From Lingula anatina (taxonomy: Eukaryota; Animalia; Brachiopoda), in assembly GCA_051362555.1 (NCBI GenBank), contig CM120641.1, forward strand, positions 46,382,401 to 46,446,400: DNA of 64,000 nt, read 5' to 3'. The position numbers and the translations under genes are program-made. This document shows positions 1 to 64,000 of this stretch, in pieces. How positions within the stretch are numbered: the stretch's first letter is position 1; each line of letters begins with the position of its first letter. The notes under the pieces are model-generated. The model saw only the letters and a program-made list of their open reading frames with translations. It did no database searches and had not been told where the DNA came from.

Positions 1-298
1 AGAACCATATTATGATAACAATAAACAATAACCCATCACATGCCTTTGTTGGAAAGGCTATGTTGTCTCTTAATTGTAATTTTATAGCCTTGGTAATAAA
101 AGCTGGGATGAAATATTTATTGTGGTTATTTTGATAATCAAATGTAAAATGTGATAGGGCTCTTCTGTGGTGTTTGTTTTTACTGTACTTGAAAGGTTTG
201 TTTTAAGAAAAGATTTGTCCTGTGATATTATCTGTTTTGAATTGTAACTTAATGAAGATGTTGTCATTCACTCGTTCTATCCACACATTTCATGACAG

Positions 299-2696
299 GT
301 CAAAGGATAATAAACACCATGAGGCAGTCAGTTTTTGCATCAATTCTCAGACAAGAAACGGCTTTCTTTGACAAAAGTAAAAGCGGTGAGCTGATTAACA
401 GACTGTCAGCAGACACAACAGTGGTTGGTTCCTCTGTCACTCAGAATGTGTCTGATGGGTTAAGAGCTGTGGCACAGGGTGTGGGAGGAATTTCAATGAT
501 GGTATGTCTTACTGCACATTACATTTTACTAAATCACTGTATGAACATTTTGTAACCTAATGTAACCATTACCTTAGGGGAATAAAAGATTTAAGTGAGG
601 CTCTTTTAAGTAAGCACTGCGAAATGTACAAAATTGCACTATATTTCTAAAAAAAAAAAAAAGATTATTCAGAGCAGAGAGGAGAGGTTAAAAAAAGAAA
701 TGAGATGGCCCTTTACATTTCCTGAATTCCCATGTTACATGTGTTAAAATTCTGTTGTGATTACTACCATTTGGCACATTTGCAATATATACCAAATGTT
801 ATGTCTAACATCTGTGGAAGCAATGTTTTTTTTTCAGTCTTAATACTTGATCTGTGATAGCCATAATTATTTTGCTGTTGAAAGATTACTGACTGGTACA
901 TATATTTTAAAATTAAATTACAGGTTTATGTTTCACCCAAGCTAGCTCTAGCAGCTCTAGTCACAGTCCCACCAGTGGCTGTAGTGTTCATTATATATGG
1001 CAGGTTTCTGAGAAAGATAACCAAATCTGTCCAAGATTCTCTGGCAGAGGCTACACAGGTATAGCATAATGATTATATCATCGGGATAATAGAACCCCTG
1101 ACTCTGACAAATTCAAATTGATTTATAGAGCTATGCTTTATCAGAAAATCGGTATTACAGGGTATTCATTTTTTTATTTTTTGAAATCTGTTTTAATATT
1201 TGATTATTTTTGTTAGTATAAAGTTACTTCCAATATAACTTCAATCATCTCAATTTTTTAAACTTCTAGTGTGTCTCTCAGTGTTTCACAGGGCTCATTC
1301 CCATTGAGACTATAACTAACAAGTTTTGGATGTATATTTCAGGTTGCTGATGAAAGGATAAGCAACATGAGAACAGTCAGGGCATTTGCACATGAAAAAC
1401 TTGAAATGGGAGCATACAATAAAAAGATACAACATGTTTTAGACCTGTCCTACAAGGAGGCAATGGCCAGGGCAGTTTTCTTTGGCTCTGTAAGTAGACT
1501 TGGGCCTGGAATTTCGAAACTTTTATGTCAACAATATATAATTGTAAATATCCATAACTTAAGTCATCCAAGATTCCTCAAATTTGCCAAAGCATTTATA
1601 ATGATAATGATAATGATTCCATTACCATGCAATTCCTGTGTACTGCAAGAAAACTGGCCTTGGTTTTATCTAGAAAACTTGTTTATTTTGTAAATATCTG
1701 TTGTTAGGAGCATGAAAATGGCTTGTTGAAGCTAAGTCCTTAGAATGTTTTATTTGCCTTTTAATTATTTTATAGTTTTCATTTTACAATATAAGCTGTA
1801 GATATCATCAAGATAAGTATGTGGGCATGTCCAGCTGTGCCCATTGTTAAAATGAAAAAAACATTGACTTTCATAAAACACATTTATCATATGCATTTAT
1901 ATCCATATATATTTTTCAAAAGCTAAATTTTGAAATTGATGTTTTGAAAAACTTACAAATTTCAGACTGGTTTAGCGGGCAATGGTCTTGTCTTGTCTGT
2001 TTTCTATGTTGGTAGCAGAATGATGCATGATTCACAAATCACTGTTGGAGATTTGACATCATTTCTAATGTATGCCTTCTATATAGGAATATCACTGTCA
2101 GGTCAGTTATGTCAGGAATATTTTTGTTATTATTGTATCATTAATAACTAGGCATGTTATAATCAGTTTTATTTAATATTCTTATCAGATGTTTTTGAAT
2201 TTAAAAATGTTTTTAAGTTGCATTGACAAACATCAAGATTAACAAAGGTTATCAGAAGATGGATTTCATCTTCAGAAGATTGATATGTATCATATTTAAG
2301 TACAAGTTTATAATACTATTTATGATATGTATCACTAGTTCTTTCTATTTGTAATATGCATCACATTTAAGGCAGGAATTAGATATATTTGTGATTTATA
2401 TCACATTTAAGATGTGGCTTAATTTTAGTTATTACTTACATTACATTTTAGGTATGAGTTCATTTTATTCGGAGTTGAACCGAGCACTTGGAGCAAGTAC
2501 AAGGATATGGGAAATAATTGATAAAACTCCTACAATTCCAATTTCGGGTAAGGCTGTGTGTGTTATATTAATTTACTTAAGGTGTGTGACAGTTTGGTAA
2601 TGAAACTAGACATGGTTGTTTTATAGACCCCCCCCCCCCCCAAAAAAAAAAAAAAAAAAAAAAAAAAAAGGTGCCTGTTGCAGCACTTTGTAAGAG

Positions 2697-2750
<54 letters not shown>

Positions 2751-4996
2751 CTTTAATTCTTCTTCTTCTAGTATTTTTAGAAGTTTTTCAGAAGTTTTTA
2801 CATAATAGAAGAGAAGAAATGTATAAAGAAATGAAATATTTTCTTTTCAGGCGGGTTAATCCCCAGTGTGCCACTGGCGGGGAACATTGTATTCAAAGAT
2901 GTCAGCTTTAATTACCCGACCAGAGAAGATGCTGTGATATTCTCTGGTCTTGACCTACAGATCCCAGCAGGGTCTGTTATGGCTGTGGTAGGGCCTAGTG
3001 GCTCTGGGAAATCCACTCTGGCTGGACTGTTCCTCAGGCTTTATGATCCACAGAAAGGTGAGAGATTTTTAATGATCAAATGTAATGAATTTGTTGTTTC
3101 ACAGATTAATTATGTGGTATTGCTTTAGAATAGTGGTCATTTTTGGTGAAAGCCCAAATTTTTTAACGAGATGAGAAGCACTTACTTTGGTTATCATTTT
3201 TGGTTTTGTACTCAAAATATTTGCCAGGGGAACATAAGTTCTTATGTTCAATAGGGAACTGACCATGAACATAATGAAAATGCCATCTTACTCATAATGT
3301 TGTAAATTTTGAAATTTGAAGAAGAGGTTTGTATATTATAGATGTAAAATGTATATGTTATTATTATTTTATTAATTTGATTTTACAATTAATCTTATGT
3401 TATTTATATGATATATGTATATTACCCCTCATGTATTCAGGTAGTATCACCCTGGATGGTACTGATACCACACAGCTAGACCCAGAGTGGTTGAGACACC
3501 AGACAGGCACTGTCAGCCAGGAACCCATTCTGTTCTCCTCCACAGTGAGGGAAAATATAGCGTACGGCGCCGTGGACCCAGAATCTGTCACAATGGATGA
3601 CGTGATTGCTGCAGCAAAGAAAGCAAATGCACATTATTTTATCCAGGGCTTCCCTCAGGGGTACGAGACTGTGGTTGGGGAGAGGGGGCTGATGTTGTCA
3701 GGTAAAGAATGGTATTGTCAGATAATTAGATTCTGTACTTGAAATTGTCACAACTTAAAAGTTGATAAAAATTTAAAAGGTCAATTTGCGTACAATTTTT
3801 GTACCATAATGGCTTCTTGCTGACGATGGTTATAAGAGGGAGCAAAGAGGCAGGAAGCTTGTAATTCACCCCTCATCCTTATTTTATTAATGATACCCTG
3901 GTTATAGTAGTTATGTTGTAAAAAAACGAGGTGAAAAATTGTAACAGAAAATATGTCAGTTGAAAAGCAATGTGACAATTGATTGAATTTAACTTTTTAC
4001 TTCCAAGGGTTAAGTAGAAGTAGTAGTTATATTAAAATCAAATTGAAATGGTAACAGAAGACGGTTTGTACAAATACAACATAAAAGCTTTTTTTTACCT
4101 ATTCTACAGGTGGGCAGAGACAGAGAGTAGCCATTGCAAGAGCTATACTAAAGGTAGTGTGAATGCCATCAAGATTAAAGTTCATACTTTGAATAGGAGC
4201 TTGTCACATCATTTCTGTAGCACTAACTATTTTAAAGCAATTAGAGGAATGCTCTTATAGCAGCAGTTGTGAAATTGTTTTAGATTCTTTATAAAAATAC
4301 CAGTCTGAGATTATAGGTGGAAAATCACTTCTATAATATGTAAATAGTAAATGACTGTTATTTATTGCAGAATCCTAAAATATTACTGCTGGACGAAGCC
4401 ACAAGGTAGAGCTGTTTCTTTATTTTTCACATTAAAATTGTTTTTAATGTATTGTTCCTGTTTATGCATAGTTCTTGGTGTGGTAAATTCTCATATTTAA
4501 ACTGGTTCTTTAGTACTTCCTGTGATAATATGATGTAATGCACAAATCTTTTTTCATTTTGATTAAAAAAAAAAAAACAATTTCATTCAAGAATGCAAAA
4601 ATTGCTTCATAATACAAATTGTCAATTTAGCATTGCCTTATCTTTCGAAGTTTTATTTAGGAAACATTTTTGTCCAATTGTAGTTCTCCCATTCTGCACA
4701 CTTAAGTGTATGTAAGTCTCTACTATTTTCACAATTTTTTTCTCAGTGCTTTGGATGCTGAGAGTGAACACTTGGTTCAGGATGCACTTGAGAAGCTGAT
4801 GGTAGGACGTACTGTGATCACCATAGCCCACCGCCTGTCTACCATTAAGAATGCAGACAAGATAGCGGTGCTGGACGGAGGGAAAGTTGTAGAACTTGGT
4901 TCATACTCTGAGCTCACTCAGTTATCTAATGGAGTGTTCAGGAAGCTGGTGGAAAGACAGGCCATTGTGATTGATGATGAGGGTCTACAAAGCTGA
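299..4996 (+). CDS. ABCB10: Mitochondrial ABC half-transporter ABCB10-like, 3' part (5' exons lie before the window)
   Basis: Ten GT-AG exons join in frame: 299-501, 924-1058, 1343-1489, 1966-2101, 2452-2547, 2851-3057, 3441-3701, 4110-4153, 4371-4405, 4747-4996. TM domain ([23 protein letters not shown]), Walker [11 protein letters not shown]-loop VSQEP, signature LSGGQRQR, Walker [14 protein letters not shown]-loop IAHR. AATAAA at 5425-5430. Confidence 0.9.
2628..2746. repeat. Poly-C/poly-A run followed by a (TA)n microsatellite
   Basis: C run 2628-2641, A run 2642-2669, (TA)n 2701-2746, inside an ABCB10 intron. Confidence 0.9.
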
Positions 4997-7087
4997 TGTC
5001 TGCATTGGCTTTAAGCAGTTGCCTTCAAGTGTCTTGCATTTGGACATTATCTATTTAAATAGTGATTTTTATAGTCAAATTTTACTACTGGCATTTGTTT
5101 TTATTAATTAGTACTCCATTTGAGGTAATATGGTTATCAATCATAATCATGGCAACTGAGAATTTTAATTTTACTACTAGCAACACAAACAGTAAATTAA
5201 TGCTCCATTTGGTGCAGTAGTATATTTATGCAACCATGGTAACCAATGATTTATTATATAATAGGATAACTGCAAGGCTGGAGAATAGGAAATGGTTTGT
5301 ATTATGTAAAATTGTAAGGATTGAAGTAACGTACGTAGATATGATAATGATCAAAATAATTCATGCTGATAGTATAAGACCTTGTTTTAGTTAATTTAAA
5401 AGGGAAGTATCTGAAACAGATTTAAATAAAAGATAGTTAAAAATATTTTGCAAGAAATGTTTCCGAGTGGTTGTGTAACATCAAGTGAATAAACTTGTGA
5501 TTTTTGATACGATTTAAGGTAAATTCAAAACTTTTAAGTTAAAACAGTTAAGTTAAAACAGTTAAAACTGTTAATCAGACTAAATTTACTCAACACATGC
5601 AATCTATCACACAAATATCAGTTTGTTTATTACGCAGTTTTCTTCAAGTAAATTGATGTCCGTGACATAGACAGCAGTGCTTCACTTACAAAATTCACTC
5701 CTAGCAGTTATATATTTTTTAGCTTGATGAAAGTGATACGACAAATCTAATATATTGCCAAGTAAACAACAGCATAGTAAAGCAAAGTTTTTTTGTCAGA
5801 TATCCTTTTTTCCGTGAAACATTCTAGAAGAAAAAGTAGTTTTCCTGAAACTTGTTTGCCACTGTTCTATCTTAAGTCCCAACATTTTCCTAACAGACCT
5901 ACAATATTTCGTCACAGCAGGGTTTCAATCATTTTATCTCCAGTTGTCCAAAATTCATGCATTCACAATATGCACCTATGAACAACTCTGGTTTGATCTA
6001 ATTTATATGTAAACTGCATAATTTTGTTCTTAAACATTCCTTTGAAATCAATAAATATGTCATGCTCATTTACTTTATTGAAAACCTCAATTATAAACAC
6101 TGGACTTTCTTTAAATAGAGCTACTTTGGTATTGAGAGAACAAAAAACTGCATTTGTGTGATAAAATAGCTCCTATTCTTTCTGTGATACTGTAGGACTG
6201 AAAAAATCTACAAAAAGAACAAGATGTCCCCAATTTATCATAACCAACCATTTCTAACTGAAACTAAATTTTATTTACTTCCCTATAACACATCCAAATG
6301 CACACAAATCTGAATATGACAAACAAAACTATGACTCTTGTAGACACCTTACGTGAGAGACTCTCTTCTAATTACGAATTTGACACATTATTTTAGCTTT
6401 AGCTTGGATACCACCGCATACCAATGTGCAGGCAATTTGGGAGTATTTTATTTCCAGCTGCTTTGTGTATATGAAAGTCTGCTTCTACAGTGATCATTTT
6501 AGACCAGAAATCGAATACTAGGCGTGTCTCCAGTCAAGTTGGTTCCACCTAATTCAGTAAAACTCACCTCCAGCAGATCATCTGATAATGATTTGCTTAC
6601 AACAGGACACCAAGCTACTAGTACCTCTGACAGTGCCATTACTCCAGTCAGTATGACCTATGTCAGTACAACCATCTACTTGTACCAATAAATATAACCA
6701 TGAGTGGGGCAACAGAGAGATTTGGTTTGCCGTCTTTGGTGAGCTTAATACAGCAATTGTGTTGAACTCACAACAGCAACTGTGTTGAACTCACAATGGG
6801 CAGCTAATCAAAGCAGACCAGTCTCATATATAGGCTGTACTTAAATAGGCAAGCCTCTATGGAAAGACAACTTAATTCGCACTGTCAGATGACCAGATTA
6901 CAGAGACATTCAATTGGTCAAATGATCACATTTTAAGTCAATTTCTAGACTAAAACCACCCCTGGTGAAGCATGCCAAGCCAGTTTTCAATCATGCCTAA
7001 ATCTCCACTTTGCCCCACAAGTACTCTTCTCCTTGTGTTTCAGGAGTAACAGAGGTGAGCTCGGAGTGATCTCTGAGACTCAGGGTG

Positions 7088-9185
7088 CTACTCCTGGACA
7101 CAGTCTAAATACCAAGGCAATTTCAACACACAGTGTCCCACGCCAGTCATGCTCCTGGGCAGTGCCCCTAGTGTCTCCCACGTCCCCATGGTCAGATCAT
7201 ACTTGGAAACCATTTTCTGTCCAGTTTTAGTCTGTACATTATACCCTCCTAGGACAAATATGGAGTTTTGGAACACCACACAGCTGGCCTCTTTGTGTGA
7301 GATAGACATTGGGGCGATCACTGTCCACTGATCAGTGTCAGGGTCATAACACTCAGACTGCATCACAGGCTGTGCTTGCTGGTTGGCGTTAAGGTTGCAC
7401 CCTCCAAAGACAAATAAACGATCACGAGCTATGCACATGACGTGCCACGCACGCGGGGAGAGCATCGATGTCATGTCCTCCCACTGGTTCAAGGTTGGAT
7501 CGTAACGCTGCATGTCTGGTGTAAAATGGTTACTGCTGTAGCCGCCACTTACAAATATATGGTTTCCGTAAACTGCCCCAGCGTGAGCATGGTACGATGT
7601 GGGCATAGCAGAGATTGGGGTCCAGGAGTTATCAGCAGGGTCATACATCTCTCCTGAGGCCAGGCTGCCTTCCTTGTACTTCCCACCTATTGCAAACAGT
7701 TTATTGTTCAAGGCTCCAGAATAGAAATATGCCCGTTTGTTGATCATGGGAGCCACCTGAAACCAGGCATCAAACCTGGGGTCGTACCTCATGACAGAGT
7801 TTGTCGCAGACTCCCCATGCGCACACTGCGTAGTGCACCCTCCCATGACGTAGAGAAAATTGTTCATCACGACCACTTGCATGTGACTGAGAGCATGTGG
7901 TAAGCTCGCCATATGACGTCTATTCATCAAGCTACTGGCAGACATCTTGGCGTCGTAGACTAAAATTTCGTCATGCAGACCAGGAAAAGGGTGAATCTCA
8001 CGACCACCTACGCTAATAAGTCTTTCTTCAAATGACCTCACGTGAGTGTTACTGGAATGATGCAGAGGCTGAGAGTGAGGGACGACGTGATAATTTAAAG
8101 CCTCCAACACCATCTCTCTCAGTTCCTTGATGTTCATCATGACATCTATGCTCTGCACCTTCTGAACTAAATCAGCAGGACTGATCAAGGGAAACCTGAT
8201 GTTGGTCATCAGAGCTACAATACACCTCTCCCTGTTCTGATCCATCCTAATCCACTCCCACGCCACCTGAAACAAATCTATCTCCTTCAATTTTAGAGTA
8301 TCACAGCTTAGACAGCTCAAGATTTGGTCATAAGTGAGAAGGTGAAGGGTCCCCTCTAAAGCAATCTGCATCAAGTTCTGGGAGATAAAACTGTCAATCT
8401 GTTTCAGAGCATTATTCATGTTGTATAATTTAGCAGTGGTTATAAAATCGTAAAAATTCCCAGTGGTCATGCCACTTAGGAAGTTCTTTTCGCAAAACTC
8501 AATCACTGGTGTGACTTGTAAATGCGTGGCAGCTGCCGTGACGTCAAATATGTCATCTCCGTCTAAAGTGGTACTTGATGTATAGACTATCTCCAGCACT
8601 TTATCCAAGCCCCTGGCGGTCACCCCTTTCAACTCGATCTCCCGCTGAGTGCTCTCCTTCATCCCACTCGTGAACATGGAACGGAAGTAATCTGAACATG
8701 ATACCAGAATCACTTTGTGGACATCAAAGCGTTGAGCTGCAAAATAATCGTGTTTGGTTTTAGATATTACTGGATCATTTATACAATGGAACATAATAAG
8801 GCAATATAAATGATTATAATATAAATAATATAAATCTACAGGATACAATTAAGGTTAAACATGCCTTTGCATAAAAAATTGTAACATTAAGTGGAATGAT
8901 ATTATGTCAACTTTATGCAATGTGTCAACAAATACATGTTAATGATGGACTATCATTTTATTTATACTTCTAAAAAAGAAAATTTTCTTTGAACAAAATA
9001 TAATAGTCACCTTCAGCAATTAATGTCACATCACACAGTACTTTGTCTCTTTTGAGGTGGTTCAAGCCCTGCAGGATTTTGACACCATGTTCAGGGCGTA
9101 TAGTGGGTTCAGCAACATCTTCAATCAAACCATCCTCGTAGCAGTCATTCATGATGCAGCGTCTTTTGGGGTCGGGACCACTCAT
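7088..9185 (-). CDS. Kelch-like protein (BTB-BACK-Kelch repeats), KLHL9/13/26/36-like CUL3 adaptor, about 607 aa
   Basis: Coding exon 9185-9011 (MSGPDPKRRC...LCDVTLIAE, phase-1 GT donor) joins exon 8736-7088 (acceptor TTTTGCAG; AQRFDVHKVILVSCSDYFRSMFTSGMKES). BACK domain (IRFPLISP) and kelch repeats with GG..YDP..W motifs. Candidate minus-strand polyA signal at 5626-5631. Exact orthology not resolvable by eye. Confidence 0.9.
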
Positions 9186-10299
9186 TGACTTGCATCAGCT
9201 CTCACATGACACTTGGGAATTGAAATTAAAATGTTAAAATATTTTCTTACACACATTTTGGTTTCACATTTATGGAGCCTAATTAAAACAGAGGTTAAAA
9301 TACTTACCCTGTTTGATATCTAAATTTCTTTTGTTTATAACTCCCATGGGCAATCCAAATATTTTGTCTCCAGTACTCCTTATTTTACACTTTACGTATC
9401 CCTTATTGTTACAATATAGACAGAGAGATACAGGTTCCATTAAGACCAGATATGGTGATCCTATAGAAAATACTGAAATGTGCTTGGATTGGATGACAAA
9501 ATTAATATACACACACATCATATTTATATTTATAGTGATCAGAAGTAATGAAATTATGATTTTAAAGATAGGTTTGTGCCAAGAAAACAAGTCAGTTCAT
9601 TAATAAATCCAATCTAAATCAAAGCTGTTCCTGGCAATATTACTGACCAAGAAGAGCCACTCGCCAACAAGGAAGTTGACCCAATGATGAACAAATTGTA
9701 TTGATAATATTAATTACTTAGTAATATATTTTGATTTGATATCACCCTATTTTGTTTGGAATGACCATTTTCCCATGTTTACTTGTGATTGGTCTCGTTT
9801 TTTCAAGTTCCGCTGTGTTGCTCTGTATTGCACAATTTAGGCACACCCTAATTACACTGATCAAACAAATTCCATCACTGTCAATTTTGCACAGCATTGA
9901 TTCCTAGCATATGGACAAATTGCATCATGGGTTTACCAATTCTGTGGATTCAAAAGTCTGTTGAAGGCTTGGCTGCATCCACCACATTTCTAACCAGTGC
10001 ATAATTTCTTGTAAATATGAATGCTTACACACCACTAACACAGGAATCTTCATGCCACTGCAGTATGTGACTTGTTAAGTTAAGAGCGAGGCAGGGTTGA
10101 ATGTCTTAAAGTCCCTATCCTATTTTTTAACCCCCAACAACAAAGAAATGCTTGATTCTCAAGCACAGCACTCAATAAACATAAAATAAGAAGAAATTTA
10201 GATACAAATCAGTTTTAACAAAGGCAAATCCTGCCTGCAGAGACTAGTGGTAGTGAGGCACTGGGGCAGTCGAAATTTTGGGGAAAATGCTCTACGTAC

Positions 10300-11025
10300 T
10301 GGCAGCCTGAGGTTATCTACCTCTGGTATACGATATGGTCATTACGTGACTCGTTACATATACTCAACATGTACTGTTCCTCTTGGCGATGAAACAGTGA
10401 ACACAGACAAGAACGTGACAAAACATTTGGTTGCTGCTTCTGATACAACATACGTTTTAATACTATCAGTTTTACAATTAACAAGTGTAAATGCCACAAT
10501 CGGAATAGATTACTTTAATGTACGTATTCTAGGTTACTTATATTATTGCTTACCGGTCTCTTGCACGGTCATGTTATTGCACATAAACACAAAACCATCA
10601 AATCGTCATCAACTTGTCTTAGCTAATGACATCATTTAGAAGGTAGTATATTACACTCCGTAAAGTTGAAGAAAATTCTATGTTAAAATGTCTTCTTGAA
10701 TGCAACTTTTTTGAGTAAATTGAATACTCTAACATGTGTAAATTATCAAACCTAGTAAATGTGAAGATTTTGTTTTAATATATTTGACATAATGCTGATA
10801 TCATAATTTTTTTTTATAAATTTCATATCCCAAATTTACACGTGAAATATGTCTCCGGGACATTTCCGCCACCTATCGGAAGAGTCTGAAGTTGCTCACA
10901 GTTGCTCACATATTGCAACATGAAGCTGTTAGAGATGGAATCACCGTGCATGTCTTCCACGTGAGATGCCATTGCCTGCCCACTGTAGCAATTTCTCCCT
11001 TGTGTCTTAGAGGATTAATGAGAAG
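10300..11025. promoter_or_regulatory. Putative bidirectional promoter region between the head-to-head KLHL-like gene and BRF1
   Basis: Divergent gene orientation and locally retained CpGs. CGCCACCTATCGGAAG at 10867-10882 (CTCF-like plus ETS-like). Candidate BRF1 5'UTR exon donor AAG|GTAAAT at 11025. Confidence 0.4.
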
Positions 11026-11771
11026 GTAAATTTTGTACGTGATGAAGGAAACTGCAGAAGCAGTTCACTGTACAGTTTAATGGAGAGCGAAATATTTTTT
11101 GTATTTATAATTCCACGTATTTGTCCATCAATTATCCTCTTTTTATTTTTACAACGAAATAGAATCGTGTAAAACAAGTAACACAAACTATTTAAGATAG
11201 AAAAATGTTGTTATAAAAGAGCTTTAATTAAAATATCTCAACTGGCAAGTTCATATAAGCACAAAGATTGAAAGAACAGATGGTATCTCAATTAAATCTA
11301 GGTTAGTATGTAAAATTATAGATACTGTAATAATGTAGGGTCTGAGGACAGAGAAGGGACTAAGTGCTTGGTTTGGGACAGTTGTATTTTACCTCAACCC
11401 TTATACCAGCAATATAAACAGGATCAGGTGGAGAGCATTGTAAGACGGGAACAACTCTATGGGGAATGTTACATAATTGATTGAGAATGTGAGATACCAT
11501 TAAAAGTGGAGACCAGTAATGTAAAATCTATTCAAGAATAAGTAAGTGCTAACAACACTTCAGTGCCTTTTGGGTCAGTGAACCAGATATGAACCCCCAG
11601 CTGCATAATGGTTTCCCTTATCACTCTCTTTTTATCAGTGCATAATATTGCAGTCAACACCTTATCGTAATAATCTTAATTATAATTATGATTAATTCAT
11701 TAATGTATGTTATTGTTATATGGTATTTTATAAGTAAAATACAATGCATGTCCTGTCATTAGTTGCAGACA

Positions 11772-14700
11772 ATGTCTAGTCGGGTGTGCCAGCACTGCGG
11801 TTGCAGTGAGATCGACACGGATGCTGCCCGCGGTGACGCCGTGTGCACCAGCTGTGGGTCTGTACTGGAGGACCAGATCATCGTCTCGGAGGTCCAGTTC
11901 CAGGAAAACTCAATAGGTGGCACCTCTGTCATTGGGCAGTATGTGTCTGCGGAAGGTGAGGTGATGTTTATGGTCGTTCACTTCCAAGAAATATCAAACC
12001 CTTGCGAAACCAGTTTCATCAGTGAATGAGTTTCCCCAACTCTAACCAGTAATGTTATTGTCATTATGCACTATTTGGAGTTGGTTCCTTGCATTTTAAG
12101 GTGCTATTGTTAATTATATGTTTAATGATAAATTTATGCATTTTTTTGCACTGTTATGTTGTAATGGAGAATAATAAAACTAGTAGGATGAAAGCTACTT
12201 ATACCTGAATAAGTTAGAGTGACTGAACCAAGCAATTGTTATAAGAATAAAGGTTTTAACATTTCAATATGATTATTATTACTGTTATTATTATTTAGGG
12301 AACAAGTCTCACAGCATGGGCAGTGGTTTCCATCATGGTTTTGGAAAGGAATCCCGGGCTGTCACTTTGCAAAATGGTGAGGTTTAAATACTTGGAAAGC
12401 ATGCATAAGTTCATATATATATAAGGTGGTCTTTGTGTCAAGTGTAGAAGAGATAAGATGTTCAATAGACCATTTCAAAGTGTCTTCCAAATGGTTTTAT
12501 ATATGTATTTGTTTGTTTGTTTGTTTTTTTATTGTCTGTTTATTGGTCCCCATCTAAAGACATGACGCATTACACACAGACATGTTTAGATATTTATTCA
12601 TTCTATGTCATATTGATGATAACCCTTTTTTTCCACAGGAAAAAGAAATATCCAACAGCTGGCCTCACAGTTGAAGCTGAATCAACATTGTATAGAAATA
12701 GGTTACAACTTCTTCAAAATGGCTGTTAGTAAGCGCCTGACAAGGGGAAGAAAAACCAAACACGTGATAGCAGCCTGTTTATATTTAGTTTGCAGAACAG
12801 AAGGCACACCACGTATCCTTTTTTTCTGTGAATTTGATAATCATGTTCAGCTGGCTTGGTTCAGCTCTGTAACTCTAATCAAGGTGGTACCTGAAATCCC
12901 AAGGGAGGTAAGAGTGAGGATTTAACAGATCAATAAGTTCCAAGCCCAGCTGTGAACTCTGTGATCCTGTTAATTAGGCTACCTGGCTGTAATACAGTAC
13001 TTTATCCTCCAATTCTTCAATGTGTATGGTGAAATCCTTACTAGTATGCATATCAACCGTATTATCATGTCAAACCACAGATCTTGCAAATCAATAGTCA
13101 AAATGACATCCATCGAGTGCATTTTATTTACCGGACGATTTGGATAAAAATTCCTTAACTTGCATTAGATATGCTGTTGGATTTTAGTGATATACTCCAA
13201 GTCAATGTGTACACACTGGGAAAGACGTACCTCCACTTGTCCAGAGAACTGTGTATAAATGCACCAGCTATTGGTGAGTAAACATTTGTTTATATAGGCA
13301 ACTGGGGAAATATAATTTATTATTTATTTATTTATTTATTTTTCTCAAAACTTAGCAAGTTTTAATATTTATCACTGGGATAAAATTTATCTTGGTCTAA
13401 TACCAAAATTTATTTAGTCAGGTTTATGTTTTGAAATAAATCAATGATAGATATGCTGAAAAAAATTTTCTCCTTTTCTCTGTATCCAATTTATAATTTA
13501 CAAATTTTCTAAAATTTACTGTGCTTTAGTGGGCATTACCACATTTCTAGTATATAAGAATAATATGCTATGTTTAGAACTTAAAAATTTCCAAATCTGA
13601 TATACAAGTAGGCATGTAATGATGAGATTTTAGAATTTCTTATGAGGTAAATAGAATTCAATAGACAATTTTGTGTTGTTGAGTGCTTTAAGTGGAGTTG
13701 ATATTGGGCAAGACAAGAAAGTGATTGAAATAACTTTAGAAACATTACGTGCATTACATTTCACCAAAATTTGCCCCGTGCTGAAAATATTGACGCCCGT
13801 GAAGTTGAGTAGATAAATTACTGGAAAAGCTGTAATTATTCTAGTTATTTCTGAATAATTCATTTGATATATATAATTTATCTGGAGTCCACCTTTTTAA
13901 AAGTGTGATATAATTTCATTTGAAACAAAACTGCCAAAGTCAACATTCACTGTATTTATTTGACTTTCAATGAATTAAATATACAGATATTGTCAGATCA
14001 TTAGAAAAGTAAAGCCCAACTTTGAAAGTAATTGACAGTATCACATGATCCACATATTTTGCCCACTTGCACCATCTTGGCTTCTACATGAAGAATAAAA
14101 GTCCTAACGAAACCACCTGTGCATAGGACCTTGCTAATAAGAACTATCAATTCATTGTAATCAAGATAACAATTAAAATAAACTGGTGAAGATTTGAAAA
14201 GATTCCATGTGTGTCTATGTAGAATGGTACTATTTTATGCAATTTAAGAATACTAGAGATATTTCCTTCAGTAATACTAGCTGTATAATAAATACATTGA
14301 TAACATATTTACTAGTTAACAATTATTTACTTCTAATTTATTAATTGTAAATATCTATTTGAAAAGGAATTATATTGAACATACAAAATGTATATCACAA
14401 TATGTATATAAATATTACCACCTATATACAAGAAAGCTCCTCATATTCTACATGCCTCAACCTTTGCCACTACTCCTTACGTCAAGCAGTTACAGCTCTA
14501 AATTTAATAGCTGTTGAAGAAATAAACAGAAGAAAATTATAAATAAATATCATGCATCCTGCATGCAAGTGTACAAAAAAAGATGAGGTAACCAGTCTAT
14601 TGACAACCCTTGATATGTGCCCATTTTAAGTACAATTTCACTGTTATAACCACGCCTATGTAGGAGGGACAAGATACTATACATGCTTAAAAATGAAATT

Positions 14701-17700
14701 CAAGTTGGAATGAAGCTGTGCTGGGTATGTTCAAAACAATCGTACGTTTACTACATTTTACTACATTATGCAACATTTGTACAGTTTGACGACATTTGCA
14801 TTGTGTACACGTGTGAGAACTGCTATCCAAGGTCTACCCATAGAAAACTTCTACCCGTAGAAAATTATCTCAGGAATTTGTCCCCCCTGAACCCCTGTTC
14901 CATTTGTGCTGTCAGAGGAGCACTGGTACTGAAAAGTCACCTTTCCCACCTGCACCTCCGCCATTCCCTCCTGTCCAAAATACGACAGTTCCGCCCCGTC
15001 CAGGATTGCACTGGCAGTGTAGAAAGCATCAGGCTCCACCTGGATGGGATTCTCAAACATCACGGGAAATGTATTACTGGAGCCATCTGAGAAGAACTTG
15101 GTGGTCTTTTCTCCCAGAATTATCCCGTTTTTCTTGAGCTCAATTTTAACCCTGTACTCAGCAGATCCATTGCTAGAACCGTATAAGCCAAACCCTGCGA
15201 CAAAGATTCTCTTGTCTATAGAAAATTGTATGCTATCACAACGCCCTCTATATCTCCACTGGTTACTGCGATAAGCAGATGACTGAAAACGATGGCATCT
15301 GAAGGGTCTTAGTCCAACACGCGACTTAACAGGAAAAGGAAGCTGAGGTTTGTGTGTTGCTGTATACCACAGAAAAATATTATTAGTCTCTTTAAGAGTG
15401 AGTATCCCTGACTGAGCAGGGCCATTAGCGAAGTCTTCCAACTTCATGGATGGTATTCTTACCAAGTACAGAGCTGAGCCAAGGACTTTTCTCTTGTTTT
15501 GATTGGTCGGTTCCAAGTCTCTCCTAACGCACTCAGCCTCAGCCCATCTGCATGTTGCCTCAAAGATGGATGTCTCCTGTGAATGTAAGGTCTCCCTCAA
15601 GAGGACAGTTTTCAGAGTTTCATGGTCGATCTCAGCGAAACTTTCAGCTTTCAGAGCCTCTTCAGCCTGTGCATCAATCACCTCCCAGCATCTCAGCATC
15701 AGCTCGTGTTCCTCAAACAGCCGACTCTGGCTCAACAGGACACAGGCGTTCTTGGCGTTAAGGCTGGTCTCTAGGAACTGGACACAAGCCTTGGCGAGAT
15801 AGGGTACTATGTACTTCTTGGCCACATACAGGGTGGCTAACACTGTGTCTGGTTCCAAGTCTATGGCGTCATAGTATAGGTACCTGAAATAATACACGAA
15901 GTTTTGTTTTGAAGACACATTTAGAAAAATGCCTTACTTTAAAACCAATTATATACTTTTCTTTCATTACTGTTAATTGATTTATTTGAAAGTTGTTTTA
16001 ATTAAATGAATTTTGTTGCATTCTTAAATTACTTTTAAAGAAATGAGTTTTTCAGTGAGTAGCAACATCATGATAAAATTTTTTTTCAATGTCCAAAAAC
16101 TCCAGTTCAAACAGTAAGCACAAAGTAGTATATCTATAAATTGTGAAAATAGCCAGTATAAGTGCATACATGCCATGATCAGGCATTACTGAACTAGGTC
16201 TTCAGTATAAGACCCTGTTCATTTAGATGATTCTAACCAAAATGAAGACAATTGAAACAATAGCCCAACTTACTTGAGTAAATTGAGAAATGCAGCAGGC
16301 TCCACATCAGGTATTGCTATCTCTGTCTTCCCATCAGCCAGTCCACCATAGAACATAGCAAAGAATACAGAGCTCCCTGTAGCCAGGTTATATTTATGAG
16401 CAGGTATTCGTTGTACACCACCAGTCGACTTCTGTCCCACAATGAACACTACGTCTGCCATGAGGTCATTATTACACATGGCGGCATTGCGTTCCTTAAC
16501 ACTGGTGTAGTTGGACTGCCAGTTGAGTTCATTTGTACTGTGCATGGATTTGGGTCTGGGAGCCGGAAGACAAGGTCTGGGCTGGCGGCTGATGCCCATG
16601 GTCTGACTCACTCCTGCCTTGTTTTCAGGGACCTCTTGGTTGACCTCATCATCATCAATATACTGCATCCTATCAGATATAACAAATATGTCTGGATTAC
16701 TCTTAGACATCTTTCTATTGGACATCAGAGTGAGAAATTTTGATACTAGGTGTGAGAAAATATAGACTAGCTCTCACAGTTCAGAATCATATGACTGGAT
16801 TTATTTATAACATTTATCTCCCTCACCCTGTCATGGTTTTGGACATTGATAAACAGCCTGGAGGTTTCTGCCTGCTATCCCAGATCATAGTTTGTTTGAT
16901 TACGAAGATTATCATAAATTCCTCAATATTATGTCGACTGATATGTTATTCTCATACTTCTCCATACACTTGATAGTTATATAGGGACTGAATTTTCATT
17001 CCATGCCCCATGTGCTAGTTGTAAATAAATCATCAATGATATGTTTCATATGTTACAACTTATCAGATAGTGTGTATAAATTAGTCCTTTGGGAGATGAA
17101 ATGTTATCAGACCAACCCTTCTGCATCACAAATTGCTACCTTGATTCCAGGTCAGCTTGATTAATAACACTAGCCCCTTTCTCTGTGCTTTTGTCATTGC
17201 TATGAAAAGTGTTTGTAACATTATAAGTTATGATACAAACCAGTGATGTACTTACTTGAGTTGTTTAAATCTACTTCTGATCATTTTAGAATTAAACCTT
17301 GTTCTCTTCACACAGTAATTACAACCACACATCATTGTTTGTCATAGAGCAACACTTACAGCTTTAATCAAGTCCAATTCCAACTAGCTACAGGTAATCA
17401 GATACTTAGATTTTCCAAATTTAGACATACCCTTCTGGGGCACTCACCTCTAGAAAATGTATCAAATTGTAACTTAATTAGGTCAACTTTATAACATGGA
17501 TCTTACCTGCTTTAGATCATTTGTTTGGGTATAGAAGGGGGCAGGTGAATGAATTTAAATTCATAGAATATAAATTACCTGGTATGGGAGGCATGCATTG
17601 ACTCGTCAGTATACATAATTGGTTTTTTTTAAGACTTCTGTTCAGTGTTCAGTTGACAGCCATCTTCTTTCATCCATGTAGTATCCCACAATGCACTATT

Positions 17701-20700
17701 TCCAATTAGCATAATGTGAGATTGATGGCGCCATCTATCAGGCTAGAGCAAAACTAATCAATGCCTGTTTTGCTTGTGTTTATAAATTTTCTTATTTGAC
17801 TTTATTGCTTAATATTTATCAAATACTTCTCTTAATTACATTTCTTCAATTAATTTTATGAAATAAAAAAGTGGAGGAAAAACAGGAGTGAATGTGTGTA
17901 TAAACTGAATAAATAACTTAAATTTTTACAATCAATTTTTAAAATCTTTTTCCCTTTATGGTCTAAGTTTCTATTTTATATTTTCCATTTTAAGTTTTAT
18001 ATAAATTTTATACAATATTGTCTTGTTTGTTTTGTAGATCCATGCCTACTCATTCAAAGATTCTCCCACAAGCTGGACTTTGAAGAGAAGACACATGATG
18101 TATCGATGACAGCACTGAGAATTGTACAGAGAATGAAAAGAGATTGGATGGCAACTGGCAGACGACCATCTGGACTGTGCGGGGCAGGTAGGAAGCATGA
18201 TAATATGATAAATGAAAATGATGAGAGTGAAATATGAATTATGAAAAACGAATTATGAATCAAAAACTTCTTTTCTTTTTCGGTATCTTGTTGATTTCAT
18301 AAGTCAAAAATAGATTACAGTGTATATGTTGGAAGTCAGACATGTTTTAAGAAGAGAATACTCTAAGTAACGTCAATCTCATAACTTATTATTATTTTTT
18401 TTTTTTTTGGATTTCAGCTCTGTTTGTTGCCTGCAGAATTCATGAATGTTACCGCACAATGAAGGAGATAATCAAAGTAGTCAAAGTTTGTGAAGCTACG
18501 TTAAGGAAGAGGTGAGGCTAGTTCAAATTTCAGAATGATGCTTGGGCAAAACTTGGCTGCTGAACTAGTCAGAGATGAAAAAATAGTGTTGTTCTACTAA
18601 TTTGAATGTATTTGTTGCTTTTTTATGCATATTGCTTCTTCTGCTTTGTTTTATTCTTTTTTGCCAGTTAACAGAGTTTTTTAAAGTGTCCTCTTTGATA
18701 ATCATGAATTATCCTTATTATTTTGTATCAAAAACAGTATCACAAAATTAATAAATGTCCAAGGTGTGAGAAGTCAGATTGTCTTTGACAAACAATGTAC
18801 ACTGATTGCACAATGCAGATGATATCATTATACTGTGTTCTTTCCCACATTCCAGATTAACAGAGTTTGAAGACACACCCACTAGTCAACTGACCATAGA
18901 TGAATTCCAGAGGATAGACCTGGAGGAGGAGCAGGACCCACCTTCTTTTAAGAAAAGTCGCAGAAAGGCCAAGGAGCAAGCATCAGTAAGTACCTAGCTA
19001 GGGTTTCAAAGAGCACGGTTAGTTTTCTTCAGCTTCTTTATTTTTATGGTGTCCTTGGTGCCAAATTGTAATGTGCACAAGTGTGATTTGAAAGTGAAGA
19101 AATTGACGTGGATTAAGAAGGGAAATTACATGATGTTTTTGTCATTATCTTCAAAATATTTGCCAATATTGCATCAGAAGGTATTTGTAATGCCTTTATT
19201 GTACACATAAAAAAACTATATAAGTATTGTTAAATTAATGACATTTTTGCCTTCAGCTGGAGGAAAGTGGCAAGTTGTCAGAGGTTGTCAGTGAAGTGAG
19301 CAGCATTCAGAAAGAAATAGAACAAGCACTGGAAGCTAGAATGAAGAAAAGATGGGGAAAAGAGATGGGTAAGATACCATTATCATTCTTATGAGAAATG
19401 ATAGTTTAAAAAGCATTCCTTTACTCCTACAATAGTTTTTACTAACTAAATTCACGGAGAACTTCTTATCCTGGGTTAATGGTCAAGAATTTCATTTAAA
19501 ACTTAAAAAACCATTTTAGCTCATTTTTCAAAATGTAGGAATGTGGTTATCACTTAGATATTTATGCATTTTGGAGCATTTACTCAAAGGATATTACCTT
19601 GTTTACCACTTTTTGAACCTGGAGATCAAGCTTCCAAAAAGAAATTATCTTTTTTTAATGAAATTTTTTGTTTTAGCCAAAGCAGAAGCAATGCAGAATT
19701 CGCTTGTAGAATCATCAAAGGACCAAGATTGCTTAGCAGAAGACGAGGATCTCATTCCATGTGGTTCAATAATCAATGACGAAACAATTGAAGCTGTACT
19801 CAACGACCCCACAATTACCTCAGATAATGGAATCTCAGAACTGGAGGGCGTCACGTCCTCAGAACCTCTTACAGATTTAAGTGAGGACACAACAGACAGC
19901 ACTGATACTGATGTACATAATTTAGAAAAACAGGAAATGGATAGCTTATTGATGCCACCGCCCACGTATTTGACGCCCGGACAGAAACTGGCCTCTTTAC
20001 GACCCACCGCAGCTAGTTTAGGTTTGATGGAAAGTGTTCAGGAGTGTTTGAAGGAGGAGGATTCTGTGGAGAAAGAAGAAGAAGAGGGTAAGTTGCACTT
20101 GGAGCCAATATTCAGTTTCATGAAAGAATTTCATACAGAGAATTTGTCCTCATTTTTCAAACAATATTTGGTCTACTTCAGTTCAAGATAAAGATAAATT
20201 CAAAGTAGCCTGTGTAAATAAATTTTACAGTATTAGTCTGAAACATCAGCCTTTTATTCAATTGGACTATTGTTGATTATCTAAGGTAAAATTTTAAAAG
20301 TTCAGACCAATCTTGGTAGAAAGGACCCTGTTCTCGTCACACTGTGAGAATATGCCATGCTCTTCATCATCATCATTACAAACATCTAAGTGATTGGCCA
20401 GAGAATATAGAATTAAACTTCCATTGTTCTCATGACACTTTTTAATTGTAGCACTGTCAGTTATGTCACGATCAAGTAAATCACTGGTTTACAAAGGAGT
20501 GCATTCCAGCTTACCTGTTAAGTAGCCAGAAGTGTGATTATTTCAATGTTAGCTGTGAAATTATGATTCTGCAGCTTTGTTTTGGCATATTAAGATCCTG
20601 TTTATATCTTGTTATGATAATAATAATCATTACTTTATTTTTGTTCTTCAGTAGAAGGAGAACAAGAAGATGGTGAGTTGGACCTCGAAGGCATAGATGA

Positions 20701-21704
20701 TGACGAATTGGAAAAGGTATGTTTCGGTTACTGTTTTGATAAAGTTGAATTTATTGTGCTCAGTGAACAGAAATGTTCAAGAAAAAGAGAGCAAACTTAA
20801 AATCACTGTTATTTCTCTGTTTTATTGAATTTCTTTGTTTTTGTTATTTCAATATTTTTGAGTAACCCTCATAATCATTTTCCTTTCAGTTTATCCTTAA
20901 CGAGGAGGAAGTGAAAAGGAAGACTGAAATGTGGATAAAACTGAATGCAGTATATATACAGGAGCAAAAAGGTGAAATTTCTTTCACAATTTAGAAGAAT
21001 CCTTCTATAAGTACAGTGATTAAAGCAGACAGTAAGAATATAATTTTTTGGATCGATTTATTTAAGACCAAACCTTAGACAAATATTGGTAATTTTTATT
21101 TTTAAATTGTGTTGTTTTTTTGTTGTGTGTCCTGGTATGAAGAGTATATGCCATATCACCTCATAAAGTTACTAAAACTCTCTTTTCTCACATTCCTACA
21201 GAGAAAGAAGAAAAAGAAGCAAGAGAAAAAGAATTAGGAATAACAAAGCCTGAACCCAAAAAGGTAATCATTCTTTTTGAAGAAAAGTTTTCACTGAAGA
21301 AAATATCTTAAGTAAGATTATCATTATGATGTATGGCTCCTACATATAGATATGATTGTATGTTCTACTTTTCTACTATCTTGTTTAAGATTTTGTAATA
21401 CATAAATTATATAAAACTGTCATATTTTTATGATAGAAAAAACAACACAAGAAGAAGAAGCAACAATACCCAGCCAACAGTGCAGAGGAAGCTATACAGA
21501 AAATGCTTCATGAGAAGAAATTTTCAAACAAAATCAACTATGAAGTTCTCAAAGATCTGAACAGGGTGTCTGAAAGCAAGCAGGTTATAGTGGCGGAGCC
21601 CGTCCTTGGTGCCAGTACCCCAGTGAAGTCTGGGATAGGGACCCCAGATAGTAAAAGGTAGAAGTGGCTGGCTCCCTTTCTTCCTTCTTTTTATCAATTT
21701 TCCT

Positions 21705-21790
<86 letters not shown>

Positions 21791-22943
21791 AGGTGTTCTC
21801 TCCTCTTTTAGCACCTTCTATCTACTATGACTCTGGACTTAATCCTGTCCTTGTTTTTAGTATGTATTCTCTCCTATTATTAATTAAATTGAGTTGAAAC
21901 ATGATCTGAAGTCAGGGGCAAACTTGATCTGAAGTCAGGAGCTTGCACAGAACATGACTAATTACACAAATTATCAGTGATGAAATTGTGGTTTGTAACA
22001 ACAAATGACAAATGTTTTCCAGATTTAGAAGGACCAGTTTATCAATAGACTCCAACACAGCTGAACAATCCCGGAAAGTAAGTTTGTCAAATTTGAAAGA
22101 AAAGAAAAGCATAGCAGTCATTTGTTGTATTTTTTGTGTGGTAACTTTTTCATTTGAGTGACTTTTTAGGTTACATTTTAAAGCAGAGTATTTTGTTAAT
22201 CACATTTATATAATATGCTGCTATTTGATTGCTAGGAGCCACCCATTAAAAAGATAAAAGTTGAAGACAAAGTCACAGCTGCAGTCATTGTGGAAACTGG
22301 ACCTGTGGACTATGCCAAAGAAGAAGGCAAGTCTTGTTCCATATCCTCAAATTTTAACTCCATGGAGATAATTTTGTTAAATTGTTCCCAAAAGTGCGTA
22401 TGGTGACAAGTTAAATTGTGGTTAAACTTAGATTTGTACAAAGGGAAACATGTTCAGATGACAGAAACTTCACAATCACAAGCTTTGAATTGGACCTGAG
22501 TTATGAGTTTAACTTTTTCCTTATTAACAAGTAAACAGCTATATTATACTGTAAGTTAAATGGTCTTGGTTTGTTTTTTTTTAGAAGAAGCTGAGGAGGA
22601 GGAGGAGGAAGAGGAGGAGGAAGAGGAACACATCAGTGCAGCCACACTACTGGGACATGGGGCAGGTGAGGATCACTATGTTATTGTCTTTAAACATCTC
22701 TTCATACTAGGGTTACTTTATTCACTTTGGATTGAATTCAGATTTTGAGAACCATTATCGGTATTTTTCTCAAAGGAATACATAGCAGTCTGTGTGTGCT
22801 TTTAGTTAATTGGAATTTTATTCATTTAACCATGTCATTTGATGTATTTCAGATTATTTTATTATTGTATTTACATTATTATTGTTTTCAATGCAGAAAT
22901 GGAAGATTACCATGATGGTTATGATATGGATGATTTGGATTAA
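11772..22943 (+). CDS. BRF1: RNA polymerase III transcription factor IIIB 90 kDa subunit BRF1
   Basis: 17 exons join in frame: 11772-11955, 12299-12376, 12639-12812, 13169-13273, 18038-18187, 18418-18511, 18856-18985, 19257-19368, 19677-20087, 20652-20716, 20890-20971, 21202-21263, 21437-21657, 22023-22077, 22236-22326, 22585-22665, 22897-22943. Zn ribbon CQHC...CTSC, TFIIB cyclin repeats ([30 protein letters not shown]), BRF homology blocks ([15 protein letters not shown]; [10 protein letters not shown]), acidic tail. Confidence 0.96.
12813..13168 (+). other. U12-type (minor spliceosome) GT-AG intron in BRF1
   Basis: 5' splice site GTATCCTTTT at 12813, branch point TTCCTTAAC at 13151-13159, AG at 13167-13168 with no polypyrimidine tract. 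Splicing restores the conserved TPHMLLD sequence. Confidence 0.93.
14851..16725 (-). CDS. BTBD6: BTB-BACK-PHR protein BTBD3/BTBD6 ortholog (about 494 aa), nested antisense in a BRF1 intron
   Basis: Exon 16725-16274 (phase-2 donor GTAAG) plus exon 15883-14851. BTB ([15 protein letters not shown]...IPAHKY...PDVEPAAF), BACK and PHR domain ([23 protein letters not shown]...[18 protein letters not shown]) match the BTBD3/6 subfamily. Probably co-orthologous to both vertebrate genes. Confidence 0.93.
17659..17742 (-). promoter_or_regulatory. Putative intronic promoter of the nested BTBD3/6 gene
   Basis: Cluster of a YY1-like GCCATCTT (17659-17666), a ZNF143/Staf-like TCCCACAATGCAC (17684-17696) and the palindrome GATGGCGCCATC (17724-17735, YY1/CTCF-like). 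Minus-strand splice donors lie just downstream at about 17578 and 17506. Motif matches only. Confidence 0.45.
21705..21787. repeat. Compound (TC)n(AC)n microsatellite
   Basis: Directly visible in a BRF1 intron. Confidence 0.9.
22327..22584 (+). other. GC-AG intron in BRF1
   Basis: Donor AAG|GCAAGT at 22326/22327. This phase-1 junction joins YAKEE in frame to the EEAEEEE exon starting at 22585. Confidence 0.7.
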
Positions 22944-23462
22944 TTGCTGCAGTGGACAGGACAAGGTTTAACTGAATATTACTTGCTGTTTCTCCAGAAA
23001 TAAAATGAAAAATTGGACTATTTGGGCTACAGCTATCTAGCTACTGAAAAGAATTGATAAAATTTTACAGTGCATGCTGATGATGGTGATATTTTTCTTG
23101 CAACTTAAAGCAGTGAGAATGACCCATAAAATAGACTATTGAGAAAATGTTACGTGATAAGAAAGATATCATGAATTATACATGTCGTTTATGAAATTTT
23201 TATTGGAAGTCATCTTTTATTCAGTATTATTTTTTGTACTTGAAAGACTTTGGAAGGAAAAATCCAACAATATCCAACAATAATAAAAGTTGTTTAACCT
23301 TTGTAAGCTTTAAGGTTTGCTTGCTCCAAATATATATATATTCTAAGTATAATTTAGGATCAATTCCCATGGTTTTCAGATGTAATTCTGTTGTTCATAA
23401 CAAGATAAACAACAGTTCTATGCTGTTTTGAACATTGAAATGGTGGCAAACTGGACAACATG

Positions 23463-23635
23463 CTGGGGTAGCGCTAACACTCGCCAATTTAGCCAAATGG
23501 TAAAACTGACTTAAATTGGCTAAAGAAAAAGGGCATGATTTGACATGTTTTAGTCAGATTATAACCAATTTGGTAACAAATTGACAAAAATGAGGTGATT
23601 TGGCTAAGCGTAAAAAATTGCTAGCACTACCCCAG
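23463..23635. mobile_element. MITE-like element downstream of the BRF1 stop codon
   Basis: 17-bp terminal inverted repeats CTGGGGTAGCGCTAACA / TGCTAGCACTACCCCAG (2 mismatches), subterminal TTAGCCAAAT/ATTTGGCTAA, and direct repeat ACATG on both flanks. Confidence 0.65.
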
Positions 23636-25480
23636 ACATGGTTTAGCTTATATTGGACACTGATGCTGGAAAAAGCAGGATGAAATATCATTTTTGACTT
23701 TATAAAATTAGATAGCTTGTGAAACTACATTTTGGCAGGTAACTGTATTGCACAAACTATGAATGAATATTTGTTGTTTTTTGAAACTTAGATCATTGCA
23801 AGAGTATTATCGTTTATTTCCAAGTGAAATGTTAATTGATGACTGATGTAATGAGAACAATCTGTATCGTAGAGTACTTTTTAAAAACCCTGTACTGTGA
23901 TGTGTAATTTGAAAAAGTGGTGTCATACGGAGACATTTTTGTGTATAACAGCAGCAGAAAGTTACCTCTATAGTCTTTTGCTCAAAATGAAACTTAAAAC
24001 ATGAGTAGTATGCTTAAATTTTACTGGTAACATTTTCCTTCTTTTTAGAGAAAATTTCATATTGACACTTTTTTTGTGGTTTAGGAGTAGCAAAAGGGCC
24101 AACAAACATTTGGGCAGTCACATTGTATGAATTGTTAAGTGTAATTGGTTAGTCAAAAGTGCACATATCTGTTAAGTGTCTTTATTACTTTGAGCAAGGG
24201 TTAACGTATTTAAAGTTGATTTGGTACGTGTGTTTTGTTTTAAGATGGAATTTTACTAGGTTTATCAGCAAAGTTTGTTTTTTATTTTGGGAATAATTTT
24301 TAAATTGTCAGTTTTAGAACTTAATCCATCCGTAGTCTGCATGACCAAGAATCTTTGAAAAAAAGTAGTTATTTATAAAAAAGATTTCTTTTCATTATTT
24401 TACACTTAAAAATTTAAAATGGTAGATCTATAATTTTCTAATTTTCAGTATTCCAAGCAAATTGATTGCATTTTGGGTGTTTTTTTAGAAAAAGATTTTG
24501 GGAACGAAAGTAAATCTTGCTTTTTTGTTTTGCATGAAGAGCATGGGAAACATATGGGCAAATAAGTAGATACTTTTTCCTTTTTAAGTGGGTTCTTTTT
24601 AAGTTTAAAAAGTTCAAGCCTATAACAATATTTGATGTTTGTGTCCCTTAGAAATATCCAGTTCTGTACATATTTCATGTGTAGCAAAGTTAATATTGTA
24701 ATATTTATTAATTTTATACATATCTTCTTATCATAAATATGTAAATTATCTAGTGCAGAAGTGTATGTGTATAACAGTTGTATTGCACCATGTGAATAAA
24801 CATGTCCAACCACTTATTAGATTTTTCGCAAATGATGGAAATCATGAATACTAAGTTCTGGACCAAAGCCAGAATATAAACAATTAAATATTTAGGTGGG
24901 AACGAACTTGAAAAAAATATGAAATTGTCAGCACCCATCGAGAGTACAAAATGCAATACTTAATTAGAATTTGGGGGGGGCAAACCACTTTATCACTGGT
25001 TTCTAACGTTTTGTAAAGCCTGTCTGGACCCTATTTGTTCTGAGTTTAAAATTCATACTTTAAGTGGATTATTTGTAGCGCCTTTGGTACTCAAATATGT
25101 AGACACTCACTGAAGGAAAAGTAAGAGAAATCTGATATAATAGACTAGAAGGAAAAAAGGCTTACGCTATTATAAGGTAAAATGGAAACCTTTTTCAAAA
25201 ATCACTGTTATAAGGAACATGGCAGCAAAGCTGTCAAATGTAGACAAAATGCAGAAAATGGGTCATTTTGTCAATTTTGATACAATAATAATTAATGCGT
25301 GTTCAATCAACACTAAAATTTAATCATGCACAGCAGAAGTGAACTAAGGCTAGGCAAAATAAACTTTAAAAAAATCACGTTTGCTTCTACATTTTATTCA
25401 GCAATTTTTAGCTGGCATTTTTAGCTTCATTCAGTTTTTTTGGCTGTCAAAAACTAAGTGGCAGTATTTTCATGATAAAG

Positions 25481-26674
25481 TTACAGCTTGAAACAATAAA
25501 CATCTGCCTTTCCACTAGCATTTTGGTCAATCCAGCCCTTATGTCCAGTTGTCAGGGATCTGCTACTCCCACAACCAGGTCTAGGGTAACGGATAGGGAG
25601 GTAAATTTTCCCATCGGCTGCCCAACCAAATGCACAGACATCCAGTCCATCTTCCCATGCAGCTTGCAGTTGGGCTGGTGTTGCGATTTTGGCACCTCGT
25701 TCAATGCATGCCTGTTGAGCTTGATTAAAGGATAGTTTGTATCCACCTTCAGATGAACGAACATGGAAGACTGGAACTTAAAAGAATAATTCTTGGTTAG
25801 TATTAGTGATAATTTCAAGATGTGTAAAAAGTATTCCTAATGTATAAACAAATAGATGGCCATGACTCTAATATCTACATATGTTGACATTTGATCAGGC
25901 ATATTTTCCCTGTTTATTGTCCTGTTAGTGTCCTGCTAATGTGGACACACATTGTGAAGTGTACCGACATGTGCAGGTTGAATTGATAAAATCAAATTTT
26001 AATTGAGTTTACTGCATCAATCACACACACACAAAAAAAAGAGTCAAGCGCAGAGTTTTTAAATGCTGAAGGGTAGCATTTTAAAAGGACAAAAATGATA
26101 TGTTAAATACATTTTGATACAATTTTTAGAATACCTGAACATTTCAATTGGCACAAAGAAAAGTGTCAAAAGAGATCAAAACTAACCCCCTTTTTTCACT
26201 TAATAATATATATGCCCTTGATGAGTCCAATGCTGTAAAAATACCTACTGTGCTGTCTTCTTGCATTTTCTTCCATCAACGTCTTCAAAGCCCGCAGTTG
26301 TTTCTGGAGGTTTCGGACCCCTTTTTGGGTGTAACCCTTGAGGTCATCAATACTGTGCTTCATATCTTTAAGCTCTTGGATTTCTACAATGCCAGTAACA
26401 CCAGTTACCTGTAACCAGGGAGAAAAGTGGCAAATTATGTTTATGTTCCATTTATTTATTTTTTTATACTTTGTTATATTTATTGTCAGTTATCTAATGG
26501 TAGGTTAGGGTTTTTGGCCTTTGAATCTATTTTTCACTAGACTAGGAAAAAATTATATATGACTGGTAAGTTCTGTACACAATGACTTACCTGCTCAGCA
26601 CCGCAAGTGAAATAGAAATTTGCACTTGATAGGAAGGCAGTCACGACAGTGCAAAAGCAAAATTTCCACAGCAT
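25481..26674 (-). CDS. Secreted protein: signal peptide + coiled coil + Link (Xlink) module, about 179 aa
   Basis: Exon 1 26674-26591 MLWKFCFCTVVTAFLSSANFYFTCGAEQ (donor GTAAGT). Exon 2 26408-26249 VTGVTGIVEIQELKDMKHSIDDLKGYTQKGVRNLQKQLRALKTLMEENARRQH (donor GTAGGT, phase 1). Exon 3 25776-25481 (I)PVFHVRSSEGGYKLSFNQAQQACIERGAKIATPAQLQAAWEDGLDVCAFGWAADGKIYLPIRYPRPGCGSSRSLTTGHKGWIDQNASGKADVYCFKL*. All four Link cysteines and the YKLxF, ATPxQLxAAW, CxxGW, PRPGC and DVYCF motifs are present. TATAAAG at 26757-26751; AATAAA at 25398-25393. Confidence 0.9.
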
Positions 26675-26750
26675 CCTGAAGAGTTGAGTCCGTCTGCTTA
26701 TTCTGTGATGGCAAGTCGTGTCTGTTTAACAGTAATTATTCGGTGCATGT

Positions 26751-26757
26751 CTTTATA
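26751..26757 (-). promoter_or_regulatory. TATA box of the Link-module gene
   Basis: TATAAAG on the minus strand about 80 nt upstream of the ATG at 26674. Confidence 0.5.
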
Positions 26758-27151
26758 AGCATAACATGTCTAGGGGAAGTTATACCTGGCACTGGTAGAC
26801 TGAAACCAATTTACCACAAGAACTTATTGTCATTAAGTGGGTCCCCTCTGTAATAATCCATGCAAATAAATTAGCTGAACTTGGAAATTGGATGTAGTTA
26901 ATTAGGTGTCATTTAACTACTTGCTTAATAACAAAAAAGAACAGATACTGATACATAAAGTAGGTGTAGCACTTATAGGGATCTCTCTCAGTCTGTTTAA
27001 ATTTTGTGTTAATGCACCTTTCTTTACTGCAGCAAGTGACCATGCAGCCAATGTAAAAACAAATTGTGGTCTTATCATTTATTTATTTCTCAGAACTCAA
27101 ATCAAGATAATCAAATCAAAAAAAAAGACTATGATCAAAGACTTGCCATCT

Positions 27152-27510
27152 AGATTGGATCATCTATTATTGACATTTCAGTCTTAAAGTGTGCAACCCA
27201 AAGCTTTCTAAGTCTTTGGCCAAAAATAATTATGTATTTACATCCACTGAAAATTTAAGGAAAGCGGCTTTGATATCAAGATTGGATCATTTATTATTGA
27301 CATTTCAATCTAAAAGTGTGCAACCCAAAGTATTCATATTCTCTAGCCCAAAATAATTATGTGGACACAACCACTGAGATCTTAAGGAAATCAGCTTTGA
27401 CATCAAGATTGTGTCATTTATTATTGACATATCTTTTTAAAATGGACCCAAAGCATGCAACCCAAAGCATTCAGTGGTAGCACCATCTGATTGTATCATT
27501 TATTATTACT
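27152..27510. repeat. Diverged 127-bp tandem repeat (about 2.5 copies plus a fragment)
   Basis: The unit start AGATTG(GA/TG)TCAT(C/T)TATTATTGACAT recurs at 27152, 27279 and 27406 (period 127), followed by TGCAACCCAAAG in each unit. A partial fourth start lies at about 27490. Confidence 0.8.
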
Positions 27511-27939
27511 GTTCAGTTTATTAAATTTGGTAATGAAAATCCAAATGTAGCAGTTATGGAAACAGTTTCCTTATTATTTTTCATGATTTCTAGGAAACAA
27601 AAATCATTGAGGGGTAAGGGTGTTCACGCTGCTATTAAGTATACATGTATGACTACTCTTAAACTTTGTACTAAGTAAACATTTTCATAAAGTTAAAATG
27701 AATTCAAATACGGAATACCACTACGCTCTCTTCAATACGATAATTTTCATAGTGGAATTCTTTTGTGTAACGTAATAAATGCAAAACACAGAAGGCAGTT
27801 TTTGATGTTTTGTGACACATAATATTTATAAAAACAAAAGCAAAGTTAAAAATCCCCATGGTTTTGTGTAGATGACATTTCTAAATTCAGAATTAAACTA
27901 CTCTTCTCCAACCCACATTTTCCATCTCACGGGCAAAGG

Positions 27940-27943
<4 letters not shown>

Positions 27944-27986
<43 letters not shown>
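27944..27986. repeat. Poly-T run (43 nt)
   Basis: Directly visible. Confidence 0.9.
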
Positions 27987-27987
<1 letters not shown>

Positions 27988-30584
27988 TAAGAAATGTGTC
28001 CATTTTCAAGTCTCTACAGCATATTCCAAGTTTTGGGGTTCAGTAGGCTGTAGTCTCTATGTTCCAATGGTCTGAAAAATTTGAATAAAAGAACTGTTTC
28101 GCATGTTTTTTCCTTATCATAATACTTTAAAATAAGAATGACTTTGAAGATGTTCTTTGTTATTGATTTTTGTTTTAAATATTTTTCTTTTTAATTTTTG
28201 TTTTATGTATTTTTATTCATTTATTTATTTATTTTATTTTTGTTTTAACATTAAGTAAGTGAGTAAGAGTATTGCATAAGGCCCCTGCTATTTCGCCATT
28301 GATGACCATTATGCAGGATTTGAACGAACATCATCGTTAATGAATTGTTGTGTGATGAAACGTCCTGACAAAAGAGCACCCCGTCGTCATGTGATTGATA
28401 GTAAATTGGTTATTTAGAGTAAACTCCTGCATCCCGGCTAGAAGTTAATGAAGTCCTGATGATATTGCGCATTTAAATTTCAATTAAAAAATTTAATTTT
28501 TAATTTTTAGATTCAAACTAAAATAGCCCACGCTCTGATCTCATAAATAAGTAAAATACTTGTTGAGCGCAATGTAAAGATAATTTGCTGCAAAAAAATA
28601 TTGTTTTAAGACAGTCAAACACACAAAACATTTCGTCAAAGTAAGTGTCATTTTATTATAATCGCCATAAAAAAGGACAATGTCTCGATCTTAATTAAAT
28701 TGTTTCCTTTGAAAGGCAGACGCTAAGGCTCGAAATCTGGTTCCGGGATGTCGCAAGTGGCCTCTCCGCACGTCGTCATGTCACCGCTAACACACATGGG
28801 TTGGCAATCACAGTCAAGTCTGAAAGTATGAATATATTTAGCGAAAATAAATATGAATGACGGCGAACGCAGAATCAATCTAAGTGCAAAATTGAGTGTC
28901 AAAGCTGATAATAATGATAATGGTGAATCGGTGATGATGATGAGGTGAAAAAGGCAATTAGATCGGGGTTAATTTTTGGTTAACATTGATTACAAAATTT
29001 TGTGTCAAGAATAGATCTTACAGTTTTAACATAATGTATAAAAACTACTATTGAGTTCAAACGATTCAGAGCGTTTCAACGTTTTGACCTTCAATATGTA
29101 TATCCGTTTGAATGGAGAAGAGCCAGAATTCAAGTTATGGCGATAAGATCAACCCCTGTTTATTTCTACCTACTTGCAGACGGCTTGATCTCCACACTTG
29201 CAGTCAAAGAGACAGGCGAATTTGGTTTCTTCGGCACACTGTGGTACTGGATTGCATTCTGAAAGATGAGGTAGTAATACCAAAACTTTGTAGTAATACC
29301 AAATGATACCAAATAAAGGTATAGATTATAATATCAAATATGATTTTATGTTGTTAAAATATTTACCTTTTTCTGTGCAGTGCGATGTTGTTTTTACCTT
29401 TTTGTCATTTATTCATATTTTGTCGTGAAAATAAAAGTAGAGGGTTGAACGTGGCGTGAGCCGTACACCCTACATTTCGAGGTTCTCCACTTTTCTCCCT
29501 ACGTACGCTAATCTTCGAACAGCAAAGGAAGTGCAGTTTTGCCGATGTCAAAAGGATGGTCCCATACCATACTCGCCGCGAAGTGAATCACAAAATAACC
29601 ATAACGCTTCCACTGATAGCAGGTAATAACTACACGAAAGAGGAATCAAATAAGTAAAAGGATAGGGAGTCGTTGAGAGTAAGTTATTAACTTTACAGCA
29701 TATGGTTATTTTGTGCAGGTAATTATATCGTAGATATAATTCCCTATTTTATGAGAACATTAAAATGTTTGACAGCACGTTTAGCAATATAGAGACAGAT
29801 AGCACAGACTAATCCCTCTACCCGGAATGAAATAAAGACAACAGTGATTTTGAAAATTACTCCTCAAACATACCTTGTAGTTTTCCGTCAATGCACCCAT
29901 ATGATGCATCTGTGATATTGTCATCTTGTGTCTTCTTACCCACGGCGCCCCCCAACAACACCACGAACAACAGCGCAAACATCATCGTGCCACAACCCTG
30001 GTGATTTGAAAAACAACGAATGGTGTGCTTCTTTTAGTGAAGATGCACTGAAATGAAAAATATATATAGTTGGTTAACTGGTCTGGGTTTACCCTGTCTT
30101 TTTCTTCTGTTTTCCCCGTTATATAAAAAACTCATCCAAGAAATGTTAAAATGAATGCCTCTATATATTTAGGCCTTACATTTGTTATACTGACTCAGTA
30201 TTGTCATATGCTCTGTATTTATGTTCATAAATACAAAATCACCCACATTTATGACTTAATTGACAATAATTGAGTGGAAATTGACAATGAAATAATTTCC
30301 TCGTCCTAGGTTGTGGGATTTTCCGGAGCTAACGTCATACAGTCAGCTGTTAAGTTTCCGACCGGAATTGCATTTTACAGTATATTCGACTCACGTGGAT
30401 CTAGGCGTCATGAATTTCAAATATTTCAGTTACTGGAAGCCGCAGAGGCATACTGGTGATAGGAACTACCGTTTCTAAGATATTTTAAACTCAAGTCTTC
30501 TTTGGTGCAATTAATTAACATTTTCCCGCAATCTTTCAGTAATTTATAGGCCTGTTTTGAATAATTAGATCCCATACTTATATA

Positions 30585-32245
30585 CAGACTTGACATTTAA
30601 TATGGAATATTTTTTCAAAATCATAATTCATCAGTTTTTTTCCTATTTTGCCGACTGATAAATGAAAATAAGGATCAAAATCGTGTTTTAATAACTTCTG
30701 ATAAACTGTTCCATGTCATTGTGACATCAGTTCTTTAATTGACTTCGCCAATGAAGCAAACAAAAATACATTGCCAATTTTAAGTCATACGACAACCATT
30801 GAAAGCGATATTTTGGATCTCCATATTTTCCAAATTATCGTCTTTAAAAGAGTTACACGACCCACAAAGGACCTTCATGTCAGTGTCTAGTCACAGTAAC
30901 GGTCGCCGCTATGCCTGACCTTATCTTTCTGCTACCAGAGCTTTCAAGAGGCAAGGCATTTCTTGGGATAGTTTTTTTAGAATTTAATCTGGAATAAAAT
31001 TCCAGGCAACGGTTAAAGCTTGTCCAATTTGGTTCAGTTTTGTTGTAGGACATGCAGGCCGTTGATTTGGCGACTATTGACCTAACCACATATTGTTAAA
31101 GTGGTTCAAATATGGCGATTTTGATGACCAAGGTAGCTGCTTATTCCCTTGGTTCTATAAGTTATCTGCTATTAAAAGTGCTCTGTGTGAACCAGCTATC
31201 TGATCGTGCAACCTAAAACTGTTCCTAAGGTGCCCCTATCAAATGATAGTCAAGTGGTTCCCAGATTATTCCTTTATTTGATCTGGTTCAGGTTTTAATC
31301 GATGACTTCCATTGGTGTTTTGGCACCAATGTGGTATCAACTCCAAATATTGACGCTGTCAGTGGCCCTAGTCACTTCAGAAGGGGCACACATCTTGTCG
31401 TAGGCCTCTTGAAGATGTCCGTAAACTCTTTTTTGACCACTTGAGCGGTACAGGTGAAATCTGACCTCAATAAAGAAAACAACGCGGTTTCAGTGTTCTA
31501 CCCAGAAACGGTCATGGTCCCCAATTCATTAGAGAAACAGACTACGCTGTTTTGCTGTTTACAGTGGCCTCCTCAGAGGTGGGCTGGTATCCTAATCTGC
31601 TTAAACCAGTTTGGTGTTCGCTAAGAGCCTTGAAAAACGCGTTTTGGTGACAATTTGCCCCTCATTTAAAACGGACTGGGTGGTTTTGGTTTAATTGCAG
31701 CAGCATATCCTGAAGGACATTGAGTCCTGTATTCTTGTGGTAAGATATTGATACATTGGACGTGGTGTCTGTGTTGGTACATAAGCCTGGGCATTACTCT
31801 GTGAAACTGTGCGGACCGTTCCTTTTGGGGCAATAATCTGTCTGGCAATGTCTGTCTTTTTCGCACCATTCTGGCACAGTTTAACGATTTTGAAAAACAG
31901 CGCTTAACTCATTTTACGTACTGCAAAACCGACCGCTTGCATGCAAAATTTCAAATTCTTCTATGCAATGGTTGCCGACATATGGATACTTTTTTGACAG
32001 AACCATGCCTCTCCAAAGCCAAGCTTTGACCAGCTCAAAGGAGCACTACCCAATTAAATCAATGCATATTTAACAATGCAGCAGTGCATCAGACTTGGTA
32101 ATCAGTTAATTGGTAGAGACACACCTTTCTTCATACTTCCCCAGTCAGATATCTTATATGAGATCTGCGTTTTTTCAATAAAGAACGCATTTTTACCTAG
32201 GTATACCTTTAAAACTGAAATATTCCATATTAAATGTCAAGTCTG
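30585..32245 (-). mobile_element. Tc1-family (Tc1/mariner) DNA transposon, 1661 bp, full length, inactive
   Basis: Perfect 28-bp TIRs CAGACTTGACATTTAATATGGAATATTT at 30585-30612 and 32218-32245, with TA on both flanks (30583-30584, 32246-32247) and an internal degenerate transposase. Confidence 0.9.
30880..31942 (-). pseudogene. Degenerate Tc1-type transposase
   Basis: Minus-strand translation across stops and frameshifts gives HTH-like GAKKTDIARQ; H*NRVVFFIEVRFHLYRSSGQKRVY (compare WxxVLFSDESRF); SVNIWS...TPMEVID*NLN; LHDQIAGSHRA (compare QDNARPH); LPWSSKSPYLNHFNNMW (compare WPxxSPDLNPIExxW); AWNFIP...EMPCLLKALV; terminal TRH*. Confidence 0.85.
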
Positions 32246-33948
32246 TATTTACTCTCCTGTTTCTAAGTCCTCTACTGAGTATGTAGAATTTAATCTTAAA
32301 AGACAAGATAATTATAGTGGCAATGACGTGGATGCTAGTAAAACTATCTCTAACGCCTTCTAGAAAAACACGCTAACACTCCCCTTTTGATTTTGCGTAT
32401 GAACCCTGTCATCGGATTTAGTGGTCTATCACTCTCCGGTGATAAATCCACAAATGAAAAATCGTGAACAAAATTGAAGTTAAAACCAAGTGAATTCTAA
32501 AAAAGAAAAAGACTATGCCATTCAGTCAATGACTTTATTTACATCCTTCTAACCAAGTGATAAAGCGGTACCCTTTGATTTCAGGGGATTCTGAATTAGC
32601 ATACAAAATTTTAAGTATGATAGATACAAAATTTTAATAGCGCACCTGTGGTCAGAGAGTAGTAAAGTGGAGAGAAAGGCGCAAATGTCTTAGCGGAGAG
32701 CATTGATTGCGTTTTCTTTGCAGCTTCTCTAACGCAATGTCAACTGGCAGTACTTATATCAAGCACTTCAAGCGAAACGATACTCTGCTCGTATGGTAAC
32801 CTTAGCTGCAGTTTTCTGTGTAGCAGGATTAGGCATGTTTTATGTAGCAAACGCCTATGGCAAAGAATAACAACATTAAGTATCATGACAGTTGTAACCT
32901 CCTTAGTTAATCAAAATTAACTTAAATTGAATTTACTTTTCTAATTTGTTCTGACCCCAGGCGAAGACTAAGTGGCACCCTATGAGCGTCGCTTCATTAA
33001 CTAGGCTGGCGGAGTTTCGTCGGTTATCTATTTAAATTACCCTGAAATTAGATTTTTCGTCCCAAACTATGAGTTGCATTGATTGAAAATCTGACGTCTG
33101 AAAAATTGATGCGCGTACATCATAGGCCTACGTGTGAATAAAATAATACCCTTATTCATGCTACGTTATAAAGGTAAGCCCTCTATAGCAATGACGGGAA
33201 ATCAATAGTTTGAAAATGCCTGGCAGATTGGTTTAAGATATTTCATTTTCGTCAAAGGTAGTTGAAAATTAGATGAACAGGTCCTGTTGCGATTATACTG
33301 ACTGTTTGTTGGTTTTGCTGTCGTTTAACGCCACCACTTACCAGAATTCTTTTTCATGTTTAGCTGCAACGAATACTACAATTAGATGGGCATTGTAATT
33401 ATTGTGAATACTTTAAAATGGCGATTTTGAAATTTCATGTGAAATAAGAGATATTCCTGTTTCCTTCCTCGTACAGCTAGACACACGTATTAGGCTTGTC
33501 CGTAGTCTATAATGATGTAATACGATTTCGGAGCTATCTTGCCTGACAAACTTATCCTCGAAAAGTGCGCGTTATAGGCACAATAGGCCTACATATGGTT
33601 CAGAATTTTCTGGAATTTCTTTCTTTTTTGTTCCGTTAAGAACGTTAAGAGTGGGCCAATGCCCCCTTTTGGAATATCTCATTGGCAGTCAGTCTCTTTT
33701 TACTAAATTCATAAGAAAACTTCCCTTGGAGGCTGTTGGCCAGCTGTGGGACGTCAAATCAACTGCAAAACATACCCGACGCTTTTGCTTCTTTCTTTAA
33801 AAACTCAGCCAATTTGCATCGACTTTAATGAACAAGCGAAAAATGTTAAGTTCCAGTTGTCTCATTCAAAAAGGAAATAGGGCCACGTTTTCAATATGTT
33901 TTCATCTCCCCAGCCCCTGCAGTTAAAACCATCAAATAAGCACACTCA

Positions 33949-33964
33949 TGCCACCTAGCGGTCA
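33949..33964. promoter_or_regulatory. CTCF-like motif near the TRIM9/67 start codon
   Basis: TGCCACCTAGCGGTCA matches the CTCF core consensus, about 75 nt before the ATG at 34040. Confidence 0.45.
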
Positions 33965-34039
33965 CCGCGAGATTCAACAATCCAAACAAAAACGAGGCTG
34001 TTAATAGTGGAGCGTTCAGAGGGTGCTTGGGGAGCAAAG

Positions 34040-37000
34040 ATGGATGGGGAACTGAAGTGTTCTGTGTGCTGTCGTAACTTCACCAAGCCAGTCTTGCTTC
34101 CTTGCTCACATTCTCTTTGTTTAGGGTGTGCTCTGAGTATCCAAGCTCCAGTTCAGCAATTTGTCCCGGCGCCGGCCAGTTCCGAGGAGGGAGCGACAAC
34201 ATCAACGACGGTTGGATTACCTGAGTACGACTTCCCTGATATTGACAAAGTGTCGATACTCAGCGAAACGGACAGTGGAGTCGTGTGTAATAGCCGACCA
34301 AATAGTTATGTCGGAACCCCAAATGTCAGTAACATCATCACACAAGCAATACAGGGGAGTTCTATCGGTATCTGTTGTCCAGCGTGTAAAAAAACAGTTT
34401 ACTTGGATGAAAATGGTGCGAACAGTTTACCAAAAAACAAAGTTCTGGAGGTTATAGTTGAGAAATACACGAGCGGAAAAAGTATGGTGGTTCGATGTCA
34501 GTTGTGCGAAAAGGACCCCAAAGAGGCCTCGGTGATGTGCGAGCAGTGCGAGGTGTTTTACTGTGACAGTTGTCGCGAGCACTGTCACCCGGCTAGGGGT
34601 CCCCTGGCCAAACATAACCTGGTAGCCCCCAGTGCGGGCAAAGACACCATGAGGGCCAAAAATAAAAGCATAAGCATCAAAGACGTCAAATGTTCAGATC
34701 ACGGGGATGAGAATATTAGCATGTACTGTTTGATTTGTAAAGTTCCCCTGTGCTGTCTTTGTATGCAGGACGGCCAGCATGTCAACCACGATGTCCAAGC
34801 ACTAGGGGCTATATGTAAAGCTCAAAAGGTAAGTACATAGTTATAAATATATATATTCTCAATTCAAGTTATTACACAAGGCACTCGCTCACTTCTGGAA
34901 TACAGAACCTTTTGCTGCCTGCCCTGGAATTCCAGCAGTGAGAGCATTTATTTTATGTCACGGCTTGAAGTGTTAACCAGTGATTGGATTAGCCAGGAAA
35001 TGGCAGGTGAAATGAGTGGAGTGTGTATGGCTTGGTACAAGTTAGTCAGCTATTGCCTAGTTAGTCTGTCACTATCCCCAGCCCTCTGCCCCAAGTCAAG
35101 TCAACCTGGATGGGCTCCATTCATTTACGTACGTACGCTCCACCTGAGTACCCGACCCAGCAGGCGCCATACTGACGGACAACTTTTATGGCTTTTCCCA
35201 ATTCAAAGCGTAGTTTTATTATGCCCTGACTCATTCAAACTTCATACCTTTGTTGATCTTAACCAGTGATGCCATTGACCAGGCTGATGGCTATCACAGA
35301 GAAAACTGTGCACGGGTCCTAGAGAAATCCACCCTGCTGTGATATTATAATACTTTGTGTAATTATTTCACCTATGGATTTGTGAATGTTATTGTATTGT
35401 GTTGTACCCGTCCGCGGCAGATGTATTGATGAAGGGGGTCTTCTGTTTGTATGTGTATGAAACTGAGCATCTGGAGTGTTGAAAGTTATTCATAATTTTT
35501 CCGGCTCTGTGCTCCTTGTTGCTTTTGTCAACTATTGTCGAAGAAAATGTTTAAGCCTCTCCTTTATTTGTTCACTGATTGTAATGAACCTGGTGAATAA
35601 TAAGAGGTACATATTGGTATAAGTGAGTAACAGCAGAGAGCAGGATACTACCCCAGCCAGCAGTAAACCCCATATATTTCAAGTTGTCTTAAATTGAGTG
35701 TGAAAGGTCCTTCATAAATTCACAACATGTAGTCACTAAAATGTCTGGGCCCTGGAGAGATTTTTCCTAGCATTATCAATCACGTAAAGAACTTAAGACC
35801 AGTTCATTTGGTGATTTATAAAAGCAACTGATGACAGTGATTTAAGTATACATAGTTTTAAGAAGGATCAGGTTAATTAAAATTTTAAAACACCAGCTGC
35901 TGTTTTGCTCCAAAACCTTCTTAACAACACATGAAAGAACCTGTTAGTGATTCCCAAGAATATATTATTGGTCTAGCATAGCATGTTTAATAGTTCCTAT
36001 GGCTATTATTGATGTCCTGCTGCCGATAAAATGGCCATGAATATGTCAATAATATTCAAGATTATGGTAGATCTCAAGATTTATGACTGTATAGCCTGAG
36101 AACAAGTCAAGAGACATACACGGTTATATTTCATCTGTGTTTGAAAAGATTTATTAGAAAACCGTAACTTTTTTCTGCATAATACCCCTAATGACATAAG
36201 TGTACTTTGAAGATAGGTTGATATTCTGTTAATTGTCACATCTGATTAAAGGTTTAATATTTGTCTGATAGGGCTTCTGCAGTAATTTCCAGCCCTTTGT
36301 TTAAGATTTCTATTTTCTTTTGATTTAAAAGCTTATCGTATTCTGCATGAAATATGAATTAGTCATAATGGGTTTTTGGAGACATTAATGCCTGCGAGTG
36401 CCCTGGATCAGCGCCTTATAAATTAAGATGAATTAAGATTACAGGTGTGAATTGGGTTATCTCAGTGGCAAGTGTTGTGAGGTGTTTTAAGATGCAGATC
36501 GAATGATGATAATCAGATGTTACATTTTTATAGAAATTATTCAGCTCAAGACTCAAATCTTTGCTGTGTTTAAGAATTCAAAACTGTCTCCACTGTATTA
36601 TTACTTGGGTATGCAGTATATGTCCACAGGCATGGCTGTGAAAAGAACTATGGCTAATATGGGACACAGAGGAAATCTCCAAACAAATTACCAGAGAGTT
36701 ATCTCATTTGAACTATCTCATTTTGCCATATGCTGAATACAGCGACTGCGCTCTATGAATTTTTTGATCCCTTGTGAGCTTTGTCGCCTTGTGATTGACA
36801 CTTCATTATCCACTCGATCAAAGATGATCAAAGCCTTTGTCTTCTGTCCCCGCCGCCATTCACTCAGAAGATGAGATGTACACCGAGATAGCGCTGATGA
36901 AAGTCTTCGTGCTATATTCCCTCAGTCTCTGGAGACCTCACAATCACAACTGTTCAAATGAGGGAAACACAAATGACAATCAGACCTTCGCTCTCATATC

Positions 37001-40000
37001 AAAACATCAGATTGTGTGCCTTTTCTTAGGCGTCATTACCCAATCGGACATGACGAGCTCGGAGTTTTCCAGAGAAAATCTATTCAACTGGAGAATGTCA
37101 TTCTAATCTTAATTAATGGCCAGTATGCTAAGACAAGGCTGTAATAAGTCGGTCTGGCGCCTTGCTGTCCCAGAAGAGAATAGAAATGATGGACAGCTGC
37201 GCATGAGTTGATGGAGTAGGTTCAACATGGCCCAGGGGCAGCCTGTCAGTCACCTCCAGGATAACGAAATGAAAACTCCTGTATGTATCTCCTGAAGTAA
37301 CGTTTTGCATTCAGTCCTATTACTACCATGGAACATATGATGTGTTTTACCTTCAGCAACTGCAGTTAATGAGATATGGGAATTATTGATGATAAAATGA
37401 TTGCGCCTTAGCAGATTTAGCGATTATTATTTTTTCTCACCTTGAAGCCTTTTCAAGCAGTGGAAGTCAAGCAGCCAGCAAGGCAAAGTTCCCAGCATAT
37501 TTTTGTTGTTGGGAGGTCGTATCAAATCTTGGGAACTTTTTTCGTAACACATTTCTCACAGTTTTGTTTTTTTCCCCCGTACGTTTTCCTTCTTTTTTTT
37601 AAAAAATCATTTTTATGATTACAGACAAGCCCTTCAACTGTGTGAGGCCAAATATGTACTCACGATAAGGCAATGACATTCCCATTATCAGAATGTAAAA
37701 ACATAACCATTATCAGAATGTAAAAACATAACTCGCAGTTCAGGTTTAGTAAATCAGAATACCATTCTAGCATTCCATTCAGTACATATGCATATATATA
37801 TGTGCCATTCTAGCATTTTTGGCAGCATTTTTCTAGCTGCCTGCTAGAATGCTGCACTTAATGCTTGAGAGGCTCCCCTGACTCCCCACTACCAATCATT
37901 AAGCCTGAAGTATGTTGACAATGCATATAAATAGGTAAAGGGAAAATATACAACAACCCAGCTCGCCTGCAGACTTCCTCTTTCATTAAAGATGCAAGGT
38001 ATGATGGAAGTATCTGAAACATGGAGTTGGTTGAGGTGTGTGGTGAGTGGGTTAGTGTAACATGATCTGCCCTGTGTCTATTTGGCTGTGTGTGTGTGAT
38101 GTGTGCTTGTCTGCCTCGGCTCCTGGATGGCGGGCTCCATAGCTCACCTTGTCATTTTCTGCCTGATGAGCAGGGCAAGATTTAGAGGGAGAGCTCTCTC
38201 CTTGTTTCTTGGCATTTTTTCTGCTCTCCATGCTTTGCTTCAATTTGTGGAAAGTCTCTCACTGAGAACCAGACAGTGTGTCAAACAAAATTTCCCTCTG
38301 TCAGTTGAGAGTTGTTAATTTGTGTTGGTTGCTATTTTTTATTTCTGCAGGGTGTGATCTTTTACCATGCTACATGATTTGTTTTAAATTTGGGAGACTG
38401 TTGTATGCCTTTGATTTTTACTTGCCTGGATTTAGGGAGCTAAAATGGCAAAACAAATGAAAAGGTATTTATTGAAGCCATTGTACAGTTAATAGGGGGC
38501 TAATGCTGCAAATCTGAAGTGCATTGAAATAATTTCTCCATCTAATGGACTTTTAATTGCATCTATCCCTCATAACACATTATCATTCATGAAAATCAAA
38601 AATGATGAAATAACAATATGTACGGCATGCCTGTGATGCTTTTTAATAGCCCAGAGGGGTGATAGTAATATAACAGTGATAATGTGAAATACTTTGAAAT
38701 GAAATTAGTAGGAAAATTATATGGTTTTGAGAGATTCAGTACCTCAGTGAATACAAATTCTTATTGATTGCTGAACAATGTTGAGAGAGTGGGGAATTTT
38801 TTTAGATTTCCTCTGCAGGATTGCAGGAAATATCCGTGTTATTCTAATGGTGCCATAGCACTTGAGAGCTTAAGCCTGGATGTTTGTCTGAGAGTCTGGA
38901 AAGGAATAGGATGAGGAGTACCTTCAAAAGCAAGAGATTGTTCAGTTCAAATTGATAGTATTGATCAAGATTTCACTGGCTCCAGTCTGAATAATTAATT
39001 CCTCGAGTATGGTCAATATGAGAGATTTTATGAGACCTGAAGATGACAACCCGGTGCTGCTGATTTAATCCAGAGCAGGAGCCGAGTTTGACGATGGAAA
39101 TCGAAACTTTGTACTGTTGCAGTGCTAATCATTATTGGGTTATTGTGTTGCATCAATTAACTTAGTCAACTGGAATTAACAGGAGCTACTGGGTCCATTG
39201 GATCTGGTTCCAAGCTTCTGATGTGGTCTGGCACAATAGTTATTGTTTCTCACTTAAGAGGTAGTGAACCATGGGCCCGAAAGGAGAAAACATTTAGATT
39301 TCTTTTGTGTTTTAATGTAGACTTAATTATTTGAGTAATTTACCTCTTGGGTTCCCTCTTTGATGTTCTCCTTCTCGGGAAATATGTGCTTTTACCAAGG
39401 ATAACCGAAATAAATTGGTCGATGACAACTAATTAATGCTAATCTGTTAATGGGGTAATTTTCTGTAATTAGTCCTTTTTTTGCTAAGCTTCTGTTGACC
39501 TGTGTAATAAAAAGCAGCCAGATTAGGAGCGAAATTGCATTTTTTGAGCTCCGTAATCCTTTTGCTTCTGGACGATAAAGCTGATATTAAAAGAATGCGT
39601 GTCGCCAGTATGATTGATCATTTTTCACAGTGTAGGGAATGATGTGCTATTGAAAAATTCTGCCAAGAGATCTTGGGTTGTCTGTGGGGAGTTTTTAATA
39701 ACTCATTTTCTGTAATTTTATTAAATTTACCCGTGTTATTTTATTGGATTTTTACCCGTGTCCTCTTTGTCACTGTTCTGCGCTGGTGCTCATGGCAACC
39801 GAATTAAGTTGGTTCAGTGCAATATTGCACAGTGAAAAATGACCATATTGCATTGGTATTTCATTTATATCAGCCCCAGTCTGCTTTCTGCAGTACTTAT
39901 CATTTCTGCAAGCCAAAGCTTTGTGTGATCTGTCCTGAGGTTTCTGTAGGATCAATTTGTCTGCTTGCCATTTTAAAACCACTGGCTTAATGCAGTAGTT

Positions 40001-42741
40001 ACTGTCCGGCCTTCAGACATTCAGGAGACAATAAACCATCTTTAATGCATCAATCTCCTAATTGGAAAAAAATTTAAAACCAGGTATAAGACTCTTATTC
40101 TTTTGTGTGAATGTCAGCCAGACAAAAGGCTTGAGACAAATTGAAGAATAAAAGTACTATCCAATGATGTGTTCAAAACCGGGCTAAATTAAAGCAGTAA
40201 TTGACACATTTTAACTGCACCAGGTGATTAAATAGGTTTACATAGCTTTTTAAATTCAAAAGGGTGGTAGGAATCTCGGTGAAGTCCAGTCAGCTTGTGA
40301 TGTAATTTAGTCTATTTCTGGTCTGAATTAGTCCTGGTGTGAACTTGCCTAATTTGACTGCTAAAAGACATTTGAACTTCTAACTCCCTCTAATGACCTG
40401 GTCATTATTACGCAGTATAAAGGCAATTACCAGTCCATTATTGTACCATATACCACATAATTGCCTTCTTTTATCTCAAAAGAAAATTGGCTTAGGTCAT
40501 ACGTTAAATATTCAACCACAGATATACACCATAATTCTTGTCTTGTCTTGTCTTGTCTTGTCGTGCACTTAGAGATAATAATTAAATGTGTGTGATAAAA
40601 AAAGGAAAGAATTGGGTGTTTATGAAGGGTGTTGAATTGCGATATGGTAACATTACTGTACTAGTAATCATCATGAAGCTTTATCAGGTAATAGTGTTGT
40701 ATGGTTTGTCATAGATACTATTTATCTGCAGTTTGGGATATTATCTTGTAAATGAATACATTTGGAATAAATAAATGATAAATCTACCAATAATACATTG
40801 CCCATGTGTTTTGAATGTAGAATTAAGAGGTAACATTTATTAACTTATGCAACTAAAAATTACAGTTATTTATTCTCTAAATAAAAAGGTGCAGAAAAAA
40901 ATGACTGTTTAGTCAAAAATTTTTGCATCTTTGCCAAGGTGTGACATAACCATTATTGTGATGTCTTCCTATAAACATCAATCAAAATGCAAACTACACC
41001 CATTTCATTATATGGCAAGTAGGTATTTATGACATAACATAAGGCAAGTTGCCATGGTCTTAATCCATTTAAATTTGAAAGGTGGTGTTCTTTAAAAGTA
41101 TGTACGTGTGCAGGGACATGTTTTTGCTTATATTTTCATACATAAAATTTAATTACTAGTGCAGTTGATTTTGACTTTGTGTTTGTGTATGTTTGTTTGT
41201 GTGAGTGAATTTGTGTATGTGTTGTGCATGCATATGTTTTCTTCCCAGAGGTTTAATTATTGTCCACTTGACAAGTAGAGCTATCTATATTTTATGAGAC
41301 ACGTCATGCCATTGTTCTCAGTGGTTAAGGGACCGGGGTTGGTAAATGGTCAGTGGCAGTCGGTCAGCCCTGGTCTTATTGATGACTGATCCGTCATCAG
41401 TTAGCACTGGGCATGGGGTCGAAATTAAACAATAGGCAAGGGAGAGAATTATATCTCTGTTATTCTGCATTCCTGGGAACCTGAGTCAGCTCTGTGAACT
41501 GTGGAACCTGATATCTAGAAAACAAAGAAAGCACATCCCAGTAACGAGGCATTCTTCCAGAAAAGCAAACTTGTTAAATGCATAATTGATAGCAAGGAAT
41601 CCCCCAATAACAGCTCTTTGATTGATAAATTCACTGCAATATTTAAGGGCCAGTTCTGCTGGCAAAGGCCTCTCCTCTGTTTTATAGGTTGACTTTTTTT
41701 GGGAGAGGGAGAAAAGCTGACCTGGGTTTTGAAAGGGGCGATTTACTGCCAATTGACCAATTTAGAAATCAATTTGCTCACCTTTGCATGTGGCCTGCCC
41801 CTACCAAGTTAGGACTAATTGGTAGCAGCAAGGAGCTCCCCCGTGTATTAACCTGTCTAGACTTATTTTAGCAGCTTCAAACCTCCCAAAAAACTGAAAA
41901 TAATAGAATTACAAAGGAGAAATGAAAAATCCGATCAGATTTGTAATTCCTTGTTTGTTATTTATAACAAAGTGTACAGTTGGTACCTTTCAGATTGTTT
42001 CCATGCAAGCGTGAACAGAGTATGTCCTATTATGAATAAACTGAGCTTGGCCTACATGCCTTGATAAGAGGGAAGTGGCCCTGTGAAGAAATAAGTATGC
42101 TTATACTGGTTTACCATTTCAAATCATCTACTATTTGATTTTCTCATTAAGAAGAGGAAGCAGTGTTGCTAAAGTGGAAGTTAAATATGTAGTCGTAGAG
42201 ACAGTGCGGAGTTTTGTGTCCACTCCATGTGTTTGTACAAAGTTGAAGTATGGCACTGGCTGCCTTCTACAATTTCACACTTAGAATTTTTTAAAAATGT
42301 GGAAAGGTATTAAATAAAAATGCATGACATGAGATTGCCCTATTATGCTTAACTGCTGTAGAGTATTACACAGGAGGTCTTTGGTGTAGATTTAAATTTG
42401 ATTTGTGTTGATTTCTGTAGATAGGAAACAAATGGTTTTAATGGAGTTAGATAAAAGGGGGAGTGGCAGAGAATATGTTTTTAATAAATGGAAAATACTA
42501 TGCTCAACAGGAAGTCTTTCAAGTTGTCCATCTGTCAAGGTCTGTGATGAGATTTTGTGTAGATCTTCGTGGAGGTCCGCTGTCTGCAAATATGTGATGT
42601 AATTTATTTTGTTGAAATTGGGCCCATAACAGAATCAATTTTCTGTTGAGAAAGGATTGAATAGAGAATGGTTTATTACTCGAGGGCCTTAATATTGCAG
42701 TTGGATAGATATCTGTTGTAAATTATCAACAAATTGGAAAT

Positions 42742-42773
<32 letters not shown>

Positions 42774-45700
42774 AATTGGTTCCAGCTCAGAATCAGGCTG
42801 GTAAAAATAAAGTTTTATTTTCGGCTAATTAGCCAGTTATGTCATAGCACAAGCACCTGGGAAGAGAAGGGTAGAGAAGATAAACCAGCCATTCACCCTT
42901 GTCTGTTTATCATGTCTAACCAGCCCCATGTTTTGTGTACAGAGTTCACTTAATGGTGATATTGATGTCCTTGTCTGCTTAGTGTCAGGCTAAACGCTAA
43001 TGCAGCCTGCAGGTATTGATACAACTTGTTTTTATTGGAGTACATCAGATATGGCCGTTTAAAAGCAAATAAAGAAGTGCCAGATATAGGGGCTGCTAAT
43101 AAAAAAGTGTTCCCACTTTCTGGTCTTTACCGCAAACAAAAATAGATCTGTGCTGTAGATATATAGAGTGACTACTCAACAGGGGCTCTGGGTATATTTG
43201 ACTCTCTCACTATTTATAAACCATCCCATAACAAGTGGACGGTTGCCATTTGTAGCGAACAAATTTATGTTGGGTAGAAATGGGCAAACACTTTTGCAGA
43301 CATGGTATATCTGGAACTTCTCAGTTTGGAGATGTTGTATAGAAAAGAATGGGTGAGATTTTTTGATGCATGTTTTTCAGTAATAAGATCTTTGATTGAA
43401 CCTATCAGTCATTAGAGTTCAATTATTTCAGACCCCCCCCACTTACTCTAGAAATAGTGATAAAGAGGCATTTAGTGCACTAAACAAAATAAAAATCATT
43501 GTTTCCAGTGATGCGCACATTGATGTCATATTGTGATGCTGTCGCCATTTCCACTCAGAATAAAAAAAAAGCTTTTCATTATTGTTGCTCGGCAGCACAC
43601 ATTGGCTTGATTGGAAAGTCACAATAACATTTCATTCTTGTACATCTTTCCTAGCCAGGATACTCATTGATTTGACTAGGGATGAAAATACCGCGCCATC
43701 AGTTAGCATGTGATGGAGAGGAATAATAAAAACAACCTTTTTCAATTCAAATTCGATGGTAAATTGGTAATTTCCATTCAGATTCTAATATCTGCCAGGG
43801 CTGGAAATCTGTCAGAGTTGATTTGTCCATCTATTCATAAGCCGCGGTTAGAATCAGATCCCATTCTAGTAATCAAGATTGAATATCATGTCTCTGAAGA
43901 TTCCGGGGGCAGATATGATATCAGAGACAGATCTTTTCATTTTTTTTCCGAGGCATATTTTTTCAGGAAATTTGATACTGGGGTCTGTTCCTGGGAGATG
44001 GGTATGTTCAATAAGTGGCTCTTTGTCTGCTGTTATTTTCTCATCTTGGAATAAAGAATATTTTATTGAGTTGTAGATTCTACATAAATTAAAAAAGACT
44101 ATAAGACAAAAAATTAGGGTATTTTGTGTCAAAAGTATGAAAGAAACCGCAAATGCATCAATATTAAAGAGCTGCCCTCTGGTGGATTTTGTTACCTGGA
44201 AGCAATCGCTTATCTTATGCCAGTTGTTTTTTCCCCACATTTTTATCATGGTAAGATGTTGATACGGGTTAAGAGGTGGCAGCATACCATCATGTCAGAG
44301 AAATTGAGACAATTAGATTGTTATAAATGGAAAAAAACTTGAGCGCTCAAAATTATGTTACCCCATATATGCACCAATGCATATTGACATAAAAAAAAGT
44401 TTATAAGAAAATATCTGTTTACGGAAATGAGTCAACCAGATGCAATGTTTAGGTGACCTTGGTATTTATGAAAGAGATTTTACAAGATTGTGAAGGCTTA
44501 CTTTTACGTAATGGTGTTACATCTATTTGTTTAGAAAATCACCTCAACGATACAGGTAGCTGAATTGAAGTGATGATTCACATACCTTCCTTAGTGTCTA
44601 AAGATGTCTGAAGATAGAGCAGGGAATTTTGATGATTAGAATTCGGTATTTTTTCTCTCGCATGACATTTATCTGTCATGTAAATATTGAGTGTAAGGAT
44701 GGGTTTGTTATTGCTAAACACTAAGATTTTAAATTCCAGAGCAGGTTGTAATCTGGCTATCAGATGACATTGTTTAGACCACTATCATTCTCAGTTCATC
44801 CCCTTGTGAACACGGCCACCATGGCTGATTTGGGCTAGGAGGTCCTGAAATATATAAACAACAATTTTTGATGAATGGGCCACAAATTATATTTTCTGAC
44901 ATTAATCTGCCAAGTAAATATCAAGTTTAATAGAGTGGCTTACTTCTCACCTGCCATTTAATTGTTACATAGCTCTAAATGGGTTTTAAAAAAATTTGTC
45001 CTGGGGTTAAAACATGTCAGCCATTAAATGATGATGATGTGGGCACAGTATGATGGTGATAAGCATGGAGCACTGAGTGTGAAGTGTCCTGGTAATCTTC
45101 AATAAAGAGGTGTCACAGATTACATCTTGTCCCGAGGGTGTCCTTCACATTCTGATAACTGTCTAGACAGTAGCCACTGGACCCAGAGGAACAAAGGCAG
45201 ACGGTGTTTTCAGAAAGATCTCACTTTTAGACGCAGCCTTGGTTCCTTGTCTTCTGGAATTTCTTCATTTAGACTTGAGATTGTGGGTATTATTAGTGTG
45301 GACACAGTAACAAAAAGCAAATATATTCAGAAAGGTCTTGGTTTCAGAAACTTACATATTAGTTTAGTTTTAAGGTTTTTATTAATAGAAGTTATTAGGG
45401 ATCCATAATAACAAAGACTAAGAATGTTTTCAGAGAGATTTGGGTTCAGGAAATCTGTCATGTTGGTATTTAGATTACCATAATGGATTCAGAAGAACAA
45501 TAGCAAAGAATGTTGTCAGAAAATGTTTGTTCCTGAAAAATTGCCTTTGTACTGGGATAACTTTTTATTTGACTCTTTACTAGTATTTTGAGGTCATAAT
45601 TATGGACAAAGAGAAAATTTTCTTGAAAAGAAAAGGGGGTAGGGGGTGATTTAAGATTATTTTAGCATAGACTTCATATTGTCATGTTTACTAAAAGAAT

Positions 45701-48700
45701 AGTAGATTGAATATTCTCAAGAAAATTCCCTGGGTTCAGGAAAAGTTCAGTTTAGTCCTCAGACTATTTTAATGATAGAAGCCCAGAAGACCAAAGATGT
45801 GGTGTCCTTTCCACAAGATGTCTGTTTCTTCTCTGCTTCACTTTTACCCTGGGATTATTCTAATTATTTTTTCTTTGATCTTATGTCTGATTGAAGGACA
45901 AGAACTCCGTGTGGATTGACATCAGATCCCAATATTGCACCAAACCAAGGGTCAAAAATCAATTAAAGTCAATCACTTAATTGCCACTCAAATGTATATG
46001 GGTCAATTATCTCAACTGTTCAGAGCTTTTGGAACGAAAGTTGAATATCGAGGAAATGCGATTGTTACTTAATTGTTAAGTGCCAACCTGAACCAAATTG
46101 AGTTGTAAGGAGTGATGGATGGATAGATGTAAGTTCTGTATGAGTAATCAAGCTAGTTCTAGTGTAAAATTATAGATTTATGGGCTACTTCCAGCCAGCA
46201 ATAATTTTGCCCTGGTTGCCATCAGTGAGATCACAGCACGAGGCTTTTCTTTCCGCTCTACTCGTAAAATCAAACATTTCCATCTGAAATTGATTTTCTT
46301 TTTCTCCTTTTCAAGTCGTGTTATTCCGGGCCGGGTGTCCTTTGTGTACCTGCACAAAGAGAGCCGGCACCACAAAAACATGACATTAGATTTCCATTCT
46401 TGAGTTTTCAGTTTCTTTTCCCCCAAAAACCACTGTATATTGCGGTAATGCCATCTGGTTGACTCAGAGACACAATAATGATTTATGGTTTAAGATATTC
46501 AGACACCATCAGGTGAAGTGATTCCTGCATTAAAAAAGGGAAAAAAAAGTCCTTTAATGGAAATATGCGTCATGGTGAATTAGTCTTTCTTCTGTTGGTC
46601 TCCGACCCAGGCACTTTTGAATCTCAATTAAAGAAAATCACGTCAGTTTACTGCTCAACTCATATGAAGTGGGGCTATGAATCATGTCAAAATTTTCAGC
46701 TTCTTTCCATTTCTTTGTTATAATATGTCCCAGTGCACCTGTTGGTATTACTTCTTATTTTACTGCTACACTTTTATTTGGGTCAGGTGTTTTTAAAAGG
46801 ACCTCTGATAAGAGAGCAACTTGAAAACATGACCTTTTCACGATAAAGAACTGAAAAATCACCATTCACCTGTCAAGTCTATCTGGCCGAGTCAACAGAG
46901 AGAGTAAACAGCGCTATCATGACAGCACATGGTCTATGGGGCCTGGCCAATGTTAGTGAAGATATGTGCAGATGGCTAGGAGAACGTGTACCTGGATGGC
47001 TCGGCAGCTAGCAGGTGGCAAACTTTTGAACAATAGGTGACATTTCAGCTCAATTTATTTTTCCAAACAGACAGCCATGACATATGGCAGCCCAGACCAT
47101 GTGACAATGCTAACAGGACCATGGAGCTCAATGTTTATTATTGGCCAATTGTAAAAATCTTGAACTTGTTATAAGTTCTGATCCTTATTGAAGTAACTTC
47201 TAAAGAAATAAAGTCATACAGATTTAGGCCTGTGCAAATAATGTTAAAGAAATCGTGTCAGCTGGACTCGATAATCACGGACACAGCTTACCTGCCCAAT
47301 TCTTACCTGTTTAGAGGAGCACATTGTTTGCGTGATCAGATCTTTCAGTATTTAATTGAATTATCAAGGGTGGAAAACCCTCTTCAGTAAATTGCCTGGT
47401 TCTTTCTGGTGCCAGGTAGTCTGCACCACTTAGCCAACACTAATCAGGTAGAATTAATTTGTAATTGAGATTTAATCATCACGGCTGATGTAACTGTGCT
47501 GCCTGCTGCTCTACATCATGTGTGTTTATAACTGGGGATTGCTTACAGTGGATCGTTCTGTGTCCATTTATGAGTAAATTTGAGTTGTGTTAATTTCATT
47601 GTGTCAGTTCAGATGACATAGGTGTTTCTGAAGTTGACGAAAGAAATATGGTGTTGTTATACATATACATAGTGAAGTGAAAAAGCAAAAGAATTGGGAG
47701 TTGTGGAGAAAGTTAAACTCTTAGTAAGACTTCTTAGCTTAGAGCATTCATGTTACGAAAGCACTGTAATTATAAATGTAAACATGTCACCTTGCACATC
47801 TTTTCTTCTTTAAGATTCATCATTTTAAATGTTACTGAAAATGCATCCTTTTCTGAAAACGACTCACTAAAATTCAGAGTTTGAGGATCATCTGTTTCAA
47901 ATATTGCCAACCAAATATTGTTTTGGGGAATGAGATTAATCAATTTTGTTCAAGTTTAGGAAGTAATCAAAGTAAGAGAGAAGATGGTTCTATAACCTGT
48001 AAGCGCCTTCTGGGAACCTTGGCTCTATAAATAAGTTCCAGAGAAGAAACATGGCTCATCAGCCTCTTTAAGTGCCACTTGTTAAACCAAGTTTGTCTGA
48101 ATCCACAGAGACCAGGGGTCGGAACATGGTCATCTGACTGGATAATGTTTGTCCAGTTGCCAAAAATGTCAGGTTGTTACAGGAAGTACTTGTTCTACCT
48201 TTTAACCTGATTGATACTTTCTGTGAGCTTTGTGTTCAGGGGAACTCGTTAAACTCATCCGCAGAGATGTGGTCAATGGTTGGCTGTCTGCTGCCCAAGG
48301 CGGCAACTTTGATCTTTTATTGAAGTGAGAGGTGACTCTCAGAAACATGGGCTTTGCAAGTTAATAAGGGCACAAGTGAATTGGTGTTAAAATTTCATCT
48401 GTTGGCTGTCCTGTTAAAAATAAATGGAAACCTGTATTTTTACTGGGTAAAACCTTTAGAGTAAGTATCAGACTGTAACAGTCTTATTACAAGAGTTTTG
48501 CTCTCTTTTCAACCCAAGCTGCTGGCTTAGGGCTAGTTGCAGGGTCGTTCAGTGTTATGATTAAGATTCCGCTAGGAGCTCAGGTGCAACAAGAAAGAAA
48601 ACAGTTGTCATAATTCTGGCATTTTCTTCTCTCCTTCAGCAGCTTGTCAGTGTTGTCTTTGAATACAAGCTTCTGTATATTCTATTGCTGCACAAACATG

Positions 48701-51700
48701 TGCCTTATAATGTCTCTTTTTAGCTCTCTTAGGTGTAAGAGTTAAAATGAGGGATAAATACACAATCAGCTTGTTATGAATTCTGAAAGCACTTTCCCTG
48801 CCTAACATAAGTGACTGCAGCTCTTTAATAAGATTTTTTACCTCATCTTAAAACCCAGTGTAAGGTATTTAATAGACTTTATTATTCTCTGCATTTAATA
48901 TCCTGCAAAAACGTGATTGCCATTAATTACCTAGAAAGACAATTTCATTTTATTTGTGCTGCACGTGCTCGTGTATCAAATCAAAGAGTGAGAATTGTAA
49001 GTGATCCTACAGTTGGTATACATGTTCATCAAAACTGTCTACTCTCACAGCAGCTGAAAACTTGGGTGAATGTATTGATGTAATGCCTAATTAACAAAGA
49101 ATAAATCCACAAAGTTAGTCAGTTACAAAATATGGAATAATGGATTTGTGTAAAAGATCTTGGTCAGATTATTTGCCCAAAGTAAACTATTTTATCTTTC
49201 ATTTTACATTGTGAGCACAGAAATTCCAGTGATTCACTTTTGATGATGAATTTTTTGAGTGACTTATGGTAAATTATTTGGCAAAATGTAAATTATTTCA
49301 TCCTTTTTTTGGTATTGTGAACCCAGAAATTCCAACCCCACTGTTTTGTGAGTGTTTTGTTAGCAGTGTAGTAGAGATAAAAGCTACAAGGATAACCTTA
49401 CCTCTCCAAACATGTGAAATTGGAACCCTGTGGATAGAAATACAGATCCAAAATGCGATAAATACAAAGTTCCCTAGTTTGAAAATTTCCCCCCATTACT
49501 GGTACAGGTAAATTCTTTATTGCTTTATGTAATGATGGAAATTTTCACCAATGAAAACTTAGAATTAATAAAATTTTTCACCTAATAGTTTTATCCATAT
49601 TGGGTAAAGCAGTGTGTACCAGAACATTTGACATTCTGTAGAAAAGAAAAGTTTGATAGTTCCCTGTTGTTTCTAGGGGGGAGGAGATAAAAATTTGTAG
49701 ATTGGGCTGATTTCTCTGAAGTACAAACAAAATTAAATGTATGCCTTAACTTCTAGTCAGTTTTGATAGAATAGAAATCGGTTGTAGACCCCATAAATGA
49801 AACACTGCACTTGCTTTACAAAAAGCAAGAAAAGACCAATATAGTTCACCAGCAGTTAGTTAATTTCAGTAAACTACTAAAATTTTCTTGTTTAAAATGG
49901 ACTCGCTTAGTTAGGATCAATTCTGAGCAAACATTCTTTGAGAAACCCTGCCTTGGGGGGTCAGTGAGTGCTGAGCTTACAGGTGGGGCAGGTAACTGAC
50001 AGGTGGGGAGAGGTGGAGACTTGCCCTGATGAAGAGCTGAGAGATGCAAGGATTTTCAAAGCTCAGTGGGAGCAATTTGATGCAGTGTTGTGGTGAAAAG
50101 TTAGGATTCCTTTCTTTGAACTCTGAAGCTCAGCACTGTGGTGGTTGTCAGTGACTTGTCAGTGGGCAGGCATCTTCTACCTGTAGTAAAGGAGTCATTC
50201 ATGATTATAAGGGGATAAATATTATTGGGAGGGAGGGTGAGGAAAGCAGCAAAACTTTATTTTATAAAAAATAAAACCTGTTTGAGTACTGATATGCTAT
50301 ATAGACTGTTGATGAAATTGTGGGGTCTAAGGTGACAGTCGAGGGGAGAAAAAAGAAAAAAAATCTTTCGTTGATTTATGATATCATATCCTCATTCTAA
50401 TTGGTGATTTAACAGCTTCACGCTTCCCAGCTCAAGTACTAGTACAGTTCAAGTATAGTTTTAACTGTTAAAAGGGAGAGATGTAAATTTCCTTAGATAA
50501 CTACAACATTCAGTGGCCTGGAAAGTGGGGCCATGTTCAAGTACCTGTTGTCTGCAGGATAATTTGAAGGCTGTATTTCATTTTCTGTTACCTTCTTAAT
50601 ATAAAGCCCCATTATCCCCTATATCTTTGTCCTTATGCCTACCCACTGGGGTAGCTTGTTATTTCTTTTGGCGGTTTGCAGCCTTTTTTTGTGTGGGGGC
50701 CTTGTGGGGTATTTAAAGATAGAAAGTTATGTTTATGTTACCATTACTTTGAAGAGCATCTTTTTGTATAGGAGTCTTGTCCTGTGCTTTAAGACAGAAA
50801 GTTTTGTTTATGCGCCCATTAGTTTTCAAGAGCTGAAGAGGAGTATGGTATTGGAGGAAGTGTTGCCTCAAGGTATAGCAACAGAGCGGGCATCTGCCAT
50901 GGTGCCGTTATGTCTGAAGTAGACATCACCTGAAAAAGTGGGGTCAGGTAAACATGGCCATTACCATGGTTACGAAGAGACCTGGCGCGTGCTCTCCCCC
51001 AGGAGCTTATTTCTGCTCCGTTCAGTAACTAACATAAAGTGAAGTGGTTTTGATGGATATGGCTGCCCAGATGAGCATGCGGGGCCAATGAAATGCTAGT
51101 CTCTATTAAAAAGTCGTAACAATTAGCGAAGCATATGGCTTTAATAGTCTAAGTTAATCTGGGCAATTCATCACGATTCTCATACATTTGACTTCTAATT
51201 GTTTTATAAGTAAAAAATTGTCTCCTTCCAGTCTGGAGATATGATGGATGGTTGTCAGTGCTAGACTAGATAATTGATATCCTTTCATTTCTGAGGCTGG
51301 TTGAACTGGAGTCTAGCTGCTTATGATGACATCAGAGTTGGCAATGCTGTTTTGCGTCTAAATAATTCAACTTTCAAGTAAAATGAATTTGAGATGGCCA
51401 AAGTTGATTGCGTGACAGCATGCTTTTGTTCCAGCATTATGTTATGCAATTGACATGTATTTCGTTTGGAGAATAGAAAAACAAAAGCCCAACCAAACTG
51501 ACACGTGTGAATCACTTTCCTTTGTCAAGCTTGTTAATGAATGGTGTAGGAGTTGCGTTAGCTGTTTCTACATAAAAGTGTCAGTCTGAAGGTTGACAGT
51601 AATGGATGAAGTGCATACCTAGTTAACGTTATTGCTTTCTAAGAACAAGGAAAGAAAAAAAAAAACTGACGTGTTTCTGTAAGGCTCTTGGAAAGGAGAC

Positions 51701-54700
51701 TGATAGGGTATGATGCAAAGGTTGGCAGCATAATTTGTACTGGGTATACTTCGGCACTAAAAGGGTAATTAGTCTAACTATGAGGCTTTCTCTACAGATG
51801 TGCCCAATTCAGCCCATTGATTTATATTACAGATCAAACACATATCAACCCAATGTGCAAACCAAGAGAAATGGTTAGCATCAATGTCTGATATCAACTC
51901 ATCTGTTGGGTGCTATAACATTGATCCTGTTGGCTGTCATGTAAATACAGGGAGATCTCTTTTGACGCGTTCACTACCCAAATAGCTTTAAATGTTAACA
52001 GTACAACTGATGTTTCTAGGGACTAATTTCATAAGAGAAAGAAATAAAATGATTAAACTCTTTAGTTTACTTTGACTCAGAACAAATAATAGAACATTTT
52101 AATGACAATATTGTTCAAAAAGCAAAAGTAATTGAAATTGTCCACGTTTTAGACAGATGGTACCTTTGTTTTAGTAGACTACGATATATTTGTTAATGTC
52201 ATTGGTGACAGTGGCATAATTTGGTACCTAAACTATATTTATAGTAGCAAAATTGTATAACCATCCCAAACCAATATCACAAAGTTAGCTTTACAGAGTA
52301 AGCTGATTTCAACACTCTACGCTAAGCAAAAAAGGAGTTTTGTGAGATAGACCACTGGTTTAACATAAACCTGTTTTGAACGCAGCCTTCTTCATCAGTC
52401 TTCCAGATTAAGCGCTGTTAGTTCATTGAATGTGCAGATTGGCATTAAACAGGATAAGAAAACCACTGGTTTTGATGGTACAGTGTGTGAGGAGATGTGT
52501 GGAAATTGTGCTTTTGTTGCTCCTAGAATTCCCCATCTGTTACCTTTGTGACAACAGAATGGCTAATAAACTAATATTTTGATGTTGTGTAAATTAACAT
52601 CTCAGGCCTATCATATTGTTTTGGGTGGAAAATACAAAGAAGCATGCAAGGATGAGCAAGTACCCAAAATTTTATGTAGGCTTGACACTTTTTTTCTTCT
52701 TTTGTTGAAAACTTGGCAAGCTACAACAACTCGTTGTGCAATGTTGGCAGTGAGTGAGTAATAACAGGAGACTGATTGGCCAGCTCAAAGTAATTGCTGC
52801 CATTTTGCCAATGGTACAAGACGTGCACATGAAAAATTAAGAGAGTTGTATTGGCAAATTACTGATGGCTTTTACAAAAAAGGCTGTCTGACAAGAAGGC
52901 TTAAGGTCTAGAATAGTCGGACAAAGTAAAACTTGGAAGTGAAATTGAGGAACCTAAAATGTGTCATCATACAAAGAGATTGATAGACCAGAGATTTTTA
53001 AGTTTGAGGCTCAGGGTACCATTGACAAGATGATATTTCAGACTTAGTTTTAAGTTAGATCTAGTTTGAATATGCCTGTAGGCTTCCTGTGGAGAGACTG
53101 GTGTTTGTAATTTATGGCATAGACATGACATGGAGCCTAAGGGGCCCTGGGGAGTTGTCGAAAAAAGAAAAAAAAAGGATAAATTATTGTTGGTCTTTAC
53201 CTTATGACTTGGATAATGACAATTCAGCTGTTTGACATCAAGTGTGAATGAAAATTTCATTTGTTCTCTTAAAAAACAGACACTCATTTGCAAAGATGGA
53301 ATAGCATAGTAAACTGTGATGTACCAAACCACATGGTGTCCATTCAATGAAATAATCAATGATCGTAATTTTAAAGATACAAAAGATTTTCAATTCCTAA
53401 TGTTCCAAACCACATGGTTACCTTGTCAGAAAACCCACCTCCTTTTGTACTAAGCTACGCATAGGGATCGTTATTCCTGTGTCCAAACCAGTGCTTACTT
53501 GTCATGTTTTCTTGTTAGCTCACTATGCCTGGGCGGCTTATTCACTTTTAACCTAATTTGGTTAATGGATCAGGAATGATAGCAGTTTATTGGGAGATAA
53601 TGTGTGAAATGAGATCGTCAGTGATTAGAACCTAGTCCGATTATGTTAAGATTATGATAATGTATCAGTTACGGCTCTGCCGTCTGTCATGCATTTTCAC
53701 AATAACTTTGTGATCTTCGTTTGATTTTTGGTCCGTTCAGTTTGATTTCTGGAGTTCTCCGGGGAGAATGTGTGTTGCTATGAAGAGATGGATTTTCTTT
53801 CTTCCCTGGCCTTTTAATTAACGATGAAAACAAAGAAATAGTAGGCTGATGAATGGGCTGATGTGTCTATGATTCATAAGATGGGATAATTCCCGACGTA
53901 GCCAAACAAATAAGTGCCGTTGTTTGGAGGTAATTAAAAGTAATAACAGATGTGATTGAAACAGAGAAATTAAAACGTGACATTGATGCTAGGGTAAGAA
54001 TTATATTACTCAAAGAAAAGGGATAACTTTTCATCTTCCTAGCAGTGTGACTATAATAGTCAATCAGAGTACAATGTTGACAGATAACTGATCTATTTTG
54101 ATTAACTCTAAGGTCTTCTTTTAAATGGAAACATTAAGGTGCTTGGGTAATGTATTATTTTTGGCAGGTAGGCAAATATTGGATTAGGCAGCTGCATCAC
54201 TTTATTGGTAATACAATGAAAACACTGTGCTGATGCTCCACCTTGCTGTAAACTACTAAATTAAAACACTTTCCCTGCTTTTCTTGGCAAGTGTGATATC
54301 TCCAAGGCATCGCTTACAAGCAACTTAACGCTATTCTGGTTGATCTTTTGGCAAACAATTAGTTTACCAAAGGAGTCCGTTTACAAACATTACCCCTGTA
54401 AGTGTTCCCATTCAGGACAAGATAGATTGATACTAATGCAATCAGTCCACACCTCCACTATCTGTGAGGATGTACACCTTGTAAGGTTACCTTTGGGCGG
54501 TGAATCTGTGTATTTTGGCGTGTCTTACCAAAAAATAATAATAAAAAAAAAACTCTTTGAGAGCCATTCCATGGTGTTGCCCTCTCCCTCTTTACCCCAT
54601 CGTAAAATGTTTGACTTTCCCCAAATTAGGTCTTCCGAGAGACTTAAATGATAATATTTTGGATTATTTTCTTGTCTTTGTTACTGGATATGAAGGTTTA

Positions 54701-57700
54701 AAATGTGACAAGAAGTAAAAATGCTATAAGGGAGAAAATTTTGCTCAACTTAGTAATAATTAAACATTTAAATTCATATATATATATGAATGCTTATGCA
54801 ATAATGCCAGTGTATGTGTAGAAATCATGCATACTGTAAAAGGCTTTGATGTGAAATTATTGTTATATTTATTACCGTTATATAATTTAGATGATATTTG
54901 TTTTGCATTACTCTGATGGTACTGTATGGAGATAAATTCCTTGAAATTAAAAAGGACAGGGGACATACGTTTTGGCAATGTTTTTGTTCTTTGTTTTGTT
55001 CATATAATCCTCTTATGTGTAATTTATTGTTGTCATTTCAGAATGAGCTTTCCCAAAATCTCCAAGCGCTTTCAGAACGTGCCAGATCGGGGACGGAGTT
55101 TATTCAGAAGCTCAAAGGGATGTGTGATAAGGTGCAGGTGAGTCAGATTTTGGGAACTATTTTTAGTGTCTCGATATTTCTAGAGATAGGTAGAAAATAG
55201 TCATTGACACTTTATTCAGAAAAGTCTACAGAATTTCAAGATTTTATACTGACATCCCTCGTAAATTTTGATGTGACACCCCAGGAAATGTTCAGTTAGT
55301 GTTTTGATATGAGTGATTCATTCATTGGTAAATAATCAGATATCCCAGGATTCTACAGGAAAAGTTTGCATAATATTGAGATTTTTTTTGATACCTCAGT
55401 AAATTTTCAGTGGCATCCCAGGAAATATTCATATCATATTGAATTTTGGGTGATAAGCAAGTTGTATTCAGTGAAACCCCAGGAAATAATCATGATGTTT
55501 AAATGTTTGTTACCTTAGGTATAAATTGACTGGCAGTGGTGGCAGGAAACGCCTGCTAACCATATCACACCAACACATCCACCTTATAAGCTTGTAGTTA
55601 CACAGGGGTCAGGTGTGTTTTCACCTGCCTAGTATAGCTGTGTATGATTAATGAAGAAAGTTGCTTAATTTTAAATGTTATCTGGGTGTCAAGGTGCGGA
55701 TGTGGAGGTTAATCTTAATTGAATTTGAAAAAAAAAAAAGTAAAACTGATCATTGATTTACTGTCAACTTTTCCTGGATTGTGAAGGAGAAGGCTTGTCA
55801 GATTTTTTTTTTTTTGGTTGGGGGGTTGGGGGGGGGGGGGGTATTAACCTTGTAAGGATATGAGGGAGCCATTTGAGAAGTTTCTGGACATCTTGTACAT
55901 TAAGTTTTGGCCTAATTTGTTCAACACATCCTCTAGATCAAAACGGTAGCAGAGTGGGTGATAAGTTGGGGAAAAATATGATATTGATATATCTCTCCTT
56001 TCTTTCAGCCAAAGTGTTTTTACACATCCAGAAAAATGTGAATACTAACTGATAGACAACTAAAAACTATTTAGTATCATAACTACTTTTGAAAGGTTTT
56101 TTTCTTTCCAGAGCAAAAACATTTTACTTTACCAGCATAGCCAAGGTGCGATGTCAAGTATTTTTCTTCAATCATAGTTGACAAATTAAACCAACATGCT
56201 TGCATGATTAGAAGTATTTAATGCATGCAGTCCTACTCCCACCAGAGCGTTCAAACCTACATGCCAATGTATTATATTTATTCATTTTCAACTGAGTGAG
56301 TTTTCATGTTATGCATCATTATGTTACAGGAAACCAGTGTAGAATTCGAAGCCAGCATAGTAGCTCAATGTGATGCCTTGATAGAAGCGATGAAGAGACG
56401 CAAGCAGCAGCTCTTAGCTCAAATAGCCCATGACAAAGAGTACAAGGTGCACACGTTGAAGGATCAGGTGTCCCATTGCACGGCGGTGTTACAGAGAACC
56501 ACCGGACTGCTGCAGTTCAGTATAGAGGTTCTGAAAGAAAGTGATGCAATCTCATTTTTGCAGGTAAATCTTTTAAAACCCAGACAAAGCATCCCAACTC
56601 TCTACTTACATGTTTATTGTGGTTTAATCTCTGTTTCATCTTTGGTTGGGTTTTGAGGTATGTTTATCCAGATGAAAGGTGGTTATTGACACATAACAGA
56701 GTGCGGTGAAACATGAAATGATGAATTTTTGGAAAAAATCTTGATGAACATTCAGAATTTTGATGCAGGTATCCCCATTTACCCCTCCACCCCTTCCCAA
56801 AAAGAAAAGAAATGAAAGAATGTAAGAAAAGTATATTCCACTCCAGCATGTCCTTCTTTACCTCATAAGACTACTGTATTAGGACTCATTCCCAATAAAA
56901 CTGTCGTTATAAGTAGATCAATCCAACTCCATGGGGACTCTTACTGAATGCAACCAGATTAACACGCCCCCTCTTGTTAATCTAATTGGGTTCAGTGTAA
57001 GTTTCAGTAGGGTTGGATTGATCTACATAGAGCCCTTAGAAAGTCAGTCAAAAGTTTCCTCTAGAATCAGTTTTTATCGGTCAATGTTGTGACCCATGGT
57101 CAGCATTGGGTAGTGTGTGATCCATGGTAAATTGACCACTGCTTGTAGAACTTAACCCTGACCCCCATTAACCTTACACGACCAATGCACAGTTTCTCAT
57201 TAAACCAAGAAAATGGATATTTATGAGAAAGGTGCTTTCTTAGTATTTTCCCAAGTTTGGCAGTTGTTATTTTTCAGTTGGAGAAAATTTTTTGAATGTT
57301 TGAAATCAAAGTTGAAAGTTATTTTGATAGCCGTTTTGGTCTTCCTAAATTTTTATTGTTCCAGTGAACAATGGAGAGTAATTGCCAATATTCATAAATC
57401 AGATAATCGTTTGTTGATGATTTCGGTTCAAGACCAAAACACAGGATATCAGTCAATGTTCTGTGGGAAAGCCTAGCTGGTAATGAAAATATTGTGATAA
57501 ATAATTGAAGAGATTTTTTTCTTTTCTTCTTCTTTCTGAGCTTTAAAGCTTTGTAAACACTGAGTTTTTGTTACAATGTCAAGCCTATGTTTAGAAAACA
57601 TTCTGATGTTCTTAGGTAGTACGTTTAAAATGCGTAAAACTAGACAGAAGTAAATGGAAAGAATTATATTGTTTGATAGCTTTAGAATGCGAATTAGTAC

Positions 57701-60700
57701 AAAGTTTCATTGAAACCACAGTATGATAAACCAGGAGTACAATTTCCCCTGATGTAAAGATCAATCTCACTTAAAATGTGGACTTTTCTTTCAATCCACT
57801 GCCTCAAAGTGCATAGTCTACCTAACATATTATAGGAAGTTCATTCTAACACCTTGATAAACTGTTAGAAGTAGACTCCATTCATTTCTGAATCCAGTCG
57901 CTTTCCTTTGAAGATCGAGTCCAGAATAAATCAGTCTTGGCCTCGTATTGCAATCGGTAAATGTCAACATATTGATCACATTATGTCAGTGTATTTCAAT
58001 GTGGTACAACATTACATAATTGCTTACTGCCACTAGGAAATGTCAGAGGTCTCCCTCGTTTAAACACCAATTGTTGACCCCCCTTCCTGTACAAATTATA
58101 GCTAAGGAAAAGTTAACTCTGCAGAAAAATTTAATGGGATCAGAGTCTTGAGTAAAGGTTGGAGAAAGGCAAGGGGCTCATCACGGACCTCTTAGTAGCA
58201 GCAGGAGAGTCTGCAGTAATTGCCGTGCTGTAAGTTAAAACTGCTGGACTGCTGTTTTTTACCCGTCTTTGTGGCACCACTATGGTGTGTTCAAAGTAAT
58301 TTCTACCTATTTGCAGAGGTGTCGAATCTACCTGAGTGGACCATTAGACTCTGGTTTCCCTTACAGCTCTCCTAATAAGTGAGAAAATGATGAAAATGGC
58401 AACCGTGACTTCCTAAGAGAGATATGATTTTTCTCTCCAGGTTTTGAATGAAGATAATGGGAGGAAATACCTGACCTTTTTAGGAATATTTTTTATCTGG
58501 ATCTCCTTCATGGATATGAAAATATTGGGTTTCCCTGTCAGTGAATGATGAAAAAATTTAATCTCTTTGGCTTGATTTTTCAAGTGACACTGGTGTTCGT
58601 TTTAGTTTTTTTTTTCTCCTCAAGTTGTACTTTCTCTGTCTTATCTTAAAGTGAGCAATTTTGGAAATGTGGTGGCTGAAAAAATTGATAAAAATATCCT
58701 GCCCCTAGTTATGAAAAACATAAAAATAACTTCTGGCAAATCCGTGGAATCAAAACAACAAGTAATCTTCACTAGAACATCTTCAGAATGTTTTTGAAAA
58801 ATAAAGGAATGTCATAACATGCCAGACACGCCATTGACCATACCAGACAACCTTTATCCGGCTTCAGGCATGAAAAGAATCGAGTTCAATACCTGTTGCA
58901 GATGTAAAGATTTCTGTCTCTGGCCTAGCTCATACACATCTCTTATACCTTGCCTGGAGACTTGCCACAAAATATGTTTTTGAAAAAAAGGATCATCCTT
59001 TTTGGATCACCTGCCCGGCCACTGAGCCCTATTATCTAGACAGACATGTCTGATCTTGCGATAACACAAAACACTTGTTGTTGCTATTCCAAAAAGGCTG
59101 GCAATGTGGCATCTTTTTGGAGGTTGTTTTCTGAAGATGCTCCTTGGTATTATGGTAACCTCAGGGTCACAGATGCAATGTGGTTCTTGATAGAGAGTGG
59201 CAATAAGGTCTGTGATACTTCCAGGAGATTGGTGGTGTAATTTCATGGGAATTCAGATACACAAGGCCAGATACAGCATTTCTGTGTTAAAAAAGAAAAA
59301 AAGGGTGTGGGAATTTCACCTGTACCACCTTGTATTAATCTCTTGTTTATCATTTAACTTACCTATTATGAGGAATTCAAAAAGAGGCTGTTGCATTAAA
59401 AAAATCTTTTCTCTATCCAGATTTTTTGTTTATAGATTTTCTTATCATATAATACAGTAGAATTAATTTTTACACTTTTGCCGTTTCCTTTAGCAGTCAT
59501 TTCATTGAAAAATAAAGTATAATTTTTCATGGAGACCTTTTTAAAAGTATGAAAAAAATAGTTTAAATTTTTCCGTATTTTAAGTTGGACAGAATAAAGC
59601 AACCATGTGTTAACTATTATTTCAGGTTTCTGGAGGACTTATCAACAGAGTCGCCAATTCTGATTTGACGTTTTGCAAGGACATGGAGTTGCGACCACGA
59701 GTATCTCATGAGTTTGAACTAACGCTAGATGACCGCCAAATTCTTCATGCCATAGAGACCCTCAACTTTTTACAGAAGAAACGTAAGTCTTAAATCTAGT
59801 CATTTTTGGTCACCTTGACATTTATGGGGTAAAAATGTTAAAGATTTTTTCAACACTGGATATCATTTGTTTGAACTTGAGATCTCAAGTTTAGAGAAGT
59901 ATAATTTACTGAAGTATTTAAAAGAGTACCTTTGAAAAGAGCTGAATTGTTTTTCATGTTACAAAGAGTGCAAACTATATGCAATTGTATGCTTACACGC
60001 ACGCACGCACGCACACACGCACACCATATAAGTAGTTATAAATACAACCGCCACCAAATTGCATTTAAAGCACTGTATTGGGATAATGGTGTAGAATTAC
60101 TAATTACATGTAACTCTTTGTCAGTTATAACACACAAGTCAGGGCAACACCTACATGGTTCTGGTATAGCTCAGTCTCTGTCAGAGATCTCTACAGTGTA
60201 TTGTCACATTGACAGATGGGTTGACAGACTCGCAGTGTCAACTTGATTGTGTCCTCGGGTGATAGATGTAACTGGTAACCATACAAACTGGTTCAGAAAG
60301 ATTGATAGTATCAATGTGAGGAAATGTAGTGTTTTTCCATATTTAATGAGAAGGTGTACAACTTTGGGTATCAAAACTGAGGTAATTGGGATCTGAAACA
60401 TGGAGGAGTGAATGTAGTATATTGATGTAAAATTGCTGGAAAGATTTTGTTTCTTCTTTGTTGAATAATCCTGTTTGGTTATGGCAAAAATTATGGAAAG
60501 GTGAGACTGATAATGGCACATGTAAGTTCAGTGTGTTATTGGCAAAAAGATCAACAGTAGCTGCCGTTGATGACATAAATTGACAATATCTGGCAACTTC
60601 AGCTGAGTGTTCTTTGACATCTGCTTCGCCACGATTAAAACCTCATTGTAAAACAATGGATGATCTATTCATAGAAAAAAAGATCTGCATAATACATAAT

Positions 60701-63352
60701 GGCAACTGCTGAGTTGCACGCGCACTCCGCTGGAGGCTTATTAAAACCTGTCACTCACGAGTTTTTGATAAAAGTGGCGATATTCATCATGGGCTGCTGT
60801 GAATGAGAGGAGAAATGCTTTACTTCCATGTTTCTTCAAATCTTAGCCACAGGACTCTAATACAGGGTCTAGACACCCTTAATCAAATTTGCGTCCCTGG
60901 CCATTTGGGAAGAGCATCAAGGATTTACGTGATCTATTTTGATTCAAATCAAAACTGTGGTTTTAACTCAGAGTAGCCCTCTGTATCCAAAAGCTGGCTA
61001 TTGCTATTTATAGATTTAACACATTTTGTAAATTTGTAATGACGCCGATTACTTCAGAGTTGACGTAATTTAAGTCTCTTAGCTAAATGTTCTGAAGGCT
61101 TCTTTAGAATGGTACTGTTTTAAAACATCACAGTAGCTTGGTGGTTTTAGTAACAATATCAACATCCAATTTGTTATTGCAGCTGGATGGTCTTCCTTAA
61201 CTTTGTAGTCACATTTACAATGGAGGGCTGTTCAAGTTTTAAAAAACTTCTCTTCATCTTCTGTATTTTACTGCCCCATAAATAATACTACCATATTTTT
61301 TCAATGGATGATTATGGAGAAGGAAAAGCACTTTTCTGCAAATGGTTTCAGTAAGAATGAAAATACTGTCATGTTTGTCTTAAGTGGTGACATAATACCA
61401 TATGATCTAGTTTTTGCCAATAAAAGATATAATTGTTCCTTTGTACTACTGTAATCAATGATTAAGAGGAGGCATTGTCAGTGATGCTGAAGAAAAGGGT
61501 GAATTTAAAAAAAACTGGGTGGTAGTTTTACAAAGTCATTAGAAGAAAGGACACCTCTTTCATTTCTTCATTTAGTTCACTTACAAATAACATGCCTTTA
61601 TATTTTATGTTGTGACTGTTACAAATTATTTGTGAGCATTTTTAACAATTGCCAAGGTATCCCAAACTAACTCTATTATAATTTTGTTATTATTTATCTG
61701 GTAAATCAGGCCAGACGTACCAAGAAAACAAAGATGCAAAAGAGGGTAATAATTTTTTTCCACTGTTTAGGAATGCCATTTTATTTTGCTGTGATTTTCA
61801 AGATGTTTTTGCTTTTATTTTTAATATGATATTCCTCTACTTACTGCAAGTTGGGTGTAAGTCTTCCGCCGTCTTGTTATTATTACTAGGAAAACGTACC
61901 TCACGTTATTGGTTTCTGGGAAATTAAAGCCATGCTGTTGCTATGATATGTTTTTCAGTTTATATTAAATCCATTTTGTTTGACATTTATGTATTTATGT
62001 TTGATGTGCCACTGAAAGCATGATGCCTGTCTGTACTTATAAATTCCTGGAACCGTTTTCCTTGATCTTTCCTATTTCCTACTAATAAAAGCTGAAATAA
62101 CACCGTTTTCTTTGGGACAATTTGGGTTTTCTTTTTGTAATTGAAATGTTCTAAACTGTTAGCAGTTATATTAACCTTATTGACGGCTGCTGTGAAAGTG
62201 AAGTTTTTTTTTACATTTTCATACCATGAAAGCACAGGGATCCAGCTATGATGTGAATTTCAGTGGCACAAACCTTACCTGTTACTTTGTTATGTGCAGC
62301 ACTATATTTAATCATGTGTCCTGATACTTTTCCATTTTGCCACCATTTACTATAAAGAGCAAAACTGGTCTCGTTATTTATAAATGCATGCTATGATGTT
62401 CCTTTAGACAATTTACACTTTCTTTGATGAGCATGGATTTTGCTGTTGTATTTATCTCATGTACGTGACATTATGTGCTCCCCTGTAGCGAAATATGATG
62501 TTGCTAGTAGGAGCTTTGCGAGCATGATGGTCAATAACGGTATACTTTCTTTTCGTTTCCAAGTTTCCAGTGAAGTCAAAAATTGGCATTTATACATGTA
62601 TAGCTGTTGTATTTATGGATATCTGTACATAATGTGAGATAAACTCAGCCCCTCCAGGTTTCCATTAAAATGATTTCAGAAAAGTTGCATATTTTCAAAG
62701 AATTTTCTTGGTTGCATGCACTGTTTAATGTGTTGTTTCCTCTGCTGAGATATTGATATAGACTGTGTAATCGGGCATGGTTTTATTGGTTGCCAGTTTT
62801 TTTACTACGATTACAACTTCAGCTTTGAACATGCAATTGTAACTGGCTTTTGTACAGTGAGGACACATGGTATTTTGATAATAAAATTTGTATGAATTTA
62901 ACTTAAATATATGTTTATCTGTAATATTTTATTTTGAAATGCTATTGGTAACTTACAAGAAATAAATAACACATGAGGAGATACATGTAACAAATTTTAA
63001 CTTTAATATCAATCAACAAGAGCCAAAGAAAAAAAAATATATATAGAACATTAGTGGCCCTTACTCATGTTACTCTATTGGTTTCTCCATGCCGTTTGAC
63101 TTAGTTCAGCAGTGAGTCAAATACCCCCCCCCTCCCCCCCCCCCCCCCCCCCCCAACATCTCAGGTGAAACCCATACAATTTATTTTCAATTTTTTTGTT
63201 AATTTTTTTCAGCCCCTGGGCCTCCAATGATCATCCCTGAAGAATGCAGTGCTGAGAACAACAGCGTCACTATTGCCTGGCAACCATTCCCAGGGAGCGT
63301 CATTGATGCCTATATACTGGAGTTGGATGACGCCAACGCAGGGGCATTTAGG
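34040..63352 (+). CDS. TRIM9: E3 ubiquitin ligase TRIM9/TRIM67 ortholog, 5' part (continues beyond the window)
   Basis: Exons 34040-34828 (split RING with the SETDSGVVCNSRPNSY insert, two B-boxes), 55042-55137 and 56330-56563 (coiled coil), 59626-59782 (COS) and 63213-63352 (FN3 start, PEECSAENNSVTIAWQP). All GT-AG and phase-compatible. SPRY exons are not in the window. Confidence 0.93.
37682..37731. repeat. 25-bp tandem duplication
   Basis: CCATTATCAGAATGTAAAAACATAA occurs twice in tandem. Confidence 0.8.
56913..57026. repeat. Imperfect palindrome / MITE-like hairpin in a TRIM9/67 intron
   Basis: GTAGATCAATCCAAC (56913-56927) is the exact reverse complement of 57012-57026. Inner arms AGATTAACA/TGTTAATCT also pair. 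Confidence 0.65.
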
Positions 63353-64000
63353 GTGAGCTAAATGTTTGTTAATTGTTCTTTTTTTCTGTCAGAGTTTAGT
63401 TTACAAACCTGCTGCAAAATAAAATTGATGGACTATATCAGAATGGTAACTGTATGAGGTCATTTTATATGTCTGTTAATTTTCCATTTGACAGTAACCC
63501 TGCCCTCCTTCTCTCCAAAAAAGAGGGTGGGGTTGTCTCTAAACTTTGTTTGAAACCTTGGTTATAAGCTTATGCACAGCTGTGTACTTCTCCTACTGTA
63601 TTTCCCCCTTAAAATGTTGCTTAGAATGTTGCGAAATGTCAGTTAGTTAGTGTATATGTGGGTTCTTCTCACTGTATGAACTGGGAGAGGCTGTTTGGGT
63701 CTCAAGTACCAGGGCCCATTTGTCAATGATGGGAAGTCAAAACAGTCAATGAAATTAAACAAAATCTTGCAGCTGCCTTACTAAGTAGATGGAGTTATTC
63801 CAGAAATAACCGCACATTCCTCACTGCTAATTGTGTCTGATCTGTGATTAGTGAGCGTGTTGATATGGCACATATTTAGGCAAGTTGGAGGGGAATTTTA
63901 TACCCACAAAAATGTTGGCATGCAAAAACATCTGCTAATTGAAAATGAAAAATAATAACCAGAAGGAAAAAAGAACCCTGTCTTGGTGACAGTGGTTGCT

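Follow-up and report, generated by a model that had tools for sequence, protein, structure and literature searches.

Antisense nesting of BTBD3/6 in a BRF1 intron of the brachiopod Lingula anatina, at the intron position that hosts human BTBD6

The window analysed here, a 64,000-nt stretch of the Lingula anatina assembly GCA_051362555.1 (contig CM120641.1, positions 46,382,401 to 46,446,400), carries on its forward strand the gene for the RNA polymerase III factor BRF1. A first exon ending at 11025 is followed by a 737-nt 5′ UTR intron (11026–11762, RNA joint in 4/4 runs) and by four coding exons (11772–11955, 12299–12376, 12639–12812 and 13169–13273), recognised by an open spliced frame and RNA joints and encoding the zinc ribbon region and the first TFIIB repeat up to the residues NAPAI. 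The rest of the gene (18038–22943; sequence, domains and RNA) starts with exon 5, whose first residue is D and which carries the second TFIIB repeat, and ends at the stop codon. PF00382 matched both exon 3 and exon 5 in domain searches, giving two TFIIB repeats, and exon 5 was 76–86% identical to its best 120 matches, of which the named ones were mostly BRF1. Separating the two repeats is a phase-1 GT..AG intron of 4,764 nt (13274–18037), located by sequence, domains and RNA after coding base 541, at NAPAI/D (a slash marks the splice). Of the first 12 coding introns, the remaining 11 measured 173–564 nt, and the later ones 365 and 158 nt (RNA joints) and, for the last, ~231 nt; the initial annotation had put all of them below 0.6 kb, which holds for every coding intron measured (158–564 nt), the 737-nt intron being that of the 5′ UTR. 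One of them, at the P/H codon (12813–13168, spliced in RNA), has GT-AG signals of U12 type (donor GTATCCTTT, branch-like TTCCTTAAC), typed by the U12 consensus, and a U12-type donor was also present at this intron in 4/4 spiralian-like loci used for comparison.

Confirming the initial annotation, the 4.76-kb NAPAI/D intron, exactly 13274–18037, contains a complete BTBD3/6 gene on the opposite (minus) strand, with three exons and 488 codons for amino acids. Exon 1 (17579–17670, ATG at 17616, 5′ end approximate) rests on an RNA joint and adds to the structure first described; exon 2 (16274–16669; sequence, domains and reads) encodes the N-terminal region and most of the BTB domain; and exon 3 (14851–15883; sequence, domains and protein matches), reached across a 390-nt phase-2 intron (LLK/Y), encodes the end of BTB, BACK, PHR and the stop. 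The joint of exons 1 and 2 (16668–17578, removing 909 nt) was read in 8/8 runs. Two in-frame ATGs at 16725 and 16710 were rejected as start codons, both being inside this intron, with no reads over 16686–16766. The 3′ UTR extends approximately over 13892–14850 (minus strand), reads of the stranded runs ending in the bin 13892–14315, and because these runs gave no BTBD3/6 reads in 13468–13891 it should not overlap BRF1 exon 4. At the other end, reads stop at ~17670–17740, which leaves ~370 nt (17671–18037, minus strand), directly ahead of BRF1 exon 5, as the inferred promoter region. The candidate promoter of the initial annotation is thereby placed from read ends; a motif at 17683 that is presumably Staf/ZNF143-like, with a putative role, is one of three occurrences in the 64 kb.

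The nested protein has the BTB-BACK-PHR domain order (PF00651, PF07707 and PF08005 in domain searches) and differs from Lingula anatina BTBD6 (P0001) at one residue within the last 470. It matched named BTBD3, BTBD6 and lute proteins at 72–78% and the BTBD2 PHR structure 3no8 with 116 bits only; by these matches, it is nearer to BTBD3/6 than to BTBD1/2. A BTBD tree, built without a BTBD1/2 outgroup, places the gene as an unduplicated co-ortholog of BTBD3 and BTBD6. Vertebrate Btbd6 has been shown to bind both CUL3 and a substrate, e.g. PLZF (10.1101/575910), and orthology predicts the same for the Lingula protein. Two near-identical Lingula BTBD records exist, on different scaffolds.

In same-species raw RNA runs, all bulk and some stranded (X12–X17), both BRF1 and BTBD3/6 are transcribed and spliced, from opposite strands. 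The joint of BRF1 exons 4 and 5, skipping 4,764 nt, was read in 4/4 runs (54, 5, 5 and 9 reads), and nested-gene reads in stranded runs X12 and X15 lay on the strand opposite to BRF1. BTBD3/6 reads spanned ~13.9–17.7 kb, all within 13274–18037; the whole transcript is contained in one BRF1 intron with coding exons on either side. Run X17 gave 13 BTBD junction reads with almost no BRF1 exon 5 reads, as might be expected if the pair were retained because transcription of each gene interferes with that of the other, BRF1 being off where BTBD is on, e.g. with less Pol III output in differentiating neurons; Btbd6 is indeed active in neural development (10.1101/575910). Such interference is nevertheless decidedly improbable, since both genes were read together in 7/8 runs (low counts, bulk samples) and their expression is positively correlated in human and mouse (values below).

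A table in PMC12052365 gives a coding variant of human BTBD6 the opposite-strand annotation BRF1 c.544+2810. In pangolin BRF1, taken as a stand-in for human, c.544 is the first base of codon 182, the D after NAPAI; human BTBD6 therefore lies antisense in the same BRF1 intron, at the same codon and phase. The earlier proposal of a host intron common to Lingula and human, which had been put forward as refutable, was thus upheld, and a chimpanzee BRF1 isoform is spliced at QN/DPCL. In practical terms, intronic variants or insertions in BRF1 can hit BTBD6. Conservation of the pair in vertebrates is published: it is rated ‘conserved’ in Table S3 of PMC3933685 and given as host and nested gene in supplement rows of PMC11694760. 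Our literature search found no paper on its invertebrate depth.

Fifty-three metagenomic BTBD loci were compared with the window. Pieces of BRF1 were present in 11/53, and a GT donor at the same BRF1 codon and phase was found in 9/11, 185–4,993 nt past the BTBD stop, these nine loci amounting to about six lineages rather than nine independent cases. Both sides of the host intron are visible only in the window and in L017 (donor and acceptor, intron of 3,502 nt), the other eight loci showing one side, and L003 and L004 may be merged transcript assemblies. By tree placement, L001 belongs with bivalves, L009 and L017 with other spiralians, L003 and L004 with Daphnia, L019 and L032 with cockroach and L006 with vertebrate BTBD6, and best matches put L024 with bivalves; the same-donor loci are hence bivalve-, other spiralian-, cladoceran-, termite- and fish-like. 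Other spiralian-like loci have one extra BRF1 intron just upstream of the host intron (Q/V), which is missing from the window. Database records add consecutive BRF1 and BTBD accessions in the nemertean Lineus (XP_064621360 and 361–362) and in Branchiostoma floridae (XP_002604558 and 559, where the model of BRF1 is broken at DPCL), while those of abalone (Haliotis) fit both genes on one contig in 4/4 species, with near accessions in 3/4. A scan of genome contigs matched 0/38 stretches, and the 53-locus tree held no locus assignable to a cnidarian.

Because the intron is the same in brachiopod, human and, from partial contigs, other animal groups, the pair likely dates from early bilaterians; its retention since the bilaterian ancestor, as first suggested, gains support from protostome and deuterostome loci and from neighbouring accessions. 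For independent insertions of BTBD3/6 into one and the same BRF1 intron, the only evidence found is that the nesting is missing from some arthropod loci. Against them, intron, phase and orientation are common to human, brachiopod and bivalve-, other spiralian-, cladoceran-, termite- and fish-like DNA, with a BTBD tree that follows the animal tree. We regard such convergence as very unlikely and already largely refuted.

Springtail-like loci L038 and L047, put with Orchesella by both BRF1 and BTBD, have lost the host intron precisely: BRF1 reads INIPAV-DPC uninterrupted, and BTBD stands tail-to-tail with it, 250 and 524 nt, respectively, past the BRF1 stop. A retrocopy origin of this BRF1 was ruled out by introns kept at ancestral positions (P/H, GA/A and KR/L). 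A state of this kind, with the intron gone and the gene just outside, would preserve the route by which a nested gene leaves its host. Five other loci showed no BRF1 within 7.5–10 kb of BTBD. Downstream flanks of 8.8–10 kb gave no BRF1 match in L025 and L052 (crustacean-like clade), L029 (chelicerate-like, long branch) and L036 (Apis clade, 9,997 nt covered); other genes flank BTBD in L025, L029, L040 and L052, and none was seen in L036. The horseshoe crab and pipefish copies looked up were on different contigs, and both lineages have genome duplications. Records of the psyllid Diaphorina fit one contig in 2/2 assemblies, yet the locus tags are distant; no same-species pair was among the bee records looked up. 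Overall, the pair seems to have parted several times in arthropods, for whose phylogeny the nesting is a rare genomic character, and from these loci nesting is not indispensable.

We consider it probable that BTBD3/6 is an independent expressed gene, antisense in an ancestral BRF1 intron, likely inherited from the protostome/deuterostome ancestor and likely kept there mainly by structural lock-in, which we infer as the mechanism behind an anatomy, a splicing of both genes and a common intron position that were observed directly. BRF1 is an essential TFIIIB subunit. A simple break beside BTBD would cut it, while BTBD would go missing if the host intron were lost precisely, so that the two genes would be separable only after duplication. 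Genome duplication in vertebrates would have released BTBD3 from the intron, with BTBD6 staying inside; in springtail-like genomes, local duplication with subsequent reciprocal loss would yield an intron-less BRF1 with BTBD tail-to-tail behind it, which L038 and L047 fit. The two genes would retain separate promoters and functions, BRF1 acting in Pol III initiation and BTBD3/6 as a ubiquitin-ligase (CUL3) substrate adaptor. Lock-in as suggested in the initial annotation thus fits, but not as an absolute constraint, the pair being apart in springtail-like and apparently other arthropod loci. Counting against it, rare loss is predicted, yet several arthropod partings are apparent. The adjacency that persists after springtail-like un-nesting could also be explained by a shared regulatory tie.

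A tie of this sort would mean that ancestral nesting was kept by regulatory coupling, through shared enhancers or through a bidirectional BTBD promoter giving a short BRF1 from exon 5. Several human BRF1 transcripts are annotated with starts downstream of the BTBD6 variant, inside the host intron, and hare and oyster BRF1 models have a different N-terminus joined at DPCL. In Lingula, loose read ends at 18037 were exon 4 in 3/3 covering runs and 17739–17981 had no reads in 4/4 runs; an internal BRF1 start was not seen. One SNP is a pancreas eQTL for both genes (PMC8435735), the short polq-1 transcript induced by ceh-10 offers a precedent (PMC12274878), and springtail-like BRF1 and BTBD remain adjacent, whereas several arthropod loci appear fully separated. 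Expression was positively correlated in mouse (rho = 0.63), but hardly in human (rho = 0.14), and in eight Lingula runs junction reads normalised to 1,000 million letters (BRF1 0–58, BTBD 5–12) gave rho = −0.36 (p = 0.39, n = 8). Nor did blastn of the host-intron flanks reveal a conserved noncoding block, returning only low-score matches of 19–44 nt among the 53 loci, which include no close relative. The coupling proposed initially is unsupported by these expression data, bulk RNA being unable to exclude it, and we think it doubtful. Improbable, in turn, is its most specific form: that since early bilaterians a bidirectional BTBD3/6 promoter has driven a short BRF1 from the NAPAI/D acceptor, without zinc ribbon and first TFIIB repeat, that, where BTBD is expressed (in neurogenic cells), would tune Pol III output, so that this tie, not lock-in, would hold the genes together, even adjacent after springtail un-nesting.

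The human and mouse pair (14q32.33) is like the window in its genes, antisense layout and intron codon and phase; the window differs in having an unduplicated BTBD gene, a host that is coding intron 4 and no internal BRF1 start seen. Ancient microsyntenic pairs likewise link unrelated genes for >600 million years (Irimia 2012, PMC3514665) but are mostly explained there by co-regulation or by enhancers in bystander introns; BRF1/BTBD is absent from the main text of that paper, whose supplement may list it. In C. elegans, ceh-10 in polq-1 is also an opposite-strand nesting of a neuronal gene in a housekeeping host, although confined to nematodes and with a demonstrated internal host transcript (PMC12274878), which was sought and not seen in Lingula bulk RNA.

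Whether overlapping genes stay together through selection or through entrapment can be tested on nested pairs that have survived since the bilaterian ancestor, and BRF1/BTBD offers natural controls for such a test: nested lineages, BTBD3 as a paralog set free, arthropod lineages in which the genes appear separated, and the springtail-like state. The pair is of the same kind as synapsin/TIMP, in which an antisense protein-coding gene keeps a fixed intron position in protostomes and deuterostomes, some lineages having lost the arrangement and duplication having released copies from it (PMC2825198); the BRF1 host intron, too, is homologous in protostomes and deuterostomes. Synapsin/TIMP reaches Nematostella (PMC2825198), whereas none of the BRF1/BTBD loci compared could be assigned to a cnidarian. 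Two further differences of BRF1/BTBD are its host, a Pol III factor with a housekeeping role, and an observable escape state in which the genes are adjacent and the intron is gone.

The spliced reading frame of BRF1 (plus strand) built from the window is interrupted after coding base 541 by a phase-1 GT..AG intron of 4,764 nt (13274-18037); coding exon 4 ends at 13273 in NAPAI, exon 5 starts at 18038 at D, and the frame stays open. Of the first 12 coding introns, the other 11 measured 173-564 nt, in agreement with the initial annotation, which had put them under 0.6 kb. A domain search matched a TFIIB repeat to exon 3 and to exon 5, and the host intron therefore lies between both repeats. Inside it, on the minus strand, domain matches delimited a BTB frame (16274-16669) and a BACK and PHR frame (14851-15883) of BTBD3/6, the long exon of which was 100% identical to P0001, a BTBD6 record from the brachiopod Lingula anatina; identity to most other BTBD3/6 proteins among the matches listed was 72-78%.

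Eight raw RNA runs bearing the same species label as the window were mapped to it in two sets of four. The 4,764-nt BRF1 joint was seen in every run of the first set (54, 5, 5 and 9 reads), and reads leaving 18037 continued into BRF1 exon 4 in three of four runs of the second; BRF1 reads were nearly absent from run X17. BTBD3/6 reads in stranded runs fell on the strand opposite to BRF1, and a 909-nt joint (16668-17578; plus-strand CT..AC), present in 8/8 runs, added an upstream exon with an ATG at 17616. The product starting there has 488 aa, with one difference from P0001 among the last 470 residues, and the transcript (~13.9-17.7 kb) does not overlap BRF1 exons. BTBD3/6 and BRF1 are two independent, spliced genes on opposite strands, which bears out the earlier description of a complete antisense gene in the NAPAI|D intron. 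As for the candidate promoter proposed with it, what stands is a presumed position, within 370 nt ahead of BRF1 exon 5. A Staf/ZNF143-like motif at 17683 has three occurrences across the window and serves as a lead only. At two BRF1 junctions (20087-20657 and 22077-22239) the RNA showed slightly different acceptors or letters differing from the window, probably allelic or NAGNAG variation, and the BRF1 exon ending at 22326 (+) apparently uses a GC donor (GAAG|GCAAGT), where RNA loose ends carry the next exon.

In a variant table of PMC12052365, chr14:105249697 C>T is entered both as BTBD6 c.642C>T and as the intron variant BRF1 ENST00000547530.7 c.544+2810G>A. Codon 182 begins with base 544, and residue 182 of pangolin BRF1, used as a stand-in for human, is the D following NAPAI; a chimpanzee isoform joins QN straight to DPCL. 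The three-base offset (544 vs 541) was located in exon 2, which has 78 nt in the window vs 81 implied for human (c.544 vs c.463 within that table, PMC12052365). Since codon and phase agree and the offset is traced, the host intron of human BTBD6 is homologous to that of the window, as the initial annotation had supposed, and not a different BRF1 intron. The vertebrate pair is already in print, in supplements: rows for human and mouse in PMC11694760, and Table S3 of PMC3933685, where it is marked as conserved among vertebrates. On its invertebrate depth, a search of open-access literature found no paper.

A scan of metagenome contigs yielded 53 loci with a BTBD3/6 relative, 11 of which carried BRF1 pieces, always antisense to BTBD. 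In nine, the BRF1 exon closed with a GT donor at the identical codon and phase, 185-4,993 nt beyond the BTBD stop; one locus (L017) held both sides of the host intron (3,502 nt). Trees and best hits placed these nine with bivalves (L001, L024), other spiralians (L009, L017), Daphnia (L003, L004), the cockroach Diploptera (L019, L032) and vertebrate BTBD6 (L006), about six lineages, the trees being quick ones with SH-aLRT support alone, 13 rows removed (near-duplicates or surplus references) and loci <250 aa omitted. L003 and L004 have no introns and are possibly merged transcript contigs. The 42 loci lacking a BRF1 match comprised 29 with <1 kb downstream or cut, eight with 1-3.8 kb and five with 7.5-10 kb. 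Consecutive BRF1 and BTBD accessions in Lineus and in Branchiostoma floridae (whose BRF1 model begins just ahead of DPCL), and contigs of equal length for the two genes in 4/4 Haliotis species, show adjacency, not nesting; the copies examined in horseshoe crab and pipefish sit on separate contigs.

The host intron is common to protostomes and deuterostomes (9/11 loci, human), which supports the proposed bilaterian age of the nested pair. Almost certainly, a single ancestral insertion of BTBD into BRF1 would have preceded the protostome/deuterostome split. Taken as a whole, the reading that BTBD was afterwards retained mainly because parting requires duplication appears fairly probable; synapsin/TIMP, as presented in PMC2825198, offers a model for such ancient nested pairs.

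Regulatory ties holding the pair together are a rather unlikely alternative. Per 1,000 million letters, junction reads numbered 0-58 for BRF1 and 5-12 for BTBD over the eight runs (rho -0.36, p 0.39), with low counts, differing samples, and BRF1 measured by joints in the first set and loose ends in the second. Across tissues, the published BRF1/BTBD6 correlation is 0.14 for human and 0.63 for mouse (supplement of PMC11694760), a pancreas eQTL entry is common to both genes (PMC8435735), and human annotation tabulated in PMC12052365 has BRF1 transcripts with starts within the host intron. Hare and oyster BRF1 models have an alternative N-terminus joined at DPCL; together with the human starts, these recall ceh-10/polq-1 as outlined in PMC12274878. 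No BRF1 start inside the host intron was seen in window RNA (four runs of the second set), and blastn of the intron flanks against the 53 loci gave low-score matches of 19-44 nt, with no conserved noncoding block among them. These bulk expression data do not support the coupling suggested in the initial annotation, though the mouse value is positive; transcriptional interference as the binding force seems more improbable still.

Two loci have escaped. In L038 (11371-14612) and L047 (11415-14893) the host intron is lost and the entire BRF1 stands tail-to-tail with BTBD, the stops 250 and 524 nt apart. BRF1 runs uninterrupted through INIPAV-DPC, the host intron being precisely absent; the first two ancestral introns are absent too, the P|H, GA|A and KR|L introns are kept, and a QLR|LNQ intron absent from window BRF1 occurs in both. 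Their BTBD clusters with Orchesella cincta (support 100) and the BRF1 exon of L047 shares 96% identity over 85 aa with Orchesella dallaii BRF1, so both loci are springtail-like. An ECT2-like RhoGEF gene lies upstream in each, which fits a single escape event. Local duplication with reciprocal loss would give tail-to-tail order as one of two expected outcomes; the arrangement may otherwise have arisen via a local move, then intron loss. This springtail-like escape is what is new in the present analysis.

The five loci with 7.5-10 kb downstream and no BRF1 match were L002 (bird BTBD3), L025 and L052 (one crustacean-like clade), L029 (chelicerate-like, PHD gene upstream) and L036 (bee clade), where a longer intron rather than separation may apply. 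L025 has a bZIP gene downstream and RPA43 upstream (by eye and by L040). In the crustacean-like clade BTBD3/6 stands head-to-head with this RNA polymerase I subunit gene (Pfam match in L040, by eye in L025), and in L040 a methyltransferase follows past RPA43 (L040 3145-3573 and 1334-1762; L025 2340-3584).

At the BRF1 P|H-codon intron (window 12813-13168, +) the donor is U12-type (GTATCCTT or GTATCTTT) both in the window and in 4/4 spiralian-like loci (L001, L009, L017, L024). In L038 and L047 it is an ordinary GTAAG, likely a U12-to-U2 conversion. Domains and RNA delimited a kelch-like BTB-BACK-Kelch gene (7088-8848 and 10554-~10610, -), a second predicted CUL3 adaptor, head-to-head with BRF1 and ~300 nt off its first exon; a common bidirectional promoter is possible. 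In L017, no kelch-like gene was noticed ahead of BRF1. P0001 and P0351, near-identical Lingula BTBD records on scaffolds of 33,878 and 1,145,227 nt, represent either haplotigs or a recent duplication. Elsewhere in the window, an exon resembling an ABC transporter nucleotide-binding region was recognised by eye (3320-3742, +), and a domain match identified a RING/B-box TRIM exon (33959-34840, +), presumably TRIM9/67-like.

Follow-up and report, generated by a model that had tools for sequence, protein, structure and literature searches.

Gene content of the window

The window (the whole stretch of DNA analysed, 64,000 nucleotides) contains a small three-exon gene for a Link-module protein on its minus strand, situated between BRF1 and a RING/B-box TRIM gene. 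BRF1 extends over positions 11763-21658 of the plus strand, with the zinc ribbon and first TFIIB repeat at 11763-12922, the second repeat at 17917 and the BRF1 domain at 21437; nesting of the Link gene within BRF1 was considered and rejected, as the last BRF1 domain match ends near 21.7 kb. A BTB-BACK-PHR gene (14851-16773, minus strand) lies antisense within a BRF1 intron, an arrangement shared by human BTBD6 and BRF1 that may represent a nested pair conserved across bilaterians. The other genes are ABC transporter exons (1316-3742, plus strand), a single-ORF BTB-BACK-Kelch gene (7088-8848, minus strand) and the TRIM gene itself (33959-34840 and 56300-56656, plus strand, with a probable coiled-coil exon ~22 kb downstream). 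Two repeats were also observed: a direct repeat at 27148-27473 (offset 127 nt, 79% identity over 199 nt), located ~400-700 nt upstream of the TATA-like hexamer described below, and a 34-nt inverted repeat (30579-30612 and 32218-32251, 97% identical, ~1.67 kb end to end) that could mark the ends of a non-autonomous DNA transposon.

The coding part of exon 1 (26591..26674) comprises 84 nt from the ATG at 26674 and encodes residues 1-28, a predicted signal peptide. It is separated by intron 1 (26409..26590; 182 nt, GT-AG, phase 0) from exon 2 (26249..26408; 160 nt), which encodes residues 29-81 and the coiled-coil neck, while intron 2 (25777..26248; 472 nt, GT-AG, phase 1) precedes the coding part of exon 3 (25481..25776; 296 nt including the TAA stop), in which residues 82-179 form a complete four-cysteine Link module. 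The spliced frame is 540 nt long and encodes 179 aa with no internal stops, the GC content is 0.44-0.47 in exons versus 0.29-0.31 in introns, and branch-like CTAAC/CTAAT motifs are found 24-30 nt ahead of the intron 2 acceptor. Both exon junctions are backed by end-to-end alignment with four 182-aa Lingula RefSeq paralogues, and the printed alignment of the model to paralogue P0001 is broken once, by a gap of 3 aa close to where exon 2 begins. For intron 2, only the exon end at 26249 combined with an acceptor at 25776 or 25770 fits; the latter, also in frame, would remove 2 aa, and the RefSeq proteins use 25776. Exon ends at 26250 or 26246, each tried with four acceptors, gave introns that were not GT-AG or broke the frame.

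The three-exon minus-strand gene of the original prediction is confirmed at its stated coordinates, the full-length paralogues supporting the splice model. The prediction had also cited a TATA box and a polyadenylation signal. Both hexamers are present, TATAAA at 26752..26757 (83 nt 5' of the ATG) and the candidate polyadenylation signal AATAAA at 25393..25398 (83 nt 3' of the stop), both on the minus strand, but they prove little alone because they are common in the window (0.84 and 1.44 per kb per strand, respectively). A tblastn search of the 64-kb window with the four paralogues as queries found no further Link exon.

Lingula paralogues and earlier annotation

Residues 44-179 are identical at 133 of 136 positions to the Lingula anatina RefSeq protein XP_013398715.1 (HAPLN3-like, 136 aa; UniProt A0A1S3IKE4), retrieved by a profile search. 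This match identifies the host as a brachiopod, most probably L. anatina itself or a very near relative in the genus, in line with the non-chordate origin originally proposed. Judging from this identity, XP_013398715.1 most likely represents the same gene in another allele. Its model begins at the internal Met44 and so excludes the signal exon and the first heptad, both of which are supplied by the window. When longer proteins were searched with exon 3, two of 42 candidates matched, both from Lingula anatina, and the clusters of both contain four RefSeq entries of 182 aa labelled 'aggrecan core protein' (XP_013403430/431 and XP_013396449/450). These share the three-part layout, differ by being 3 aa longer and are 83-85% (three proteins) or 75% (one protein) identical to the 179-aa model. 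They form two pairs with consecutive accession numbers on two contigs, at 78-96% identity to one another, which suggests tandem copies, as compared with the one copy in our 64 kb; haplotype duplication of a single tandem pair may account for some of them. With the allele and four paralogues already in RefSeq and UniProt, the gene cannot be called hidden. The names aggrecan and HAPLN3-like are nevertheless wrong by architecture, because the proteins have neither an Ig domain nor a tandem Link pair.

Link modules outside chordates have been published as well, and an older Link module is not a new idea. A 2025 survey (PMC12383584) records such domains from anthozoans, several bivalves, Owenia, a tardigrade, a sea urchin, bacteria and viruses, citing an ancestral metazoan origin. 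Its Table S1 includes nine Lingula proteins of 136-282 aa (A0A1S3IKE4 among them) and 13 Owenia rows of 147-333 aa, with no Anneissia, Antedon or Ptychodera rows, and neither Lingula nor brachiopods are mentioned in the main text. Our literature search, which covered titles and the beginnings of abstracts with most subscription journals outside its scope, found no description of a coiled-coil plus Link family, and passages of three background papers (PMC3002383, PMC3581078 and PMC8260672) contain nothing on one. The layout of signal peptide, coiled coil and Link module therefore appears to be undescribed.

Predicted signal peptide, coiled-coil neck and Link head

The N-terminus is hydrophobic (best 19-mer Kyte-Doolittle value 1.38, at residue 5), and on this hydropathy exon 1 is predicted to encode a signal peptide; its product is 67-83% identical to the N-termini of the four paralogues. 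Beyond residue 30 the best 19-mer reaches 0.82 and falls within the Link module, indicating that there is no transmembrane helix. In the neck, hydrophobic positions occur at 41/44/48/51 and, after a stutter near 55-59, at 59/62/66/69/73. None of 300 shuffles scored as high as residues 48-75 on a home-made heptad score, and the AlphaFold2 model of the allele XP_013398715.1 (mean pLDDT 83.6) contains one unbroken helix over residues 45-80, both of which bear out the proposed coiled coil.

Exon 3 matches Pfam Xlink (PF00193) with 94 bits (gathering cut-off 27; E = 6.7e-27) over model positions 2-92 of 92, and the module's cysteines are Cys105, Cys129, Cys150 and Cys176. In structure comparisons, the allele model aligned best to aggrecan G1 (Z = 15.8; r.m.s.d. 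1.9 Å over 99 residues), followed by TSG-6 (Z = 13.5) and LYVE-1 (Z = 13.2); the top four Link chains had Z scores of 12.6-15.8, as compared with ~7 or less for CTLD chains. Model residues 154-167 form a divergent loop with pLDDT <50. The Link domain is basic (pI 8.8). Profile, cysteines and fold all place the protein in the Link superfamily (PF00193), as originally claimed. Xlink was the sole Pfam match of exon 3 at E up to 0.05, with no Lectin_C, and no exon matched an Ig domain or C1q, contrary to the suggested resemblance to C1q-domain proteins. The window holds one Link exon for a total of 179 aa, and here and in five RefSeq proteins the stop codon directly follows the Link module, leaving no CUB domain. 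Consequently, the protein falls outside the lectican, HAPLN, TSG-6, CD44, tetranectin and C1q families.

Groove residues and likely ligand

PMC12155565 names seven hyaluronan (HA) contacts in aggrecan Link-1, three of which are identical here (C199, R217 and G219, with R217 corresponding to Arg147), while R163, D200, Y211 and D223 are changed to Gly93, Ala130, Leu141 and Ser, respectively. Eight key HA residues of TSG-6 are named in PMC11460632; six are alignable and one of these is identical (Tyr12), whereas Tyr78 and Arg81 map into the loop with pLDDT <50. Residues kept in our protein are Tyr94, Cys129, Arg147 and Gly149. The position of aggrecan R163 and TSG-6 K11, Gly93 here, is basic in 11/11 vertebrate Link-1 rows and Arg in 8/10 crinoid and 1/9 Lingula rows, and that of Y211 and Y59, Leu141 here, is Tyr in 11/11 vertebrate Link-1, 10/10 crinoid and 2/9 Lingula rows. 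By alignment, LYVE-1 has Asn at the first and Ile at the second of these positions, yet it binds HA, and so the loss of the two canonical residues here does not exclude HA. LYVE-1 Tyr87 corresponds to Phe131, and Lys105 and Lys108 to Gly149 and Ser152.

Other acidic chains are known Link ligands: Link_TSG6 binds chondroitin 4-sulphate in the HA groove (PMC9579337), and a Ciona Link domain is described in PMC12383584 as binding glycosaminoglycans other than HA. The same survey, using blastp with one viral bait, found HA synthase (HAS) among protostomes only in Owenia and reports none in Lingula. Lingula has a glycosaminoglycan-rich shell layer (PMC4595640 supplement and PMC13425148) and, according to the former, 30 CHST3 copies. 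Residues and context together make a non-HA glycosaminoglycan the most likely ligand. As for a role in the shell, raised in the original prediction, the published shell proteome offers no support: a set of 97 L. anatina shell proteins, for which the PMC13425148 supplement gives Pfam assignments and RefSeq names, includes no Link protein, which makes soft-tissue matrix or body fluid at least as likely a location. The PMC4595640 supplement has no Xlink, aggrecan or PF00193 entries. Since such proteomes are shallow, these absences count as weak evidence.

A similar layout in crinoids

A profile built from eight rows gave 133 matches, and the 120 listed include at least 11 named non-vertebrate proteins: four from Lingula, four from Anneissia, two from Antedon and one from Ptychodera. 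The library of 50% clusters yielded 939 matches at E up to 0.001; long proteins bearing at least two Link stretches predominate among the 150 listed, of which nine were identified (two Antedon, two amphioxus, and one each from a hemichordate, a bivalve, a caecilian, a lungfish and Lingula). The caecilian P0033 and the lungfish P0041 are uncharacterized proteins that differ from the named vertebrate Link families in carrying some ten divergent Link-like repeats. Two further proteins have other arrangements: two Link modules behind an Ala/Asp-rich N-terminus in P0224, and a PAN domain ahead of a Link module in P0267.

Proteins of the crinoids Anneissia japonica and Antedon mediterranea, named 'HAPLN-like' and 'aggrecan/brevican-like' in RefSeq, share the hydrophobic N-terminus, coiled coil and C-terminal Link module of the Lingula protein, with 38-45% identity in local alignment, and the layout is accordingly not unique to Lingula. 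When a protein was taken to pass the heptad test if at most 7 of 300 shuffles scored as high, 11 of 14 passed (4/5 Lingula, 7/7 crinoid and 0/2 unnamed rows). Coiled coils hold little phylogenetic signal, and this likeness of the necks therefore does not establish their homology. The crinoid proteins differ in having a Cys-x-Cys between neck and head (7/7 tested) and in keeping the canonical Arg and Tyr, and would be better candidates for HA binding than the Lingula gene. One or two neck-head cysteines are found in two other Lingula lineages and none in the subfamily of this gene. In two Antedon proteins the whole coiled-coil plus Link unit is present twice. The coiled-coil, Cys-x-Cys and Link family is expanded in crinoids (P0006, P0007, P0168, P0171, P0192, P0214, P0022 and P0034) and branches next to the vertebrate HAPLN/lectican modules.

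Phylogeny of Link domains

For the tree, we cut 91 Link domains from 40 hand-picked proteins (of 280) and removed 17 divergent caecilian and lungfish repeats, leaving 74 rows and 96 columns. The tree is unrooted and its sampling is biased, the rows having been chosen by likeness to Lingula; it lacks cnidarian, Ciona, Owenia, mytilid, TSG-6, CD44, LYVE-1, stabilin and named viral or bacterial rows. The Link domain of the window is sister to that of XP_013398715.1 (support 100/97). A group of 43 rows unites Lingula, crinoids, vertebrate HAPLN/lecticans and four unnamed rows (96/90), within which the Lingula domains lie outside a branch of crinoids and vertebrate HAPLN/lecticans (95/89). Forcing Lingula and vertebrates into a clade was rejected (p-AU = 0.023). 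Clades of Lingula with crinoids (p-AU = 0.16) and of Lingula with unionid bivalves, a protostome grouping (p-AU = 0.27), were absent from the tree and not rejected. With the grouping of Lingula and crinoids neither found nor refuted, convergence may account for the layout that they share. We favour inheritance with many losses, which would fit the tree better than transfer from a vertebrate, and the layout is probably ancient among animals, as opposed to having been acquired from elsewhere.

Discussion

Taken as a whole, the sequence evidence makes it somewhat probable that the gene encodes a secreted protein that forms a small oligomer, with a trimer as our best guess, and cross-links a non-hyaluronan glycosaminoglycan in the extracellular matrix by means of a layout inherited from a bilaterian ancestor and then expanded locally in Lingula. 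Exon 1 would direct the protein to secretion, and the exon 2 helices of two or three chains would coil together, as in the necks of tetranectin and collectins, gathering the Link heads. Each head would weakly hold an acidic polysaccharide in the usual groove, more probably chondroitin, chondroitin sulphate or a heparan-type chain than hyaluronan, and clustering could then provide avidity, doing the job of the tandem Link pairs in HAPLN/lecticans or of receptor clustering in LYVE-1. By analogy, a tetranectin-like oligomer is the likely working form, although the a/d residues of the neck (Val, Ile/Leu) are also compatible with a dimer and coiled coils are common.

Three other functions were weighed against this one. 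The protein may instead be a soluble pattern-recognition lectin of the collectin type, attaching to acidic polysaccharides of microbes and causing their agglutination or opsonisation, which we consider unlikely: neck and CTLD-fold head are combined as in SP-D and MBP, Lingula shows a lineage-specific expansion (nine entries, with the consecutively numbered paralogues on two contigs) and groove position 93 differs among close paralogues (G, R or H), as in diversifying receptors, but there is no collagen stalk, no Lectin_C match and no immune gene cluster, only a single copy in 64 kb between BRF1 and the TRIM gene. That it is a true hyaluronan binder within an unrecognised hyaluronan system of Lingula seems quite improbable. 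The few identical contacts (3/7 for aggrecan and 1/6 of those alignable for TSG-6) and the failure of PMC12383584 to report a Lingula HAS argue against it, set against the facts that the closest solved structures bind HA, that four groove residues are retained, that PMC12383584 reports HA from mussels as well as HAS-like genes from Owenia, and that Lingula has 17 copies of CEMIP (PMC4595640 supplement), a type of enzyme associated with HA turnover whose number counts against a non-HA ligand. A protein ligand, which would make the oligomer a matrix adaptor and not a glycan binder, is very doubtful; the best-known ligands of tetranectin are proteins (PMC13466976), the groove is degenerate and loop 154-167 is divergent and poorly predicted, yet the Link modules tested so far bind glycosaminoglycans and the surface here is still basic.

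Regarding origin, transfer from a chordate, virus or bacterium, or contamination with chordate DNA, appears extremely unlikely, and the tree speaks against the lateral acquisition entertained in the original prediction. In its favour, the distribution of Link modules among protostomes is patchy, transfer is left as an option for several bivalves and annelids in PMC12383584, and viral and bacterial Link domains do exist, with no named one in our tree. Against transfer or contamination stand the spliceosomal introns, the ordinary animal genes nearby, at least three divergent Lingula Link lineages, a branching order that tracks that of the species, the rejected clade with vertebrates, the presence of Link modules in crinoids and hemichordates and the near identity to a Lingula RefSeq protein. 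Beyond the inheritance that we favour lies a broader proposal, possible but doubtful, in which signal peptide, coiled coil and single Link module would define an unrecognised family from the bilaterian ancestor, present in brachiopods, crinoids and probably Owenia, and the source of the vertebrate HAPLN/lectican Link modules. Multivalency would then have arisen first through a tetranectin-like trimer on chondroitin-type chains, a solution that gave way, once there was hyaluronan to bind, to Link modules duplicated in tandem behind an Ig domain.

With the gene in databases and non-chordate Link modules published, the surprise is small. The result is of use in correcting a cut-short and misnamed RefSeq model and in drawing attention to a small secreted Link family, common to a brachiopod and crinoids, that the 2025 survey left undiscussed. 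These proteins of 160-280 aa lend themselves to a paired comparison of crinoid heads, which keep the canonical Arg and Tyr, and Lingula heads, which do not, and this makes the question of Link ligands before hyaluronan a testable one.

Comparison with known Link and lectin systems

HAPLN1-4 and the lecticans (aggrecan, versican, brevican and neurocan) resemble the Link module most closely in both sequence and fold and are the nearest vertebrate group in the tree. They carry an Ig domain and a tandem Link pair forming one HA groove (for aggrecan, the two modules are described as acting as one groove in PMC12155565), whereas the Lingula protein has one Link module, no Ig domain and a coiled coil. 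TSG-6, CD44 and LYVE-1 resemble it in having a single Link module, and LYVE-1 binding relies on avidity (PMC13297582); the Lingula protein differs from these three by the absence of a CUB domain or transmembrane helix and by changes at most of the named HA contacts.

In layout, the closest counterpart is tetranectin (CLEC3B), in which three exons likewise encode signal, helix and CTLD-fold head and which, according to PMC13466976, forms a homotrimer via the helix. Profile and structure searches agree with the tetranectin- or collectin-like layout of the original prediction: the family profile matched the SP-D neck and CRD at E = 0.003-0.005; Foldseek placed the neck and CRD of SP-D, MBP, SP-A and tetranectin behind the Link entries with weak E values of 0.02-0.07; and the nearest ESM Atlas clusters were those of CLEC11A (score 0.77, a lead only) and perlucin, all <0.9. 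Tetranectin and the collectins have a calcium-binding CTLD head where the Lingula protein has a Link head, making it an analogue in layout and not a member. Among protostomes, the mytilid XLINK1 and XLINK2 (PMC12383584) are also secreted with a single C-terminal Link module but are 590-1356 aa long, and the secreted Owenia proteins of the same survey, likewise with a single C-terminal Link module, are similar in both size (147-333 aa) and domain position.
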